From Klebsiella phage HMGUkp2, in sequence record PV683292.1: a stretch of DNA of 64,000 nt; one strand, written 5' to 3'. This document shows, piece after piece, positions 1-64,000 of the stretch. Positions within the stretch are counted from its first letter, which is position 1. Every line of letters begins with the position of its first letter. The notes beneath the pieces were generated by a model. That model searched no databases and was not told the origin of the DNA. It saw only the letters and a list, made by a program, of their open reading frames with translations. Made by a program: the position numbers and the translations under genes.

Positions 1-41
1 TTAATGCCTTCGTTCAGCGTATCAAGAAAGAACGCAAAGAA

Positions 42-254
42 ATGGCAAAGAAATATAGCTACTTCGTTCACAACGTTTATGATAGTCGTGACGATGATAT
101 GGTTGCGTTAGCAGATGAAACCTTTATTCAGGACATCTACGATAAAATGACGCAATACGAAACCTCAACATACAAGGCACCAGGGTCTGATAAAAAGAGT
201 GAACCGGTAGTTGAAGGTAATGAATTGGAATTTTTATATGAGGCTCAAAATTAA
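42..254 (+). CDS. hypothetical protein (70 aa)
   Basis: Intact ORF in the co-directional early-gene region upstream of gene 47. No recognisable motif. Confidence 0.3.
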
Positions 255-468
255 CCTCGAAGGATTTTTAGAAGAAGTGCAAGACCAAGATGCCATCCCT
301 TATTTGCTTAAATTGTATCTAAGGGAAATGCTTGATCTTGATATTCACATCGACCCTAAGAACCCGCACGATACGGATATCACATCCGAAACTGCTTTAA
401 TTAATCATCAGTATAATGTTTCTGATGACGGATTTAGCGTAGTAATTGATTACATTCCTAAGGTATAA
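211..468 (+). CDS. hypothetical protein (85 aa)
   Basis: ORF overlaps its neighbours by a few codons, which is typical of T4 early operons. No motif recognised. Confidence 0.25.
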
Positions 469-469
469 A

Positions 470-814
470 ATGACCGAGATTGAAATTGATAGCATCACTG
501 AAGCACTAGAAAAACGTGGTGTCGAGAAGGACGAAATTGAAGAAGCGATTCTGGCTCAGCAAGCTATTGCAGAACGTCAGGCGCAAGTTAAAGCTAAAAA
601 AATTTATCGTAAGAACCGACGCGAACTTGAGCGGCTATATAAGCATGCTCAAGCAGCTGTTCTTGACAATAACTTCCCGGCGTATAAGTATGCTATCGAG
701 AAATCTCGTGACATCTTACGCCAACCATACACCGATGAGATTATTCTGACCGGTTGGCAGACCTCTCGCAAAATCATTTGGGACATTATCAATGATCAAG
801 CAGGTAAAATTTAA
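470..814 (+). CDS. hypothetical protein, about 114 aa, coiled-coil/charged
   Basis: ATG at 470 (MTEIEID...) is preceded by aggtataaaa. The protein is Lys/Glu-rich. Confidence 0.3.
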   Translation: MTEIEIDSITEALEKRGVEKDEIEEAILAQQAIAERQAQVKAKKIYRKNRRELERLYKHAQAAVLDNNFPAYKYAIEKSRDILRQPYTDEIILTGWQTSRKIIWDIINDQAGKI

Positions 815-989
815 ACGTTTGCAGGTTAACGCAGGATTCACTCTGTCTATAGCTAATGGTACTATGGCTGTTAAAATATCAGAAACGCATTATCGCGTTC
901 TAGGCTCAAAAGGGGTAATTAATAAAGCTGATCCGAAAAAGCTTGTATGGGCTGACACTGCACAAATTAAAAGGTGGTATAAATGGTAA
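792..989 (+). CDS. hypothetical protein (65 aa)
   Basis: Small ORF overlapping the upstream gene end. Confidence 0.25.
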   Translation: MIKQVKFKRLQVNAGFTLSIANGTMAVKISETHYRVLGSKGVINKADPKKLVWADTAQIKRWYKW

Positions 990-1074
990 GAGAACCTGAT
1001 TCTTCTGAATACTTTATCCATGATGTAGACGATCTTGGTGTTGTAGAAAACATGGTCGGCTTTGGTGAAGGCTG

Positions 1075-1260
1075 ATGGAAACAGTAATAGCTAAAGCAAA
1101 TGTAGTAACTCGTAATGGAACTATGTATTCTCCTGAAGCCTTGGAAAAGGCCATCGATTATGCAAAGATCCGTAGCGATAAGAATGAAATGATTAGCCGG
1201 TTCAATATGGCTTACGATAAAGCTAAAGCTGAAGGTACTATCACGTATCGTAAAATTTAA
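1075..1260 (+). CDS. hypothetical protein (61 aa)
   Basis: ORF is followed immediately by a hairpin terminator. Confidence 0.3.
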   Translation: METVIAKANVVTRNGTMYSPEALEKAIDYAKIRSDKNEMISRFNMAYDKAKAEGTITYRKI

Positions 1261-1279
1261 AGGGCTTCGGCCCTTTTAG
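1261..1279 (+). terminator. rho-independent terminator-like hairpin (agggc-ttcg-gccct + TTT)
   Basis: Perfect 5-bp GC stem with a tetraloop and a T-run directly after a stop codon. Confidence 0.5.
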
Positions 1280-1286
1280 GGTAACT

Positions 1287-1904
1287 ATGTATATAACTTA
1301 TCTAACAATTTATTCTGGAGATAAACTCCCTCCTTTCTACATTGGCTCTTCTTCCTTAAAGAAACATATGGAAGGCTATACCGGTACTGTTATTTCTAAA
1401 GCGTACAAAGAAATTTATGATAAAGAGAAAGAAGAGCATCCTGAATTATTCGATACAATTCTTTTAGAACAATTTGAAACCAGGCAAGAAGCTATTGCAA
1501 ATGAGTTGCACTATCAAAAACTTCATGACGTAGTTCGTTCTCCTCTTTTCATGAATATGTCTTTTGCTGTACCTAACGGTTGTTTTGGGAGAGATGTTTC
1601 TAAAGAAAAGCACCCTCTATATGGAAGCCATAATGGTTCTGGTAATATCCATTCTTATCATCCTGAAACTTTAGAACAGTCGTTTGCACCATTTATCCCA
1701 GAAGGATTTATAAAAGGCCGTTCCCCGAAGTATAAAGCATCTTGCCACAATAAGGGTAAGAAGTGGTATAATAACGGAATAGAACATAAGATGATTCATC
1801 CTGATAATGTTCCTGATGGGTGGGTTAAAGGTAAACTTCCAGGCTCTGCTTCTGCAGCAGCTACTAAAATGTGGGAACGAATTCGAAATGAAAATAATTC
1901 ATAG
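1287..1904 (+). CDS. free-standing GIY-YIG-like homing endonuclease (seg-like), 205 aa
   Basis: N-terminus TIYSGDKLPPFYIGSS matches the GIY-(x9-11)-YIG spacing. C-terminus has the KWYNNG..H...PDNVPDGWVKG motif typical of phage free-standing endonucleases. It sits where T4 has agt. Confidence 0.4.
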   Translation: MYITYLTIYSGDKLPPFYIGSSSLKKHMEGYTGTVISKAYKEIYDKEKEEHPELFDTILLEQFETRQEAIANELHYQKLHDVVRSPLFMNMSFAVPNGCFGRDVSKEKHPLYGSHNGSGNIHSYHPETLEQSFAPFIPEGFIKGRSPKYKASCHNKGKKWYNNGIEHKMIHPDNVPDGWVKGKLPGSASAAATKMWERIRNENNS

Positions 1905-2910
1905 CGGCGATTGGCATTTAGGTGTAAAGGCGGACGACCCTTGGGTTCAAGAAATCCAATTAAAAGGTATCAGAGACCACATCCAATACGCTAAAGATAA
2001 CGGTATTGATACGATTATTCAATACGGTGATATTTTTGATGTGCGTAAAGCCATTACTCACAAGTGTATGGAGTTTGCACGTAGAATCATTAAAGAACTG
2101 GATGAAGCTGGGATTAAACTCATTACTATTGTTGGGAACCACGACTGCCATTTTAAAAACACCTTGACTCCTAATGCGGCTCAAGAAGTAATGGGAAAAT
2201 ACGATAACGTTACGGTGATCGAAAAGCCCACTACTATGGATTTCGACGGTACATTGATTGATTTGATTCCTTGGATGTGTGATGAAAACACAACAGAAAT
2301 CATGGATCATATCAAGCAGTCTAGCGCTGAATACTGTATTGGCCACTGGGAGCTGAATGGCTTCTATTTTTATAAAGGTATGAAATCTCATGGGCTCGAA
2401 CCAGATTTCCTCAAAAAGTACAAACACGTATGGTCTGGGCACTTCCACACCATATCAAGTGCAGCAAACGTTAAGTACATCGGAACGCCTTGGACGCTTA
2501 CAGCGGGTGACGAGAACGACCCGCGTGGATTCTGGGTTCAAGACACTCGACTACAAACATTTGATTTCGTCCCTAACGAAGTCACTTGGCACAGAAAAAT
2601 CTTCTACCCTGTAACAGGGCCATTTGATCCAAACGAATTTAAAAATCTAGCAGTTCGTGTAGTTATTACTAAAGTAGATGATAAACTGCCGGCCTTCGAA
2701 AGTGAGCTTGAAAAAGTAGTTCATGAACTTCGAACGGTTTCTAAAGTAGATAACTCTGTTGACACTGAAGAAGCTGATGAAGAAGAAGTGGTAGGCTTGC
2801 TTGATATGATGATGGAATATATTGAAGCTCTCCCTGATGCTACATCTCAAGATGACATTGAGGCTCTTAAAGCATTAGCTACTCAACTTTATATCGAGGC
2901 CAGTGCATGA
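1888..2910 (+). CDS. 47: recombination endonuclease subunit gp47 (Mre11/SbcD-like), 340 aa
   Basis: MKIIHSGDWHLG phosphoesterase motif I, then GDIFD and GNHD motifs. Length matches T4 gp47 (339 aa). Lies upstream of 46. Confidence 0.9.
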   Translation: MKIIHSGDWHLGVKADDPWVQEIQLKGIRDHIQYAKDNGIDTIIQYGDIFDVRKAITHKCMEFARRIIKELDEAGIKLITIVGNHDCHFKNTLTPNAAQEVMGKYDNVTVIEKPTTMDFDGTLIDLIPWMCDENTTEIMDHIKQSSAEYCIGHWELNGFYFYKGMKSHGLEPDFLKKYKHVWSGHFHTISSAANVKYIGTPWTLTAGDENDPRGFWVQDTRLQTFDFVPNEVTWHRKIFYPVTGPFDPNEFKNLAVRVVITKVDDKLPAFESELEKVVHELRTVSKVDNSVDTEEADEEEVVGLLDMMMEYIEALPDATSQDDIEALKALATQLYIEASA

Positions 2911-4589
2911 AAGTTTTTAAGTTAAATAGGGTCAAATACCAAAACATTATGTCGGTAGGCCAAGCGCCTATCGATATTCAACTCGACAAATGTCATAAGA
3001 CTCTAATTACAGGTAAAAATGGTGGTGGTAAGAGTACTATGCTCGAAGCTATCACATTTGCTTTATTTGGCAAGCCATTCCGTGATATCAAGAAAGGCCA
3101 ATTGATTAACTCCTTCAATAAGAAGAATCTGGTTGTTGAACTCTGGATGGAGTACGACGGGCACACATTTTATATCAAGCGTGGCCAGAAACCAAATATC
3201 TTTGAAATAACACGAGACGGCGAAAAACTTGACGAAAGCGCAAGTTCAAAAGATTTCCAGGCATATTTCGAAGAGCTTATCGGAATGACATATTCATCCT
3301 TTAAGCAAATTGTCGTACTTGGAACGGCTGGTTATACTCCATTCATGGGCCTATCAACTCCGGCCCGAAGAAAACTTGTCGAAGATCTTCTTGAAGTATC
3401 TCTGTTGGCTGATATGGATAAGTTGAATAAGAGTTCAATCCGTGAGATTAACTCTCAAGTCCAATTGATTGACGCTCGTCAAGAAGGTATCATTCAACAG
3501 ATTAAAATCTATAACGAGAACGTAGAACGCCAAAAGAAATTATCCGGCGAAAATGTGGCTCGTTTACAATCAATGTATGACGAACTTGCTTCTGAAGCTC
3601 GTCAAATTAAATCTGATATTGAAAAATCTGTTACACGTTTAGCTGATATTGTTTTAGATGAAGACCCTAGAGTTGCACTGCAAGAGATCCAGCAGAAAAC
3701 TACAACTTTACATAATAAGATAAATTCTTTCAATAAAGTTGTTAAAATGTACCACGCAGGCGGTGAATGCCCTAGTTGTATGAGTATCTTGCATCCAGGC
3801 GATCCTGTTGTAGCTAAGATAGCGGATAAAGTTCATGAATGTGAATCATCAGCCGCTAGTTTAGAAGCCCACAGACAGTCACTGGAGACGCTAGTCGCCG
3901 AATATGAAGCTAATGTTAGGACCCAGCAGTCTCTCGCTCAAGATATTCGCTCTAAGAAACAGGCGTTAGTATCTACGGTCGAGAAAGCTAAGAAGGTTAA
4001 AGCTGCTCTAGACCAAGCGGCTTCAGACTTCATCGACCATGCTTCAGAGATTGCTTCGCTTCAAGTAGAACTAGATAAATTGGTGGCCGAGAAAACTAAG
4101 CTAGTGATGGAAAAATACCACCGTGGTATTCTCACTGATATGCTGAAAGATACTGGTATTAAAGGCGCTATTATCAAGAAATATATTCCGCTGTTTAATA
4201 AACATATTAATCAGTATTTGAAAGTAATGGAAGCTGATTACTCATTCACACTGAATGAAGAGTTCTCTGAGACTATTAAGTCTAGAGGTCGAGAAGAATT
4301 TAGTTATGCGTCATTTAGTCAAGGTGAAAAAGCACGTATTGATATAGCCTTGTTGTTTACCTGGCGTGATATTGCCGAAAAGGTATCCGGCGTTAAAATA
4401 AACTGTCTTTTCCTCGATGAGATTTTTGACTCTGCCGCGGATGCTGAAGGTATAAAATCTATAGGTTCTATACTGAATACTATGGCTGATGTTAACGTGT
4501 TTATTATTAGTCACCGAGACCATGACCCACAAGCTTACGGCCAGCATCTACAGATGAAGAAAGTTGGTCGTTTTACGGTGATGGAATGA
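2907..4589 (+). CDS. 46: recombination endonuclease subunit gp46 (Rad50/SbcC-like ATPase), 560 aa
   Basis: Walker A GKNGGGKST, long coiled coil, C-terminal signature/Walker B (LFLDEIFDS). Length is identical to T4 gp46. Start overlaps the 47 stop (ATGA). Confidence 0.9.
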   Translation: MKVFKLNRVKYQNIMSVGQAPIDIQLDKCHKTLITGKNGGGKSTMLEAITFALFGKPFRDIKKGQLINSFNKKNLVVELWMEYDGHTFYIKRGQKPNIFEITRDGEKLDESASSKDFQAYFEELIGMTYSSFKQIVVLGTAGYTPFMGLSTPARRKLVEDLLEVSLLADMDKLNKSSIREINSQVQLIDARQEGIIQQIKIYNENVERQKKLSGENVARLQSMYDELASEARQIKSDIEKSVTRLADIVLDEDPRVALQEIQQKTTTLHNKINSFNKVVKMYHAGGECPSCMSILHPGDPVVAKIADKVHECESSAASLEAHRQSLETLVAEYEANVRTQQSLAQDIRSKKQALVSTVEKAKKVKAALDQAASDFIDHASEIASLQVELDKLVAEKTKLVMEKYHRGILTDMLKDTGIKGAIIKKYIPLFNKHINQYLKVMEADYSFTLNEEFSETIKSRGREEFSYASFSQGEKARIDIALLFTWRDIAEKVSGVKINCLFLDEIFDSAADAEGIKSIGSILNTMADVNVFIISHRDHDPQAYGQHLQMKKVGRFTVME

Positions 4590-4783
4590 ATGAAGATGCA
4601 ATTACAGGCCAGTGGTTGCTGGCCTGGCCTGAAGTGAAACGCTTCAGGCTTACAAACGCGTTCAGTGGCGATGAACACATTGTTACTGAACGAATGATTA
4701 AAAATGCTTTTAAAGAATCAGATTACAATCTTATAATGTCGAACAGACATTCTGCATGGTTCCTTGAAGACTACTTCGATTAA
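4586..4783 (+). CDS. hypothetical protein (65 aa), positional equivalent of T4 45.2
   Basis: ORF overlaps the gp46 stop. Confidence 0.3.
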   Translation: MNEDAITGQWLLAWPEVKRFRLTNAFSGDEHIVTERMIKNAFKESDYNLIMSNRHSAWFLEDYFD

Positions 4784-4798
4784 TTGATAAGGTATATT

Positions 4799-5173
4799 AT
4801 GAACATCCTGACTGCTAAAGATATCCAAGTTAAAAACGTACGTACTGATTTGAACCCTAACAATCAAAACAAAATTCGTAAGTCTTGGGTACTAGCCCTT
4901 GATGAAGGCACACAAGCTGCTATTAAAGCTAAAATCAAAACCCCTGAAGCTCGCTGGGCATATTATGAAGCTCTCGATTCCGCTGTAAACGATAAATGGT
5001 TAGAATTAATGCGGGCTCATTATGCCGATTCTATTAAAGCCGGTGCTAAGATCGTTGTAGATCGTAATGGTGGCGAACGTCTTGAAGACGACTACTGTGT
5101 AGATGCAGATGAACAGCTGGTTATCGCAGGTCGGTTCGTTGCTGAAGAAGTTATCGCTGAATTCTCTAAATAA
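4799..5173 (+). CDS. rpbA: RNA polymerase-binding protein RpbA-like
   Basis: Positioned between 46 and 45 as in T4, with a similar size (T4 RpbA is 129 aa). No motif check was possible. Confidence 0.45.
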   Translation: MNILTAKDIQVKNVRTDLNPNNQNKIRKSWVLALDEGTQAAIKAKIKTPEARWAYYEALDSAVNDKWLELMRAHYADSIKAGAKIVVDRNGGERLEDDYCVDADEQLVIAGRFVAEEVIAEFSK

Positions 5174-5191
5174 TGATTTGAAAGGTACAAA

Positions 5192-5896
5192 ATGAAATTT
5201 TCTAAAGAAACCATCGCAGTTCTGAAAAACTTCTCTACTATCAATTCTGGCATCGTTCTGACCCCAGGTAATTTTGTAATGACCCGTTCTATTATTGGAA
5301 CGACTTATGCCGATGCAACAATTCAAGATGAAATCGATAACGAGCTGGCAATCTATGATCTGTCTGGCTTTCTAAGTGTTCTGTCTCTGGTCGGTGATGA
5401 TGCTGAAGTAACTCTTCAAGACGACGGCCAAATTGCAATCAAGAGCAATCGTTCTGCGGTGTACTGGGCCGGCGCCGATAAATCTACTATCGTTGTACCT
5501 AAAGCCAAAGCAAGCTTCCCGGTAGCAAACGTTATCACTGAACTGAAAGCTGAAGATCTTCAACAGCTGAAACGTGTTGCAAGTGGTCTGAACCTTGATA
5601 CGATTACCATTTCTAATAAGTCTGGTGAAATCGTTATGCAGGCTTATAATAAAACTGAAGACCCAGAACTGATTAAACCTAAATATGCATTAACCCTCGG
5701 TGAGTATGATGGTACTGAAAACTTCAACTTTGTTATTAACCGTGATAACTTGAAGATGGTTCCATCTGATTACAAACTGATGTTATGGGGTAAAAACCTG
5801 GCTGATGGCAAGAAACAAACTGCTGCTAAATTTGAAAGTGACAACTACACTTACATTACAGCAATGGAAATCGATTCGACTTTCGACTTTCAATAA
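5192..5896 (+). CDS. 45: sliding clamp gp45, 234 aa
   Basis: Size and position match. MKFSKETIAVLKNFSTINSGIVL resembles the T4 gp45 N-terminus. Lies upstream of 44. Confidence 0.85.
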   Translation: MKFSKETIAVLKNFSTINSGIVLTPGNFVMTRSIIGTTYADATIQDEIDNELAIYDLSGFLSVLSLVGDDAEVTLQDDGQIAIKSNRSAVYWAGADKSTIVVPKAKASFPVANVITELKAEDLQQLKRVASGLNLDTITISNKSGEIVMQAYNKTEDPELIKPKYALTLGEYDGTENFNFVINRDNLKMVPSDYKLMLWGKNLADGKKQTAAKFESDNYTYITAMEIDSTFDFQ

Positions 5897-5942
5897 AATT
5901 TAAATGGGAGCTACGGCTCCCTCTGAACTGAGGAAAATATTG

Positions 5943-6902
5943 ATGCTGACAGTAAATAAAAATGAGTTCATGTTTGAACAACGTTATCGCCCAAGCACAA
6001 TTGAAGAGTGTATTCTTCCTGCTCGCGATAAAGAAATATTTCAGGCTCTTGTTAAGAAAGGGCAGATTCCTCACTTAATCCTCCAAAGTAATTCACCTGG
6101 AACAGGCAAAACTACTGTAGCTAAAGCATTATGCCATGACGTTAATGCTGAGATGCTGTTTGTCAATGGTTCTGATTGTAAGATCGATTTTGTCCGTAAC
6201 GAATTAACTCGATTTGCAAGTTCTATCTCTATGGAAGGACGTCAGAAAATCATCGTTATCGATGAATTCGACCGTAGCGGCTTGGCTGAAGCCCAGCGTC
6301 ACTTACGTTCTTTCATGGAACAATATTCAAGCAACTGTTCAATCATTATTACTGCTAACGACCTTGACGGTATTATTAAGCCACTTCAGTCTCGTTGTCG
6401 TGTAATCACATTTGGTTCTCCTTCTGAAGAAGATGCCAAATCAATGCAACGTGAAATGCTGAAACGCTGTATTGCCATTTGTGAAAACGAAGGTATTGTT
6501 GTTGAAGACCGTAAAGTTCTGGCTGCGTTAGTATCTAAGAACTTTCCTGAACTTCGTAAGACAATCAATATGCTAGACCATTATAGTTCTAAAGGAATTA
6601 TTGATGCAGGCATCTTGAACGTCGTCACTAAGGCCTCCGATTCAATCGAAGCAGTTATTGAAGCACTTCGAAATAAAGATATCAAATCTCTTCGTGCTTT
6701 GGCTCCGAAATATGCAGCCGATTATGCATGGTTCGTAGATAAGCTATCGTCTGAACTGTATACTATGGTCACTGGACCAAGTATCGTACGTATGTATGAA
6801 ATTATTGGTGAAAACAACCAATATAAAGGTGTGGCGGCTTCAACTGAACTCCACATCGTGTATATGTTCATTCAACTAGCTATCGAGATGCAGTGGAAAT
6901 GA
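5943..6902 (+). CDS. 44: clamp loader large subunit gp44 (AAA+), 319 aa
   Basis: MLTVNKNEF..QRYRPSTIEECILPA..SPGTGKTTVAKALCHDV..DEFDRSG..SRC aligns closely to T4 gp44. ATG at 5943 follows SD gaggaaa. The ORF track start at 5904 is probably an upstream extension. Confidence 0.9.
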   Translation: MLTVNKNEFMFEQRYRPSTIEECILPARDKEIFQALVKKGQIPHLILQSNSPGTGKTTVAKALCHDVNAEMLFVNGSDCKIDFVRNELTRFASSISMEGRQKIIVIDEFDRSGLAEAQRHLRSFMEQYSSNCSIIITANDLDGIIKPLQSRCRVITFGSPSEEDAKSMQREMLKRCIAICENEGIVVEDRKVLAALVSKNFPELRKTINMLDHYSSKGIIDAGILNVVTKASDSIEAVIEALRNKDIKSLRALAPKYAADYAWFVDKLSSELYTMVTGPSIVRMYEIIGENNQYKGVAASTELHIVYMFIQLAIEMQWK

Positions 6903-7471
6903 GTTTATTCTTTTTTGATGATGAACCGGAATACAATGAGCACCAAATCGCATGGCTGACTAAGGATTGGTCAGCAGTCCAGAAATGTGCAGATCAATTT
7001 AAAGAATCTCCTGAAAGTGAGTTCTTTAGATTAATAAACGCAATCAATGACACTAAGCAACAAATTAATGTGTCGCAAATGGACTACAGCAAATTCATGA
7101 TTGAAAATGCCTTAAGCCAACATGCTGAATGCATGCCAGCGGTTTATGTAATGAACTTAGTAGGACAAGGTCTCTCAGACCAAGCACACTTTAACTACAT
7201 GAAACACGCCGTTCCAAAAGGTAAGCGATACGGTAAGTGGGCTAAACTAACTGAAGATTCGAATAAAATGCTTATACTTAAAGTAATTCAAGCATTTTAT
7301 AAAATCAACGTCTATGATGCTGATATGTATCATAAGACAATGTTCGCTAAAGGTAATCTACTTTCTTTCTTAAAACAGGCTAAAGCTCTTGTTACAGATG
7401 AAATGGTTAAGAGCATTACTAAAAATGTGAAAGAACAAAAACAACTCAAAAAACAAGCATTGGAATGGTAG
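6893..7471 (+). CDS. 62: clamp loader small subunit gp62, 192 aa
   Basis: Overlaps the gp44 stop. Size and position as T4 gp62 (187 aa). Confidence 0.8.
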   Translation: MEMSLFFFDDEPEYNEHQIAWLTKDWSAVQKCADQFKESPESEFFRLINAINDTKQQINVSQMDYSKFMIENALSQHAECMPAVYVMNLVGQGLSDQAHFNYMKHAVPKGKRYGKWAKLTEDSNKMLILKVIQAFYKINVYDADMYHKTMFAKGNLLSFLKQAKALVTDEMVKSITKNVKEQKQLKKQALEW

Positions 7472-7473
7472 GT

Positions 7474-7842
7474 ATGATTGAAATTACATTAAAACAGCCA
7501 GAAGATTTTCTGAAGGTTAAAGAAACCCTTACTCGTATGGGTATTGCTAATAATCGTGATAAGGTATTATATCAGAGCTGTCACATTCTTCAGAAGCAAG
7601 GTCTGTACTATATTGTTCATTTTAAAGAAATGCTAAAACTGGACGGTCGCCCTGTGGTTATGACTGAAGAAGATGAACAGCGACGTGACTCAATTGCTTG
7701 GCTACTTGAAGACTGGGGTCTGATTGAGATTGCCCCAGGCCAGCGTACATTAATGCACGAAATGACTAATAACTTCCGTGTTATAGGATTTAAGCAGAAA
7801 TCCGAATGGACCCTGAAATCTAAGTATACTATCGGTAGTTAA
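7474..7842 (+). CDS. regA: translational repressor RegA, 122 aa
   Basis: MIEITLKQPEDFLKVKETLTRMGIANNRDKVLYQSCHILQK is near-identical to T4 RegA, and the length is the same. Confidence 0.9.
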   Translation: MIEITLKQPEDFLKVKETLTRMGIANNRDKVLYQSCHILQKQGLYYIVHFKEMLKLDGRPVVMTEEDEQRRDSIAWLLEDWGLIEIAPGQRTLMHEMTNNFRVIGFKQKSEWTLKSKYTIGS

Positions 7843-7852
7843 AGATTAAGCA

Positions 7853-7874
7853 ATGGGACTTCGGTCCCATTTTG
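7853..7874 (+). terminator. rho-independent terminator (atgggac-ttcg-gtcccat-TTTT)
   Basis: 7-bp stem with tetraloop and T-run, after regA. Confidence 0.55.
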
Positions 7875-7925
7875 GAGTATAATTCATTCACCAAATAAAA
7901 GACAATTACTCGTCTAAGGAACCAA

Positions 7926-10634
7926 ATGAAAGAATTCTTTTTAACTATCGAACAGTTAGGCAACACCATTCACGAGAGATACATCGATTCAAATGGGGTT
8001 GAACAAACTCGTCAGATTGATTATAAACCAACCCTGTTCTATCATTCTGATGTTGAATCAAAGTACAAAGATATCTATGGAATGAATTGTAAGAAAAAAC
8101 GATTCCCGGATATGAAGGAAGCTCGTAACTGGATTCGTAGAATGGAAGACATCGGGCAGGATGCAATGGGCATGGATGACTTCAAGCTGGCCTATTTGTC
8201 TGACAGGTACCCAGGTGAAATTCATTTTAACCCGGCGTTAGTTCGCCAGTGTAACTATGACATCGAAGTAACAGCACCGGAATTTCCAAAGCCTAATGAA
8301 GCCAAGTATCCTATCGATGCGTTAACTCATTACGATAGTATTGCTGATAAGTTCTATGTGTTTGACCTTCTGAATTCTCCTTATGGTAAAGTATCTAAGT
8401 GGGACCCGGTACTAGCCGGTAAGCCTGAATCAGAAGGTGGTGATGAAATCCCTCAGGATATTCTCGACCGAGTTGTTTATCTGCCGTTTGATAACGAACA
8501 AGAACTTCTTCTCGAATACCTGAATCTGTGGGAACAGCAGACACCTGTTATTCTGACAGGCTGGAACGTAGAAAGTTTCGATAACCCGTACGTTTATAAT
8601 CGACTGAAGAATGTGTTTGGTGAAAAGACTGCTAAACGTTTAAGCCCTCTTCGTAAAGTCAATAGCAAAATTATTGCCGACACCTTTGGTGATGAGCGTG
8701 AAATTATCACACCGTTGGGTATCAGTGTTCTTGACTACCTAGATTTATATAAGAAATTTAGTTTTACGAACCAGCCTTCGTATCGCCTTGACTACGTAGC
8801 TGAGTATGAACTTGGTGTAGGTAAATTAGAATACGACGGACCTATCAACAAACTTCGTGAAACTAACCACCAACGATATATTTCGTATAACATTATCGAC
8901 GTTGCTCGAGTACAACAAATCGATAAAAAACGTCAGTTCTTGAACCTGGCGTTAGATATGGCTTATTATGCTAAAATGCCGATGCAGTCTGTGTTCAGCC
9001 CTATTAAGACTTGGGATGCAATCATCTTTAACTCTTTGAAGAACGACAATAAAGTCATTCCTCAGAAAAAGCACCACATTCCACAAAGTTATCCAGGTGC
9101 ATATGTTAAAGAGCCTACTCCTAATAGTTACAAGTACGTTATATCTGCTGACTTGACATCTCTGTATCCAAGTATTATTCGACAAGTTAACATAAGCCCG
9201 GAAACTTTGCACGGCCAGTTTGCTGTTCGACCTCTTCATGAATATATCGCTGGGACCGCTCCAAAACCGAGCGAAGAATACTCTTGTTCACCTAACGGTT
9301 GGATGTATCGTAAAGATATCGATGGTGTCGTACCGGTTGAAATTAAGAAAGTTTTCGACCAGCGTAAACTTCATAAAGGATTTATGTTGGCTGCCCAACG
9401 TAATGCGGAACTTATTAAAGAAGCATTGCATAATCCAAAGAGCACTTCTGATAAATCAGAACCAACTCTTGATTACCGTTTCGATATGGAAGAAAGTATC
9501 AAGGCCCAGCTTCATGATTTGAACGAAGCTATCTTGTTGAGTATGCTTGATAAAGCAACTCGTACTGAAGTAGCCGGTATGACTGCACAGATCTGTCGTA
9601 AACTACTTATCAACTCGCTTTATGGTGCACTTGGTAACGTACACTTCCGTTATTATGACCTTCGTAACGCAACGGCAATCACTTTGTTTGGCCAGTTGGC
9701 ACTGCAATGGATTGAACGACGAGTGAACGAGTTCTACAATGAAACACTGAAGACTGGTAACCATAAGTATGTTATCTATGGTGACACAGACTCAATTTAT
9801 ATGTGTGTAGACCCATTAATTGAGAAGATTGGTGAAGACAAGTTCCGTGACACGAACCATTTAGTAGACTTCTTAGATAAGTTTGCTAAAGAAAAATTAG
9901 AGCCAGCTATTGGCCGTGCATTCCAAGATATGTGCGACTACATGAACAACAAAGAACAGCTGATGTTCATGGACCGAGAAGCTATTGCTTGTCCTCCGTT
10001 AGGTTCTAAAGGTCTTGGTGGTTTCTGGACTGGTAAGAAGCGATACGCTTTGAACGTGTATGACATGGAAGGGACTCGATATGCGGACCCTAAAATGAAA
10101 ATTATGGGCCTTGAAACACAGAAATCAAGTACTCCTAAAGCATGTCAGAAAGCGTTGAAAGAATGCATCCGTCGTATGCTTCAAGAAGGTGAAAGCTCAT
10201 TACAAGACTACTATAAAGAGTTTGAACAAGAATTCCGTAAGCAGCACTATATGACTATTGCTGGCGTTAGTTCTGCAAACAACATCGCCCAGTACGACGA
10301 TAACGGTTATCCAGGATATAAGTGCCCGTTCCATATTCGTGGAATCCTAGCTTATAACCGTGCAACCAAAAACATTCCTGATGCAGAAGCAATTGTCGAA
10401 GGTTCTAAAGTAATGGTACTCCCATTACGGGACCAGAACCCATTCGGTGATAAATGCATCGCATGGCCGTCAGGTACTCAAATTAATCCTGCTATTCGTG
10501 AAGATGTATTAAAATACCTTGACTATTCGACTTTGTTCCAGAAAACGTTTGTTAAACCGTTGTCTGGGTTTACCACGGCGGCTAGAATCAATTATGAACA
10601 TGTCGCGACCTTAGATGATATCTTAGGGTGGTAG
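7926..10634 (+). CDS. 43: DNA polymerase gp43 (family B), 902 aa
   Basis: Exo and pol motifs are present (FDIE, YGDTDS, KILINSLYGALG). It is collinear with T4 gp43 (898 aa) and RB69 gp43 (903 aa), and closer to the RB69 type. Confidence 0.95.
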   Translation: MKEFFLTIEQLGNTIHERYIDSNGVEQTRQIDYKPTLFYHSDVESKYKDIYGMNCKKKRFPDMKEARNWIRRMEDIGQDAMGMDDFKLAYLSDRYPGEIHFNPALVRQCNYDIEVTAPEFPKPNEAKYPIDALTHYDSIADKFYVFDLLNSPYGKVSKWDPVLAGKPESEGGDEIPQDILDRVVYLPFDNEQELLLEYLNLWEQQTPVILTGWNVESFDNPYVYNRLKNVFGEKTAKRLSPLRKVNSKIIADTFGDEREIITPLGISVLDYLDLYKKFSFTNQPSYRLDYVAEYELGVGKLEYDGPINKLRETNHQRYISYNIIDVARVQQIDKKRQFLNLALDMAYYAKMPMQSVFSPIKTWDAIIFNSLKNDNKVIPQKKHHIPQSYPGAYVKEPTPNSYKYVISADLTSLYPSIIRQVNISPETLHGQFAVRPLHEYIAGTAPKPSEEYSCSPNGWMYRKDIDGVVPVEIKKVFDQRKLHKGFMLAAQRNAELIKEALHNPKSTSDKSEPTLDYRFDMEESIKAQLHDLNEAILLSMLDKATRTEVAGMTAQICRKLLINSLYGALGNVHFRYYDLRNATAITLFGQLALQWIERRVNEFYNETLKTGNHKYVIYGDTDSIYMCVDPLIEKIGEDKFRDTNHLVDFLDKFAKEKLEPAIGRAFQDMCDYMNNKEQLMFMDREAIACPPLGSKGLGGFWTGKKRYALNVYDMEGTRYADPKMKIMGLETQKSSTPKACQKALKECIRRMLQEGESSLQDYYKEFEQEFRKQHYMTIAGVSSANNIAQYDDNGYPGYKCPFHIRGILAYNRATKNIPDAEAIVEGSKVMVLPLRDQNPFGDKCIAWPSGTQINPAIREDVLKYLDYSTLFQKTFVKPLSGFTTAARINYEHVATLDDILGW

Positions 10635-10695
10635 TATAGATTAGGCCAGGCCCTAAAGTGATTCTAGGGCCTCGCTTTAATTATTATGTAGTATA

Positions 10696-12390
10696 ATGGC
10701 TCCGTCAACAATTGAGGAACACAAAATGCGTAAAGTAGTTATCTTAGGTGCCGGTCTTGGGTCTCGCTTATATCCAATTACCAATGAGATCCCTAAAGTG
10801 CTTGTAAACTATAAACAGCACACAGTTTTTAAACACCTGGTTGATTTGTATAAAAATCAATCAGATGAAATTATTCTAGTAATTCATAGTAAATTTGATG
10901 GGCTAGTTCGTGGATACATGAAGTCGGTTGGAATAAGCGATATCACCATTCGCCATGTTGATGTATCCATAGGTTCTGCACACGCTATTGATTGTATTGC
11001 TGATGATATCGTAGGACACAACGTACTATTCAACTGGTGTGACATTATTCCGGAAGGCCACAAAGTAGAATGGGGTAACGATTATTGCTATACCTTTGGT
11101 ACAGATTGCCGTTTCACTTTTGAAGAACCGTATTTTCGTGAAATTGGGACAGGTGGCGGTGTGGTTGGCCTGTATCAAGTAGCTAAATGGCCCGGGTTCT
11201 GTTCTTTTGAAGGCAACTACGGTGAAGACCTTGCCGACAATTTAGATTCTATGGTTTATATGACCGAGCGTAAGCTAGAGGCAGTCATTGACATCGGCGA
11301 TAAGATTAAATTGGCCGAAGCACATAAAACCTCTGAGATTAATCGTGACTTTAACAAGCTCAAATTTACAGATCAACACGCTATTAAAATCCCGACTAAT
11401 GAGTATGGTAAAGAAATTCAAGCTAAAGAGCTTAAATGGTATAATTCTGTACAATCGAAATTTATTCCTACTATTGTAGATTTCACACCAGGCGAATTTA
11501 TTAAAATGGAACGAATCTACGGTAAAACCATGGCAGATGCGTACCCTCTGATGACCAAAGATACCCAAGTATTAATGGTATATAAAGTAATCAGTGCTCT
11601 GAAATCATTAGGCGGCGATATCTATATTCCTACCGACGAACAGTGGTACGCGGACGTTAAGAAAGAAGTTCTTGATAAGGTATTAATCCGCAACGATTCT
11701 ATTAAAGAACTTTTAGAAGGGTTTGCACCTGAAGGCATTACCCATGTTAATGATTTTAAAGTAGGTAAGCCAGAAAAACTGCTGGAACACGCATTAGAAA
11801 TTCTATCCGAGCATAAAGAACCGTACCAGTTGATTCATGGGGACCCGCATTATTCTAACATTATGTTTACTGATTCGGGTGATATTAAAATTATAGACCC
11901 GCGTGGATATTTTGGTAATAGCCAATACGGCCCTACCATTTATGATGAAGCTAAAGTGCTTTATTCTATTGATGGGTACGATAAATTTAATGCAGACCCA
12001 CTATGGGGCGGTATTTCTCGGAATGGCACTAGGCTGTTTGTCGAGATTGAGAAAGTAATGCCGTTAGATGATATTCCTATGTGTACCTTTAAGCATAAAC
12101 TGTGGATTGCTGTTATTTGGATGGCTTTAGCAGGCTATTTCAAGAACAATCCGCTTAAGGCTATTGGCGCTTATTATCATGGTCTATATCAGCTGAGTGT
12201 GCTGCTTAAAAGTCAGCCTCGTAAACGCAAACTTATCGATGGCACAGAAGTAACTGAAGTTAAAGACCCTATCACAGCTTCTATTATTACCAGATGCCCT
12301 GATAAATGGGAACTGCTTGATAAAGAAACTGGTGTAAAATATAAACCAATTGGTGGTAACATCACCCATCAGTGGGAACGAATTGGGTAA
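10696..12390 (+). CDS. bifunctional sugar-1-phosphate nucleotidyltransferase (N-terminal) / APH-choline-kinase-fold sugar kinase (C-terminal), 564 aa
   Basis: N-terminus ILGAGLGSRLYPITNEIPKVLV is the G-x-G-[ST]-R-x-P-x-T-x(3)-P-K signature of RmlA/LicC/MurU-type NTP transferases. C-terminus LIHGDPHYSNIMF...IKIIDPRG is the HGDxxxxN plus IID catalytic core of AmgK/LicA/APH kinases. An alternative start at 10726 (MRKVV) is possible. Confidence 0.7.
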   Translation: MAPSTIEEHKMRKVVILGAGLGSRLYPITNEIPKVLVNYKQHTVFKHLVDLYKNQSDEIILVIHSKFDGLVRGYMKSVGISDITIRHVDVSIGSAHAIDCIADDIVGHNVLFNWCDIIPEGHKVEWGNDYCYTFGTDCRFTFEEPYFREIGTGGGVVGLYQVAKWPGFCSFEGNYGEDLADNLDSMVYMTERKLEAVIDIGDKIKLAEAHKTSEINRDFNKLKFTDQHAIKIPTNEYGKEIQAKELKWYNSVQSKFIPTIVDFTPGEFIKMERIYGKTMADAYPLMTKDTQVLMVYKVISALKSLGGDIYIPTDEQWYADVKKEVLDKVLIRNDSIKELLEGFAPEGITHVNDFKVGKPEKLLEHALEILSEHKEPYQLIHGDPHYSNIMFTDSGDIKIIDPRGYFGNSQYGPTIYDEAKVLYSIDGYDKFNADPLWGGISRNGTRLFVEIEKVMPLDDIPMCTFKHKLWIAVIWMALAGYFKNNPLKAIGAYYHGLYQLSVLLKSQPRKRKLIDGTEVTEVKDPITASIITRCPDKWELLDKETGVKYKPIGGNITHQWERIG

Positions 12391-12413
12391 TCCCAGTTCG
12401 TAATTAAGATGTT

Positions 12414-12436
12414 GAGGAGGCTAAAGCCTCCTCTTA
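12414..12436 (+). other. intercistronic hairpin (gaggaggc-taaa-gcctcctc)
   Basis: Perfect 8-bp stem between the NTase/kinase gene and the HAD gene, with a weak T tract. Confidence 0.4.
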
Positions 12437-12453
12437 AACTATAAGGCCTATTA

Positions 12454-12813
12454 ATGAATCTCTGTTTCGACATCGACAACACAATCACGATATGGAATAG
12501 CAACCGTGATTATCTGAATTTTGAGCCGGACCCAGAAATGGTGGCCATAATTAACAAGCTCTATGATGAAGGCCACGAGATAACCTTGTATACGGCCCGT
12601 GGTATGACCTCTTGTGGCCCTGGTCGAATTCTGACTGAAGTGGTCCCGGCTCTTGTAAAGAACCTTGAAAAAATTGGACTGAAGTATCATAACCTGCTTA
12701 CACATAAACCAAGTTATGATTTTATTATTGACGACCGGGCAATTCGTCCTGATCACTTTAAGAAAATGATTCAAGATGGCACATTTGAAACATACAAGGC
12801 GTATCATCCATGA
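12454..12813 (+). CDS. minimal HAD-superfamily phosphatase, 119 aa
   Basis: All four HAD motifs are present: FDIDNTIT (DxDxT), TLYTAR, HKP (Lys), DFIIDDR. The size suggests a cap-less GmhB/KdsC-like sugar-phosphate phosphatase. Confidence 0.65.
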   Translation: MNLCFDIDNTITIWNSNRDYLNFEPDPEMVAIINKLYDEGHEITLYTARGMTSCGPGRILTEVVPALVKNLEKIGLKYHNLLTHKPSYDFIIDDRAIRPDHFKKMIQDGTFETYKAYHP

Positions 12814-13373
12814 GTCCTAAAATTATTGTTGTAGACGGCCCTGATAATTCAGGGAAGTCTACTTTAATTAACAAGTTACTTAATAATACTAATTTTAAGC
12901 TTATTGATTTTCCTAAGAAAATTAACGGCAAGTGTATTTCTATAGGCACCGATAACGATAAGGCTTTAGTAGAGACCTTATATAAATTTTTAGACCCTAA
13001 TTTCGTCTACATCTTAGATCGCGGTTATCCTAGTAATATTGTTTACTCTGGATTTCTTCGTGGCGAAATGGACCCGTTCGAAGAACTTAAAGACTGGGAA
13101 GAATTCAAAGAAGAGTTCAATGTCATCGAGGTTATTTTAACTCGCAATCCGTTGGACGAGGACTTTGAAGACGATCTTATTAAGCTGACTAAGGATGAGT
13201 TCAATATGACTATTCGTCAGTATGAAACCCACTTTAAGAACGTGTTCAAGATTCTTAATCATGACGGTAAGAATAATCTGCTTAACGTAGATACAGTAGA
13301 ATTAAAACGTTTGAACGGCTATATTAATTATGAGGTTAGTAAACGAAACGCATTACAAAGGCCTCTACATTAA
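12810..13373 (+). CDS. P-loop kinase, thymidylate/deoxynucleotide-kinase-like, 187 aa
   Basis: Walker A VDGPDNSGKST, and a downstream ILDRGYPSNIVYSG resembling the DR[YFH] motif of the dTMP-kinase family. Start overlaps the HAD stop. Confidence 0.5.
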   Translation: MSPKIIVVDGPDNSGKSTLINKLLNNTNFKLIDFPKKINGKCISIGTDNDKALVETLYKFLDPNFVYILDRGYPSNIVYSGFLRGEMDPFEELKDWEEFKEEFNVIEVILTRNPLDEDFEDDLIKLTKDEFNMTIRQYETHFKNVFKILNHDGKNNLLNVDTVELKRLNGYINYEVSKRNALQRPLH

Positions 13374-13523
13374 TTACTGACGGCAAAGCTATATACTATG
13401 ATTAATTCAAAACCTTAATGAATAAAGGTGAATTTGAATTTTTAATCTTATAACCAAACTTATAAAAATAATTTAAAGTAAGACCTGCAAAAACCGTCGC
13501 GTCAGTTAACAACGAGATGCAAA

Positions 13524-14684
13524 ATGAATATTTTTAAAGTAGGAACAAATTTCGATTTAGCTTTGTTGGATAAAATTGTAGAACTCAGCAAAAAATATCC
13601 GAACAGCCTTATTAACGAGGTATACGGCTCTACTAGAGAAATGGCCTTCATCGCAGCAAGGCCTGATTTCAGATTACCTGATGTCGGGAAGTCTTTTCTT
13701 GAAGAGTATGTCAAGCGCTGTAATGAACTAGGAATCTGTTTTAATTATACTTTTAACACAATAAATCCAGGTTCAAAACGAGAACTTGATGAATGGAAAA
13801 AGAAAGCTATTCAAGAGTACGTTCAGTATCTTTGGTCTATAGGTGTTTGGCGTATCACTATAGCTAACCCAGTTGTAATGGAAATTGTTCGTGAAGTCAA
13901 TAAAGAGATTGAGATCGAAGTTTCAACTATACTTCATATTGATGCCGTGACTCAAATCAAATATCTTCACGACCAATACAACATTAAGAAAGTGTGTTGT
14001 GGAATTCATAAGAACCGGTCTGTTAACTTCTTGAAGCAGGCCGCGGCGTTTTGTAATGAAAACGGAATTATTTTTGAAGTCCTTGTTAACGAGTTCTGTT
14101 CTAACGCCGGAAAAGGTTATACAACTCACTGCAGTTATCGTGACTCTTGTTATATTTTCCATAGCACAGATGTTACAGCTGACGATGCTAAATCCTTAAA
14201 TGGCTATCCGATGCAACACTGCATTAAAGCTCGAGACACTGATCCGTTTAACTGGTTACGAACTCGCTTTGTTCGCCCGCAAGACCTGCATCTGTACCGT
14301 GACATCGGTATCACACAGTTCAAAGTTTCTGGACGTACTGGCTCAACTGAGTACATTATGAAGGTCCTTGAGGCGTATTCTTCAGAGAAGTTTGAAGGTA
14401 ATCTTCTTGAGCTGTGGAAACCTCTCGAAACCATCTACAATGGCGAATCAGATGCTAACTATAGCCATACCGTGAACATCGAAACATCGCTGTTAGACGG
14501 CTTTCTTGAAAAACGTTGGTTCAAACATCCTACGTTTGATTGCGCTAATGAAGTCTGCGGCAGTACTTGTACTTACTGTGAGCGTTACTATAAGCGTCAG
14601 TTATCTAAAAATGACCGCCCGCTGAATTCTATTCAGATCGTAGACGTTACCAGTTCAGACGACGAACTTCGTTACCCAGAATAA
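13524..14684 (+). CDS. 386-aa protein with U32-family-like features (RlhA/TrhP/UbiU-type TIM barrel with Cys cluster). Function unknown.
   Basis: N-terminal pattern EVYGS..ARPDF....FLEEYV..C.ELGI.FNYTFNTIN resembles the U32 N-terminus. EVLVNEFCSNAGKGYTTHCSYRDSC resembles the U32 signature E-x-F-x2-G-[SA]-[LIVM]-C-x4-G-x-C. The C-terminus has an additional CxxxCxYC cluster. Assignment is from memory only. Confidence 0.35.
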   Translation: MNIFKVGTNFDLALLDKIVELSKKYPNSLINEVYGSTREMAFIAARPDFRLPDVGKSFLEEYVKRCNELGICFNYTFNTINPGSKRELDEWKKKAIQEYVQYLWSIGVWRITIANPVVMEIVREVNKEIEIEVSTILHIDAVTQIKYLHDQYNIKKVCCGIHKNRSVNFLKQAAAFCNENGIIFEVLVNEFCSNAGKGYTTHCSYRDSCYIFHSTDVTADDAKSLNGYPMQHCIKARDTDPFNWLRTRFVRPQDLHLYRDIGITQFKVSGRTGSTEYIMKVLEAYSSEKFEGNLLELWKPLETIYNGESDANYSHTVNIETSLLDGFLEKRWFKHPTFDCANEVCGSTCTYCERYYKRQLSKNDRPLNSIQIVDVTSSDDELRYPE

Positions 14685-14686
14685 GC

Positions 14687-14708
14687 AAAGAGGCTTAGGC
14701 CTCTTTTA
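14687..14708 (+). terminator. terminator-like hairpin (aaagaggc-ttag-gcctcttt + TT)
   Basis: 8-bp stem and T-run, followed by agtatataat (a -10-like element) upstream of gene 42. Confidence 0.45.
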
Positions 14709-14727
14709 GTATATAATAGGATTTTTA

Positions 14728-15441
14728 ATGTCAGAGCACAACAGAATGAAACATATTTCATATCCGTCTTTCCAGACCGCATTCAAAGTACTGAATGAAG
14801 AGATTCTCAACAATCCGCAGTTCGTTATTGATTCTCGTATTGGCCGTTGTAATGAAATCGGTTCTGCTTCAATTGAAGTAACCGATCCGACAACGTTCAA
14901 ATTCACTGATCCTCGTATCAACCGCATTAGTTATGAATATGCCGAAGCCTTCTGGCAATTCATGATTTCTGGTGGTACTGATGCTGCTGAAGCATTTAAG
15001 GAATACCCGAATGTTGCTAAGTTCATTGATAAGCCGAAAAGTGACGTACTGCCTGCAAACTTCAACACTTTCTATGGGCCTCGAATTGCTGCCCAGCTCC
15101 CAGCCTTACTTAAAGAGCTTAAAGAAAAGGCTAACTCGCGACGGGTTGTATTCCAAATTCTTCAAGAGAAAGACCAAGCACTGTTAGATTCAGATGAATC
15201 CCTCGAATACCCGTGCACAGATTCTATAACATACTATATCCGTGAAGGCAAGCTTTATGCCCATACACATATGCGTTCACAGAACTGTGCTGTAGTGATG
15301 CAGCTGGACTTTTATCTGCAAGGCAAGTTAATGCAATACATTGCAGATCAATGTGGTGTACAATTAGGTACGTATTCTCACACTATGGTTTCAGCCCACG
15401 TCTTTGAACGTGATTTTGATTATGTAAGAGGTTTTATCTGA
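14728..15441 (+). CDS. 42: dCMP hydroxymethylase gp42 (thymidylate-synthase fold), 237 aa
   Basis: YPCTDSITYYIREGKLYAHTHMRSQNCAVVMQLDFYLQGKLMQYIADQ aligns with T4 gp42 FMCTNTVQYLIRDKKINAVVNMRSNDVVFGFRNDYAWQKYVLDKL. It is distinct from td, which is elsewhere in the window. Confidence 0.8.
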   Translation: MSEHNRMKHISYPSFQTAFKVLNEEILNNPQFVIDSRIGRCNEIGSASIEVTDPTTFKFTDPRINRISYEYAEAFWQFMISGGTDAAEAFKEYPNVAKFIDKPKSDVLPANFNTFYGPRIAAQLPALLKELKEKANSRRVVFQILQEKDQALLDSDESLEYPCTDSITYYIREGKLYAHTHMRSQNCAVVMQLDFYLQGKLMQYIADQCGVQLGTYSHTMVSAHVFERDFDYVRGFI

Positions 15442-16337
15442 TGGCTTATTTCCGTGTACCAATCTTTAGTATGCGAAGCTATGAAACTGGTGAATACGCC
15501 GTCCTTAAGGACGGCAACTTCCAGTTACATTTGAATCGTGCTAGTGCTGGTGATATCATCGCGGTTCCACGTAATGCAAGTGATATCGAAGAGTGTAAAG
15601 AACTATTCCCAGAGTTTGAATTTGTCCCTCTTTGGTACAAGGAAAATGCTTATGAAACTCGTAAACATTTCTGGGAAGAAAATCAGTTTATAGTTGATTC
15701 TTTAGTTGATTACTACGACTGCTCTTATCTAGTGACAGATATTACTGGATATCAAGGCAAACACGAGGTATTCTTTGTTTTTAATATAACTAAAGACCCT
15801 GAGAATCCTCGGTATTATATTGACGAGTTTATTGACATTGACGTTGAATCTGTAAACAAGTCTGTAGCAACGTTTGTTCTTAATCATGGCCAGAAAGACG
15901 TTCTCGTAGCGGCAGGTGCAATTCCGGGCCGTATCTTTGTAGATCAACGGGTCATTAAGCCGAGTGTCATGGAACGTTATACGGAAGGCCTGGAACCAAT
16001 CCACCTTGATGGTATTTTTCATCCATTCCGTATCAGCGATCCGTGTTATCGTTTCGACCAAGTTGTCGAATGCGCTATTGCAGCAGATAGCGTCTTGTAT
16101 ATCACAGACCCGAACATGAGTTTCAAACGTGAACTGTATCCTGAAGAAGCAAAGATCCATGTTCTTCGTCTGTCTAAGAAAGAATACTATCAAGTACTAA
16201 TGGGTCGACCGACTATCCAGTACTTTGAAGACCCTGAAAAAGTGTTTCACCCTGGGTTAGCAGAGTTTATCTATTTTAATGCTAAAATAAATTCTCCATA
16301 TAATATTCCTGCTTATAACCATGTGGTAATTAATTAA
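15441..16337 (+). CDS. hypothetical 298-aa protein in the beta-gt position. Candidate hmC-modifying transferase.
   Basis: ATG overlaps the gene 42 TGA (TGATG), indicating translational coupling. T4 has beta-glucosyltransferase at this locus. No GT motif was recognised by eye. Confidence 0.3.
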   Translation: MAYFRVPIFSMRSYETGEYAVLKDGNFQLHLNRASAGDIIAVPRNASDIEECKELFPEFEFVPLWYKENAYETRKHFWEENQFIVDSLVDYYDCSYLVTDITGYQGKHEVFFVFNITKDPENPRYYIDEFIDIDVESVNKSVATFVLNHGQKDVLVAAGAIPGRIFVDQRVIKPSVMERYTEGLEPIHLDGIFHPFRISDPCYRFDQVVECAIAADSVLYITDPNMSFKRELYPEEAKIHVLRLSKKEYYQVLMGRPTIQYFEDPEKVFHPGLAEFIYFNAKINSPYNIPAYNHVVIN

Positions 16338-16361
16338 TAAGTTTATTTTGTAAACCAGGCG

Positions 16362-16401
16362 GTTTACAATGGTGTAGGAGCGTGTTAAAGTGTTCCTACA
16401 C
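16362..16401 (+). promoter_or_regulatory. early promoter plus inverted-repeat cassette (PeSL-like): GTTTACA-N17-TAAAGT with dyad ggtgtagga/tcctacac
   Basis: A -35 GTTTACA and a 17-nt spacer. A 9-bp perfect inverted repeat flanks the -10. It is one of about 12 paralogous cassettes. Confidence 0.55.
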
Positions 16402-16415
16402 ATTTGGAGAAAACT

Positions 16416-16856
16416 ATGAAACTTAAATCAATTATAGTACTGTCTGCATTAACTCTTACTGGCTGTGCTCAGACTGAAGGATACCCGTATCGTCTTTCTG
16501 ATGTAGGTACAATCTTTACTGTTGGTGGTAACAATATAGGTTATGTCCGTAACGCAAATGCTAATCAGGTTCACTATTCTAGCGACCATGAAGAAGCAAT
16601 GGCTATGAAACGAGAACATGACGCCAAGATGGATGCCATAATCGCCGGTGAGCAAGCAAAGCAACCTAAAAACTCACCATTCAAACGACAGTGTGAAATC
16701 AACTGGAAACTGGATGAAGCCGTACTTCAGCAGCGTTTAATGAATTCTTCTATTCATAACTACGAAGCTAACTATAAAGCCCTGAACAACCATAGGCTGG
16801 CTGCTTATTCCAAAGTGGAAAAGTGTATAGCTAAGGCTGAAGCCAAAGCAAAGTAA
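16416..16856 (+). CDS. lipoprotein (LTGC lipobox), 146 aa
   Basis: MKLKSIIVLSALTLTGCAQ is a signal peptidase II lipobox. Lies downstream of a PeSL promoter with SD ggagaaaa. Confidence 0.6.
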   Translation: MKLKSIIVLSALTLTGCAQTEGYPYRLSDVGTIFTVGGNNIGYVRNANANQVHYSSDHEEAMAMKREHDAKMDAIIAGEQAKQPKNSPFKRQCEINWKLDEAVLQQRLMNSSIHNYEANYKALNNHRLAAYSKVEKCIAKAEAKAK

Positions 16857-16870
16857 GTTTAAAGATTTAA

Positions 16871-16896
16871 TTGCTGTTAAACCTTAGGTGTATAAT
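16871..16896 (+). promoter_or_regulatory. candidate MotA-dependent middle promoter for uvsX (TTGCTG box, 13 nt, TATAAT)
   Basis: attgctgtt followed by 13 nt and then tataat. T4 has a middle promoter upstream of uvsX, and motA and asiA are present in this window. Confidence 0.3.
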
Positions 16897-16953
16897 TACT
16901 TTACTTTCTAAACAACGTGAGAAAAATATAATGGTGACTAATGGTAAATATTA

Positions 16954-18123
16954 ATGTCCGATTTGAAATCTCGCCTGATTAAAGCTTCTACCACTAAACT
17001 GACCGCTGATCTGACTAAATCAAAATTGTTCAATGATCGTGATGAAGTTATGACACGAATTCCTATGCTGAACATCGCATTAGGCGGTAGCTTGAATAGT
17101 GGTTTACAAAGTGGCTTAACAATCTTTGCTGCACCATCCAAACACTTTAAAACTCTGTTTGGTCTGACTATGGTTGCTGCATATATGAAGAAATATCCGG
17201 ATGCGATTTGTCTGTTCTACGACAGCGAATTTGGTGCTTCTGAAAGTTATTTCCGTTCAATGGGTGTTGACCTGGAACGTGTTGTCCATACTCCGATCCA
17301 GTCAGTTGAACAACTGAAAATTGATATGGTCAATCAGCTGGAAGCTATCGAACGCGGTGACAAGGTGATTATGTTCATCGACTCTATCGGTAACACAGCC
17401 TCTAAGAAAGAAACACAAGATGCTTTAGACGAGAAACAGGTCGGTGACATGACTCGTGCTAAATCTCTTAAATCTTTGTTCCGTATCGTTACGCCTTATT
17501 TGACGATTAAAGATATCCCTTGTGTGGCTATTAACCATACAGCTATGGAAATCGGCAGTATGTATCCTAAAGAAGTTATGGGTGGTGGTACCGGCATTCT
17601 TTATTCTGCAAGTACCGTATTCTTTATTTCTAAACGTCAGGTTAAAGAAGGTACTGAACTGACCGGGTATGATTTTACTCTTAAAGCCGAGAAATCTCGT
17701 ACGGTCCAAGAGAAATCTACGTTCCCGATCACTGTTAACTTCAAGGGTGGTATCGATCCGTTCTCTGGACTGCTTGAACTGGCCACAGAAATTGGCTTTG
17801 TTGTTAAACCTAAAGCAGGCTGGTATTCTCGTGCTTTCTTAGACGAAGAAACTGGTGAAATGGTTCAAGAAGAAAAGTCATGGCGTGCTAAAGCCACAGA
17901 TGACGTAGAATTCTGGGGTCCTTTGTTTAAACACAAGCCATTCCGTGACGCAATCGAAACAAAATATAAACTCGGTGCTGTTTCTTCTATTAAAGAAGTT
18001 GACGATGCGGTTGCTGATCTGTTATCTTCTAAACCAACGTCTAAAATTCCGGTAAAAGCCAAATCAGCTCCTAGTGCTGCTGACATTGAAGACGAACTGG
18101 AAAATTTCGCTGATGAAGAATAA
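16954..18123 (+). CDS. uvsX: recombinase UvsX (RecA-like), 389 aa
   Basis: Size as T4 UvsX (391 aa). RecA-like Walker A region (AAPSKHFKT) and an acidic C-terminus. Lies upstream of 40 and 41. Confidence 0.9.
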   Translation: MSDLKSRLIKASTTKLTADLTKSKLFNDRDEVMTRIPMLNIALGGSLNSGLQSGLTIFAAPSKHFKTLFGLTMVAAYMKKYPDAICLFYDSEFGASESYFRSMGVDLERVVHTPIQSVEQLKIDMVNQLEAIERGDKVIMFIDSIGNTASKKETQDALDEKQVGDMTRAKSLKSLFRIVTPYLTIKDIPCVAINHTAMEIGSMYPKEVMGGGTGILYSASTVFFISKRQVKEGTELTGYDFTLKAEKSRTVQEKSTFPITVNFKGGIDPFSGLLELATEIGFVVKPKAGWYSRAFLDEETGEMVQEEKSWRAKATDDVEFWGPLFKHKPFRDAIETKYKLGAVSSIKEVDDAVADLLSSKPTSKIPVKAKSAPSAADIEDELENFADEE

Positions 18124-18454
18124 CTTCGAAGACCTGGACCTAGAGTCTCTGGCCGAAGAAATTGAAGCTGAAGCTCCCCTTGAAGAAGGGGAGTTTGAAC
18201 GTTCTCAAAGAATCTTCGACAAATCCCATAGTATAATCAAAGAAGCAATGGCTAGTGTTATCCAAGAAATGGTGATAAGATTAGACGGTGAAGAACATAT
18301 CGTTTATATCCATGAACTGGACATTAAGCCGAACGGTGAAGTGGCTGTTAAATTCAGTACACCGTCTGATAAAGACGTTTTATATCCTCACGTCGTGCAG
18401 TGTCTTAAAAGGCAATTTGAGATGGTGCCTAAAAAGCGAGGATTATTTTTCTAA
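18113..18454 (+). CDS. 40: head vertex assembly chaperone gp40-like, 113 aa
   Basis: MKNNFEDLDL... Positioned between uvsX and 41. Size matches T4 gp40 (114 aa). Overlaps the uvsX stop. Confidence 0.55.
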   Translation: MKNNFEDLDLESLAEEIEAEAPLEEGEFERSQRIFDKSHSIIKEAMASVIQEMVIRLDGEEHIVYIHELDIKPNGEVAVKFSTPSDKDVLYPHVVQCLKRQFEMVPKKRGLFF

Positions 18455-18463
18455 GAGGTCAAT

Positions 18464-19897
18464 GTGGTAGAAACAATTTTAGCTAATTTGCTTTTCAATC
18501 AGGCTTTCTTTAATAAAGTATGGCCTTACATGAAAGATGAATACTTTGAACGAGGGCCCGCTCTGACTTTGTTTAAAGCTATTCATCACCATGTCAACGA
18601 GTATAACGGAATTCCATCTAAAACTGCAATTAATATTGCGTTAGACAAGTCTTCTATGTCGGACGTGGAATTGAGCGGTGCTAAAGAACTTCTATCTAAA
18701 CTTACAGATGCTCCTGAAGATTTAAATTGGCTCACCAAAGAGACAGAAAAATATGTTCAAGAGAAGGCAATGTATAATGCTACTTCTCGAATTATTGAAA
18801 TCCAGGCTAATGACCAATTAGATGAAAAGCAACGTGATAAGCGTCTGCCTGGGGTAGGTGCTATTCCAGACATCATGCGTGAAGCCTTATCAGTATCATT
18901 CGATAGTTATATCGGCCATGATTGGATGGATGACTACGAAGCTCGATGGCTAGCGTATCAAAATAAATCTCGTAAGATCCCATTTAAACTGGATATCCTG
19001 AACAAAATTACCAAAGGTGGCGTTGAAACCGGCACATTGAATATTTTGATGGCAGGGGTCAACGTAGGTAAGTCTCTAGGTCTTTGTTCATTGGCTGCAG
19101 ATTATCTTCAGACTGGTCATAATGTCCTTTATATCTCCATGGAGATGGCCGAAGAAGTATGTGCTAAGCGTATCGATGCTAACCTTCTTGATGTATCACT
19201 TGATGATATTGATGACGGCTGTGTATCATATTCTGAATATAAAGCCAAGATGGAAAGATGGCGCAAGACCTCCACTCTGGGTCGTTTGATTATCAAGCAG
19301 TACCCTACAGGCGGTGCTTCAGCCAATAACTTCCGCGCATTGTTGAATGAACTGAAACTTAAAAAGAACTTCGTCCCAACAATCATCATTATCGACTACT
19401 TAGGTATCTGTGCTTCTTGTCGTATTAAGCAGTACACCGAAAACAGTTATACATTAGTTAAAGCAATTGCTGAAGAACTTCGTGGTTTAGCGGTTGAAAC
19501 CGAGACGGCTGTATGGTCCGCAGCTCAGACCGGACGTAGTGCTTGGGATTCAAGTGATGTCGATATGTCAGATGTTGCAGAATCAGCAGGTCTACCGGCT
19601 ACAGCAGACTTTATGCTGGCTGTAATAGAAACACCCGAACTAGCCGAGATGAAGCAACAGTTAATCAAACAGATTAAATCTCGATATGGTGATAAAAATA
19701 TCAATAACAAGTTCAATATCGGTGTTCGCAAAGGCAACCAGCGCTGGGTAGAAATTGCCCAAGAAGGCGGCCCGACCCATACTAATACCCAGCGTGAAGC
19801 CCAAGGCACCCAGATGAAGCAAGCTGCTAGTAATCTTCAGAAAAAGGTTTCATCGCGAGCTGATCTCGATAAACTAGCAGAAGATTTAAAATTCTAG
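18464..19897 (+). CDS. 41: replicative DNA helicase gp41 (DnaB family), 477 aa
   Basis: Walker A GVNVGKSLG, DnaB-like motifs, size as T4 gp41 (475 aa). Confidence 0.9.
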   Translation: MVETILANLLFNQAFFNKVWPYMKDEYFERGPALTLFKAIHHHVNEYNGIPSKTAINIALDKSSMSDVELSGAKELLSKLTDAPEDLNWLTKETEKYVQEKAMYNATSRIIEIQANDQLDEKQRDKRLPGVGAIPDIMREALSVSFDSYIGHDWMDDYEARWLAYQNKSRKIPFKLDILNKITKGGVETGTLNILMAGVNVGKSLGLCSLAADYLQTGHNVLYISMEMAEEVCAKRIDANLLDVSLDDIDDGCVSYSEYKAKMERWRKTSTLGRLIIKQYPTGGASANNFRALLNELKLKKNFVPTIIIIDYLGICASCRIKQYTENSYTLVKAIAEELRGLAVETETAVWSAAQTGRSAWDSSDVDMSDVAESAGLPATADFMLAVIETPELAEMKQQLIKQIKSRYGDKNINNKFNIGVRKGNQRWVEIAQEGGPTHTNTQREAQGTQMKQAASNLQKKVSSRADLDKLAEDLKF

Positions 19898-19936
19898 TTT
19901 ACATCTGTGTAGGAGCGTGATACTATGCTTCTACAC
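19898..19936 (+). promoter_or_regulatory. PeSL-like early promoter cassette (GTTTACA-N17-TACTAT, dyad gtgtagga/ttctacac)
   Basis: Same architecture as the other cassettes. Drives sp. Confidence 0.55.
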
Positions 19937-19957
19937 AAACAAAGTGAGGAAATCGAA

Positions 19958-20239
19958 ATGAAAAAATCTATTCTTGCTTTAATTTTCGCTCTTTCTGCCT
20001 GCGGCGCACAACCGGCCTTTGCCAAAGCTGACTACAGTTCTCCGCTGTGCGAGTTAGCCATATCTTCTGATATGTCTGTACTACGAGGCGTAGTTATAAA
20101 AGAGCTCGAAAAAGCCGCTGATAAAAATCAATTAGCTCAGATCAAAAACATCAACAACGGAGAGATAGTTGTAGCTGCAACTAATCTTTTCTGTGAAAAC
20201 CTTAGTGCTAAAGAAACTTTAGAGTGGATTGGATTATGA
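19958..20239 (+). CDS. sp: spackle (Sp) periplasmic protein, 93 aa
   Basis: MKKSILALIFALSACGAQPAFA signal peptide closely resembles the T4 Sp N-terminus (MKKFIFATIFALASCAAQPAMA). Positioned between 41 and 61 as in T4. Confidence 0.6.
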   Translation: MKKSILALIFALSACGAQPAFAKADYSSPLCELAISSDMSVLRGVVIKELEKAADKNQLAQIKNINNGEIVVAATNLFCENLSAKETLEWIGL

Positions 20240-20514
20240 GAACTTACATTATGTACCACCAGGCTTGTATTTCCGGTCTCTATACCAGGTGTCCCATTAT
20301 GTCGGATGCCAAGTGGGAAGTAGTATTAGACCGTGGAAGTACTGATAAAGTTGTCTTTGGTCACGTTCTGTCTGAGACATTTGTCTGTAAACCTACAAAG
20401 CGACAACTGAGAAAACTGCGCTGTGCTTTCCGAAAGGACTGGGAACAGATAATTCAACGTCAAGAATTTGAAAATTCGTGGGAAGGTATCCATTGCGATA
20501 TTGTTGGTTTATAA
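20236..20514 (+). CDS. hypothetical Cys-rich protein (92 aa)
   Basis: ATG overlaps the sp stop. No motif recognised. Confidence 0.3.
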   Translation: MRTYIMYHQACISGLYTRCPIMSDAKWEVVLDRGSTDKVVFGHVLSETFVCKPTKRQLRKLRCAFRKDWEQIIQRQEFENSWEGIHCDIVGL

Positions 20515-20535
20515 ATAGGCAAAAAGGAGAAAGCT

Positions 20536-20703
20536 ATGACTTTGCTTGATCAGTACAAACAATCTTTATCTGAAATGGTCGCTGGTGATTCTGGCGGCTC
20601 TCCATCTGATATCGCTTCTGGTACAACTACGGGCGATGTTGTCAATAAGGGTCCTGAAACCCTTTCTAAGAAAAAGCGCAAAGATAAGCCTTCTGAAGAG
20701 TGA
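20536..20703 (+). CDS. hypothetical small disordered protein (55 aa)
   Basis: Strong SD aaaggag is 7 nt upstream of the ATG. Gly/Ser/Asp-rich with a Lys-rich tail. Not in the ORF track because it is under 60 aa. Confidence 0.4.
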   Translation: MTLLDQYKQSLSEMVAGDSGGSPSDIASGTTTGDVVNKGPETLSKKKRKDKPSEE

Positions 20704-20726
20704 TATAATAACTCCAAGAGGTAAAT

Positions 20727-21746
20727 ATGAACTTTGTTGACTATGAATTTGCAGAACGGGCTTTGTCTGTTCTGCCTCGTTATCGAAAACTCCCAGGAAG
20801 TACTTTTAAATTAAACTGTCGTTGTCCTATCTGTGGTGACTCTCAGAAGAACCAAATGAAAGCTCGTTTTTGGTGCTTTGAAGTAGAGGGTGGACTACGC
20901 GTAGGATGTTTCAACTGTGACTACAAGGCTTGGTTCGCCAAGTTCCTTAAAGAAACAGATGAAACGCTGTACCGTGAATTCTTGCTAGAACGTCGTAAAG
21001 AGAACATGTATAGGGAGAAAAAGGCCCCATCTATCTCTGAAAAGATTAAAGCAAAGATGCCCGTGATTAAGAGGTTGCCAAATTGTGAGCGTCTGGATAG
21101 ATTACCAACCGATCACCCTATTATTAAGTATGTTAAGGCCCGTTGTATTCCTGAAGTAAACTGGAAGCGTTTATGGTTTACTATGGAATGGCCTGCTCTT
21201 GTTAACTCAGTTAATCCAGGAACATATAAAGATGAAAAGAGCGAACCGCGCTTGGTTATCCCAATCTTCAACGCCCGAGGAGACATCGAGTCATTTCAAG
21301 GACGTGCACTTCGAAAAAATGCTCCGCAGAAATACATCACAATCAAAGCACACGAACACGCAACTAAAATCTACGGGCTCGATACAGTGGATGAGTCAAG
21401 ACTCGTATGGGTCATGGAAGGACCAATAGATTCGTTGTTTGTACCTAATGCTATTGCTATTACAGGCGGATCTATGGATTTGAACACGGTTCCTTTTAAA
21501 GGGAACCGTGCTTGGATTATGGATAATGAACCTCGGCATGAGGATACCATTAAACGTATGAAGAGGTTGGTAGAAGCTGGTGAACGCGTCGTGTTCTGGG
21601 ACAATGCTCCTTGGGCATCGAAAGACATCAATGATATGATTAAGGACGAAGGGGCTACGCCTGAAGAAATACTCAAATACCTGAATATGAATATTGCTTC
21701 TGGGCTGATGGCTAAAATGCGGTTAAGCCGTTATGCTAAAGTTTAA
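20727..21746 (+). CDS. 61: DNA primase gp61, 339 aa
   Basis: Zinc ribbon CRCPICGD...CFNC, Toprim region. Size as T4 gp61 (342 aa). Confidence 0.9.
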   Translation: MNFVDYEFAERALSVLPRYRKLPGSTFKLNCRCPICGDSQKNQMKARFWCFEVEGGLRVGCFNCDYKAWFAKFLKETDETLYREFLLERRKENMYREKKAPSISEKIKAKMPVIKRLPNCERLDRLPTDHPIIKYVKARCIPEVNWKRLWFTMEWPALVNSVNPGTYKDEKSEPRLVIPIFNARGDIESFQGRALRKNAPQKYITIKAHEHATKIYGLDTVDESRLVWVMEGPIDSLFVPNAIAITGGSMDLNTVPFKGNRAWIMDNEPRHEDTIKRMKRLVEAGERVVFWDNAPWASKDINDMIKDEGATPEEILKYLNMNIASGLMAKMRLSRYAKV

Positions 21747-21943
21747 GATGGAACTCCAGTAAAAAAGCTTACAATACTCAATATATGCTCTATAGTAACT
21801 TGTGGGAGTACCACTCCTTGGGTAGCCGCTATAGGGACTACCAAAAGGTTCCAAAGGAACACATCTAGGGCAAGGAAGCCCAACATCAAGTTCCTGTCTT
21901 TTTTATCTGATAATTTCCAAATTTGGTAAAATATCGTTCCCAT
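21743..21943 (-). CDS. small hydrophobic membrane protein (66 aa), antisense-oriented late gene
   Basis: On the minus strand, TATAAATA (21963-21970), then AGGAGG, 5 nt, then ATG. Hydrophobic segments are present. Convergent with gene 61. Confidence 0.5.
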   Translation of the reverse strand: MGTIFYQIWKLSDKKDRNLMLGFLALDVFLWNLLVVPIAATQGVVLPQVTIEHILSIVSFFTGVPS

Positions 21944-21962
21944 ATTATCCTCCTATTAAAGG

Positions 21963-21970
21963 TATTTATA
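21963..21970 (-). promoter_or_regulatory. T4-type late promoter TATAAATA (minus strand)
   Basis: Exact late-promoter consensus about 20 nt upstream of the minus-strand ORF start. Confidence 0.5.
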
Positions 21971-21971
21971 G

Positions 21972-22253
21972 ATGAATAACACCCAGCACGCACTTCTTAA
22001 GTTATCAGAAGAGTGCAATGAGGTAGCACAGATTTGCTCTAAAATTATGCAGTTCGGCTTCGACTCCGAATATGACGGTAAGACCAACAGAGAACGTCTA
22101 ACTGAGGAGCTTAACGATATTCTAGGGGCTGTTCTAAATTTGACCCTAGAAACTGACTTCAGGTTCTCTGAAGACGTGGATGCTAAGTGGGCCAAGGTAG
22201 ATAAAATGATTCGCTACAGAGAAATCTCTAAAAACTTAGGTTTTGTTCAATAA
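21972..22253 (+). CDS. small MazG-like all-alpha NTP pyrophosphohydrolase, 93 aa
   Basis: LLKLSEECNEVAQ...EELNDILGAVLNL..DVDAKW resembles the MazG/HisE EEXXE/D helix pair. Confidence 0.4.
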   Translation: MNNTQHALLKLSEECNEVAQICSKIMQFGFDSEYDGKTNRERLTEELNDILGAVLNLTLETDFRFSEDVDAKWAKVDKMIRYREISKNLGFVQ

Positions 22254-22256
22254 GCA

Positions 22257-22295
22257 GTTTACATCTCTGTAAGAGCATTGTATAGTGCTCTTACA
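22257..22295 (+). promoter_or_regulatory. PeSL-like early promoter cassette (GTTTACA-N17-TATAGT, dyad tgtaagagca/tgctcttaca)
   Basis: Same architecture as the others but with a different dyad sequence. Confidence 0.5.
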
Positions 22296-22312
22296 AACTA
22301 AAGGAGAGTATC

Positions 22313-23074
22313 ATGAAAACTATCTTAACTGCAATTGCTTTAACTATCGCTTCCTTTTCAGCTCAAGCTGCTTCATTTGACTGCTCTAAAGCTTCTACTA
22401 AAGTAGAAAAACTGATTTGTTCAGATGCATTAGTTTCTGACTTGGATTCGAGCCTTAACAAGGTTTATAATTCAATCAAAGAAAAGCCTGTTGAAGACCA
22501 GCGGGCTTGGATTAAAAATGTCAGAAACAAACAAACTACTGTAGAAGGTCTTGCATACGTTTATGCTTCCCGTATAGAAGAACTCGCTAATAATGAAAAG
22601 TACGAGTATACTGTAGTAGATATGCCTAAAGAGCCAGTGAAAGAAGTTAAAGAAGTTAAAGAAGTTAAAGAAACTAAGCCTAAATCCATAGTAGACAACT
22701 TAAAAGAACATGTGGCTAAAGGCTATATCGAAGCTGATGGGCGCAGAATTTCTTTAGAAGTCTTAGACAAGTTCGGCGATACCTATTTGGACCGGTGTAA
22801 CATAAAAATGGCTTATAACCAATTTGAGCGGATCGAATCTGAAGTTTACCGTTCGGCCCCTATTAGGGATGTTGCATGGCTTGATGCAAATAAAGAAGCT
22901 ATTGTAATAGCTTTAGCAAACACTAGTACTGCGCTTATTGAAACGCCGGAAGATGAAGCTTCTTTCCTAGATGCATGCAAAGACCTATTTAAGAAAGAAG
23001 AAGCCCGGTTAGAAAAAGAAAAAGAAAACCGGCGTTTGACTGAAGAGTTCTTTGAAAACGCTAAAAAGAACTGA
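22313..23074 (+). CDS. secreted DUF1311 (LprI N-terminal-like) domain protein, 253 aa
   Basis: Signal peptide ending AQA|AS. FDCSKASTKVEKLICSDALVSDLDSSLNKVY fits the DUF1311 C-x2-A-x-T-x2-E-x2-IC-x-D motif. Internal KEVKEVKEVKE repeat. Confidence 0.55.
   Translation: MKTILTAIALTIASFSAQAASFDCSKASTKVEKLICSDALVSDLDSSLNKVYNSIKEKPVEDQRAWIKNVRNKQTTVEGLAYVYASRIEELANNEKYEYTVVDMPKEPVKEVKEVKEVKETKPKSIVDNLKEHVAKGYIEADGRRISLEVLDKFGDTYLDRCNIKMAYNQFERIESEVYRSAPIRDVAWLDANKEAIVIALANTSTALIETPEDEASFLDACKDLFKKEEARLEKEKENRRLTEEFFENAKKN
22640..22675 (+). repeat. 9-bp tandem repeat (aaagaagtt x3.5) encoding (KEV)n
   Basis: Direct reading of the sequence. Confidence 0.8.
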
Positions 23075-23118
23075 GTATATAATTACTCTACTTACCACAC
23101 TGAACTGAAAGGAATAAC

Positions 23119-23634
23119 ATGCCACATTTTAACGAATGTAGTCAACTGATTGATGGGGTTGATAAAGCTCAGGCTGCATATGATAGCCTTATAGCAAAAC
23201 ATTCCGACCCTCTTCAAGTTATGCTTAATATGCAAAAATCTCTGCAGGTTCGTCTTGCAAATGACCGTGAATACTGCTATCATCCAGATAAATTAGAAAC
23301 TGCTGGCGATGTGGTTTCTTGGATGCGTGAACAGAAAGACTGTATTGATGATGAATTCCGTGAATTACTGACTTCACTTGGTGAAATGTCACGTGGTGAA
23401 AAAGAAGCGTCCGCAGTCTGGAAAAAATGGAAAGCACGTTATACAGAAGCGCAAGAAAAACGTATTTCCGACATGTCTCCTAAAGACCAGCTTGAAATTA
23501 AATTCGAAATGATCGATATTCTTCATTTCGTTCTTAACATGTTCCAGGGCCTAGGTATGACGGCTGAAGAAATTTTCAAATTGTATTATCTGAAGAATGC
23601 CGAAAATTTTGCCCGTCAAGACCGGGGCTATTGA
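23119..23634 (+). CDS. 56: dCTP pyrophosphatase gp56 (MazG-like), 171 aa
   Basis: Exactly the length of T4 gp56. MazG-like helices (EIKFEMIDILHFVLNMF). Lies in the conserved position after 61. Confidence 0.75.
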   Translation: MPHFNECSQLIDGVDKAQAAYDSLIAKHSDPLQVMLNMQKSLQVRLANDREYCYHPDKLETAGDVVSWMREQKDCIDDEFRELLTSLGEMSRGEKEASAVWKKWKARYTEAQEKRISDMSPKDQLEIKFEMIDILHFVLNMFQGLGMTAEEIFKLYYLKNAENFARQDRGY

Positions 23635-23813
23635 TGGCTACAAGAATATCTAAACGCCGTTTAAAAATCAAAAGAAAACAAAAAGAAAGGGCCTTGGTAA
23701 AGGTCCTTCAAGAAGAAATTACTCGTGAAATCGACCGAGAAATCTTAAAAGCATTAGACCCTTTAAATGAGGTGTTCCGTATTGCGGTTGATGGGGCCAA
23801 TGAAAAGCCCTAA
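23631..23813 (+). CDS. hypothetical basic protein (60 aa)
   Basis: Overlaps the gp56 stop. Lys/Arg-rich. Confidence 0.3.
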   Translation: MMATRISKRRLKIKRKQKERALVKVLQEEITREIDREILKALDPLNEVFRIAVDGANEKP

Positions 23814-23833
23814 AAGAGTTAGTAAAAATGAGT

Positions 23834-23841
23834 TATAAATA
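23834..23841 (+). promoter_or_regulatory. T4-type late promoter TATAAATA upstream of soc
   Basis: Exact consensus about 30 nt upstream of the soc ATG. Confidence 0.5.
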
Positions 23842-23871
23842 CTCCTGATATTAATCATAAAGGGGTATAAT

Positions 23872-24108
23872 ATGGCTTATGTAAATATTAAAACTTTTGA
23901 TCATACCGTAGCCGGTGGCGAGGTTAAAGGCACAGAGGTATCGGTTGATTTCAAAGTATATTCCGACTCGCACCGCATTGCTGATGCTCAGTATCAAACT
24001 TTCCCGTCTGAAAAGCCTGCTTATTCTACGGTAATTGATGATGCAGCGGCTTGGGCTACTGCTAATGCGAAAATGTTTGAAGCAACCCCGGACGACGCTG
24101 GGGTATAA
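23872..24108 (+). CDS. soc: small outer capsid protein Soc, 78 aa
   Basis: YVNIKTFDH...VSVDFKVYSDSHRIADAQYQTFPSEKPAYSTV aligns with T4 Soc (YVNIKTFE..ISVAFPLYSDVHKISGAHYQTFPSEKAAYSTV). Confidence 0.8.
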   Translation: MAYVNIKTFDHTVAGGEVKGTEVSVDFKVYSDSHRIADAQYQTFPSEKPAYSTVIDDAAAWATANAKMFEATPDDAGV

Positions 24109-24112
24109 TATT

Positions 24113-24138
24113 AAGGACTCCTTCTGGAGTCCTTTTTT
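24113..24138 (+). terminator. rho-independent terminator (aaggactcc-ttct-ggagtcctt-TTTTT)
   Basis: 9-bp stem and T-run directly after soc. Confidence 0.6.
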
Positions 24139-24181
24139 GCTTTTAGTAGAGTAGGTAGAATACTTAAAACAACATGAGGAA

Positions 24182-24427
24182 ATGAAGATGGTTAAAAGTA
24201 CACCTTGGCGTAAACCTATTGGTGACTGCGGCGGCATCAATACTCTTATTGAACAACATTATAACCGGTTGCATGCTAAAGATTCATTTTGTTATTTTGA
24301 TGTTATTACTCATGCATACCGTGAAGTAGGTACATCTCTTGAAGCTGCCATTGAAGTCCAGTACTGGACCTTGCATAAAAAGAAGCGTAAAATAACTCAT
24401 ATTTCGTTTGAGACTTTCCGCGTATGA
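24182..24427 (+). CDS. hypothetical protein (81 aa)
   Basis: SD gaggaaatgaag lies upstream. Confidence 0.3.
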   Translation: MKMVKSTPWRKPIGDCGGINTLIEQHYNRLHAKDSFCYFDVITHAYREVGTSLEAAIEVQYWTLHKKKRKITHISFETFRV

Positions 24428-24597
24428 ATTGGATTAAACGATTCTTAGACTGGTCTCTCGCTAACGAGAAATCTCCAGGCCAAGATTTCTGGGATGCTTT
24501 AGAAAAGGACCGCAATAATGAAGCAAAGAAGAAACTTATCAAGTACAGTGAAAAGGAAGTTATTGAACTGGCTAACAAATATCTGGTGATTCCATGA
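24424..24597 (+). CDS. hypothetical protein (57 aa)
   Basis: ATGA overlap with the upstream stop suggests coupling. Under 60 aa, so not in the ORF track. Confidence 0.3.
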   Translation: MNWIKRFLDWSLANEKSPGQDFWDALEKDRNNEAKKKLIKYSEKEVIELANKYLVIP

Positions 24598-24989
24598 TTA
24601 ATTGGTTAAAGAATTTATTTGCACCACGGGCTGTTCCTGAAAAGCCATCGTTCGTTAAAGAGCGTGAATATGTTTATGTCGGCGATGGCATGATGGAAGA
24701 GGTTATTAAAGACACACGTACCCCATTACAAAAAGCTTTAGATGAAGTCACTATTGCTAATGCCTCTAGATTTAAGGAAATCCAAGAACAGGCGGCGCAG
24801 GCCAGAAAACGTAACCGGAATAGTATGGTTCCTTTGCCTGGTTCTAGTTCTAGCTCTAATTATACTTCACATTACGTTGATTCTACCCCAATAATTGCTG
24901 CTACAGCGGCAGCAGTTTATGCAGGAAGTTCATATGACTCTGGTAGCAGTTACTCCAGTTGTGACTCGGGCTCAGTTAGTTGCGACTAA
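24594..24989 (+). CDS. hypothetical protein with Ser/Tyr/Cys-rich low-complexity tail (131 aa)
   Basis: ATGA overlap with the upstream gene. Confidence 0.3.
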   Translation: MINWLKNLFAPRAVPEKPSFVKEREYVYVGDGMMEEVIKDTRTPLQKALDEVTIANASRFKEIQEQAAQARKRNRNSMVPLPGSSSSSNYTSHYVDSTPIIAATAAAVYAGSSYDSGSSYSSCDSGSVSCD

Positions 24990-25156
24990 GCCTAATTATC
25001 AGCACGCGATCTATAAAAGCCCACTTAAGAAATCTGACTTTGGTGCCTGGTACCGAGGCATCAGAGCAATGATTTTTCTGCTTAAGGCAGGACCAGCTAT
25101 AATGGCTGCGAACGATAAGTGGTTTGAAGAAAACAAAATGACTGAAGGAGCCTATT

Positions 25157-25660
25157 GTGGCAGACGCAAAAATCTATAAAGTAGGTATTAGCTTGGCTGA
25201 TAAAGACGGCCGTATTGAAGATACGGTTCGAACCTTTGATGTTGCATTATACAACATGTACGCTGACGACGTCCGAGTCTTAATTGACAAATTCCTAGAT
25301 ACAAGCTGGGTGCCTAGTATTGAATATGGGCAAGTTCGTATCATGCATATGTATGATGTGAATTATCGTAAAGGTAGCCCATGGGGTGTTCAAGAAGCTC
25401 TTATTAAGAACGGCTACAAACATATCAGCTGTTTTGAAACACCTTTTGATTACGATAGCAACGGTACTATTGAGAAAGGAAATAAGATTATTCTTAATAC
25501 AGTATCTGATGATATTCGGTATTTAGCTAAAATGGTCTGGAACTACATGAATGCTGATGCCGCGGACTGGGTACCGTCTACTAACCTTAAACGTGCTGTA
25601 GAAGATTATGAAAAAGCTGCAGCTATCCGTCAATACCAACCGTTAGAGTGGTTTATGTAA
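25157..25660 (+). CDS. hypothetical protein (167 aa)
   Basis: SD ggag lies upstream. No motif recognised. Confidence 0.35.
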   Translation: MADAKIYKVGISLADKDGRIEDTVRTFDVALYNMYADDVRVLIDKFLDTSWVPSIEYGQVRIMHMYDVNYRKGSPWGVQEALIKNGYKHISCFETPFDYDSNGTIEKGNKIILNTVSDDIRYLAKMVWNYMNADAADWVPSTNLKRAVEDYEKAAAIRQYQPLEWFM

Positions 25661-25836
25661 TGGATCTGTTTGAAATGTTCGAGGCCGCCGCTCAAGAGCC
25701 TGTATCGCCGCTTGAGGACTTGATTAACGAACTTGATATGACCATACAGAAACACGGAATAAATCTCCCTCCCGCCGCCTTGTTAGAGCTGGCTTCATAT
25801 TATCGTGACCCTCCGCCATGGGCACCTTGGAAGTAA
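25648..25836 (+). CDS. hypothetical protein (62 aa)
   Basis: Overlaps the upstream stop. Confidence 0.3.
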   Translation: MVYVMDLFEMFEAAAQEPVSPLEDLINELDMTIQKHGINLPPAALLELASYYRDPPPWAPWK

Positions 25837-25846
25837 ATCCAAAGGT

Positions 25847-25903
25847 GTTTACATCCTCTTTTTAACGTGTTAGTATCTCTCACATCAAACAGGAGATACT
25901 AAC
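25847..25903 (+). promoter_or_regulatory. PeSL-like early promoter (GTTTACA-N17-TAGTAT) with 11-bp inverted repeat gttagtatctc/gagatactaac
   Basis: The 3-prime arm contains the SD (aggag) and abuts the ATG of the ADP-ribosyltransferase gene. Confidence 0.5.
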
Positions 25904-26506
25904 ATGCTTATCCAAATCAGTTCAGAAGAAAAAGTTCGTCAAAGTATCCAGTCTAAAGTGGAAGAAAAATTCACTGATATGGAACAAAGTACTCTGTGGC
26001 TTTGTTTGAATGATAAGAATGAAGAACTTATTCATTCCAGGCTGAACCCGATAGTACGTAAGCACATGTCTACTACGGTGCCTGCAGAATTGTATCGTGG
26101 GGTGACACTGATTGAAGCGCAAAAACTTTATAATCTAGCTGAAGGTGATACATTTACTTTAGTCCGTGTTACAAGTTTCAGCTCTGATTTCTCCACAGCC
26201 AAGCAGTTTGCTTCTAAATGGCATTACGATTCAAATCTGATTCTAAGTATACAGAACTGCCCGTGGGCCTACAACTATCAAGAAGATATCACTAATATTC
26301 TTCTTGGTGCTCCTGATGAAGAGTACATGGGTTCAGTACCAGTTGAAGATCAACGCGAGGATAAGTTAGATATGGTTCAAGGTGAGTGCGAGTTTATGCT
26401 TCCAAAGGAAGCAGCGTACCGCATATTACGTATCGAAGATAAATCTAATCCAGACACAAACACAACAGATTATACTATTCTTCATCTGGAACTTGTCAGC
26501 TGGTAA
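25904..26506 (+). CDS. ADP-ribosyltransferase, ModA/ModB-like (R-S-E clade), 200 aa
   Basis: KFTDMEQSTLWLCL matches T4 ModA KFTDFEQSVLWQCM. Candidate catalytic triad YRG..SFS..QGECE. Size as ModA (200 aa). Position between 56 and dda as in T4. Confidence 0.65.
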   Translation: MLIQISSEEKVRQSIQSKVEEKFTDMEQSTLWLCLNDKNEELIHSRLNPIVRKHMSTTVPAELYRGVTLIEAQKLYNLAEGDTFTLVRVTSFSSDFSTAKQFASKWHYDSNLILSIQNCPWAYNYQEDITNILLGAPDEEYMGSVPVEDQREDKLDMVQGECEFMLPKEAAYRILRIEDKSNPDTNTTDYTILHLELVSW

Positions 26507-26575
26507 TAGCCTGAAGCCAAAGATCCATGAAACCATTATACCATTCAAATTTTTAAAGCAAATAAGGGCTCAAAA

Positions 26576-26767
26576 ATGCACAAATTCTTAATCATGTTAT
26601 GGTACACTAAAGATGGCGAACACTACCATTCTAGCTTCGAAAAAACCATCTTCGGGCCTGACGTCCACTGGGTTGCACAGCAATACGCAGAAGTCAACGA
26701 TAACTGCCTCTGCAAAATCTTCTTAGGCGACCGCAAAATCGCTGAGCACGGGTCTCACAAACAGTAG
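26576..26767 (+). CDS. hypothetical protein (63 aa)
   Basis: Small ORF before a PeSL cassette. Confidence 0.25.
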   Translation: MHKFLIMLWYTKDGEHYHSSFEKTIFGPDVHWVAQQYAEVNDNCLCKIFLGDRKIAEHGSHKQ

Positions 26768-26807
26768 TTTACAATGGTGTAGAAGCGTGTTACTATATTT
26801 CTACACC
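26767..26807 (+). promoter_or_regulatory. PeSL-like early promoter cassette (GTTTACA-N17-TACTAT, dyad ggtgtagaa/ttctacacc, CTACACCAAC leader)
   Basis: Same architecture as the other cassettes. Confidence 0.55.
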
Positions 26808-26825
26808 AACATTGAGGATAAAATC

Positions 26826-27566
26826 ATGCAAGCATCTAACCAAGTTATCGTAGCACGTCGTCTGGCTAAAACTTTTGAATCGGCTAAGTCCAGAGGCAAA
26901 GAATTCAATCTTACCTTTGAGTACATGGCTAACATTTTAGCTCAAACACATTGTGCTTACTCTGGCGAGAAATTCTCTGAGTTTGGGCCCGACTCAATGA
27001 CTCTTGAGCGTTGGGACAACGACAAAGGTTACGTGATCGGTAACGTGATTCCTGTCAAAGAGAAATACAACTCTGCAAGAAGAGATTACTCTATTGAGCA
27101 GATGGAATCTCTGGCCAAAGAAAAATCAGCTCGCATTGTTCGTGGTTCAGATAACAGGCCTGTAACTTTAGCGGACGAAACCAAAGCTAAAATTGAGATT
27201 ATTGAGAAAAATATTGAAGCTATTAAGGCTCGAATGGAAGGAAGAATTGCAGCCCTGAATTCTCGTTTATCTGAAGAAACCCTCGATGAAGCTGGTAAAG
27301 TAATGGTAGCTTCTCTCAAAGCCCGCATTGAAGGCGGCAAGGCTGAGATAGGTCGTCAAGAAGCTAAGCTGTTTGCTCTTCGTGACGGGCGTAGCGCTAA
27401 GAACGCTACTAAGCTCTCTAAAGCAGAGGAACAGGTCCGTATCTATGGTATAATTGTTGAAGCTCTTAAACGATTAGAGAAACGTAACTGGTTGGATACC
27501 AAGAAACTGGAAAAAGGACTGCCGTTGAATTGTTCACTGCTCCAATTAATTAAAGGTAAAATGTAA
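26826..27566 (+). CDS. hypothetical 246-aa protein in the srd position. N-terminal degenerate HNH-like motif, C-terminal coiled coil.
   Basis: HCAYSGEKF...LERWDNDKGYVIGNVIPV loosely resembles CxYCG...DHIxP...GNxxLL of HNH endonucleases. Position corresponds to T4 srd. The assignment is uncertain. Confidence 0.3.
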   Translation: MQASNQVIVARRLAKTFESAKSRGKEFNLTFEYMANILAQTHCAYSGEKFSEFGPDSMTLERWDNDKGYVIGNVIPVKEKYNSARRDYSIEQMESLAKEKSARIVRGSDNRPVTLADETKAKIEIIEKNIEAIKARMEGRIAALNSRLSEETLDEAGKVMVASLKARIEGGKAEIGRQEAKLFALRDGRSAKNATKLSKAEEQVRIYGIIVEALKRLEKRNWLDTKKLEKGLPLNCSLLQLIKGKM

Positions 27567-27874
27567 TGATGATGCACTATGGATATGCGCTTGTGTATAA
27601 GGACAAATCTGGATTTGTACTTCCTTATGAATACAACGGGTGCTGCAATGTCTTCTCTGATGAAGCCAAAGCTAAAAATGAATATGAGGCTTTAAAAGCT
27701 TACTTAGAACATAAATTTGTTACCCGAGTTAAGTCTGTGGAGCGTCGAGTCGTCCCCCGTAAGTGGTGGTTCCCTAAAGTGCTTATTGTGACAACGCACT
27801 ATAGTGATGACGAACTTAAATCTCTCCGCCAAATCATTAGCACACTGCATGTTAAAAGGGTAAAATTAGCTTGA
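27566..27874 (+). CDS. hypothetical protein (102 aa), dda.1 position
   Basis: ATGA overlap with the upstream gene. Confidence 0.3.
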   Translation: MMMHYGYALVYKDKSGFVLPYEYNGCCNVFSDEAKAKNEYEALKAYLEHKFVTRVKSVERRVVPRKWWFPKVLIVTTHYSDDELKSLRQIISTLHVKRVKLA

Positions 27875-29202
27875 TTACTTTAGATATGCTGAACAAAGGT
27901 CAGAAGAAAGCCTTTGACTATATTATCAGTCGTATTAAAGCCGGCAAAGGAAACCATATCACTTTAAATGGCCCGGCTGGAACTGGTAAAACTACGATGA
28001 CTAAATTCATCGTTGATTACTTGATTTCTCAAGGAGTATCTGGTGTCGTTTTAGCGGCTCCTACGCATGCCGCTAAAAAAGTATTAAGTAAATTGTCCGG
28101 TATCGAAGCTCGGACAATCCACAGCTTGTTGAAAATTAACCCGACGACGTATGAAGACTCTATAACATTTGAGCAAAAAGGCGATGTAGACGTTTCTGAA
28201 TTACGGGTAGTAGTTTGTGACGAAGCCTCTATGTACGACCGAAAACTGTTCCGGATTCTGATGGCCACCATTCCACGGTATTGTCTTGTCATTGCTATAG
28301 GTGATAAGGCTCAGATTCGTCCTGTAGAACCTGGCTCTACTGAACCGGCCCTATCGCCGTTTTTCACCCATAAAGATTTTGACCAGCTTGAACTTGATGA
28401 AGTGATGCGAAGTAACGCTCCTATCATTAAAGTAGCTACAGATATCCGTAATGGTAAATGGATCTATGATCACCAACAAGATGGCCACGGCGTTCACGGG
28501 TTCACGTCAACCACGGCTCTTAAAGATTTCATGATGAAATATTTTGAAATCGTTAAAGACCCAGAAGACATGTTCGAAAATAAGATGTTTGCTTTCACGA
28601 ATAAATCTGTCGATAAACTAAATTCTATTATTCGACGACGAATTCTTGAGACTGAAGATGCTTTTATCAAGGGTGAAGTTATAGTAATGCAGGAGCCTTT
28701 GATCAAAGAGCTTGAATTCGAAGGTAAAAGGTTTAACGACCTTAAATTTAATAACGGGCAGTATGTTCGTATTGTGAGCGCCGAATATGTTTCATCATTT
28801 GTTTCTTGTACAGGTGTCTCTGGTGAATATATGATTCGACACTGGCGGTTAGCTGTAGAAACTTATGACAAGGATGAAGATTATCATCTAGAAACTATTA
28901 ACGTTATCTCTGATGAACAAGAACAAAATAAGTTCCAGTTCTTTTTGGCTAAGGCCGCTGATACTTATCGCAACTGGCAGAAAGGTGGCAAGGCCCCTTG
29001 GAAATCTTTTTGGGCCGCTAAACGTATGTTCCATAAGGTAAAACCTCTGCCGGCTTCAACATTTCATAAAGCCCAAGGGTTATCAGTAGATACTAGCTTT
29101 CTATATACACCATGTATTCATGTAGTAAATGATGTTGAATTTGCTAGACAACTACTGTATGTCGGCGCTACACGAGGCCGACACGATGTTTATTATGTAT
29201 AG
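27871..29202 (+). CDS. dda: Dda DNA helicase (SF1B), 443 aa
   Basis: GPAGTGKTT, AAPTHAAKK, CDEASMYD, ASTFHKAQG and YVGATRGRHDV motifs are collinear with T4 Dda (439 aa). Confidence 0.9.
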   Translation: MITLDMLNKGQKKAFDYIISRIKAGKGNHITLNGPAGTGKTTMTKFIVDYLISQGVSGVVLAAPTHAAKKVLSKLSGIEARTIHSLLKINPTTYEDSITFEQKGDVDVSELRVVVCDEASMYDRKLFRILMATIPRYCLVIAIGDKAQIRPVEPGSTEPALSPFFTHKDFDQLELDEVMRSNAPIIKVATDIRNGKWIYDHQQDGHGVHGFTSTTALKDFMMKYFEIVKDPEDMFENKMFAFTNKSVDKLNSIIRRRILETEDAFIKGEVIVMQEPLIKELEFEGKRFNDLKFNNGQYVRIVSAEYVSSFVSCTGVSGEYMIRHWRLAVETYDKDEDYHLETINVISDEQEQNKFQFFLAKAADTYRNWQKGGKAPWKSFWAAKRMFHKVKPLPASTFHKAQGLSVDTSFLYTPCIHVVNDVEFARQLLYVGATRGRHDVYYV

Positions 29203-29209
29203 GTGAACT

Positions 29210-29431
29210 ATGCTACGTATTAACGAATATACAGCTAACAAATTAATTGAATCTTATGACACTCGCCATGAAAATATGATGCCTCACCAAGCTGAAGCGA
29301 TGTATAAGGTTCGTTGCATCTGTGAAAATGCTATTAGCGTTGCATCTTATCTAGGTGCAACCCCAGACATCATTATTCCTAGCAATTTGGTTGAAGTTAT
29401 GTCAACAATTGCTTATGAAGGTAAACTATGA
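29210..29431 (+). CDS. hypothetical protein (73 aa)
   Basis: Lies between dda and dexA. Confidence 0.3.
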   Translation: MLRINEYTANKLIESYDTRHENMMPHQAEAMYKVRCICENAISVASYLGATPDIIIPSNLVEVMSTIAYEGKL

Positions 29432-30114
29432 TTGATATTATTATCGACTACGAAACATTTGCTACAACTTCTAACTCTGCGGTAATTGATCTGAGTTTAA
29501 TTGCCTATGACCCAGACCCTGAAGTAGTTCAATCTTTAGATGAACTTATTTCTAAAGGCCTGCGTGTTAAATTCGATCTCGCATCACAGAAAGGCTCCAG
29601 ATTATTCTCTAAGTCAACTTTAGCTTGGTGGAAGGACCAATCTCCAGAAGCCCGTAAGAACTTGGCCCCGTCTACTGAAGATAAAACAGTTATCGAAGGC
29701 ATTAAGATCGTACTAGACTGGATTCGCGAACAAGGCGTCGATCCATGGAACAGTCAGATGTGGTGCCGTGGAATGAGCTTCGATATTCCTATTTTCACAG
29801 ATATGATTCGTGAACTGTATCGGGCCGAAGGCATCCCTGAAAATGAAATCGATACCTTTAAACTTGAGCCTGTTAAGTTCTGGAATCAACGTGATATCCG
29901 TACTGCTATTGAAGCATACAGTACAGTACGCGGTATGACTACGACTCCTCTACCTAATGGCACCCTTAAAGGCTTTGTAGCCCATGACAGTCTTCATGAT
30001 TGTGCTAAAGATATTTTGATGTTAAAGTATGCACAGCGTTACGCCCTTGGCCTGGATGAATGCCCGTCTGAAGCCGAAGCCGACCCACTTTCACTGAGTA
30101 AAACACTTCACTGA
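29428..30114 (+). CDS. dexA: exonuclease A (DexA, DnaQ-like 3-prime to 5-prime exonuclease), 228 aa
   Basis: IIIDYETF (Exo I D-x-E). Size as T4 DexA (227 aa). Position after dda. Confidence 0.7.
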   Translation: MIDIIIDYETFATTSNSAVIDLSLIAYDPDPEVVQSLDELISKGLRVKFDLASQKGSRLFSKSTLAWWKDQSPEARKNLAPSTEDKTVIEGIKIVLDWIREQGVDPWNSQMWCRGMSFDIPIFTDMIRELYRAEGIPENEIDTFKLEPVKFWNQRDIRTAIEAYSTVRGMTTTPLPNGTLKGFVAHDSLHDCAKDILMLKYAQRYALGLDECPSEAEADPLSLSKTLH

Positions 30115-30307
30115 GTAAAACACGATGAACGATTTTGAGTATGATGAAAACTTTGAAGAATGGTTTAACTCGACCATTCTTCCTGAAATCTCCCCAAACA
30201 TGGTTTTAGTTGTTAAAGCAACTATGGCGAAAGGTTGGGAAGCTGGTTATAATTTTGGTGTTGACGTCGGTATTGAACTTTCTAACTGTATTCGCTAAGG
30301 AAATAAA

Positions 30308-30685
30308 ATGATCCCTATTGATTCTCTGGTCTATGTATCCACTCAGTCCCGTTCCCGTATCGCCGGCAAGTCGGGTATTGTAGATGCCGTCCGTTTTGGT
30401 TGGCTTGGTGAAATTAAAGAATATGTTATCTCTTCTAATGGGGTTGTTGGCTATGTATCACCAGAGTATGTATCAATGATTGGGACTGTGGCTCTTGATG
30501 ACGACTACGATATCCGTGACGATCTTCTGTGTAAAGCAGTTCAAATCGAAACTCCTTTCATCCGCGTGTGCGGTTGGGTTTCCGACCAGTGGGTTGAAGA
30601 TGGCGTAGAACTGCTGAATGTAGTTCACGATGGCGATTACTCTGTGGTTCCGCGTTCTGCAGTGAAAAACATTATCACTAAGTAG
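30308..30685 (+). CDS. hypothetical protein (125 aa)
   Basis: SD aaggaaataaaATG lies upstream. Confidence 0.35.
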   Translation: MIPIDSLVYVSTQSRSRIAGKSGIVDAVRFGWLGEIKEYVISSNGVVGYVSPEYVSMIGTVALDDDYDIRDDLLCKAVQIETPFIRVCGWVSDQWVEDGVELLNVVHDGDYSVVPRSAVKNIITK

Positions 30686-30723
30686 TTTACAACCAGGTAG
30701 GAGCGTGATACTATGCTCCTACC
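30685..30723 (+). promoter_or_regulatory. PeSL-like early promoter cassette (GTTTACA-N16-TACTAT, dyad ggtaggagc/gctcctacc)
   Basis: 9-bp perfect inverted repeat flanking the -10. Confidence 0.55.
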
Positions 30724-30746
30724 AACCAAATGAGAGGAAAATAAAA

Positions 30747-30968
30747 ATGAAAGTTATAGCTACCACAGGTTCAAATCGCGACGAATTCGAAGATGTTCTG
30801 TTTAATCCAGATCTAGTAGTTGTGCAGAAAGATATCACTGAATTTTTATGCTATACCCAAATCGTGTATGTCTATAACAAATTAGGCGACACTGTTCCGG
30901 CTTATGCTATTTTCCGTGAAGTTTCTGAAAACGGTACTGATTACTGGAAAGAAACCTACGAGGCTTAA
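30747..30968 (+). CDS. hypothetical protein (73 aa)
   Basis: ATG after SD gagaggaaaataaaa, downstream of a PeSL promoter. Confidence 0.4.
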   Translation: MKVIATTGSNRDEFEDVLFNPDLVVVQKDITEFLCYTQIVYVYNKLGDTVPAYAIFREVSENGTDYWKETYEA

Positions 30969-30969
30969 A

Positions 30970-31695
30970 ATGCAAAACAAATATTTCCGCTTTATCAGTG
31001 ATGAAGCCCGGACCCGATTTGAAAGCAACTATTCTTCAAATGCCGATATCGCTAATGCTATTCAGAACAGCATTTTTAAAGTTATTCGGCTTACCGGTAA
31101 TGATAGCGTCGTAGCTATTCAGTTTAAAAGCGGCGCGATTCTTACACACGGTAAAGATGGTCTCTGCATAACCCGCGCTGAGATGGACGAGTTCTTTGTT
31201 GAAGTCTGCGGCTTTGGCGGCGATTCAGGCATTTGGGAAGAGGGTGAAACCTACATCTGTACTGATTTAAAAGGTTTAGTTCAACGCAGTAAATTGAACA
31301 TTCGTTTTGCTGAACTAGTTCATTTGAACCGGTTTAAGGTTCTAACTGTTGATTATAGCCTTGGCAGCCCTCGTGTTAAGTCTGTTCAAGTAGGTAACCA
31401 GAAAATCAATCTGGCGTTAGTTCAAGCAGAACGTCCGTTCTTTAGACGTTGGATCGATTTCAAAAACAACATCAACGGCGATATAATTGTTCAAGAATAC
31501 CTCGATGAGCTTGGTGAGCTCGGCGAACTAGATGAACACGATGAGCCACAAGATGCTGAGAACGACATCGGTGCTGTTGAGCCAGCTCCACTAGTCCTTG
31601 AAGGACCTGCAAAGATTGAACTAACCGTATCAGATGAAAAATCTCGTCTGACAGCAATTAAATTTTTAGAAGGAACTCGTTTTGCCGACGTATAA
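30970..31695 (+). CDS. hypothetical acidic protein (241 aa)
   Basis: ATG at 30970 follows the upstream stop. Acidic ELGELGELDEHDE region. Confidence 0.35.
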   Translation: MQNKYFRFISDEARTRFESNYSSNADIANAIQNSIFKVIRLTGNDSVVAIQFKSGAILTHGKDGLCITRAEMDEFFVEVCGFGGDSGIWEEGETYICTDLKGLVQRSKLNIRFAELVHLNRFKVLTVDYSLGSPRVKSVQVGNQKINLALVQAERPFFRRWIDFKNNINGDIIVQEYLDELGELGELDEHDEPQDAENDIGAVEPAPLVLEGPAKIELTVSDEKSRLTAIKFLEGTRFADV

Positions 31696-31858
31696 CTATA
31701 AATGTGAAGCTTGTGATGAAGAGCGCGAGTACATTCGTAAAATCTCTGAACGCGACGAGCCAGTAGAGTGCCCGTTCCTGAATTGCGAAGGTAAAATGCA
31801 TCGTACTGTGTCTGCTCCGGCAGTTCACTATGACGGTCTTAAATCAGGTGACTACTAA
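31682..31858 (+). CDS. FmdB-family zinc-ribbon protein (58 aa, TTG start)
   Basis: (M)PTYNYKCEACDEE...ECPFLNC matches the FmdB MPxYxYxCxxC...CPxC pattern. No in-frame ATG exists, so the start is taken as TTG at 31682, with SD aggaa upstream. Confidence 0.3.
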   Translation: MPTYNYKCEACDEEREYIRKISERDEPVECPFLNCEGKMHRTVSAPAVHYDGLKSGDY

Positions 31859-31948
31859 TGGGCTTTAAACCCCGAGTTAAAATGGTCTCTGGCGAGATGC
31901 GAGAAATCAAATTTAAAGATGGTCGCACTGTGATACTTCGTAAGAAAT

Positions 31949-31966
31949 AAGGGCTTAGGCCCTTTT
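31949..31966 (+). terminator. terminator-like hairpin (aagggc-ttag-gccctt + TTTG)
   Basis: 6-bp GC stem plus a T tract, upstream of gene 39. Confidence 0.45.
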
Positions 31967-31990
31967 GCTTTTTAGAATACAGGATAATAT
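31965..31990 (+). promoter_or_regulatory. candidate MotA-dependent middle promoter for gene 39 (TTGCTT box, 12-14 nt, gaTAATat)
   Basis: ttgcttttt, then 12 nt, then gataat. T4 has a known middle promoter for gene 39. Confidence 0.35.
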
Positions 31991-32015
31991 AACCTCCACT
32001 ACAAGAGGAAATGAA

Positions 32016-33857
32016 ATGATTAAGAATGAAATTCGTGTTTTAAGCGACATTGAACACATCAAAAAACGTAGTGGGATGTATATTGGCAGTTCAGCCCATG
32101 AAGCCCATGAACGGTTTCTGTTTGGTAAATACATGTCTCTGCAATATGTTCCTGGTCTTGTTAAACTTATTGATGAAATCATTGATAACTCTGTTGATGA
32201 AGCTATTCGTACGAGCTTTAAGTTTGCCAACAAAATTGACGTTGAAATCCGTGGAAATAAAGTTATCGTAGAAGATAATGGCCGAGGTATTCCACAGGAC
32301 CTGGTTGAAACCCCTACAGGCGAAATGATTCCGGGCCCTGTAGCTGCGTGGACCATTCCAAAAGCTGGTGGTAACTTTGGCGATGACGCCGAACGTAAGA
32401 CGGGTGGTATGAACGGTGTGGGTTCTAGTTTAACCAATATCTTCTCCGTTTTGTTCACAGGCGCTACCTGTGATGGAAAGAATGAGATTACCGTACAGTG
32501 TTCTAACGGTATGGATTCTATAAGCTGGAATAAAGTTCCGGCCTCTAAGAAAGAACATGTCAAAGCTAAAACAGGAACAGTGGTTTCATTTATTCCAGAT
32601 TTTGTTAACTTTGAAGTAAGTAATCTGACTGATGTTTATAGTGAAATCACTTTAGACCGTCTTCAAACTCTGGCTGTAATTTATCCGGATGTTAAATTTA
32701 CTTTCAACGGTAAAAAGGTCGATGGCAACTTTAAAAAGTTTGCTAAGCAGTTCGGTGAGAGTGTAGTAATTCAAGAAACAGATAACGTTTCTATGGCGTT
32801 TACTAATTCAGATGATGGGTTCCGACATCTGACTTATGTGAACAACATCCATACTAAGAACGGCGGGCATCATATTGAATGTGTATTCGACGATATCTGC
32901 GAGCATCTTTTACCTGGCATTAAGCGTAAGTACAAAGGTATTGAAGTAACTAAGGCCCGTGTTAAAGAATGCATGACTATGATTATGTTCATTCGCGATA
33001 TGACCAATATGCGCTTCGATTCTCAGACTAAAGAACGTTTGACATCTCCTTTTGGTGAGATCCGTAGCCATATTAAAATTGATGCCAAGAAGATAGCGCA
33101 AAGCATCTTGAAAGATGAAGGCCTGATTATGCCTATCGTCGAAGCTGCATTAGCTCGAAAATTAGCAGCCGAAAAGGCCGCTGAAACTAAAGCTAATAAA
33201 AAAGCCGCTAAAGCTAAAGTAGAAAAGCACATTAAGGCTAACATGTACGGCAAAGACGCCGACACAACCCTGTTCTTAACAGAAGGTGATTCTGCAATTG
33301 GTTATTTGATTGAAGTTCGTAACAGAGAACTTCATGGCGGATATCCATTACGTGGTAAGTTTATGAATACATGGGGTATGTCTGCTGTAGATATCCTAAA
33401 GAACAAAGAAGCCTTTGATATCTGTGCAATCACCGGATTAACTATCGGCGAATCTGCTGAAGGTATGAACTACAGAAATATTGCTATCATGACTGATGCT
33501 GACGTTGACGGTACAGGTTCAATCTATCCTTCGCTGTTGGCTTTCTTCAGTCACTGGCCAGAACTATTTGAGCAGGGTCGAATTCGTTTTGTAAAAACTC
33601 CTGTTATTATTGCCCAGGTAGGTAAAAACCAAGAATGGTTCTATGATCTGCCTTCTTACGACAAAGCTAAAGAATCTCTTGGTAAGCATAGCATTCGATA
33701 TATTAAAGGGCTTGGTTCTCTGACTCGTGATGAATATGAACGAGTTATCCAAGAGCCAGTTTATGATGTAGTTAAACTGCCTGAAAATTGGAAAGACCTT
33801 TTTGAAATGCTGATGGGTAAAGATGCATCTAAGCGTAAAGCTTGGATGGCCGCTTAA
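32016..33857 (+). CDS. 39: DNA topoisomerase II large subunit, fused gp39+gp60 (GyrB-like ATPase plus Toprim), 613 aa
   Basis: GHKL ATPase motifs (IDNSVDEA, GRGIP, GGMNGVGSS) and Toprim (LTEGDSA, DADVDG). The length indicates a fusion of the T4 39 and 60 reading frames with no bypass element. Confidence 0.9.
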   Translation: MIKNEIRVLSDIEHIKKRSGMYIGSSAHEAHERFLFGKYMSLQYVPGLVKLIDEIIDNSVDEAIRTSFKFANKIDVEIRGNKVIVEDNGRGIPQDLVETPTGEMIPGPVAAWTIPKAGGNFGDDAERKTGGMNGVGSSLTNIFSVLFTGATCDGKNEITVQCSNGMDSISWNKVPASKKEHVKAKTGTVVSFIPDFVNFEVSNLTDVYSEITLDRLQTLAVIYPDVKFTFNGKKVDGNFKKFAKQFGESVVIQETDNVSMAFTNSDDGFRHLTYVNNIHTKNGGHHIECVFDDICEHLLPGIKRKYKGIEVTKARVKECMTMIMFIRDMTNMRFDSQTKERLTSPFGEIRSHIKIDAKKIAQSILKDEGLIMPIVEAALARKLAAEKAAETKANKKAAKAKVEKHIKANMYGKDADTTLFLTEGDSAIGYLIEVRNRELHGGYPLRGKFMNTWGMSAVDILKNKEAFDICAITGLTIGESAEGMNYRNIAIMTDADVDGTGSIYPSLLAFFSHWPELFEQGRIRFVKTPVIIAQVGKNQEWFYDLPSYDKAKESLGKHSIRYIKGLGSLTRDEYERVIQEPVYDVVKLPENWKDLFEMLMGKDASKRKAWMAA

Positions 33858-33860
33858 TTA

Positions 33861-33878
33861 AAGGGCTTCGGCCCTTTG
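33861..33878 (+). other. intercistronic hairpin (aagggc-ttcg-gccctt) abutting the downstream SD
   Basis: 6-bp stem followed by ggagg. This is the third copy of the agggcttMggccct hairpin family (with 1261 and 31949). Confidence 0.4.
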
Positions 33879-33886
33879 GAGGTTAT

Positions 33887-34210
33887 ATGAATCTGGTAAT
33901 GCAAAATAACGCGATAGTTAATTTAGATAACATAGCCAGAATGGTAATGGAATCTGCAATTAGGCGTGTTGAATTTATAGACTCAGACGCCGCCAGGAAG
34001 AAAAAGTACCTGTCGGCTGTAAGAAACATAGCCGATAAGATTAAAATGAACCAGGAGTTAACCAGCGTTGAACGTGACTCAACTTTAAAGCTCATTTACT
34101 TGCACCGTGAAGAAAAGAGTACAATGGGTGAAATGAGACGAATCCTGGCTGAGCTTGGTTCTACCCGTGAGTATGTTCAACATAAGGTGACCCAGAATGC
34201 GAAGCTATAA
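33887..34210 (+). CDS. hypothetical protein (107 aa), rIIA.1 position
   Basis: SD ggagg is 7 nt upstream of ATG 33887. Confidence 0.4.
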   Translation: MNLVMQNNAIVNLDNIARMVMESAIRRVEFIDSDAARKKKYLSAVRNIADKIKMNQELTSVERDSTLKLIYLHREEKSTMGEMRRILAELGSTREYVQHKVTQNAKL

Positions 34211-34400
34211 AGTTAACTTGAACTTGTTAGATAATGCTATATTCAAAGAATATAGAATGATTCAACGGTTCTTTGATATCGACGAAGCTGAGTTGTTTAA
34301 AGAACGCTTCACAGATATTCGTATTAAAATAACCCACGACTGTGCATCGGCCGAAGAGCTCTTAGAGTGCGCCGAATTGATTAAACTACATAATGATTAA
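34197..34400 (+). CDS. hypothetical protein (67 aa)
   Basis: Overlaps the upstream gene end. Confidence 0.3.
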   Translation: MRSYKVNLNLLDNAIFKEYRMIQRFFDIDEAELFKERFTDIRIKITHDCASAEELLECAELIKLHND

Positions 34401-34408
34401 GGTATAAA

Positions 34409-36556
34409 ATGAAACTCGTAACTGATGATGAAATTGTAATGGGTTCTGGCGGTAAATCAACCGATTTCACGATTAAAGCCTCAGCCAAAGCGTTCCGTGT
34501 TCTGTCTTCTAACCTGTACAAAAACAAAATTCGTGCAATCGTTCGTGAACTCTCTACTAACTGTATCGATGCTCATTTCCTGAATGGTTGTACTCGCCCG
34601 TTCGAAATTAAGGTTCCTTCTCGTCTTGACCCACGATTTGTTATTCGTGACTTTGGCCCTGGCCTTGATGAAGACGGTATGATTAACCTGTACACTACTT
34701 TCTTCGAATCTACCAAGAACAACAGCAACGACTTTATCGGTGCTCTGGGTCTTGGCTCTAAATCTCCATTAAGCTATACCAACACGTTCACAGTAGTATC
34801 TAACCATGGTGGTCGATCTCGTGGTTATACAGTAATGATGGACGGCGGGCTGCCTAAAATTCGTCCTACCTTTGATGAAGAAATGGCCGAAGGTGAAACT
34901 ACTGGCTTAGAAATCACTGTACCAGTCAAAACCGATGACATCGGCTCATGGCAGCATGAAATCAAATATGTTCTTCGCCCTATGGGTAAAGATTCTGTAG
35001 TTCTGAAAGGAACCCAGATGGAAGTTGATTTCTTCCCAGACCAAGATGTATTCACATCAGATCAGTACAACGGCTACGAAAATAACGGTATCTATGCAAT
35101 CTATGGTAAGATTGTATATCCCTTGAACGACGTCCCTGGTGTTAAAGATTCATGGCTTCGTGCCCGGTATTCACGGGTGTATATTAAGTTCCCTCTGGGT
35201 GAGCTAGATATCACTCCTTCTCGTGAAGAGTTATCTCTTGACCCGGACACCGTGGCAAATATCCAGGCCCGTGTCTCTAAGATTAACCAAGAGTATCTTG
35301 AACGAGATATCCAAGAACTAGACGAAATCACTAACGAGCGTGAACTGGTTCGTAGGTATAATGAGTTTAGCCGTGCTGAGCGTAACATCATTGCTAGCTC
35401 AGGTGTTAAAACTAATCTAGGGTCTATTGCAACTATCCTGACCAAGTATGATGTTACTAAGCTTCGTGATATGGCGATGAACTCAGGTGCTGTAGCATAC
35501 GACGGCGACGTTGTTAAATTATATCGTTTCAAAAACAGTTATGGCGGGCGTTCTAAGATTTATGTAGATTCAATCTTAGGCATAGATAAGAAGAAATTGA
35601 CTGTTCTTATTGACGATAAGTCTTCTAAACGTGTAGCAACTATCAGGGCTCTTAAACACGCTGGTAAACTTGCCCGACATGATTTTGTTTTGGTCATCAA
35701 CCCAGAATCAGAATCACAGCAGGCTTTCTTAAAGAAAGCTATTGAAGTGATGGCTGAAGATGAAGTCGTTACATACAAAGTATCTGAATGTGAAGAACTG
35801 CGCGCTAAGCTGCCTAAAGTAGAAAGCGATGGGCCTGCAGAGAAACGCCCGGCTTCACCGAACGGGGCCCGGTACACGTATTCTGAGAAAAACGGTTGGA
35901 CGATTGAAAACCTTAAGTTAACCTCTAGTGAACTCTCTGAACTCGAAGGTTTTGTGTTGCTTCGTAATCGTGATGATTTCATGACCTTCCCGGCCAAATC
36001 AGCCATTAGCTGCTTTAACGATACAGATGCTCGTATCTTGGCCCAAGAATGTGGTATCACAGAGTTCTTGGTTATGCGTCCATCCGGGTGTCGTAAAGCG
36101 TTATTTGAAAACGAAAATCTTATTGATATGATGGCTTATATCATCGATCGGTATATTGATGCTATAGATGCCGTGGATTACGATTGCTATCTCCCAAGAA
36201 ATTTCCGTAGCAATCGTGTGATTAATCACATTATTAATAAGAAGAAACTTGGGTTCCTTCTGACTCACTTTGTAGAAGGCAATGCTAATTCTGATTCATT
36301 GAATCGCCTGGTTAATATGAATCAGCGGTTGAGCAACGTCACAGTGAAAGATAATACTGATTTAGCTTTATGTAATCAGATTTATAATAGACTGGAAGAA
36401 ACATCTACGAACGTTTTCGCTGCTAAATTGAAAGAGTTCCATGAAAAATATCCAGTTATTGATACCATTCTGAATGAATGGCACCTGGAACAGGCCCAAA
36501 TCGACGATATCGTTAAAATCATGGCTGCTCTTGAAGCAGCCGAACAATCCAAATAA
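34409..36556 (+). CDS. rIIA: rIIA membrane-associated protein (GHKL-like ATPase domain), 715 aa
   Basis: Size as T4 rIIA (725 aa). N-terminal Bergerat-fold motifs (ELSTNCIDA, DFGPGL, GALGLGSKS). Lies immediately upstream of rIIB. Confidence 0.8.
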   Translation: MKLVTDDEIVMGSGGKSTDFTIKASAKAFRVLSSNLYKNKIRAIVRELSTNCIDAHFLNGCTRPFEIKVPSRLDPRFVIRDFGPGLDEDGMINLYTTFFESTKNNSNDFIGALGLGSKSPLSYTNTFTVVSNHGGRSRGYTVMMDGGLPKIRPTFDEEMAEGETTGLEITVPVKTDDIGSWQHEIKYVLRPMGKDSVVLKGTQMEVDFFPDQDVFTSDQYNGYENNGIYAIYGKIVYPLNDVPGVKDSWLRARYSRVYIKFPLGELDITPSREELSLDPDTVANIQARVSKINQEYLERDIQELDEITNERELVRRYNEFSRAERNIIASSGVKTNLGSIATILTKYDVTKLRDMAMNSGAVAYDGDVVKLYRFKNSYGGRSKIYVDSILGIDKKKLTVLIDDKSSKRVATIRALKHAGKLARHDFVLVINPESESQQAFLKKAIEVMAEDEVVTYKVSECEELRAKLPKVESDGPAEKRPASPNGARYTYSEKNGWTIENLKLTSSELSELEGFVLLRNRDDFMTFPAKSAISCFNDTDARILAQECGITEFLVMRPSGCRKALFENENLIDMMAYIIDRYIDAIDAVDYDCYLPRNFRSNRVINHIINKKKLGFLLTHFVEGNANSDSLNRLVNMNQRLSNVTVKDNTDLALCNQIYNRLEETSTNVFAAKLKEFHEKYPVIDTILNEWHLEQAQIDDIVKIMAALEAAEQSK

Positions 36557-36568
36557 TAGAGGTGAATA

Positions 36569-37456
36569 ATGGCTGTACTATGTCTGTCCGAGAATGAAAA
36601 AGATGCAATCGTAAAAGGTTTTAACGGTGGTCTTTACAGTAAAAAAGAACTAGCTGAAATTTATGGTGTTTCAACTGATACGATCCGCCGTGTTTTTAAA
36701 GAGCGCGAACCTGCCACTAAAGCTCCGGTTAAACGCGAATTCCAGTGGGCCGCTTCAAGCAAGTTCATTTCTATCACTGAAGGACGTACCACTTATAACG
36801 CAGACCCAAGTCATCCAGGGTTTAAATCAGCCCTGATGAAACTGGCCGAAGGCAAAATCGAAGAAGCCATCGACCACATCAACATCGAGCGTGGTATTGC
36901 TAAATTTGTTAAAGGCAACGTCCGTATCGAAGACGGTGCTCTGTATTACAAGGACATCGAACTGAAATCCGGCTTGACCGAACGTATTATCTCAGCAATG
37001 GAAAATGGTGAAGACTTCGAACGTTATCTGCCGTTCCTGGAAAATCTGATGCTGAACCCGAGCCGTAAAGCTGTTTATCGTCTGTTTGACTTCCTGAATG
37101 CAAACGACATCGAAATTACTGACGATGGTTACTTTATCGGTTGGAAGGTAGTTCGTTCTAACTACTTTGACTGTGCATCTGGTAAGTTTGATAACAGTCC
37201 TGGTAAAGAAGTTACCATGCCTCGTAACCAGGTTGACGAAGACGACGAACGCACCTGCTCTACTGGTCTGCATGTTTGCTCCAAATCTTATATCAGACAC
37301 TTTGGTAGTGGTTCTGACCGTATCGTTTCGGTTAAAGTACATCCTCGTGATGTAGTAAGTATTCCTGTCGATTACAACGATGCTAAAATGCGTACCTGTG
37401 GGTATAAAGTCCTTGAAGACGTAACTGCTCGTTGGAACGACGAACTGCGCGGTTAA
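36569..37456 (+). CDS. rIIB: rIIB protein, 295 aa
   Basis: Position after rIIA. Size near T4 rIIB (312 aa). Confidence 0.7.
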   Translation: MAVLCLSENEKDAIVKGFNGGLYSKKELAEIYGVSTDTIRRVFKEREPATKAPVKREFQWAASSKFISITEGRTTYNADPSHPGFKSALMKLAEGKIEEAIDHINIERGIAKFVKGNVRIEDGALYYKDIELKSGLTERIISAMENGEDFERYLPFLENLMLNPSRKAVYRLFDFLNANDIEITDDGYFIGWKVVRSNYFDCASGKFDNSPGKEVTMPRNQVDEDDERTCSTGLHVCSKSYIRHFGSGSDRIVSVKVHPRDVVSIPVDYNDAKMRTCGYKVLEDVTARWNDELRG

Positions 37457-37494
37457 TTAAATGGGGCCTTGTCCCCTTTCTTATAAGGTGACTT

Positions 37495-37686
37495 ATGACT
37501 GACTTCCAATCTCGTGTTATCGATGAATTATCCGAACTGAATCTGAAAATTAATTCTCTGACTGCATTCACTATCAGCAGCGAATTCAAAACGCTTGACC
37601 CTGTAGACCAAAATTTGCTTCTTAGACAGCTTGATACAATGTCCGCATACCGACACATCCTAGAAAAACGCATTCAGAGGTTCTAA
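37495..37686 (+). CDS. hypothetical protein (63 aa)
   Basis: SD aaggtga lies upstream. Confidence 0.3.
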   Translation: MTDFQSRVIDELSELNLKINSLTAFTISSEFKTLDPVDQNLLLRQLDTMSAYRHILEKRIQRF

Positions 37687-37970
37687 TGATTAATCCATTC
37701 AATGCCGGCGATCGTAAAATCACCATCTCAAATCTTCGTGGAAACCATAAAGCCGCTACGGTTTATTGCGGCAAGCTTGTTAAACACGAAGGCGATGCCC
37801 ATTACGGCTGGCTTGAATGTGATGAAGTCGTCGAGAACGAGTTTCCATTAGTCGATTCCAGTACTCTGGAATGGGACGACCGAATTTATTATGGTGAACT
37901 ACGTATCAGAGGTTTATATGGTATCGATGAGCTTGACTTGGAAACAACTGCTGAATCTGAAGCCGGCTGA
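37686..37970 (+). CDS. hypothetical protein (94 aa)
   Basis: ATGA overlap with the upstream gene. Confidence 0.3.
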   Translation: MINPFNAGDRKITISNLRGNHKAATVYCGKLVKHEGDAHYGWLECDEVVENEFPLVDSSTLEWDDRIYYGELRIRGLYGIDELDLETTAESEAG

Positions 37971-38520
37971 TTTAACGGTTGAAGACCTTAGTAGAGAAAA
38001 TAAAATTAAGGCCATTAGTACTGCTCGCCACTCAATGGCCTTAGATGCTTCGCAAGAACAACGTTCTACTTTAAAGCGCTGTGTTATAGCAACATTAGCA
38101 GAACAGATGGTTGCAGAATGCACGTTTGGACGTGTGATGGATTCTGAGTTTGACAAAACCAATCCATTCAGCTATGCCTTCGATGTTATCTCTGAAGAAG
38201 GTGTGCGCATCGAGGTCAAGACCCACCAGTCTGATTCTCGATGGATTAACGTCCATACTAAAGGAAGATATCCTTATCCACACGGCTCAGGAATCGACCT
38301 AGATACGTTCCTGACGTATCGATTATCTGACTTAATAATCATATTAGATGTAGAAGAAGTGTCCCCAGGCGTCTACAGGTTTACTCCTCGTATGATGGGT
38401 GACCAAACTGCCTTCTTGCCTGGCTCTGGCCTGGTTCAAGAAAGTAAGTACGAAAATGGTGGTTGGTACTTACGTTCTTGTTCTGAAGAAGAATACCAGT
38501 TTAAAAGGTTTACATACTAA
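37927..38520 (+). CDS. hypothetical protein (about 197 aa). Positional candidate for denB (endonuclease IV).
   Basis: Lies between rIIB and ndd, as denB does in T4 (185 aa). No catalytic motif was verified. The start is uncertain (37891 or 37927). Confidence 0.3.
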   Translation: MSLTWKQLLNLKPADLTVEDLSRENKIKAISTARHSMALDASQEQRSTLKRCVIATLAEQMVAECTFGRVMDSEFDKTNPFSYAFDVISEEGVRIEVKTHQSDSRWINVHTKGRYPYPHGSGIDLDTFLTYRLSDLIIILDVEEVSPGVYRFTPRMMGDQTAFLPGSGLVQESKYENGGWYLRSCSEEEYQFKRFTY

Positions 38521-38551
38521 GTAGACCATGTTATAGTACTCCTACACCAAC
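38508..38551 (+). promoter_or_regulatory. PeSL-like early promoter (GTTTACA-N17-TATAGT) with CTCCTACACCAAC leader
   Basis: The -35 lies inside the 3-prime end of the upstream CDS. A conserved leader box is present. Confidence 0.5.
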
Positions 38552-38566
38552 AGTGAGGAGCACTAA

Positions 38567-38767
38567 ATGAAATCTTTAATCCAACGTTTCGGAAAAGCAA
38601 AATATGGCTGCGCTGCTGAACGCGAATATGTTTACTATCAACTTCTTGATGTAGAAGCTCAGCTCAATTCTGCAGCTGTTTCTGGAATAGCTCCGATGTG
38701 TGGAGTTGAAGCTCTGCGTGAAGTTCGTGATGGTTACCGCCGCCAAATTGAGGAAATGTCTAAATGA
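38567..38767 (+). CDS. hypothetical protein (66 aa)
   Basis: SD gaggag lies upstream. Confidence 0.4.
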   Translation: MKSLIQRFGKAKYGCAAEREYVYYQLLDVEAQLNSAAVSGIAPMCGVEALREVRDGYRRQIEEMSK

Positions 38768-39003
38768 AACGGTTTGGATTGTTCAATATTGTAAGAAACG
38801 AGTGGGTAACTACTTGGTGCACCGGAACTTTCGAAGGTTGGGTAGAACATTATCTCGACTACGATGATGACCAAATCTTCATGATGTCTACTGAACAGGA
38901 TGCCTTGCGAGTTCTGTCAGGTCGTTCTGGCTATCTCACTTATGCTGAGATGGACTTAGAGATTTCGCGTGGTGAAATCATCGTGAAAGAAATTAATCTC
39001 TAA
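38764..39003 (+). CDS. hypothetical protein (79 aa)
   Basis: ATGA overlap with the upstream gene. Confidence 0.35.
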   Translation: MKRFGLFNIVRNEWVTTWCTGTFEGWVEHYLDYDDDQIFMMSTEQDALRVLSGRSGYLTYAEMDLEISRGEIIVKEINL

Positions 39004-39005
39004 GT

Positions 39006-39047
39006 GTTTACAACGTCTGTAGGTCATGATACTATGTTCCTACAGAC
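39006..39047 (+). promoter_or_regulatory. PeSL-like early promoter cassette (GTTTACA-N17-TACTAT, dyad gtctgtagg/cctacagac)
   Basis: 9-bp perfect inverted repeat flanking the -10. Confidence 0.55.
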
Positions 39048-39062
39048 AAAATGGAGGAAATC

Positions 39063-39170
39063 ATGCTTAAGAACATTTTCAACTTTATCGTTTTAGCTAT
39101 CGTACTGATGATAATGCCTATAGTGTTCTTTATTGACGTGATTATCATAAATTTAAGGCATCTGTTCTGA
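39063..39170 (+). CDS. small hydrophobic membrane peptide (35 aa)
   Basis: SD ggagg lies upstream. MLKNIFNFIVLAIVLMIMPIVFF is a transmembrane helix. Confidence 0.4.
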   Translation: MLKNIFNFIVLAIVLMIMPIVFFIDVIIINLRHLF

Positions 39171-39180
39171 GGAAATTAAT

Positions 39181-39288
39181 ATGAATGTAGTATTAGGCTG
39201 GATTCATGCAGCAGCTTTTATTATTGGATGCAACGTTCCGTATTGGCTCGGTTGGTCTGATACTATGTTATGGTTCTTTAAGCCGTAA
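39181..39288 (+). CDS. small hydrophobic membrane peptide (35 aa)
   Basis: SD gagg lies upstream. Hydrophobic. Confidence 0.35.
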   Translation: MNVVLGWIHAAAFIIGCNVPYWLGWSDTMLWFFKP

Positions 39289-39346
39289 CATCCGGGAGCT
39301 TAGCTCCCGTAGAGGATAAAACTTAAACTTTATTGAGGAAAATATT

Positions 39347-39805
39347 ATGACTACTGATACCCGCAACTACATGACTCGTGGCGATCTGACTAAAGCTGGT
39401 GCTGTAACTGTGGCCCACGTTAAAAACGGCCATACTGTCGGCTTTGTTATGCCTGAAGTTCTAGCTCAGCCAGGTTTCTACTTTATGGTTAAAGGTGCTG
39501 GTGAAAATCGTGCAGTAGGAGCCCGGTTCTTTGTAGGTAATCAGCGTTCGGCTCAAGGTTTTAATGCTACGTTGTCTCACATTCGTCAGGGTCGTAGTCA
39601 GCTGGCTCGTACTATGGCTAGCAATAATGTTGTTTACGAAGTTTTGTATCTGCCGCAGTCTAAAATGAAACCTCTGACTACCGGCTTCAAGAAAGGTCAA
39701 CTGGCCCTGGCATTCACTCGTCAGCACAGTTCTGAAATGCAGACCCTGTCTGAGCTGAATCGTATTCTGAATGACAACTTCAAATTCGTTCTTCAGAGCT
39801 ACTAA
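39347..39805 (+). CDS. ndd: nucleoid disruption protein Ndd, 152 aa
   Basis: [37 protein letters not shown]...[20 protein letters not shown]...[12 protein letters not shown] is near-identical to T4 Ndd (151 aa). Confidence 0.9.
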
Positions 39806-39990
39806 TGAGTAGTTTTATGAAAATGTTCTTTGCTATGGGCTACTTGGTAGTCCTAGCATTGATGATTTGTGCCGGGACTTATGTTGCCTTAGGTCTTCCT
39901 GTTACAAGCAAACTTATATCGCTGATGTTGTTCTCTGTAGGCTTTATTTGTTTCGAAAGAATTTCTAAAATGTGTGGGGTATACAAGTGA
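39805..39990 (+). CDS. small membrane protein (61 aa), ndd.x-like
   Basis: Two hydrophobic helices. Overlaps the ndd stop. Confidence 0.4.
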   Translation: MSSFMKMFFAMGYLVVLALMICAGTYVALGLPVTSKLISLMLFSVGFICFERISKMCGVYK

Positions 39991-40154
39991 ATCGGATATA
40001 CACTTTCTTCTGGATGATTATTTGTATCGTTCTGTGTACTATGTTCTTTGCTGGAGCATGGGTCCCCACATCAGCTCAAGTTGGGTTCATGATCTGCTGG
40101 TTCGTTTTAGCAGCAGTAATTGATTTTTTAAAGGCCTGTGCTAGCAATGATTAA
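39972..40154 (+). CDS. small membrane protein (60 aa)
   Basis: Hydrophobic. Overlaps its neighbours. Confidence 0.35.
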   Translation: MWGIQVNRIYTFFWMIICIVLCTMFFAGAWVPTSAQVGFMICWFVLAAVIDFLKACASND

Positions 40155-40287
40155 CAAAATTTTCGTAGCCATCCTTGTGATGGCTATTCTTGCTTTAGTA
40201 ATGTACTATGGTATGATATACGGCGTAGTTTATATTGTGCTTTTCATTTCTGATGTTATAGTGCATCTCGGCTCATTTATTTGGTAG
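40147..40287 (+). CDS. small membrane protein (46 aa)
   Basis: MINKIFVAILVMAILALVMYYGMIYGVVYIVLF is hydrophobic. ATG overlaps the upstream stop. Confidence 0.3.
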   Translation: MINKIFVAILVMAILALVMYYGMIYGVVYIVLFISDVIVHLGSFIW

Positions 40288-41657
40288 GTACTATGTCTGA
40301 TATTTTTGATATGATGTCAAAACAAGCTAACGATACTTTTAATGTACGTAGCTTGGAAAGTATAATTAATAATGAAGCTCTCGCGTATGCAATGTATACT
40401 GTAGAGAACCGTGCGATTCCAAATATGATTGATGGCTTTAAGCCTGTTCAACGCTTTGTTATTGCTCGTACTTTGATGCTTGGCAAGAGTGATAAAAATA
40501 AATTCCATAAGCTCGCATCTATTGCAGGCGGTGTAGCTGACCTTGGGTACCATCACGGTGAAGGTTCTGCACAAGAAACCGGTGCATTGATGGCTAACGA
40601 TTGGAATAACAACGTCCCGTTCTTAGATGGCCAAGGTAACTTTGGTTCTCGGTTGGTTCAAGAAGCTGGTGCGTCTCGTTATATCTTTGCACGTATTTCA
40701 GAAAATTTCTACAAACTGTACAAGGATACAGAGTATGCCCCAGCCCACAAAGATGATGAGCATGCCCCGGTTGCTTATTATCTGCCTATTATTCCTACTG
40801 TTCTTCTTAATGGTATTTCCGGTATTGCGACTGGTTATGCTACTGATATTCTGCCTCATAGCATTTCTTCTGTTAAGAAAAGTGTTATCCAAGCTCTCGA
40901 AGGTAAGAAGATCTCTGAGCCGAAGGTAAGCTTTCCACAGTTTAAAGGAAAGATAATTCCTGTTGACGGCGCATTTGAACTTCACGGAATATACGAAATG
41001 AAATCTCGTACAATGATGTACATCTCTGAGATTCCGTATAAGTATGATCGTGCATCTTATGTTAAAATCCTCGATGCTTTAGAAGATAAAGGGTTCATTA
41101 CATACGATGATGACTGTGGCAAGCACGGTTTTGGATTCAAAGTTAAATTCCGTAAGGAATACAACTTAGGTGAAACCGAAGAAGAACGTCATGAAAAAAT
41201 CATGAAGGACTTCAAACTAATCGAACGCCGTTCTCAGAACATCACAGTTATAAATCATCTCGGCAAGTTGAAAGAATACAAATGCGCCGCCGATTTGATT
41301 CGTGATTTTGTAGAAGTTCGTAAGGTTTTTGTCCAGAAACGTATTGACTGTAAAATCCGCGAAACCGAAGAAGCTTTCAAATTGGCCTTAGCTAAAGCCA
41401 AGTTCATTAAGAAGGTTATTGACGGTGATATCACTATTTCCGGCAAGACTAGAGCCAAACTGGTCGAAGAAGTTAAAGAATTCGACGAACTAGCAGATTA
41501 TGCTGAAAAACTTGTAAGTATGAACATCTACCATATTACTAGCGATGAAGCCAAGAAACTAGCTGAAGAAGCTCGTACTAAGCGCGATGAGCACGAATAC
41601 TGGAAACAGACCGATGTTCAAACTGAATATCTTAAAGACCTCGAGGAAATCAAATGA
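40281..41657 (+). CDS. 52: DNA topoisomerase II medium subunit gp52 (GyrA-like N-terminal domain), 458 aa
   Basis: NEALAYAMYTVENRAIPNMIDGFKPVQRFVIAR and the remainder are collinear with T4 gp52 (442 aa). The start may be at 40293. Confidence 0.9.
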   Translation: MVGTMSDIFDMMSKQANDTFNVRSLESIINNEALAYAMYTVENRAIPNMIDGFKPVQRFVIARTLMLGKSDKNKFHKLASIAGGVADLGYHHGEGSAQETGALMANDWNNNVPFLDGQGNFGSRLVQEAGASRYIFARISENFYKLYKDTEYAPAHKDDEHAPVAYYLPIIPTVLLNGISGIATGYATDILPHSISSVKKSVIQALEGKKISEPKVSFPQFKGKIIPVDGAFELHGIYEMKSRTMMYISEIPYKYDRASYVKILDALEDKGFITYDDDCGKHGFGFKVKFRKEYNLGETEEERHEKIMKDFKLIERRSQNITVINHLGKLKEYKCAADLIRDFVEVRKVFVQKRIDCKIRETEEAFKLALAKAKFIKKVIDGDITISGKTRAKLVEEVKEFDELADYAEKLVSMNIYHITSDEAKKLAEEARTKRDEHEYWKQTDVQTEYLKDLEEIK

Positions 41658-41833
41658 AATTTAGCTTAGCTTTTATTATCGGTTTAGTAGCTTTTCTAAT
41701 TAACCTGTCAGGTGGCATGGTTTGGACTACAGCTGCTTTATGGGGAATTGCCTTCTGGATTGGCAGTGCAGTTGTTATCTGGGTTCTAGTTGTCGTTCTG
41801 ATAACTATTGGGGCCGTTTTGGCCTCTAGATGA
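41654..41833 (+). CDS. small membrane protein (59 aa), ac/stp-region
   Basis: Two transmembrane helices. ATGA overlap with the gp52 stop. Confidence 0.4.
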   Translation: MKFSLAFIIGLVAFLINLSGGMVWTTAALWGIAFWIGSAVVIWVLVVVLITIGAVLASR

Positions 41834-41910
41834 TGTCTCTATATGGCCTGTTCGTAGGAACGATCTTTTTCTTATTGATAATCACTCTGATTATTGACTA
41901 CACCTTCTAA
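41830..41910 (+). CDS. hydrophobic 26-aa peptide (stp-like size)
   Basis: MMSLYGLFVGTIFFLLIITLIIDYTF. ATG overlaps the upstream stop. T4 Stp is also 26 aa, but the sequence is unrelated. Confidence 0.25.
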   Translation: MMSLYGLFVGTIFFLLIITLIIDYTF

Positions 41911-42018
41911 GTGGGCGCCTGGGCGTTTTGTTCAGGCACCCTTTATGTTTCATCATCCTTCCTTTAAAAGTCTCCCTAGGCAATTCCTGCCAATTCAAAA
42001 ATTTTTTAAATCCACCAG

Positions 42019-42060
42019 TTTACTTTGCTTTCAAAACAGGGTATAGTACTCCTACACCAA
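42019..42060 (+). promoter_or_regulatory. PeSL-like early promoter (TTTACT-N17-TATAGT) with CTCCTACACCAAC leader
   Basis: Same leader box as at 38538 and 59866. Drives motA. Confidence 0.5.
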
Positions 42061-42085
42061 CAAAATGATGAATTGGAGAAATAAA

Positions 42086-42718
42086 ATGTCTAAAGTTACT
42101 TACATCATCAAAGCTTCTAACGATGTTCTGAACGAAAAAACTGCATCGATTCTGATTCAGGTTGTTAAGAACAACTATATCACTTCTGCAGAAATTCGTG
42201 ACCTTCTATCTGAAACGATGAACGCATCTTCAGTGAACTCTAACATCGGTGTTCTTCTGAAGAAAGGCTTAATCGAAAAATCTGAAGATGGTCTGATTGC
42301 TACCGGCGAAGCAATGGATATCATCCAAGCTGCAGCAGTTCTCCACGCTGAAGAAAATAAGCCAGAGCTTCTCCAGAAACGCAGAACCCGTAGTGCTCGC
42401 GGTGTTACTGAAGAGATGACCAAGCTGGCCGAAGAAGTTAAAACTATTCTCGAGGCTCGTGTTGGTCTCAAAGGTATCATCGAAAACCGTAGCAACTTAG
42501 AAGTTCAGTTGGTTAAGCGTACTAACGGTGTTCGTCAAATCGAAATCCGTCGCGACGGTTCACTTCGGGTCTTTGGTTATAACATGACCGAGTCTGAGAC
42601 TAAAGCATTTACTTCTTTAAGTTCAGATGTTAAGATCAAAGTAGGTGGCAAAAACACTTACATCGATTTCCCAAACATTACTTCTGAAATGGCTTCAGTC
42701 GTCGCTAACGTATTCTGA
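42086..42718 (+). CDS. motA: middle-transcription activator MotA, 210 aa
   Basis: MSKVTYIIKASNDVLNEKTASILIQVV...NSNIGVLLKKGLIEKSEDGLIATGEA is near-identical to the T4 MotA N-terminal domain. Length 210 versus 211 aa in T4. Confidence 0.9.
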   Translation: MSKVTYIIKASNDVLNEKTASILIQVVKNNYITSAEIRDLLSETMNASSVNSNIGVLLKKGLIEKSEDGLIATGEAMDIIQAAAVLHAEENKPELLQKRRTRSARGVTEEMTKLAEEVKTILEARVGLKGIIENRSNLEVQLVKRTNGVRQIEIRRDGSLRVFGYNMTESETKAFTSLSSDVKIKVGGKNTYIDFPNITSEMASVVANVF

Positions 42719-42724
42719 GGAAAT

Positions 42725-42910
42725 ATGAAAAATCTTTATGAAGTAACCTTTTATAAAGGCGACAATGTTTTACCTAACACGTATAATATTCCAGCAGAAT
42801 CCGAACAGAATGCTTTAGTTCGGTTAGGGCAAATATACGGTGATGATAAAACTTATCGCGATGATCTGGAAATCAAAGTAGTTGGTATCCGTTTAGTAAT
42901 GAGAGGTTAA
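42725..42910 (+). CDS. hypothetical protein (61 aa)
   Basis: SD gagg lies upstream. Confidence 0.3.
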   Translation: MKNLYEVTFYKGDNVLPNTYNIPAESEQNALVRLGQIYGDDKTYRDDLEIKVVGIRLVMRG

Positions 42911-42911
42911 T

Positions 42912-43235
42912 ATGAACAAGTTAGAAATCATCAATGAACTCCGTAAGTGCGCTGAGCCAACTCAAGCTGGCTGGGATGTATGGTACCACGGTGCTTACCT
43001 AGGCACTATCGTTAAGGTTAAAGCAGGGCAGTACGCAATTTTACGCGGTGATGATGAAGCCCCGTTAGGCTTCAGAACTAACTTCATGGCTGCCATTTCT
43101 TCTTATGTCGAAGCCGCTGATAAGATTCGTATTGCAGATTACATAGAACTTCAGATGTCTCAACCGGTTATTCGCCAGATCGGTGAAGCCCGTAAGAAAA
43201 GCATCTGGCAGAAGATTAAAGGTTGGTTCAAATGA
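42912..43235 (+). CDS. hypothetical protein (107 aa)
   Basis: SD gagagg lies upstream. Confidence 0.35.
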   Translation: MNKLEIINELRKCAEPTQAGWDVWYHGAYLGTIVKVKAGQYAILRGDDEAPLGFRTNFMAAISSYVEAADKIRIADYIELQMSQPVIRQIGEARKKSIWQKIKGWFK

Positions 43236-43744
43236 TTCCGATGGAACTCGATTGGGACGGTACAGGTTTTGCAATGAAAGTTATTGAAGAACCTAAACAA
43301 CTTTCTTTTGAAGATCGTATGGCATTATTGGATAATGCTTTATCCAAAGAATCTCCAGAAAGCCTGAAGGAAAAATTAGAAAGTTATTCTCCTTCAGTTG
43401 AAATTCCTGAAATCTGCTTTAAAGTAGCTGACTGGTGGGATGGACGATTACTTCAGCGTCGTATCGTTTGTGCAGCAAATCGTTTTGAATTGAAAACTGG
43501 CGGAACAATTGTAGTTCCAGGCACTCGCCACTATTCTGTTGATATGGCGAACGTTTTAGATATGTTTCGCGACAAATTGGTTTCTGATCATGTCCATGGA
43601 GACAATCAAGGATTTGTTGACCAATGGGGTGAGTACTTTACACGCGAAGAAGCATTAATTATCGCGACATATGCAGGTCAAATTAACGCCGTTCGTCCTA
43701 AATCAGGACCCGCCAACGAATTATTCTCAGAGGATTTATACTAA
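43223..43744 (+). CDS. hypothetical protein (173 aa)
   Basis: Overlaps the upstream stop. No motif recognised. Confidence 0.35.
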   Translation: MVQMIPMELDWDGTGFAMKVIEEPKQLSFEDRMALLDNALSKESPESLKEKLESYSPSVEIPEICFKVADWWDGRLLQRRIVCAANRFELKTGGTIVVPGTRHYSVDMANVLDMFRDKLVSDHVHGDNQGFVDQWGEYFTREEALIIATYAGQINAVRPKSGPANELFSEDLY

Positions 43745-44043
43745 TGAAACTTAATATTGTACAGCTTCAAATCGATTCTTTAACTTCACAAATTAACGCT
43801 CTTAAGCGTGCTAACGAAATGATGCATGAGCAATGGCCCTCATTAACAAATGAGGCGGGATGGTCGTGGTTATCAGAAGAAGCTGTAAAGAAACGTACTA
43901 TTGACAATGAGCCTTGGGTGTGGAATGGTACTATTAAACCGTTATTCTCTCAATATTATGTGATGCTTAATCTTGAAATGATTAAAGAACTTGAGCGTCA
44001 AATTGAAAAACTTAAGGAAAGCGATGCAAAATCTAGTAGCTAA
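43744..44043 (+). CDS. hypothetical coiled-coil protein (99 aa)
   Basis: ATGA overlap with the upstream gene. Confidence 0.3.
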   Translation: MKLNIVQLQIDSLTSQINALKRANEMMHEQWPSLTNEAGWSWLSEEAVKKRTIDNEPWVWNGTIKPLFSQYYVMLNLEMIKELERQIEKLKESDAKSSS

Positions 44044-44132
44044 AAATGATTTTAATAAGGGCGGCGCCCATAAAGATAAAAAGCGCGCTGCTAAAGATTC
44101 CAAACGTAAACAAAAGCATAAAGGTAAAGATA

Positions 44133-44438
44133 ATGAATGTGGCTCATGAACAACTTGAACGCGAACGTGAAGCCTATGAGCTGTTCGAATACTTGATGTC
44201 TAGTATAGTAGAAGAATTCCGTGTAGATATCAAGTTCTACAGGAGCAACGAGGCTGAACCTAAATTCAAGCTTAATCATGCACTTAAGGCCCAGTTCAAT
44301 AGTGAACCAGGCTGCGTCAGGCTAACCCAGGCTCATCAGACGTATACATTACACGGCCCTTCTCGTAGTGTAGTTTTTGACGCCCTGGAGCGAGTCAAAA
44401 AGATAAGCCAAAAACACGGGTTTACAATGGTTGTGTAA
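44133..44438 (+). CDS. hypothetical protein (101 aa)
   Basis: ATG at 44133 follows SD aaaggtaaag. The ORF track start at 44046 is probably too far upstream. Confidence 0.3.
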   Translation: MNVAHEQLEREREAYELFEYLMSSIVEEFRVDIKFYRSNEAEPKFKLNHALKAQFNSEPGCVRLTQAHQTYTLHGPSRSVVFDALERVKKISQKHGFTMVV

Positions 44439-44458
44439 CAAGGTATAGTACGTATACC
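44419..44458 (+). promoter_or_regulatory. PeSL-like early promoter (GTTTACA-N18-TATAGT) with short dyad ggtata/tatacc
   Basis: The -35 is embedded in the upstream CDS 3-prime end. Drives asiA. Confidence 0.45.
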
Positions 44459-44489
44459 AAAACAAGTGAGATGTCTGTTAAGGAATAAT

Positions 44490-44762
44490 ATGTCTAAGTT
44501 TGAAATAGTTTCTGAAATTATTACTATGGCTTCATTACTGATTAAATTTCAACGTGAAGATATTCTGGAAAATCGTGAAGGGTTTATTGCATTTTTAAAT
44601 GAATGTGGGATTAGAAATGAGTTCGGAAGGGAATTAAACTCGGCTAACTTCCGTAAGATGATAGCCGAGTTATCTGATGAAGAAAAGAAACAGCTGATTC
44701 AAGAATTTAATGTAGGTCATGAAAGCGTATACCGCCATATGGAAATGTACGCTAACAATTAA
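44490..44762 (+). CDS. asiA: anti-sigma-70 factor AsiA, 90 aa
   Basis: EIITMASLLIKFQREDILENREGFIAFLNECGI...FRKMIAELSDEEKKQLIQEFNVGHESVYRHMEMYANN is near-identical to T4 AsiA (90 aa). Confidence 0.9.
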   Translation: MSKFEIVSEIITMASLLIKFQREDILENREGFIAFLNECGIRNEFGRELNSANFRKMIAELSDEEKKQLIQEFNVGHESVYRHMEMYANN

Positions 44763-45419
44763 TCACTTACTCCGCCCTAAAGCTCTTGCGGCCTGCCCAC
44801 ATATTGATGTCAAACGATCTTCTGATATAGACGGTCGTTTGCCATACCAATACATCTCAACAGCCCCAGAATAAATGTTATCCAAGTTAAAATACGGACA
44901 CGAAAACATATAACTCACTTCTTCAGGCTTCTTCTTAGTTGGTAAGAAAACAAATTCGTTCTCACTCCAGTAGTTTCTTCCGGACAAATGCGTAGTATAT
45001 TCAGGTGTAGTTTTATCTATAGGATAACCGCCTAGGTTTTTAGGATCGACTGTGCTTGGTAATTTTCCTTCAAAAGCTATTAAATCTACAAAGTAGTTTA
45101 AGTTCTTTGGTCTGAAATTAAATACTGCACTAAAATCAGCACCACTAGATACATGAACTATTTGAAGTTGCTCGAGCGCCGTGTTCTCAAATTTAAGCTC
45201 TTGAGTTTTTACTAGAATCTCGTTATAACTTTCATACGAACTCTTTACGTATGCATTAGCTATAGAATCGGATTTATACCAAATAAAAGTAAGCCCAAAT
45301 AAGATTACAACCACTATAACTCTGGAAAACAAAAGCTTTCCAGAGGCATTATCTTTAAACAAGCGGTCGAGCACCCCAAATAGAATATCCGATATAGGTA
45401 TAGATATTTTATTGGCCAC
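44763..45419 (-). CDS. t: holin T, 218 aa
   Basis: Collinear with T4 holin T (218 aa): ISDILFGVLDRLFKDNASGKLL...ALEQLQIVHVSSGADFSAVFNFRPKNLNYFVDLIAFEGKLPST...CPYFNLDNIYSGA...ICGQAARALGRSK. The start is GTG, preceded by GAGGAGG. Confidence 0.9.
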   Translation of the reverse strand: MANKISIPISDILFGVLDRLFKDNASGKLLFSRVIVVVILFGLTFIWYKSDSIANAYVKSSYESYNEILVKTQELKFENTALEQLQIVHVSSGADFSAVFNFRPKNLNYFVDLIAFEGKLPSTVDPKNLGGYPIDKTTPEYTTHLSGRNYWSENEFVFLPTKKKPEEVSYMFSCPYFNLDNIYSGAVEMYWYGKRPSISEDRLTSICGQAARALGRSK

Positions 45420-45439
45420 GTGCCCTCCTCACTTTATAT

Positions 45440-45967
45440 TTAATATGCCGTAAATGATAGCTGAAAGGTTCTGTCATCATTGGCATAAAGCCAGTTCCAA
45501 AAAGCATTGTTGTCTGTGCAACTATAGCATCGTCTTCCTCGGTAATCTCGGGAGCTATTAAAATGGAATTGATTGCCGTCTTCAGTATCAACTCGCCAGT
45601 TAACGTTAAAGTTTCCACTGCCTTCCAGAACAATTGCGTCATTATAACCAGACGTTTTGCTTGGCTCTGATAATCCAAAGGCAACTAAATTAAACCCAGT
45701 TTCCCAAATTCCTGATAAAGACCCACGCGCATCGAGCAATACGTTCCATGAAGCACTGTTCTTATCTTTCCAGGCTCCACGAACCCTAGGTCCTGTCGCA
45801 GGGTTGTTACCAGAAATAGTTATACTAGCATTCCAAACGTTTCTTCCTATCATGTTGGACATCCAAAATGGTGTTCCTAACCTTAATTTAGCTCCAGCCT
45901 GGGCCATCCAAGTTTCGCCAGTGACGGCCTTTGCTGAACTTCCTACCCATGGTCCTGTTACTGCCAT
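45440..45967 (-). CDS. 38: long tail fibre adhesin gp38 (T2-type) with divergent receptor-binding domain lacking glycine-rich motifs, 175 aa
   Basis: N-terminus MAVTGPWVGSSAKAVTGETWMAQAGAKLRLGTPFWMSN matches T2 gp38 MAVVGVPGWIGSSAVNETGQRWMSQAAGQLRLGVPCWMSQ. The C-terminal about 120 aa has no GRM repeats. Confidence 0.65.
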   Translation of the reverse strand: MAVTGPWVGSSAKAVTGETWMAQAGAKLRLGTPFWMSNMIGRNVWNASITISGNNPATGPRVRGAWKDKNSASWNVLLDARGSLSGIWETGFNLVAFGLSEPSKTSGYNDAIVLEGSGNFNVNWRVDTEDGNQFHFNSSRDYRGRRCYSCTDNNAFWNWLYANDDRTFQLSFTAY

Positions 45968-45982
45968 GATATCTCCTTAAAG

Positions 45983-46000
45983 ATGGGGCCGAAGCCCCAT
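45983..46000 (-). other. intercistronic RNA hairpin between 37 and 38 (atggggc-ttcg-gccccat), followed by an SD
   Basis: 7-bp GC stem on the minus-strand transcript, then ctttaaggag and the ATG of gene 38. Confidence 0.4.
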
Positions 46001-46004
46001 GTCA

Positions 46005-49000
46005 TTATTTAGATTTAAGTTCTTCAATTTCTGCTTTAAGACCTTTGACCTCAGCTGAAAGTTCTTTCACTGATTCAACAAGAAGAGCAATTACTGAGTT
46101 ATAATTCAGACGAAGCATACCGCCATCTTCTTCATTATCCTGAGTAACTGCTTCCGGAAGAACTTCTTGAACTTCTTGAGCAATCAACCCAGCAGAACGA
46201 GTAGTACCGCCGGAAGTATTATGAAGCTCATAAGTATTACCGCTTAAGGTCTCTACTTTTTCCAAAGCATTTTCAATAACTTTGATATCAGATTTAGCTC
46301 TACGGTCAGAACGAATCTCAACGTTATCAAAAGAACCGTTACGAGTACAGAAGAAGTCGCCACCGGATCTGAAATAGAAATTGTCATCTCGACCAAATCC
46401 ATTAACATTAAGAATAGCTTGGTGATAATTTCCTACATACTCTTGGAAATATAACGAAGCATAAGCACCATTACTAAATCTAGTTACTAATCCTGCGGTA
46501 TTACTGTACGTACCGTTAGGCTGTCCTGCGGGATAATTAGTAGTTGAGCTAATTCCGTTAAAGTTACTAATAGCACCTGGGAATTGACAAGAACCGCTGT
46601 TCCAGAAGTTCCACGTTGGTCCGGAGGCACCGCCTGCTCTTATATTAACGCTACCAGGCTCATCAACCCAAAGAAGACCTTTTTCTGTACCATCTGCTTT
46701 ACGGAAGAACACATGGCTGTTACCAGTGTTCTGAACGTTAACAGAAGTTGATACGCTGAACTCTTGATTAAATCTAGCCTTTCCGTCAACCGTTAAAACG
46801 CCGTTAACAGCAGCGTCCCCGGTAGTCCACAGAGAGGTAGTTTTTAACTGATCGCCTGTAATTGTTAACCGCCCAGTTACAGTACCACCCGCTAACGGAA
46901 GATAAGTATCGCCAGCATTACTAATAGCAGAAGCAACCTTGTCATCAACATATTTCTTGTTGGTGGCTTGGTTATTCTGCGTAGGAGCATCGGCAATTTG
47001 CACATACTTGGTAGTAGGAACAATAATACCGCCGTTGGCATTAATAACGCTTGATACCGTCAAAGCCCTAGAAATTGTTGAATTTCCGTAAACAGTCTGG
47101 TTTCCATCAGCATCTACTTTGAATATATCATTAAACGTATCAGCAGGATTAATTTGGTTGTTGGTATTTGTTGATACCATAACGGTAAATGAGTTAGATT
47201 TACCGATGGCCATTTTTCCTGGCATACCGTTTTTCTTGACTAAACCAATATCAGAGTTTTTGCCAAGAACAATCATTCTGTTATCTTCAGAAACGTTCAA
47301 GTTACCTGTGATTTTCGAGTTCTGGGCCTCGAACTCACCACCAACAGTCATTTTACCGTTTTGGTCAATAACTGTAGCTTGGCTTGCAGTATCGCCATTT
47401 GGTCTTAAATGAAGTGCTTGACCAGCTTTTGCATAGACGACAAAAGCGCCTGTTGAATTTGAACGAATGCCTGGACCATAAGACCATTCAAGCAATGCTT
47501 CACTCGAGCCGTTGGCTTTTACTTTAATGTCAACACCAGAGGTATCACCATAAGGGCGTAATGCAAGGTATTTTGAGTCAGTGGATGAAGAAGCTGATAA
47601 AATCAAAGCTCCAATACCACCGCCCTGCCCTTCTCGTATTCTTGCGCCATTTTTAAATGTGATATAGGGGTCGTTGGTTCCAATGCCGTTGACATTCAAT
47701 CCACCAAACGTTGCCGTTTGCCCTTCACCAACACCGAGGTTATTACGGGCAGCAGCTACAGAAGTTGCTCCAGTACCGCCTAGATTAATTGGTTGAACAC
47801 CAGATACAACTTCTTCCCATGCAGTCCATGAGCCATTTTGGGCATAGCGAACATATGTGCCAACAGTGGTGTTATTCTTTGTAGTAAAGGTCTGCTTACA
47901 TGTCCAATCGTTATCAGAAACTTTACGTAAAGACAGAACTTCGAGAACAAAGTTACCATCAGATATGGGTTTGTTTGCTATCTTAGAACCACCGCCAGAA
48001 GATACACATTTATACAGCTGACGAGTGCCTGGATCGGTTCTTTTAATGACAAGATCATTAAGGTCAATGGTCTTATCAGAAATATCAACTGCCTCTTCGG
48101 TGCCGCGATATGTCTGGTTAAAAACCAAATCTCCTTCTACATCAAGACCATCAGGTTTAACTCGGATGTACTTGCTGGGAGACGGAGTAGCAACTGCATC
48201 TTGATAGCCAAATTGCACGTATCCTTCAGGAGTAATTTTAAGCATTGCTACGGCGGCGCCAGAGCCAACTTTACGTGCAAGAGTTATTCTGCTATACTTA
48301 TCTGAGTTCTCTGAACCAAAATCAGCCATTGTTCCATTAGGGTTTTCGACTTTTAAGTTAGCGTTAATAGTCAAGTTACCGGTCATGGTGTCACCAGTCT
48401 TACTTACTTGCTTATTATCGCCAGCAACGATATCGTTTTTAATAGAAGTCAAATAGTTGTTAAGGTTACCACCAAACATCGAACCAGAGGTAATGTTTCC
48501 GTCTTTGGTTAGCATTGCTGCTCCGCCAATTTTAACTGCTACAGGAACATCAAGGCGGCCATCAGAACGGAAGCTAAAATCACCAGCAGAAGTGCCTCCA
48601 GTGGTTTTTGCACGGATATTAATCTGACCTAAGTCAGCAGTATTAGGCGTCGCCCAAATTACACCACGTTCGTTACCGTCTGTTCTAAACCATACATGAG
48701 CGTTTCCGGTTCCTGCGTTAACATATACTGATGCAGTGCCAGTGCCGGAAGCATGTAAATTAGGAACAGTTAAATCGCCAGTCATGGTATCGCCGGCTTT
48801 CTTAACTTGGGTATCGTTTGTCAGATTACCAAGTCCGACATCAGCCTTAGATGGTTTATTTGCTGTACCGTAGAGTTCGTTGTAGTTAACATTTCCCGCG
48901 GCAAGGCCTGTGTTGTTAATTGCGTATACACGAACTTTAGCACTGGCGTAGTCGATATTAATAGCTGACATGGTATCACCAGCATTCATAAAAATACCAG

Positions 49001-50507
49001 AGCCATGGCTATAAAGACCATTTTGAACACTAACCCCAGATTTAATAGCACCGCGCCAGAAAGTACCGCCGTATGCTTTCAAACGGGTCATCATATCTAC
49101 ATTAGAGGTAATGTTTTCGATTGATTTACCGCCATTACCACCTAAGCCATAAGCGCCATTTTCTAAAAGGTTACCAGTGCCTTCACCGACATCGCGAATA
49201 GCAGCAGTACCTAGGCCTAAGTTATTACGAGCAGCCGCAGAAGAAGTACCACCAGTACCGCCTCGGCTAATAGGCAGAATACCCTCAGTACCACCGTCAA
49301 TATTAGGCTTGTTAAATTCGTCATAGATACGAATAACTGTACTCTCAACTAAACCTTCTGGCGCAGTTGAAGAAGATGTGTAACCGTTAGGCAGATAATA
49401 TTCAGTATCACCAGCAATAGATAACAATGCAACTTTAACACTACCGATAAATGCGCGCTGCATAAACCACAGTTCTAAACCTTCGGAGGTAAGAACTAGA
49501 CTATAACGCAGTTGGTTGGTGTCTTCAAGTGCCGGATTACCGAGACGACGAATCTGTAGATGATTACGAATGTTACTGCTTGTTAATGAGGATGGAAAGT
49601 TTCTAGCACTACAATCGATAAAGTCAATAGAACTATAAGTACTACCGTAGTTACCGCCGTTAGACACCATTAATTGCAGGCGACTCTGGCCTGACCCAGG
49701 GTCTTTTAAAAGAGCAACTTTGATCCATCTAGTTTCTGTGCCTGTAGTTACAGGGAAATTATCCTGCTTAAGTTGGCGCTCGTTTTCTACATTAGTCAGA
49801 AGAGTGCCACCTTTACCAGGGCCTCTTCCGTTCATGGCGTAATAAACCTGGTAATTTCTGAACGTTAAATTGCTATCATTAGTTAATTGAAGAACACCCA
49901 CGCCTCGTTGGTTTTTAATATAGACGTCGTTAGAGCCTACACCCATTTCAAGGACAAGTGTGCTTCCATTGTTAATTTTAACAGTTTTATTAGTGGTTAA
50001 TCTTAAATCGCCAGGAAGAGTAGTATTACCTGAACCATCAAGTAAGACCAGTTTTCGGGCTTCAACGTTGCCCGCGCCGCGTTGTACGAATTGAATAGTT
50101 TCAGCACCATCGTCAATAGTACCAATTTCAAGAATACCACTGTTGCTTGTACCACCTGCACCGATATACCAACCATCGTTAGTTGCACATTTGCCAACGA
50201 TATGACGAGTTATTTCACCGCTTAAATCAGTAGTTTCAAAACTGATAGATTTATTCGGAGCAACAGTAACGTTGTCTTTTAATGTGGTAGTTCCATCAAC
50301 ATTGAGAGTACCGGAGGTATCTAAAAATGGAACGCCTTTACCGGCTAACTGTACTACTTTGTCATTTTCATCTTTAGTATAAATGGCAAGAGTACGCCCA
50401 TGGGTATTCAATGCTATTTCGCCACGGGCTACGATATCGGCACTAGGTGCTTTATTCTCTGTGCTAGTTCTTTTAAATTGTATTTGTTTTAAGTTCTGAT
50501 CGGCCAT
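46005..50507 (-). CDS. 37: long tail fibre distal subunit gp37 with C-terminal peptidase-S74-type intramolecular chaperone domain, 1500 aa
   Basis: Position is 36-37-38-t. Pro/Gly/Thr/Asn-rich fibre repeats. The C-terminal SDRRAKSDIKVIENALEKVETLSGNTYEL...GLIAQEVQEVLPEAV...LRLNYNSVIAL matches the endosialidase/T5 pb1-type autoproteolytic chaperone domain. Confidence 0.85.
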   Translation of the reverse strand: MADQNLKQIQFKRTSTENKAPSADIVARGEIALNTHGRTLAIYTKDENDKVVQLAGKGVPFLDTSGTLNVDGTTTLKDNVTVAPNKSISFETTDLSGEITRHIVGKCATNDGWYIGAGGTSNSGILEIGTIDDGAETIQFVQRGAGNVEARKLVLLDGSGNTTLPGDLRLTTNKTVKINNGSTLVLEMGVGSNDVYIKNQRGVGVLQLTNDSNLTFRNYQVYYAMNGRGPGKGGTLLTNVENERQLKQDNFPVTTGTETRWIKVALLKDPGSGQSRLQLMVSNGGNYGSTYSSIDFIDCSARNFPSSLTSSNIRNHLQIRRLGNPALEDTNQLRYSLVLTSEGLELWFMQRAFIGSVKVALLSIAGDTEYYLPNGYTSSSTAPEGLVESTVIRIYDEFNKPNIDGGTEGILPISRGGTGGTSSAAARNNLGLGTAAIRDVGEGTGNLLENGAYGLGGNGGKSIENITSNVDMMTRLKAYGGTFWRGAIKSGVSVQNGLYSHGSGIFMNAGDTMSAINIDYASAKVRVYAINNTGLAAGNVNYNELYGTANKPSKADVGLGNLTNDTQVKKAGDTMTGDLTVPNLHASGTGTASVYVNAGTGNAHVWFRTDGNERGVIWATPNTADLGQINIRAKTTGGTSAGDFSFRSDGRLDVPVAVKIGGAAMLTKDGNITSGSMFGGNLNNYLTSIKNDIVAGDNKQVSKTGDTMTGNLTINANLKVENPNGTMADFGSENSDKYSRITLARKVGSGAAVAMLKITPEGYVQFGYQDAVATPSPSKYIRVKPDGLDVEGDLVFNQTYRGTEEAVDISDKTIDLNDLVIKRTDPGTRQLYKCVSSGGGSKIANKPISDGNFVLEVLSLRKVSDNDWTCKQTFTTKNNTTVGTYVRYAQNGSWTAWEEVVSGVQPINLGGTGATSVAAARNNLGVGEGQTATFGGLNVNGIGTNDPYITFKNGARIREGQGGGIGALILSASSSTDSKYLALRPYGDTSGVDIKVKANGSSEALLEWSYGPGIRSNSTGAFVVYAKAGQALHLRPNGDTASQATVIDQNGKMTVGGEFEAQNSKITGNLNVSEDNRMIVLGKNSDIGLVKKNGMPGKMAIGKSNSFTVMVSTNTNNQINPADTFNDIFKVDADGNQTVYGNSTISRALTVSSVINANGGIIVPTTKYVQIADAPTQNNQATNKKYVDDKVASAISNAGDTYLPLAGGTVTGRLTITGDQLKTTSLWTTGDAAVNGVLTVDGKARFNQEFSVSTSVNVQNTGNSHVFFRKADGTEKGLLWVDEPGSVNIRAGGASGPTWNFWNSGSCQFPGAISNFNGISSTTNYPAGQPNGTYSNTAGLVTRFSNGAYASLYFQEYVGNYHQAILNVNGFGRDDNFYFRSGGDFFCTRNGSFDNVEIRSDRRAKSDIKVIENALEKVETLSGNTYELHNTSGGTTRSAGLIAQEVQEVLPEAVTQDNEEDGGMLRLNYNSVIALLVESVKELSAEVKGLKAEIEELKSK

Positions 50508-50516
50508 GGCTACCTC

Positions 50517-51194
50517 TTAATATGTGCCAAAATCTATTGTTACTCCGCGCGAAATAACCTGATCTAATCTAGGAGCATATTCACCGGATGTCGCTTTATT
50601 TACTATAACTACACCGGCTTCAGCTCTAAGTACACCAGTCATAGTATCACCAGATTTCAAAACCCGGCTGTTTGCATTAGTAGTAACAGTATTTATTCGC
50701 CCATCAACATAATCTTTACGAGTTAAATGCTGAGCGGCTGTAGGAGCATTATTAGAACTAAGAATAGAAGCTGTTATACTTCCTTTGTTTATTTGATCCC
50801 CAGTTCTAGCGTTCCAAACTACTGTCCGTTCTTTATTATCTAGTGAAGTACGAATACCGACGCCGTACCATGAAACAATGTCAATGTTCGCTGTTGTTAG
50901 AGATGCCGAGTCTCCATTACCAGAATAAAGCCCGTTTAAACTATTACCGCCACTAAAAGTAGCAGAAATCTTAATACCTTCTTTAAATTCTACTTCTTTT
51001 TGGAAACCTTGAGAACCTGTGCCACCGTTAGCTTTTGACACGAAGTCGTTATCCACTGCTTTAGGTTTATCATTAGTCGTGTAAACCGTATAACCACGAT
51101 AAGTCAAAGAGTTTCCAACTGGGACCAATGGCATAGTACCTTGATGCCAAATTGGTAAACCTCCGACTGTAGAACCTGCTTTTAAATCAGCCAT
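50517..51194 (-). CDS. 36: long tail fibre distal connector gp36, 225 aa
   Basis: Size (T4 gp36 is 221 aa) and position between 35 and 37. Confidence 0.8.
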   Translation of the reverse strand: MADLKAGSTVGGLPIWHQGTMPLVPVGNSLTYRGYTVYTTNDKPKAVDNDFVSKANGGTGSQGFQKEVEFKEGIKISATFSGGNSLNGLYSGNGDSASLTTANIDIVSWYGVGIRTSLDNKERTVVWNARTGDQINKGSITASILSSNNAPTAAQHLTRKDYVDGRINTVTTNANSRVLKSGDTMTGVLRAEAGVVIVNKATSGEYAPRLDQVISRGVTIDFGTY

Positions 51195-51218
51195 TTTCGT
51201 CCCCTTATAATATGAACG

Positions 51219-51226
51219 TATTTATA
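51219..51226 (-). promoter_or_regulatory. late promoter TATAAATA (minus strand) upstream of gene 36
   Basis: Exact consensus about 25 nt upstream of the gp36 start. Confidence 0.5.
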
Positions 51227-51252
51227 CGAAAAAAGGAGCCCGAAGGCTCCTT
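51227..51252 (-). terminator. rho-independent terminator after gene 35 (minus strand: aaggagcc-ttcg-ggctcctt-TTTTTT)
   Basis: 8-bp stem plus a 6-T run on the minus-strand transcript. Confidence 0.55.
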
Positions 51253-52384
51253 ATTGTGATTCCCTGAATTCTTTAGCAGTACGATTACCACTACTATCAA
51301 CTTTAGTATTAGGCAATTCAAACATAACAGCCGCAGGAGTTAAAGAACCTTCTGTAGCTTTATTCATTCGAATACCGTTAACACCAAATTCAGCTTGAGT
51401 GGCCGATTGTTCAGGAGCTGGTTCTACAATTTGAACCATCATGACATTTTGAACTGCACTTTCAGCAACAACTGATGTTCTAGGGTACCTAGAAACTACA
51501 GCAGTGAAACCATCTGCACCGGATGGGATTCTTAAGTCCTTTTCAAATCGGACCCATTTATCAGCAGAAGCAGCAGGAACTTCCATAGTAAATGAATCTA
51601 ACATAGTTGTTCCGTTGAACCATCTTACAGACATCCTTGTGGTGCAGTTAGCAGATATTAAGGCCTGTGAAGCAAAAAGATCGACGGTAAATCTAACCCA
51701 CAGGTTTTGCTGAAGGCCATAATCGGCTAGTTTAGAAATAACCACATCTTGTTGAGGGTACCGTTTGTATTCGTACCCTGTTGTATCACTAAATGTCTCG
51801 TTATTTTCATAAGCCCTTTGAGGGATACCGCATAGCCCTACAGTGCCTACGTTATCATAAACCGCCGCCAGTTTTGCTCTAGAGTCCTCTTTAACAATGC
51901 CGTCATTTCCAGTGAAAGCCTCATACAAAATTAATCCTTTGCCTGCAGCAAATATGGCGCAATAGGCGCTATTAGGATATAATTCAGTATAATGTTGTTC
52001 AGGCCAAACAACTGATTTCTTTGATTTAAACCAGGAGGTGACAGAAGGAGAAGTTAAACATCTCTGATTAGTCATTATTGCATATAGACCTGAGGTCTTA
52101 CTATTCATGTACTCGACGAATGCGGCGTTAGCCGCAGATTCACCGTTTGTTAAATCAATAGTTTTAGGAGTACTATCAGCAAAAGAAGTATTAATCTGCC
52201 AGATGTTGATGCCCCGTCCTGGGGCACCTCCGGTATCAACTTGATTAATTTTGAGCACATGCGTATTAGGAACAGCATTAGCATGTGTGGCTATAAGTTC
52301 TATCCAATATCTCACTTGGTTAGATTCTGACAAGATGTTAGTCTCGACAAAATCTTCACCAAATGCAGCCATTAAATTACTCAT
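51251..52384 (-). CDS. 35: long tail fibre hinge gp35, 377 aa
   Basis: Size (T4 gp35 is 372 aa) and position. Start overlaps the gp34 stop. Confidence 0.8.
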   Translation of the reverse strand: MSNLMAAFGEDFVETNILSESNQVRYWIELIATHANAVPNTHVLKINQVDTGGAPGRGINIWQINTSFADSTPKTIDLTNGESAANAAFVEYMNSKTSGLYAIMTNQRCLTSPSVTSWFKSKKSVVWPEQHYTELYPNSAYCAIFAAGKGLILYEAFTGNDGIVKEDSRAKLAAVYDNVGTVGLCGIPQRAYENNETFSDTTGYEYKRYPQQDVVISKLADYGLQQNLWVRFTVDLFASQALISANCTTRMSVRWFNGTTMLDSFTMEVPAASADKWVRFEKDLRIPSGADGFTAVVSRYPRTSVVAESAVQNVMMVQIVEPAPEQSATQAEFGVNGIRMNKATEGSLTPAAVMFELPNTKVDSSGNRTAKEFRESQ

Positions 52385-55300
52385 TAATCACCTACCCATT
52401 CAAACTTAACGGTCTGAGAAGTACGATCAGGATAAATCTTGACAGGGCCAATCTTAATCCATTCTTGAACTTCCAAGGTTTTAACAGAAGTACTTACTGA
52501 ACTCGGAGCACCGATATCTGCAGCCGTAGGAGGAGTGGCACTAGTAAATACGCGCATCCATTCATCAAACTTGCCTTTAAGTGGATTATAAACCCTAGTC
52601 CACATTGTGTGGGCATAGTTTTTCTCTGAATTTTCACCAGCTTTAGGGTAAGGAGTCCAAGTCTGATAGGTGTATCCAGAAGAAACGCTAAATTGGGCAA
52701 GTAAACCGCCACCTGCAGTTTTTTCTTCATAGCCGGTTACAATCATAGAACCAGGAATTAAAGGATTTTCTTCTCTGACAGGCACCATATAACCACGAAG
52801 CGAAGCTAGCTTAGAAGCATTTTTAATTTCTACTGTCCAAGAACCCGGCTGCATGTATTTTTCGGTATCAGCAGAGGTATCATTTTTATACCAATTTTCA
52901 GAACCGTTAACAACAACAGATGCGTTGTTTATTGTTAACGAACCTGTCATGGTATCGCCACCTTTTTTAACATACCTGGTATCTAAAATGGTGTCCTTAT
53001 TTTTAGTGGTTAAAATAACATAATTTCCGGAGTTGTCGGTAACTTGTGTTTGGCTAGCATCGTTTGTTAAGATTCTTCCTTTCTTAGCAAGATTACCAAA
53101 AGATGCTACACTATCAGAATCCTGGAGTTGGATTACTGAAGCATTTTTAACACGGTATACGGTGTTTGAGTTAACATCTGAAGCAGAATGAATTGTCCCG
53201 TTAGAGGTTATTTTATCAGGTGCAACAAACTCACCATTATTACCAAAAGAAAATTCTTTACCTGTATCAGGGGCTGAACCTTTAACACGTAGCGTAAGCT
53301 GCTGAGAATTTCCTGCAGCTACCGGTCTAGCGTAAATTATTCCACGTTCATTTCCATCTGAGTTTAAAAATCTGACGTGAGAATTGGATGTAGACGAAGT
53401 AGCAAATACCTTAACCTCACCACCGGTAAAATTACCAAGGCCCTTAACATTGACGTCTGAATTAAAGTCTGTAGATTTGGTAAGAGTCAATTTACCATTA
53501 ACGGTTTGATCTATGTCACGTCTAATAAATTGGTCTGAAGTAAGGCCATTTAATAAACCAGAGTTATCAGCTTTAGCATTCAAAGGAAGATAGTTAGCTA
53601 ATGCCTGTTTAAGCCCATTAGGTGAAACCGCATATCCGTTAGATTCTTTTGGTGTATTATCAGAACCTGTAGTACTGTTACCGGTCCAAGCAACAGCGCC
53701 ATTAGCCACACGGACTGTACCGCGAACGTTATCTTGTGCACGCCAATCGGCTGAAGTCTGAATAACATACTTCAAGTGGATCGGAGAAACGGCTACATCG
53801 TTAGCAGTGCCGGCGTTAGTATCGGCTTGGGTTGCATATTTAACAATACCATATGCGGATTCAGTACCTTTTTTAGCTTGAAGCTTTTTAGAGGTCAGAT
53901 AGTCAACATCGTCTGTACCAGCATTAACAAGTGCCTGTGTTGCAATCTTAGGAGTACCACGCTGCGTTTCTGTTGGAACCTGGATATTAAGGGCCCATCC
54001 GTCCCACAAGTTTCCGGATTGGGCCAGCCCAGCTTCAGGTCTTGTCGTCATACGAGCAGCGCGAGAAAAATAATCTTTAATTTTTTTAGGGTTCACTGCA
54101 ACGTTTTCTAAAGACCCACCATCAAATTCTTCCTGAATAGCATAACGGGTAATACCAGTTTGGGTATAACTTGCCGTCCGTCCGTTTAATGTTGCTGGAG
54201 TAATAGCTGCATCACCTAAAGCATTAGACATTGCATTGGCTTCAGGTTGAGTAGCGATACGGATTAAACCAATATCTTTTGTAGTAGAAGTTTTAGCATG
54301 TAATGTTGCCGGCGTAACAACAGTCGGAATATTATTAGACGCTGGAGTACCATTACGAACTTCTGCTTCGGTAGCAAGCCACACGCATCCGGAGGCAAGT
54401 TCCGTAGCTTTATATTCGCGTAAAGTTTTAGGAGTTACCGCCTTAGAGAAATCAGTGTGGTCGTATACGCCAGTACCATTAGAAGTACCAGGGTCTGATC
54501 GGCTTGTTCCCGGTGTGCCGCCTGTATTAACCAGCTGGATAATTCCGTCTAGCGTAGCAGTAGCTTTACGCCCGTTTAATTTTTTAGGAGTAACGATCCT
54601 GTCATCTACCGTAGAACCGTTTGTTTCATCTTGAGTAGCAATTTCAGCAACGCCACGCATAGTTTCTGTAGCTAAACGATCATTCAATTTTTTAGCCGTA
54701 ATAATGCGGGTATCATCTGTTGTTGAATTAGCTTCAGCTTGAGTAGCAATTTCAGCAATACCGGTACGAGACTCTGTAGCAGTACGCTGGGCTAAAGTTA
54801 ACGGAGTAATAGCTCTGTCATCATTGTGCCCACTGGTTGCTTGAGCCTGTGCGGTAGTTGCTAACGCAATAACACCTACACGAGCTTTAGTCGTATCGTT
54901 GGTAGAATCAACCCTCTCTACGGTAGGGATATTTTCCGAAACGATCCAGTAGTTATTAGGAGTAGCTTCAACATAGGCCAACTCTAGGACCGGAGGATAG
55001 TCCGAAGTTCCATTGAATGATAAACTATCAACTTGGGTCCAAGCGGCCTCAGGCGGATACTCAGAGCGTTTAGGGAACTGAAGTAGGCCAACTGTGGATG
55101 CAATCCTATCTTTAGTACCGCCAGCCGGAGCAGGAGGAGTAATAATGTTGACTGTTTGTCCTTTGCGCATATAGTTCATGCCAATTCTAACGGTATCACC
55201 AGGAGCAACTTGAGTAGGCAAAGTAACAGTAATAGTTTTAACAGTCGAGTTATTAGCACCAAATATAGCAATAGCTTCGTTAGGTTGCATCACTACATCA

Positions 55301-56262
55301 TCAGTAACGATTTTTACACGTTGCTGCATGTCTATAGAGTTGATGCGCCACACCTTACGAGGGCCATCATAAATCAGAACACCGCCACCTTTAATCTTAG
55401 AGGTCCAAGACGTGGCCCCTTCTGTTCCAATAGAACTATTTGCATCATAAGTCTTAATAGTAAAATGGTATAATGGTGTTTCGCCTTCCGGTTCAGAAAA
55501 GGTAATCATATCTCCATGGTTAGCATACCGCGGAAGACGAACCGTTAATTTTTTATTAGAAGTGTAATAAAGTACAATGTACTCTGAACTTTGTACCTGA
55601 GCACCCACATTAGTAGCAGCATCTAGTGTGGTAGAATCAATAGTACGGGCCAAAGAACTCAGATCAGAAAGTGTTACATACCAACCTGCGGATGTAAACG
55701 TCAGCAGCAACATGCTATAAGGACGAGTCAGCATCAGTTCACGAAGAATGCTGCCCTGGAAAATCATAGCAGGCGCAGAGTCCTGTACTTTAATTAATGC
55801 CTGGTTGATACCGGGTTTACCACCGATGTCACGAATAACAATCGTATCACCTTGTTCTACTTTATTTTTAGGAAGAACTAGTGTAACCGGATTAACTCGG
55901 GTATCGATGTTTGCATAGGTCCCTGGTAAAAGTTCTGTGGTTCCTGAACTATACTGTTCCCACTTCGGGTCTACACGCATGGAGATCCAATCACCTTGTC
56001 TAAAGGTATTTACTGCTGGTGGGATCGGGGCTGGGATATCTGTACGTGCCACCCAGATACGTTTTTCCATAGTAACCGCAAAGCCTTCAGGATACCCGCG
56101 GTCGTTAGCCCAAGGCTGGATGGTGTTTTCTTGGATAAGATACTCAACGTTGACCCCATCGCTCATTACAGTACGATCGGCTTTAGCGACGTTGATTACT
56201 TTGTTTCCACCAGCATCAAGCCCGTTGGTTGCTCTAAAATGCTGTTTGATTAAGTCGCTCAT
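52384..56262 (-). CDS. 34: long tail fibre proximal subunit gp34, 1292 aa
   Basis: Size (T4 gp34 is 1289 aa). N-terminus MSDLIKQHFRATNGLDAGGNKVINVA is T4-like. About 6 tandem ATQxEAN..DD.AITP..L fibre repeats. Confidence 0.9.
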   Translation of the reverse strand: MSDLIKQHFRATNGLDAGGNKVINVAKADRTVMSDGVNVEYLIQENTIQPWANDRGYPEGFAVTMEKRIWVARTDIPAPIPPAVNTFRQGDWISMRVDPKWEQYSSGTTELLPGTYANIDTRVNPVTLVLPKNKVEQGDTIVIRDIGGKPGINQALIKVQDSAPAMIFQGSILRELMLTRPYSMLLLTFTSAGWYVTLSDLSSLARTIDSTTLDAATNVGAQVQSSEYIVLYYTSNKKLTVRLPRYANHGDMITFSEPEGETPLYHFTIKTYDANSSIGTEGATSWTSKIKGGGVLIYDGPRKVWRINSIDMQQRVKIVTDDVVMQPNEAIAIFGANNSTVKTITVTLPTQVAPGDTVRIGMNYMRKGQTVNIITPPAPAGGTKDRIASTVGLLQFPKRSEYPPEAAWTQVDSLSFNGTSDYPPVLELAYVEATPNNYWIVSENIPTVERVDSTNDTTKARVGVIALATTAQAQATSGHNDDRAITPLTLAQRTATESRTGIAEIATQAEANSTTDDTRIITAKKLNDRLATETMRGVAEIATQDETNGSTVDDRIVTPKKLNGRKATATLDGIIQLVNTGGTPGTSRSDPGTSNGTGVYDHTDFSKAVTPKTLREYKATELASGCVWLATEAEVRNGTPASNNIPTVVTPATLHAKTSTTKDIGLIRIATQPEANAMSNALGDAAITPATLNGRTASYTQTGITRYAIQEEFDGGSLENVAVNPKKIKDYFSRAARMTTRPEAGLAQSGNLWDGWALNIQVPTETQRGTPKIATQALVNAGTDDVDYLTSKKLQAKKGTESAYGIVKYATQADTNAGTANDVAVSPIHLKYVIQTSADWRAQDNVRGTVRVANGAVAWTGNSTTGSDNTPKESNGYAVSPNGLKQALANYLPLNAKADNSGLLNGLTSDQFIRRDIDQTVNGKLTLTKSTDFNSDVNVKGLGNFTGGEVKVFATSSTSNSHVRFLNSDGNERGIIYARPVAAGNSQQLTLRVKGSAPDTGKEFSFGNNGEFVAPDKITSNGTIHSASDVNSNTVYRVKNASVIQLQDSDSVASFGNLAKKGRILTNDASQTQVTDNSGNYVILTTKNKDTILDTRYVKKGGDTMTGSLTINNASVVVNGSENWYKNDTSADTEKYMQPGSWTVEIKNASKLASLRGYMVPVREENPLIPGSMIVTGYEEKTAGGGLLAQFSVSSGYTYQTWTPYPKAGENSEKNYAHTMWTRVYNPLKGKFDEWMRVFTSATPPTAADIGAPSSVSTSVKTLEVQEWIKIGPVKIYPDRTSQTVKFEWVGD

Positions 56263-56305
56263 TTTTATTCCTTATGGTATTAGAAATATGCTTTATTATA
56301 GGAGT

Positions 56306-56313
56306 ATTTATAA
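56306..56313 (-). promoter_or_regulatory. late promoter TATAAATA (minus strand) for gene 34
   Basis: Exact consensus 44 nt upstream of the gp34 ATG, in the divergent 34/rnh intergenic region. Confidence 0.55.
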
Positions 56314-56347
56314 TGATTCTGTCCATTACTACTGAATAGGTTATTCA

Positions 56348-57289
56348 ATGTCTCTAAATTTTATGTTCGGTGAAGAAGAAAAGAAAGAAGGCGTAACTCT
56401 TATTGACTTCAGTCAAATTATTATGGCGGCAGCCTTCACCGAGTTCGGTGAAAAAGCAGGGTTTCCTAAAATTTCTGAAGCTATGCTGCGTCATCTCGTA
56501 TTGAACAGTATGCGTAAGAACATCAAGCAGTTTAAAAAAGAAGGGTACACCCGCCAGATTATCTGTGTAGATAATTCTAAATCAGGCTACTGGCGTCGTG
56601 ACGCTAGTCACTATTATAAGAAAAACCGTTCTAAAGACCGTGAAGAATCTCCATTCGATTGGGAAGGTTTATTCACGTCGATGCATAAAATCATCGAAGA
56701 ACTTGAGAACTATATGCCTTATATTGTTATGAATATTGATAAGGTGGAAGCTGACGACCATATCGCTGTATTAACAAAGTTTTTAGCCACCCAAGGTATT
56801 CCGGTCCAAATCGTTTCATCTGATAGTGACTTTACCCAACTTCACAAATACCCAAATGTGAAGCAGTGGTCTCCGATGCAGAAAAAATACGTTAAAACTA
56901 AATCCGGTGATGCATTACTTGACTGCGTAACTAAAGTAGTTAAAGGTGACCGTAAAGATAACGTTGCTTCTATTAAAGTTCGCGGTAACTACTGGCTTAC
57001 TATGGTTGAAGGTGAACGTACTCCTCCAACTAAAGCATCTGAAATTGAACAGATCGCAATGAATTATTATGACCCAGTTAAATTACAAGAACTTCTTACT
57101 GCCGAGCAGTACGAACGTTTTAAAGAAAACCAGGTCTTAATCGATATGGATTTCATTCGTGATGATATTGTTGCTTCAATCATGGAACGGTATAATAACT
57201 ACGTAATCCCGGCTAAAGGTAAGATCTATACTTACTTTGTTAAGAATGGCCTGTCTAAGTTAACCAATAACATTGCTGAATTTTATTAA
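56348..57289 (+). CDS. rnh: RNase H / 5-prime to 3-prime exonuclease (FEN-1 family), 313 aa
   Basis: LIDFSQI, CIDNAKSGYWRRD, ADDHIAVL, SSDGDFTQLHKYPNVKQWSPM and the remainder are collinear with T4 RNase H (305 aa). Confidence 0.9.
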   Translation: MSLNFMFGEEEKKEGVTLIDFSQIIMAAAFTEFGEKAGFPKISEAMLRHLVLNSMRKNIKQFKKEGYTRQIICVDNSKSGYWRRDASHYYKKNRSKDREESPFDWEGLFTSMHKIIEELENYMPYIVMNIDKVEADDHIAVLTKFLATQGIPVQIVSSDSDFTQLHKYPNVKQWSPMQKKYVKTKSGDALLDCVTKVVKGDRKDNVASIKVRGNYWLTMVEGERTPPTKASEIEQIAMNYYDPVKLQELLTAEQYERFKENQVLIDMDFIRDDIVASIMERYNNYVIPAKGKIYTYFVKNGLSKLTNNIAEFY

Positions 57290-57299
57290 GGTGAATATA

Positions 57300-57569
57300 A
57301 TGGCTAAACAGAAAAAAGAAAAAGTTGAATTTGATGAAGCCCAACACGGCGAAACTTTAAAAAACCTAATTAAAGCCGCCAGCGATGCTAAACTAAAGGC
57401 TGAAGGTTATATGGACGAAGTTGCAAGCAATCGGGCTGAAGCAAAAGCTATTGGTGTCGAGGCAAAATTGTTTAACCAGCTTCTGACCATATATCATAAA
57501 GGCACCCGTGAACGATTTGCAACAGAAAAAGATGAAGTGGTAGAAACCTATGACAGGCTCTTTGATTAA
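57300..57569 (+). CDS. dsbA: double-stranded DNA-binding protein DsbA, 89 aa
   Basis: Exact T4 length (89 aa). Lys-rich N-terminus. Position between rnh and 33. Confidence 0.6.
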   Translation: MAKQKKEKVEFDEAQHGETLKNLIKAASDAKLKAEGYMDEVASNRAEAKAIGVEAKLFNQLLTIYHKGTRERFATEKDEVVETYDRLFD

Positions 57570-57840
57570 TAACGATGAAAAGATCGATGATCTGAGTTCA
57601 CTTCTTGACAAGCAAGCAAATGGCTTCGCTATTGAAGCCATAGTTGCCGAAGGTGAACTAGGTTATCTCCAGGCTACTTCACAGTGGTTAGAAGAAAACA
57701 GTATTCCTGAAGGAAATTTCAACAGATTTATCCCTTCTACAATAATTGAAAAAATTAAGGCTGAAGCAGTTAACGAATATATGCTTCGACCGTCTATGAG
57801 TAAAACACAGAAAACAAATACGCTGGATTTCTTATTATGA
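57550..57840 (+). CDS. 33: late transcription co-activator gp33, 96 aa
   Basis: C-terminus ...KTNTLDFLL is identical to the T4 gp33 C-terminus (the sliding-clamp-binding tail). Internal EENSIPE matches T4. Confidence 0.8.
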   Translation: MTGSLINNDEKIDDLSSLLDKQANGFAIEAIVAEGELGYLQATSQWLEENSIPEGNFNRFIPSTIIEKIKAEAVNEYMLRPSMSKTQKTNTLDFLL

Positions 57841-58490
57841 TTCGTCTCCGCATGCCTCCAAATAACGCTCGTTATGTTAACGGTAAAAGTGTTTATTTAT
57901 TGTACTTAATGCTTAAAAATCACTTCGCTGGACGATATGATGTTATCAAGTACAACTGGGTTATGCGGGTGTCTGATAAAGCTTATCAAAAACGTCGTGA
58001 CAAATATTTCTTTGAAAAGCTCGCAGAGAAACACACGCTTAAAGAGCTTACATTAATTTTCATGAGTAACTTGGTTGCTAACCAAGATGCCTGGATCGGC
58101 GACATCAGTGATGCTGACGCCCTCGTCTTTTACCGTGAGTATATCGGTAAACTTAAGATGATTAAAAATACGTTCGAAGATGATGTAAAGAACATTTACT
58201 ATTTCGCTAAGAAAGTTGAAGTTAACGCGCTTTCTGAAATCTTTGAGTATAATGAAAAGGTACAAACGAGCTATATCTTTAAGCTCCTTCAGTCGAATGT
58301 TATTTCATTCGAGACTTTTATTATGCTTGATTCGTTTCTCAACATCATTGATAAGCATGACTCGGCGACTAATAACTTAGTTTGGGAAACATATTCTACT
58401 AAGCTCAAAGCTTATAGAAAATTGCTTGAAGTCGATGGTAAAGATGCTAAAAAGCTCTTTATTGATGCTATAAATAAATGTAAGATATAA
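57837..58490 (+). CDS. 59: helicase loader gp59, 217 aa
   Basis: Exact T4 length. Position between 33 and 32. Confidence 0.8.
   Translation: MIRLRMPPNNARYVNGKSVYLLYLMLKNHFAGRYDVIKYNWVMRVSDKAYQKRRDKYFFEKLAEKHTLKELTLIFMSNLVANQDAWIGDISDADALVFYREYIGKLKMIKNTFEDDVKNIYYFAKKVEVNALSEIFEYNEKVQTSYIFKLLQSNVISFETFIMLDSFLNIIDKHDSATNNLVWETYSTKLKAYRKLLEVDGKDAKKLFIDAINKCKI
58469..58476 (+). promoter_or_regulatory. late promoter TATAAATA upstream of gene 32 (inside the 59 3-prime end)
   Basis: Exact consensus. T4 gene 32 also has a late promoter. Confidence 0.45.
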
Positions 58491-58498
58491 TAAGTCTT

Positions 58499-58568
58499 GT
58501 CCAGGTGCAAGGACCCACGTTGCATCACCAATAGTAAATAACTGTTAAATTAAATAAAAGGTATATTA
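58499..58568 (+). promoter_or_regulatory. gene 32 autoregulatory translational operator: H-type pseudoknot plus unstructured AU-rich tract
   Basis: gtcc(58499-502)/ggac(58511-514) and tgcaa(58506-510)/ttgca(58520-524) form an H-type pseudoknot. It is followed by gttaaattaaataaaaggtatattaaATG, which resembles the T4 gp32 operator. Confidence 0.5.
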
Positions 58569-58569
58569 A

Positions 58570-59466
58570 ATGTTCAAACGTAAAAATCCTGCAGAACTTC
58601 AAGCTCAACTGGCCTCTCTGAAAGGTGGTTCTTCTTTCTCTTCCGATGATAAAGGTGAATGGAAACTGAAGACCGATAATACCGGTAACGGCTCTGCAGT
58701 AATTCGCTTCCTTCCTGGTAAAGGTGATGAAGGTCTTCCGTTCGTCAAACTGATTAACCACGGGTTCAAGAAAAATGGTAAATGGTACATCGAAAACTGT
58801 ACTTCTACCTACGGTGATTATGATTCTTGCCCAGTCTGTCAACACCTAAGCTCTAACGATTCGTATAACACCAACCCAGAAGAATATAAACTGCTTAAAC
58901 GCAAATCTTCTTATTGGGCTAATATTCTGGTTCTGAAAGATCCAGCTGCTCCAGAAAACGAAGGTAAGGTATTCAAATACCGTTTCGGTCAGAAAATCAT
59001 GGACAAAATTAACGCTGAGATCGAAGTTGATACTGATCTTGGTGAAGTTCCGGTTGATGTGACCTGCCCATTTGAAGGTAAGAACTTCAGCCTGAAAGTT
59101 AAGAAAGTTGGTGGTTTCACTAACTACGACGACTGTAAGTTTGGCGCTCAGTCTGAAATTCCTAACATCAATGATGAAGCCTACCAGAAAGAGCTTGATG
59201 CAGGTATGGTTCAGCTGAATGACATCGTGGCCAAAGACAAATTTAAGTCTTACGATGTAAACCATGCTAAATTCGTACAAATCATGGGTACTTCTCTGGT
59301 TGCCGGTAAAGCAGCAGCACAAGCTGATAAGCTCAGTGATGATCTTGATGCTTTTGATGCCGATATGGCGGCCTTTGATTCTAAACCTAAACAACAATCT
59401 GCTCCACTGAACACTTCGTCTTCTGATGACGATGGCGATCTGGACGATCTGTTAGCTGGTCTGTAA
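58570..59466 (+). CDS. 32: single-stranded DNA-binding protein gp32, 298 aa
   Basis: Size (T4 gp32 is 301 aa). Zinc-binding region ([17 protein letters not shown]) and an acidic C-terminal tail ([16 protein letters not shown]). Confidence 0.9.
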
Positions 59467-59474
59467 TACTTATC

Positions 59475-59498
59475 GGGAGACTTCGGTCTCCCTTTTTT
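59475..59498 (+). terminator. rho-independent terminator (gggagac-ttcg-gtctccc-TTTTTT)
   Basis: 7-bp stem, tetraloop and a 6-T run immediately after gene 32. Confidence 0.65.
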
Positions 59499-59536
59499 GC
59501 ATCCCGGGCCTATGAAAAGTAAAAGTTACATTAAGG

Positions 59537-59575
59537 GTTTACATTGGTTTTAATGTGTAGTATAGTACTCACACA
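59537..59575 (+). promoter_or_regulatory. PeSL-like early promoter (GTTTACA-N17-TATAGT)
   Basis: Core promoter as in the other cassettes. The dyad is weak (gtgtag/ctcacac). Confidence 0.45.
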
Positions 59576-59596
59576 CAAACAAACTGGGAGCTAAAC

Positions 59597-59830
59597 ATGG
59601 CTAAAGTAACTATTGACGTATTAGATGTTGAATATCTGAAAGAGATAGTAGAATCATTCAACGTAGTTATCGACAACATTGCTATCGACAAAATTACTAA
59701 TCAGCCTGGATGTTTGGAAGTCACAATTTCAGGATCAGCTGCCGATGTCGCCAACTTCATAGAAAATGAGTACTGTATGGGTATGGGTAAGGAAGATACA
59801 CTGTACTATTTGAGCACTATCGAAAATTAA
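59597..59830 (+). CDS. hypothetical protein (77 aa)
   Basis: SD gggag lies upstream. Confidence 0.35.
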   Translation: MAKVTIDVLDVEYLKEIVESFNVVIDNIAIDKITNQPGCLEVTISGSAADVANFIENEYCMGMGKEDTLYYLSTIEN

Positions 59831-59831
59831 T

Positions 59832-59876
59832 GTTTACAGTGGTGTGGGTTCATGTTACTATGTTCCTACACCAACA
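59832..59876 (+). promoter_or_regulatory. PeSL-like early promoter (GTTTACA-N17-TACTAT) with TTCCTACACCAAC leader
   Basis: Leader box is identical to those at 38538 and 42047. Confidence 0.5.
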
Positions 59877-59887
59877 AGGAGAATAAA

Positions 59888-60166
59888 ATGAAACTTCAAC
59901 GTGAAAGCATTAAATTAGGTTCTGAATATCGTGGAAAATGGCAGTTCTGCATCTACGACAACAATCCTGAAGAATTAGAACGCGTTGAAGAAGCTCTGTG
60001 TGAAATGGATACCGGGTTCACTATGGGTGGTGAATCTCGTACTTGGAACGACTACTGTGACGGGTGCCCAAGCTACGAAGATGGGTTCGGTTCTGGTTTC
60101 TGGATCGATATCGACGATGTTCCTGCTTTCAAAGCAGCATTCAAACTTGCTAAGGCTAAGAAATGA
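59888..60166 (+). CDS. hypothetical protein (92 aa)
   Basis: ATG after SD aaggagaataaa. Confidence 0.4.
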   Translation: MKLQRESIKLGSEYRGKWQFCIYDNNPEELERVEEALCEMDTGFTMGGESRTWNDYCDGCPSYEDGFGSGFWIDIDDVPAFKAAFKLAKAKK

Positions 60167-60258
60167 AGATTTTAACCGACTGGGAGTGTAAGTATTGCGG
60201 TGGCGGTCTATGGCAATTAGGCGGCCGTTGTTTTAAATGTGGAATGAGGCAAGGCTAA
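60163..60258 (+). CDS. 31-aa zinc-ribbon peptide (CxxC...CxxC)
   Basis: MKILTDWECKYCGGGLWQLGGRCFKCGMRQG. ATGA overlap upstream and TAATG overlap with frd. Confidence 0.3.
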   Translation: MKILTDWECKYCGGGLWQLGGRCFKCGMRQG

Positions 60259-60863
60259 TGTTACAGGTCGTATTCGCTACGTGTGCAACTAAAACTGTCG
60301 AAGGTAATACTGAAATTGCTTTTGGGCTGAACGACGGGTTGCCTTGGGGCCATATTCGCCAGGATATGATTAACTTCCGGAATCGTACTAAAAATACTGT
60401 ACTGATTATGGGTGCCAAAACCTGGGAATCTCTAAATGCTCCTTTACCAGGACGTCGTTCTGTAGTAGTTATTAGCCCTGGTCGTGGTAAACCTAAAACT
60501 AAAAATGGTACTTCGCCTGATGAAATTATGTATCCGGATGAGTTCGCTTGCTTTTTAGAAGGCGATATTATTGTTACTTCTACGGCCACCTCAGATTATC
60601 CCTGGGACACTATAGTGGGCCGGAACACATACGATGTAAGTATTATTGGCGGTAAAGGTTTAATTGAGCAGGCGGTCCCTCATGCTGACCTGGTTGTACA
60701 TACTAGCATTATTAAGAAGCACCGTGTGAACTCAACTGTACAGATGACTCAAGAGTTCTTGAATACTCTTCCAATGACCCGTATGCTTAAAGAATCACAT
60801 TGGTACCAATGTGATGAGATGACTCAAATTACAGAATCTGTGTATGGTGAATTCCGTGGCTAA
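60258..60863 (+). CDS. frd: dihydrofolate reductase Frd, 201 aa
   Basis: FGLNDGLPWG...IMGAKTWESL...GRRSVVV...HRVNSTVQ are DHFR motifs aligned with T4 Frd. Confidence 0.85.
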   Translation: MLQVVFATCATKTVEGNTEIAFGLNDGLPWGHIRQDMINFRNRTKNTVLIMGAKTWESLNAPLPGRRSVVVISPGRGKPKTKNGTSPDEIMYPDEFACFLEGDIIVTSTATSDYPWDTIVGRNTYDVSIIGGKGLIEQAVPHADLVVHTSIIKKHRVNSTVQMTQEFLNTLPMTRMLKESHWYQCDEMTQITESVYGEFRG

Positions 60864-61179
60864 AATTTTTCTAGTTAAAGAAGATGTTATTCAGAAAAAG
60901 TGGCAACGCTTTAATATGAAGCATGGCATCTATAAACTTAAAGCTCCTCTAGAAGAGCTTTCTTCTGCATACGGAACAGAAACAACTGTCCGTCAAATCA
61001 AAGGGGCTCCGTCATTTACCCTAACTTACAAAATTGAGCAGTGGCTTAAAGCAGTCGAGCTTAAAAACATTGAAGTTAAAAACGGCGAAGCATCTATCTA
61101 CGGTAGATTTGTTAAACACGGCTCTAAGGTGTATTTTTCTCCTGAACACGAGAAATCATATGAAACTGACTTTACTTGA
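60844..61179 (+). CDS. hypothetical protein (111 aa), paralogue 1 of a tandem pair
   Basis: Shares ..KEDVIQKKW...HGIYKLK....IYGRFVKHGSKVYFSPE with the next ORF. Confidence 0.35.
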   Translation: MVNSVAKIFLVKEDVIQKKWQRFNMKHGIYKLKAPLEELSSAYGTETTVRQIKGAPSFTLTYKIEQWLKAVELKNIEVKNGEASIYGRFVKHGSKVYFSPEHEKSYETDFT

Positions 61180-61513
61180 AGCTGATAAGGTCCAAAAGAA
61201 CTGGGCCTTGGTTATTGATGGTAACGCCCCTACTATAGAGCAATATAAACGTAACCCTGGCAAATATAATACAATCGAGCACGGTCTTTATCAGCTTGAG
61301 TTTGAACTAGACCCTAATGCTATTTGGAGCCGTGATGAAGGTATCCGTGTCAGGCTGGCGCCTGGTGTAGTTATTTCTGTTCTGATGAATACCAGATTCA
61401 CACTGGTATTAATTGCTAATGGAATTCTGCAGTATAATGGGTCTAAGTTCTCTATTACCGGACGGTTCGTTAAACAGGGCTCAGAAATTAATTTTAAACC
61501 TTGCGCAGAGTAA
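61164..61513 (+). CDS. hypothetical protein (116 aa), paralogue 2 of the tandem pair
   Basis: ..EADKVQKNW...HGLYQLE....ITGRFVKQGSEINFKP is homologous to the previous ORF. Confidence 0.35.
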
Positions 61514-61517
61514 AATA

Positions 61518-61724
61518 ATGAGCAATAAACTTAAAGTTAAAGATGTACCTAGTGCAATGGTACTTTTTATTTGTCGGCAGATGCATCAAGGGCCGATGAC
61601 TCCTCGCCAGCATAATAAAGGTGAGCGTTCTCTAGGGTTCACTAAAAAAGCAAAACAAATGATTAAGTTAGGATACAAGCCAAAATATCCTCGTTATGAA
61701 TCTTCTTATTCCTGGATGGACTAA
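61518..61724 (+). CDS. hypothetical basic protein (68 aa)
   Basis: ATG at 61518. The ORF track extension from 61413 overlaps the previous gene. Confidence 0.3.
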   Translation: MSNKLKVKDVPSAMVLFICRQMHQGPMTPRQHNKGERSLGFTKKAKQMIKLGYKPKYPRYESSYSWMD

Positions 61725-62272
61725 TGAAACAATACCAAGATCTAATTAAACACATTCTTACTGATGGTTATGACACTGATGACCGTACCGGAACTGGAAC
61801 ACGCGCCGTCTTCGGCACGAAGATTCGATTTGATTTAACACGTGGGTTCCCGGCAGTAACAAGTAAAAAACTGGCTTGGAAAGCTTGTATCTCTGAGCTG
61901 CTTTGGTTCTTGTCAGGCTCTACTAATGTTGATGATCTTCGTGAACGTACACACGGTTCTCGAGATGAAGGCAAAACTATTTGGGACGAGAACTATGAGA
62001 CCCAAGCCCGTCAACTAGGTTATATGGACGGTGCTTTAGGCCCTGTTTATGGCAAGCAATGGCGTGATTTTGGCGGTATTGATCAGTTAAAATTAATCAT
62101 TGATCGTATTAAGCAGATGCCTACTGACCGACGTCAGATTGTTTCTGCTTGGAACCCGGCAGAAATTGATAAGATGGCGCTTCCGCCATGCCACTGTTTT
62201 TATCAATTCAACGTTCGTAATGGGTACCTTGACCTACAATGGTATCAACGTTCTGTTGACGTGTTCTTAGGT
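61724..62272 (+). CDS. td: thymidylate synthase, exon 1 (183 codons)
   Basis: TS motifs (RTGTGT, LAWKACISELLWFLSG, PPCH..QF). Ends ...VDVFLG at the 5-prime splice site ttaggt|taatttaggcctg. Confidence 0.9.
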
Positions 62273-63288
62273 TAATTTAGGCCTGGGTATAAGGTGACTT
62301 ATACTTGTAATCTATCTAAACGGGGAACCTCTCTAGTAGACAATCCCGTGCTAAATTGTAGGACTACCCTTTAATAAATACCTCTGTAATTAAGAGGTGA
62401 TTATGAAAAGCGGAATTTATCAGATTAAAAACACTTTAAATGGTAAAGTGTATGTTGGAAGTGCTAAAGATTTTGAGAAAAGATGGAAGAGGCATTTTAA
62501 AGACCTTGAAAATGGTGTTCACTCTTCTATAAAATTTCAAAGATCTTTTAATAAACATGGTAATGTTTTTGAATGCTCTATACTGGAAGAAATTCCATAT
62601 GAGAAAGATTTGATTATTGAACGAGAAAATTTTTGGATTAACGAGCTAAATTCTAAAATTAATGGATATAATATTGCTGACGCATCTTTTGGTGATGTAC
62701 TTTCAAATCATCCATTAAAGAAAGAAATTGTTAAGAAACGAGCTGAAACGGTTAAAGCTAAGATGCTTAAGCTTGGTCCTGACGGTCGGAAAGCTCTTTA
62801 TGGTAAACATAGGAGCAAAAATGGACGATGGAATCCAGAAAACCATAAGTTTTGTAAATGCGGTGTTCGTATACTGATGTCAGCCAATACTTGTGGAAAG
62901 TGCCGAAAACGTTCAGGTGAAAATAATCCATTCTTTAATCATAAACATTCAGAAGAATTTAAAAAGGAACAATCCAAAAGAATGAAAGGAAAAAAGCCAG
63001 CTAACATCAAAAAGATTTCGTGTGATGGGATTATTTTTGAATGCGCGGCTGACGCAGCTAGACATTTTGAAATTTCAGCTGGATTGGTTACTTACCGTGT
63101 AAAATCTGATAAGTGGAACTGGTTTTACATAAATGCCTAACGACTATCCCTTTAGGGAGTAGGGTCAAGTGACTCGAAACGATAGACAACTTCGTTTTAA
63201 GAAGTTGGAGATATAGTCTGCTCTGCATGGCGACATGCAGCTGGATATAATTCCGGGATAAGATTAACGACCTTATCTGAACATAATG
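62273..63288 (+). mobile_element. group I intron in td (1016 nt), T4 td-intron type
   Basis: The intron 5-prime sequence aatttaggcctgggtataaggtgacttatacttgtaatctatctaaacggggaacc... and 3-prime ...gatataattccgggataagattaacgaccttatctgaacataatg| match the T4 td intron almost base-for-base. The length is identical at 1016 nt. Confidence 0.85.
62403..63140 (+). CDS. intron-encoded GIY-YIG homing endonuclease (I-TevI-type), 245 aa
   Basis: MKSGIYQIKNTLNGKVYVGSAKDFEKRWKRHFKDLE... is near-identical to I-TevI. It sits in the intron P6 loop. Confidence 0.9.
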   Translation: MKSGIYQIKNTLNGKVYVGSAKDFEKRWKRHFKDLENGVHSSIKFQRSFNKHGNVFECSILEEIPYEKDLIIERENFWINELNSKINGYNIADASFGDVLSNHPLKKEIVKKRAETVKAKMLKLGPDGRKALYGKHRSKNGRWNPENHKFCKCGVRILMSANTCGKCRKRSGENNPFFNHKHSEEFKKEQSKRMKGKKPANIKKISCDGIIFECAADAARHFEISAGLVTYRVKSDKWNWFYINA

Positions 63289-63600
63289 CTACCGTTTAAT
63301 ATTGCCTCGTACGCCGCTCTTGTGCATATTGTTGCTAAGATGTGTAATCTTATTCCTGGCGACCTCGTGTTCTCAGGCGGCAATACGCATATCTATATGA
63401 ACCATATGGAACAGTGCGAAGAAGTTCTGAGACGTGAACCTAAAGAACTTTGTAACTTAGAAATTACCTGGCCTAGTAATTTTGAAAACTGGCCAACAGA
63501 AACTCAATTAGATTGGGTCACCACATCTATGACTCATAAAGACTTCAAACTTCAAGGGTACAAAAGTCACCCAGCTATCACAGCTAAGATGGCGGTATGA
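63289..63600 (+). CDS. td: thymidylate synthase, exon 2 (103 codons)
   Basis: Joins as ...FLG|LPFNIASYAALVH... reconstituting the TS active-site region. Exon 1 plus exon 2 gives 286 aa, the same as T4 TS. Confidence 0.9.
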   Translation, partial: LPFNIASYAALVHIVAKMCNLIPGDLVFSGGNTHIYMNHMEQCEEVLRREPKELCNLEITWPSNFENWPTETQLDWVTTSMTHKDFKLQGYKSHPAITAKMAV

Positions 63601-63821
63601 TTAAACGAAAAGACACTAACACTGGTGATAAGCTTCAGCAGGTTAAAATAGAATTAGTTACCGATAACCACTGGGAGAAAATCCAAGCAGTGGTTTATCC
63701 TAACTACTGTAACAGAATTCGTCTTAAGATGAATACTCCTGGGCTTGGTTTTGAAATTGATAAAGACCATGCTCGTTCTTTAATCGAAGTTCTAGAAGCT
63801 GCATTAAGGGCCTGTGAATGA
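63597..63821 (+). CDS. hypothetical protein (74 aa)
   Basis: ATGA overlap with the td stop. Confidence 0.3.
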   Translation: MIKRKDTNTGDKLQQVKIELVTDNHWEKIQAVVYPNYCNRIRLKMNTPGLGFEIDKDHARSLIEVLEAALRACE

Positions 63822-64000
63822 ATATCCGATTTGTCCGTAATAGGCACCAATCTAAAACTATATTAGGAGAAATGTTTGATACGTCTCCTATTGAGCTACC
63901 TGAGATTAACGATACTGTGGTTTTTGATAAAACAGAGCAAAGAGTCCTGTCTATTACTAAATCATACGAATGGTCTATAGGTAAAAGTGAATTAATTTGC
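63818..64000 (+). CDS. hypothetical protein, 5-prime partial (runs off the window)
   Basis: ATGA overlap with the upstream gene. No stop codon before the window end. Confidence 0.25.
   Translation, partial: MNIRFVRNRHQSKTILGEMFDTSPIELPEINDTVVFDKTEQRVLSITKSYEWSIGKSELIC

Follow-up and report, generated by a model that had tools for sequence, protein, structure and literature searches.

A probable arabinosyl-5-hydroxycytosine DNA hypermodification cassette of the Marfavirus type in Klebsiella phage HMGUkp2, and a suggested role for its U32-family protein

Gene content of the locus

Analysis of 64,000 nucleotides of Klebsiella phage HMGUkp2 (PV683292.1), a stretch referred to here as the window, revealed a gene cassette between the DNA polymerase gene (gene 43; 60% identity to T4) and uvsX (66% identity to T4). 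All ORFs of the cassette (Table 1) lie where the first-pass annotation had placed them, and every motif that it quoted was found at the expected position. T4, as had been stated there, has no genes other than imm and imm.1 separating 43 from 42, with beta-gt after 42, and a tblastn search of the window for T4 alpha-gt and beta-gt gave no match. A further pathway member, the gp56-type dCTPase whose presence had also been claimed, is encoded outside the cassette and, judging from its close homologues, probably serves in dCMP supply and dCTP exclusion. The expected second MazG-like ORF corresponds to 21972-22253, with a borderline score (21.5 bits versus a cutoff of 22).

Table 1. Features of the hypermodification cassette and the associated dCTPase gene in the window
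Feature	Position	Strand	Basis
Bifunctional AfhE-type enzyme: N-terminal sugar-1-phosphate nucleotidyltransferase, C-terminal APH-fold sugar kinase	10726..12390	+	Pfam, PHROG, homologues
Minimal HAD phosphatase, AfhF-type, 119 aa	12454..12813	+	DIDNT, TAR, K and DD motifs; NCBIfam; PHROG
dTMP-kinase-like P-loop kinase, 187 aa	12810..13373	+	P-loop GPDNSGKST; phrog_761, E 4e-37
Dead HAD phosphatase C-terminus fragment, in-frame stop	13373..13462	+	tblastn with HX01 HAD, E 5e-4
U32-family Fe-S protein, 386 aa	13524..14684	+	Peptidase_U32; U32 TIM-barrel fold
Perfect 8-bp hairpin, then T-run and TATAAT-like box	14687..14706	.	In the 43-bp U32/TS spacer
Thymidylate synthase (TS) homologue, 5-hydroxy-dCMP synthase type, 237 aa	14728..15441	+	Pfam Thymidylat_synt; diagnostic residues; RB69 gp48
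GT-B fold glycosyltransferase (GT), 298 aa, translationally coupled to TS homologue	15441..16337	+	Fold; TGATG overlap
gp56-type dCTPase	23119..23634	+	81% identity to T4 gp56 over 171 aa; Pfam dUTPase_2

Klebsiella phage Marfa is 96.8% identical to the window. The RB69/HX01 module holds a homologue of every cassette component, with full-length matches of 38-88% identity, while the cassette of Bp7 (Dhakavirus) has an equal gene order and encodes proteins 69-85% identical to those of the window. It is highly probable, therefore, that the cassette represents the Marfavirus form of a system known from T4-like phages, in which DNA is hypermodified to contain arabinosyl-5-hydroxycytosine. This system is not new: it has been published for RB69, HY126, DLP3 and others, being described in Thomas 2018, Mahler 2025, He 2026 and Lee 2026, the last of which names Marfaviruses among the carriers. 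The evidence supports a self-contained supply of activated pentose together with a transferase for a non-glucose cytosine hypermodification. Specific to this lineage are the absence of a phage arabinose-5-P isomerase and the presence of a single glycosyltransferase. A literature search found no account of the DNA chemistry of any Marfavirus or Dhakavirus.

The TS homologue and the modified base

The gene downstream of U32 had been read as gene 42, encoding a dCMP hydroxymethylase, with hmC as the expected base. This reading was not borne out. At ThyA positions, numbered on a reference sequence that was checked against the PDB, the protein has E143, C146, N169 and D177, i.e. L143E, D169N and N177D, and has lost W80, which is conserved in ThyA and T4 gp42. 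It is 80% identical to RB69 gp48 and 23% identical to T4 gp42, and in the PDB it matches 9iqc/9ir2 with an E-value of 1e-131 and T4 gp42 (1b49) with one of 3e-4. TS-type homologues of this kind are flavin- and O2-dependent 5-hydroxy-dCMP synthases, and RB69 gp48 makes 5hodC with 18O2 incorporation (Lee 2026). Every 5-hydroxy-dCMP synthase tested has N at position 169, where T4 gp42 retains D. Among 411 tblastn matches for the hydroxylase type, none was a T4-type phage. By its residues and alignments, the protein is assigned to the 5-hydroxy-dCMP synthase type and not to the dCMP hydroxymethylases. Because of the two identity values and D169N, the DNA base is predicted to be 5-hydroxycytosine, bearing its sugar by an ether bond, and not hmC.

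That the protein is a gene 42 hydroxymethylase after all, and that the cassette arabinosylates hmC, seems highly improbable. The Pfam match to Thymidylat_synt and the position adjoining the gene 43 region, as in T4, would fit such an enzyme, as would N177D and the acidic residue at 143, which are common to this protein and gp42. Furthermore, ara-hmC was the original reading for RB69 (Thomas 2018); however, two later studies called that assignment erroneous, and N169, the lost W80 and the far greater identity to the 5hodC-making gp48 than to gp42 argue for hydroxylation. In the proposed pathway to 5-hydroxycytosine, the gp56 dCTPase would yield dCMP, which the TS homologue would hydroxylate at C5 using flavin and O2; the 5-hydroxy-dCMP, once phosphorylated, would enter the DNA as a replacement for dC.

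Sugar activation and transfer

The first ORF of the cassette had been described as a 564-aa fusion of a nucleotidyltransferase and an APH-fold kinase. Its domain composition was upheld, Pfam placing NTP_transferase at residues 13-106 and APH at residues 355-424. The fusion matches phrog_4098 over its full length (E 6e-260), and its PDB sequence matches are the nucleotidyltransferases 4jd0 and LicC (1jyk). It is 80% identical to its Dhakavirus Bp7 counterpart and, over the full length, 43% identical to HX01 gp141, of the Mosigvirus type that has been characterized biochemically. The length, on the other hand, is probably overstated: the ORF is open from the ATG at 10696 to 12390, but that ATG lies inside a TATAAT box and has no Shine-Dalgarno sequence, whereas the ATG at 10726 is preceded by GAGGA and coincides with the start of the Marfa annotation as well as with that of the PHROG profile and of the HX01 alignment. 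The most likely start is therefore 10726, giving a protein of 554 aa.

The HAD protein, in which a complete set of phosphatase motifs had been recognized, scores weakly against Pfam, but NCBIfam (TIGR01689, E 4e-13) and PHROGs (phrog_1238) identify it clearly. It is 66% identical to its HX01 and 84% identical to its Bp7 counterpart, and is predicted to be an arabinose-1,5-bisphosphate 5-phosphatase. Its gene overlaps the next one (ATGA), for which the assignment as a dTMP-kinase-type P-loop kinase held. This kinase (38% identity to HX01 gp147 / RB69 gp45, 82% to Bp7) is presumably a nucleotide kinase; its homologue is listed as a 'nucleotide kinase' in Table 1 of Lee 2026.

Either the 298-aa or the 386-aa protein had been put forward as the transferase. 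The former, whose coupling by a TGATG overlap was confirmed, has a GT-B glycosyltransferase fold and is predicted to be the first arabinosyltransferase to act on 5-hydroxycytosine, with no other following it, while the latter was rejected as a candidate, its fold being a U32 TIM-barrel. A second GT of the RB69 gp3 type was found neither in the window nor in any Klebsiella phage record, for which reason the DNA is predicted to be mono-arabinosylated, using host arabinose-5-P. Nor was an arabinose-5-P isomerase found in the window, and at most three Klebsiella phage records carry one; its absence implies reliance on host KdsD/GutQ, in keeping with the KdsD origin envisaged earlier. Gram-negative hosts produce arabinose-5-P for Kdo synthesis.

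In the proposed route, the kinase domain of the fusion would add a phosphate to C1 of host D-arabinose-5-phosphate (KdsD/GutQ), the HAD phosphatase would remove the 5-phosphate, the nucleotidyltransferase domain would convert the product to UDP-arabinofuranose, and the GT-B enzyme would transfer arabinose onto the 5-hydroxyl. The same succession, from arabinose-5-P through the 1,5-bisphosphate and 1-phosphate to NDP-arabinofuranose, had been suggested speculatively in the first-pass annotation, and it agrees with the route shown biochemically for the HY126 homologues AfhE and AfhF (He 2026, as reported by Lee 2026).

Since the fusion is so distant from the characterized type, the sugar on 5-hydroxycytosine could differ: a fusion of the Marfavirus/Dhakavirus type might activate another pentose, e.g. 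xylose or a deoxypentose. We regard this as rather improbable. The missing phage isomerase would be in line with it, and this clade has no published DNA chemistry, but the host supply of arabinose-5-P speaks for arabinose, as do the HAD, GT and TS proteins, which are 66-80% identical to counterparts in arabinosylating phages. The Thanatos study reports a pentose and, for a homologue of the 298-aa GT, a UDP-xylose pyrophosphorylase activity that counts against arabinosylation; yet Thanatos DNA is mono-arabinosylated according to Lee 2026, and the fusion of that phage is just as far removed (43%).

The U32-family protein and comparison with known systems

The U32-like character proposed for the 386-aa protein is well founded, with a Peptidase_U32 (PF01136) score of 43.6 bits (cutoff 22.4) and a U32 TIM-barrel fold. 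Of its ten invariant cysteines, C203, C209 and C233 align on the family Fe-S motif; the spacing departs from the canonical CX6CX15CX3/4C, of whose four positions only three align. The closest characterized relative is RlhA, an rRNA ho5C synthase, though the likeness is modest (hhalign probability 72%).

At the site of the 43-bp spacer between U32 and the TS homologue, sister phages, e.g. PWKp16, carry a chorismate mutase gene, and a true CM_2 chorismate mutase adjoins U32 in 51 phage records. Metagenomic phage contigs hold a DAHP synthase-chorismate mutase fusion and most of the shikimate pathway around a 52%-identical U32 relative. In non-T4-like phages, U32 lies beside homologues of the 298-aa GT, the isomerase and the fusion, with no TS homologue within 7-8 kb, the extent of the flanks searched at metagenomic loci. 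No Acinetobacter phage carries U32, although 63 Acinetobacter records have a TS-type hydroxylase; the host of these phages is a strict aerobe. This correlation with host oxygen runs in one direction only, since U32 is also missing from Dhakavirus and Kanagawavirus phages that infect facultative anaerobes. The dead HAD fragment, in syntenic position directly upstream of U32, is 68% identical to the HX01 HAD C-terminus versus 41-45% to the Marfavirus and Bp7 HADs, and is interpreted as a recombination scar from acquisition of the U32 gene. Comparative genomics points to an accessory, horizontally acquired Fe-S enzyme.

The cysteines, the likeness to RlhA, the linkage to chorismate mutase and shikimate genes, and the absence from Acinetobacter phages lead us to suggest that the U32 protein may be a prephenate-dependent, O2-independent pyrimidine C5 hydroxylase. 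With prephenate as oxygen donor, it would allow the same base to be 5-hydroxylated under anoxic conditions, and the U32/TS pair would parallel the cellular O2-dependent/prephenate-dependent pairs TrhO/TrhP and UbiI,H,F/UbiU,V (for U32 biochemistry, see PMC5727448, PMC6599085, PMC6747719 and PMC10990095). It is this protein that constitutes a new lead, the rest of the cassette being already published.

A role in the sugar branch is, in our view, unlikely. It is suggested by the location of U32 inside the cassette, between the sugar genes and the TS homologue, by an epimerase-like gene nearby in L013 and L014, and by the labels 'sugar or heterocycle reductase' (Lee 2026) and 'enzyme involved in UDP-arabinose biosynthesis' (BASEL collection). 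However, Maestro and DLP3 are reported to make arabinosyl-5-hydroxycytosine and have no U32; no characterized U32 protein is a reductase, all being linked to prephenate-dependent hydroxylation; the genomic linkage is with chorismate mutase and shikimate genes, not sugar genes; and contigs of huge phages have U32 flanked by dCMP deaminase on one side and replication genes on the other. U32 is likewise missing from Bp7 and Q7622, for neither of which DNA chemistry has been published.

It also appears improbable that U32 hydroxylates RNA, as RlhA and TrhP do (e.g. host or phage tRNA U34, or 23S rRNA C2501), and that its position in the cassette is incidental. RNA is the substrate of every characterized U32 enzyme that is directed at nucleic acid, RlhA among them, but the phage gene always belongs to a module for DNA modification or replication, in unrelated phages it overlaps at its start with a 298-aa-GT-like glycosyltransferase gene, and the protein is devoid of the long extensions that RlhA and TrhP have at the C-terminus. 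The suggested hydroxylase shares with RlhA (23S rRNA ho5C2501), TrhP (tRNA ho5U34) and UbiU/UbiV the PF01136 domain and barrel fold, conserved cysteines that align with the family Fe-S ligands, a genomic link to prephenate supply and an O2-dependent partner enzyme that makes the same product. It differs in its low identity (about 20%), its cysteine spacing, an extra C-terminal CX4CX3CX2C motif, the lack of RNA-binding or C-terminal extension domains, and its proposed substrate, a deoxynucleotide or DNA.

The Mosigvirus cluster (RB69 gp45-gp55; HY126 Afh genes; Bas46/47) occupies the same site between gene 43 and uvsX and shares six proteins (38-88% identity): the fusion, HAD, U32, D169N TS-type hydroxylase, coupled GT-B and dTMP-kinase-like kinase. 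In contrast to it, the window lacks an arabinose-5-P isomerase, the small ORFs gp49/gp54 and, in the interval from rIIA to gene 39, a second GT (gp3); its kinase gene precedes U32, whereas the Mosigvirus one follows the GT, and the fusion (43%) and kinase (38%) are highly diverged. Bp7 has the identical order of fusion, HAD, kinase, TS and GT (80/84/82/85/69% identity) and likewise no isomerase, but where it lacks U32 the window has U32 and the dead Mosigvirus-like HAD fragment between kinase and TS. Compared with T4 hmC glucosylation (gp42 and alpha-gt/beta-gt, with host UDP-glucose), the system is predicted to hydroxylate rather than hydroxymethylate (D169N; 23%), to link its sugar to the ring directly by an ether bond, and to rely on a phage-made NDP-sugar, with no alpha-gt/beta-gt homologue. 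Finally, the likeness to HldE/GmhB (ADP-heptose) and AmgK/MurU (UDP-MurNAc salvage) that had been drawn earlier is sound for the kinase-phosphatase-nucleotidyltransferase logic and the enzyme folds. The nucleotidyltransferase domain gives weak NCBIfam matches to MurU (22 bits, cutoff 370), HddC and GalU, all far below cutoffs; the proteins are not members of those families, and their predicted substrate is a pentose phosphate.

Gene content and layout of the cassette

Searches with T4 and RB69 proteins (tblastn) give the gene order 55, 47, 46, 45, 44, 62, regA, 43, cassette, uvsX, 41, 61, 56, 39, rIIA, which places the cassette between gene 43 and uvsX and the gp56 dCTPase gene elsewhere in the window. 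The six cassette proteins are full-length homologs of a module of the Mosigviruses (RB69-type coliphages), which likewise lies between gene 43 and uvsX. Arabinose was reported on RB69 DNA by Thomas et al. 2018, who proposed that the module makes UDP-arabinose (PMC6024577). Mass spectrometry and NMR have placed this arabinose, ether-linked, on 5-hydroxycytosine and not on hmC (Lee et al. 2026, PMC13326640), and a second independent group has called the hmC assignment for RB69 erroneous (PMC13390438).

Features of the cassette and its surroundings, with identities to homologs
Feature	Coordinates	Description	HX01/RB69 (Mosigvirus)	Bp7 (Dhakavirus)
Gene 43	7926-10634	DNA polymerase (tblastn)
Spacer	10640-10695	hairpin
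Cassette	10696-16337	DNA identity 96.8% to Klebsiella phage Marfa, about 90% to the Marfavirus F48 group
Fusion	first ATG 10696; second candidate start 10726	Pfam NTP_transferase + APH, both above threshold; full-length vs HX01 gp141, E 2e-150	43%	80%
Spacer	12391-12453	hairpin
HAD	12454-12813	HAD phosphatase, TIGR01689 E 4e-13; four HAD motifs	66%	84%
Kinase	12810-13373	P-loop, dTMP-kinase-like, phrog_761	38%	82%
HAD fragment	13373-13462	C-terminus only, directly upstream of U32
U32	13524-14684	386 aa; Pfam Peptidase_U32	88%	absent
Spacer	14685-14727	hairpin
TS homolog	14728-15441	237 aa; Pfam Thymidylat_synt	79-80%
298-aa protein	15441-16337	GT-B glycosyltransferase	69%
Spacer	16338-16403	hairpin
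150-aa ORF	16404-16856	lipoprotein signal (…LSALTLTGC), no Pfam family, phrog_1754
uvsX	16954-18123	tblastn
93-aa ORF	21972-22253	second MazG-like ORF
253-aa ORF	22313-23074	weak LprI (lysozyme inhibitor) domain
Gene 56	23119-23634	gp56 dCTPase (tblastn)

The first-pass annotation had described genes inserted between gene 43 and the thymidylate synthase (TS) homolog, which it called gene 42, with a translationally coupled 298-aa ORF downstream. This observation is confirmed. All six ORFs, the quoted motifs and the domains are present; the TS homolog and the 298-aa ORF overlap at TGATG, and the HAD and kinase genes at ATGA. In T4, gene 42 is separated from gene 43 by imm and imm.1 alone and is followed by beta-gt. 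The window has no alpha-gt or beta-gt homolog by tblastn, as had been claimed. Its reading of the first protein as a nucleotidyltransferase (NTase)-kinase fusion is borne out by profile search, and the gene 56 (dCTPase) that it listed is present. The first ATG of the fusion ORF, however, sits in a TATAAT-like box and lacks a Shine-Dalgarno sequence, whereas the second candidate ATG is preceded by GAGGA and is the start in the Marfa annotation, the PHROG profile and the HX01 alignment. Hence, the fusion is probably 554 residues long, not 564.

A GC-rich hairpin with perfect pairing is found in every cassette spacer (examples are GAGGAGGC-TAAA-GCCTCCTC and AAAGAGGC-TTAG-GCCTCTTT); in two of the four, a TATAAT-like box follows the hairpin. 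A consensus scan was uninformative on these hairpins. Promoter-like sites in the cassette numbered 17 against 18.4 expected from shuffled sequence; the promoter and terminator scan of the cassette performed no better than shuffled sequence, and no operon model is put forward. The 150-aa ORF, in the position of T4 beta-gt/segA, is probably outside the modification pathway and may encode a superinfection-exclusion-type lipoprotein. The 253-aa ORF sits between the primase and dCTPase genes, the position of dam in T4; no dam homolog was found anywhere in the window. The 93-aa ORF scores 21.5 bits against Pfam MazG, below the cutoff of 22, and its Marfa equivalent is annotated as a nucleoside triphosphate pyrophosphohydrolase.

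Acceptor base and sugar branch

The TS homolog was aligned with RB69 gp48, its HX01 counterpart, T4 gp42 and E. coli ThyA (reference 100% identical to PDB 1aob). It carries the residues of a 5-hydroxy-dCMP synthase (Cys146, N177D, an acidic residue at 143, and D169N), the same as those of RB69 gp48. Trp80, which contacts the folate cofactor in ThyA, is kept in ThyA and T4 gp42 and is Ala in the window protein.

Residues of the TS homolog at selected ThyA positions
ThyA position	Window and RB69	T4 gp42	ThyA
80	A	W	W
143	E	D	L
146	C	C	C
169	N	D	D
177	D	D	N

D169N served as the diagnostic residue, and nine of nine tested homologs with this substitution made 5-hydroxy-dC; RB69 gp48 and DLP3 gp80 are themselves 5-hydroxy-dCMP synthases that incorporate 18O2 and bind flavin (Lee et al. 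2026, PMC13326640). A flavin-bound crystal structure of the HY126 enzyme is credited to He et al. 2026 in that paper (PMC13326640). The window protein matches PDB entries 9iqc, 9ir2 and 9iqu, which were deposited in one series with 9iqz ('phage HY126 glycosyltransferase'), at E about 1e-131, but T4 gp42 (1b49) only at 3e-4. It is 80% identical to RB69 gp48 and 23% identical to T4 gp42 (BLASTP), and none of the 411 records that it matched in the phage collection (tblastn, 1e-5) is from a T4-type phage. Because of these residues, the PDB matches, the identities and the lack of T4-type matches, "gene 42" is taken to be of the 5-hydroxy-dCMP synthase type, and 5-hydroxycytosine is the predicted base. 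The earlier assignment as a dCMP hydroxymethylase, and with it hmC-containing DNA, is not upheld.

Directly 3' of the hydroxylase gene lies that of the 298-aa protein, whose GT-B fold is apparent from its scores against BshA (17.3), PimA (16.4), the HY126 glycosyltransferase 9iqz (15.0) and T4 alpha-gt (13.7). Either this protein or the 386-aa protein had been put forward as the transferase; the former is the predicted arabinosyltransferase, while the latter is a U32 protein and not a transferase. The glycosyltransferase gene directly follows the hydroxylase gene in every lineage examined, and the two overlap or abut in all of them but Maestro (5-nt gap). The second glycosyltransferase of RB69, gp3, has homologs in 212 records, none of them from Klebsiella phages, and its slot between gene 39 and rIIA spans only about 560 bp in the window; a mono-arabinosylated base is therefore predicted. 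Thanatos, a phage with a single glycosyltransferase, has mono-arabinosylated DNA (Lee et al. 2026, PMC13326640). The Thanatos homolog of the 298-aa protein, TH1_063 (6687-7589 of the compared locus), was published as a UDP-xylose pyrophosphorylase, an assignment that fits poorly with the confident GT-B fold of the family.

The sugar route suggested previously, from arabinose-5-P through the 1,5-bisphosphate and the 1-phosphate to NDP-arabinofuranose, agrees with that reported for the HY126 homologs: in the account of He et al. 2026 given by Lee et al. 2026 (PMC13326640), AfhE is an arabinose-5-P 1-kinase and UDP-arabinose pyrophosphorylase, and AfhF is a Mg-dependent phosphatase acting on the 1,5-bisphosphate. 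The arabinose-5-P isomerases of RB69 (gp55) and Maestro have no tblastn match in the 64-kb window. The isomerase gene occurs in 276 phage records, at most three of them from Klebsiella phages, and the cassette itself in about 25 Klebsiella phages; Bp7 likewise lacks the isomerase, so it is not universal in this cluster family. Gram-negative hosts form arabinose-5-P by KdsD/GutQ for Kdo synthesis, and since the window has no phage isomerase, the host enzymes are the likely source, as had been supposed for KdsD.

Origin and proposed role of the U32 protein

The cassette appears to be a mosaic. Bp7 has the order fusion, HAD, kinase, TS homolog and glycosyltransferase as in the window, but without U32, and the first three of these proteins are closer to Bp7 than to HX01. 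Directly upstream of U32, a dead remnant of a HAD C-terminus, interrupted by an in-frame stop, shares 68% identity with the HAD tail of Mosigviruses but only 41-45% with the HAD proteins of the window and Bp7; in Mosigviruses, the HAD gene is immediately 5' of U32. A recent internal duplication is ruled out, as the fragment and the intact HAD gene of the window are not similar at the DNA level. The simplest reading of these sequences is an import of U32, together with the end of the donor HAD gene, from a donor resembling the Mosigviruses into a cassette of the Dhakavirus kind. The fragment looks like the recombination scar of this import, which would make U32 a mobile accessory and not a core component. 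Maestro and DLP3 are reported to make arabinosyl-5-hydroxycytosine without U32 (Lee et al. 2026, PMC13326640), and the Maestro cluster was confirmed directly. Hence, neither the activation nor the transfer of the sugar can depend on U32.

Members of the U32 family are known to hydroxylate. RlhA makes 5-hydroxycytidine 2501 in 23S rRNA; TrhP makes ho5U34 in tRNA in a prephenate-dependent manner and is paired with the O2-dependent TrhO; and UbiU/UbiV are 4Fe-4S proteins that use prephenate as oxygen donor and are paired with O2-dependent flavin monooxygenases (PMC5727448, PMC6599085, PMC6747719, PMC10990095). The window protein has the Peptidase_U32 domain and fold. Of the four E. coli paralogs, RlhA is the best match to its profile (E 3e-5 over 205 columns), although this match is modest, followed by TrhP (2e-3), UbiU (8e-3) and UbiV (0.15; hhalign). 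In view of the weak hhalign values for the last two (0.0075 and 0.15), a UbiU- or UbiV-like protein was rejected. Ten cysteines are conserved without exception in 41 homologs, the most distant of which are 45% identical. In the family Fe-S motif, C203-X5-C209 and C233 fall on positions one to three, with the fourth ligand unmatched, and there is an additional C-terminal CX4CX3CX2C motif; the exact published motif, CX6CX15CX3/4C, is absent, as the spacing differs.

The neighbours of U32 give indirect evidence of a link to prephenate. In the sister species, U32 and the TS homolog are separated by a genuine CM_2 chorismate mutase gene (E 7e-10, exceeding the Pfam cutoff). Phage chorismate mutases occur in 51 records from about ten host genera, adjoining U32 or the TS homolog in every record examined; in Thanatos the U32-chorismate mutase pair is elsewhere in the cluster. 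The ORFs in the U32/TS slot of RB69 (gp49) and HX01 (gp144) were considered as diverged chorismate mutases and rejected, having no Pfam or BLAST similarity; Mosigviruses and the window are thus without a phage chorismate mutase. In two metagenomic phage contigs of 50-107 kb (L011 and L012; 7000-17107), a DAHP synthase-chorismate mutase fusion is directly 5' of a 52%-identical U32, which is followed by DHQ synthase, shikimate kinase, a DHQase-EPSP synthase fusion, chorismate synthase and shikimate dehydrogenase; together these make up an almost entire shikimate pathway encoded by a virus. DAHP synthase is also adjacent to U32 in a third metagenomic contig.

Links to glycosylation were seen outside T4-like phages. 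L013, a phage with Pol III alpha-type replication genes, has the order 298-aa-like glycosyltransferase, arabinose-5-P isomerase, NTase-kinase fusion, U32, DAHP synthase, epimerase (5005-10804), an arabinosylation-type cassette with U32 in the hydroxylase position and without a TS homolog in the surrounding 8 kb. Full-length homologs of the 298-aa protein overlap the U32 start in three loci (L020, L021 and L023), and solely through these can a related gene upstream of U32 in L011 be linked to the window glycosyltransferase. In the inspected flanks of ten non-T4-like loci, no TS homolog lies within 7-8 kb of U32. In L020 (6028-13179), the overlap is followed by a TET-associated glycosyltransferase (TAGT), a dUTPase/dCTP deaminase and a UDP-galactopyranose mutase, which suggests a different sugar on a U32-made hydroxyl group. 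Huge-phage contigs of up to 466 kb (L010 and L014, ~7400-9900) have a U32 relative between dCMP deaminase and a conserved unknown protein of 248-254 aa, surrounded by a dTMP kinase, UDG, Pol III alpha and SSB block; here a uracil rather than a cytosine nucleotide may be hydroxylated.

From these sequence comparisons, U32 may be a prephenate-dependent pyrimidine C5 hydroxylase that works without O2 and supplies the 5-hydroxycytosine precursor under anoxia, a proposal whose chances we judge to be evenly balanced. U32 would then be the anaerobic twin of the adjacent flavin/O2-dependent TS-homolog hydroxylase. In non-T4-like phages a U32 relative could be the only hydroxylase, fed in some of them by chorismate mutase, DAHP synthase or a near-whole shikimate pathway. 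The 226 phage records with U32 are from phages of Enterobacterales or Shewanella, apart from five weak matches with identities under 60%, of which four are to Prochlorococcus phages, and there are no U32 matches in phages of Acinetobacter, a strict aerobe, though 63 Acinetobacter records carry the TS-type hydroxylase. Against the proposal, Dhakavirus Bp7 and Kanagawavirus Q7622 infect facultative anaerobes and have no U32, the cysteine spacing is unlike the published motif, and the similarity to RlhA is modest. Bp7 and Q7622 also rule out a strict two-way rule between the presence of U32 and a facultatively anaerobic host; the weaker statement, that no U32 match is found in Acinetobacter phages, alone holds.

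These phages multiply in gut bacteria, although the known hydroxylase depends on O2; a second, prephenate-dependent hydroxylase would account for the modification being kept going without oxygen. If true, a U32 enzyme would for the first time be placed in DNA modification, and prephenate would for the first time serve a virus as oxygen donor. This would extend the newly recognized chemistry to DNA and viruses and explain why chorismate mutase or shikimate genes are present in some phages. Chorismate, prephenate and U32 chemistry are not mentioned in Lee et al. 2026 (PMC13326640), where RB69 gp50 is labelled only 'sugar or heterocycle reductase', or in the Thanatos paper, and literature searches found no published link between phage U32, prephenate and DNA hydroxylation. 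The idea could be the part of greater import, and is the one item worth follow-up.

Relation to known systems

Marfaviruses are explicitly among the clades with the syntenic cluster, and their modification was predicted by Lee et al. 2026 from synteny only (PMC13326640). Lineage-specific predictions can be added, namely no isomerase, a single glycosyltransferase, and an imported U32 unaccompanied by chorismate mutase. The value of the finding lies in such predictions and in corrected annotations. GenBank/RefSeq names for these genes are misleading: the HAD protein is a 'phosphoheptose isomerase', the glycosyltransferase an 'RNA polymerase binding protein', U32 a 'peptidase/collagenase', and the hydroxylase a 'thymidylate synthase' or 'dCMP hydroxymethylase'. 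Marfa-type Klebsiella phages are therapy candidates, and the predicted mono-arabosyl-5-hydroxycytosine is relevant to how sensitive they are to restriction, CRISPR, type IV enzymes and DNA glycosylases.

[quoted passage not shown] The finding as submitted is an already known system; the first-pass annotation's logic for the sugar branch was good, and its acceptor base was misidentified. The cassette is the published hypermodification system characterized between 2018 and 2026, and the phage that carries it shares 97% identity with one already sequenced.
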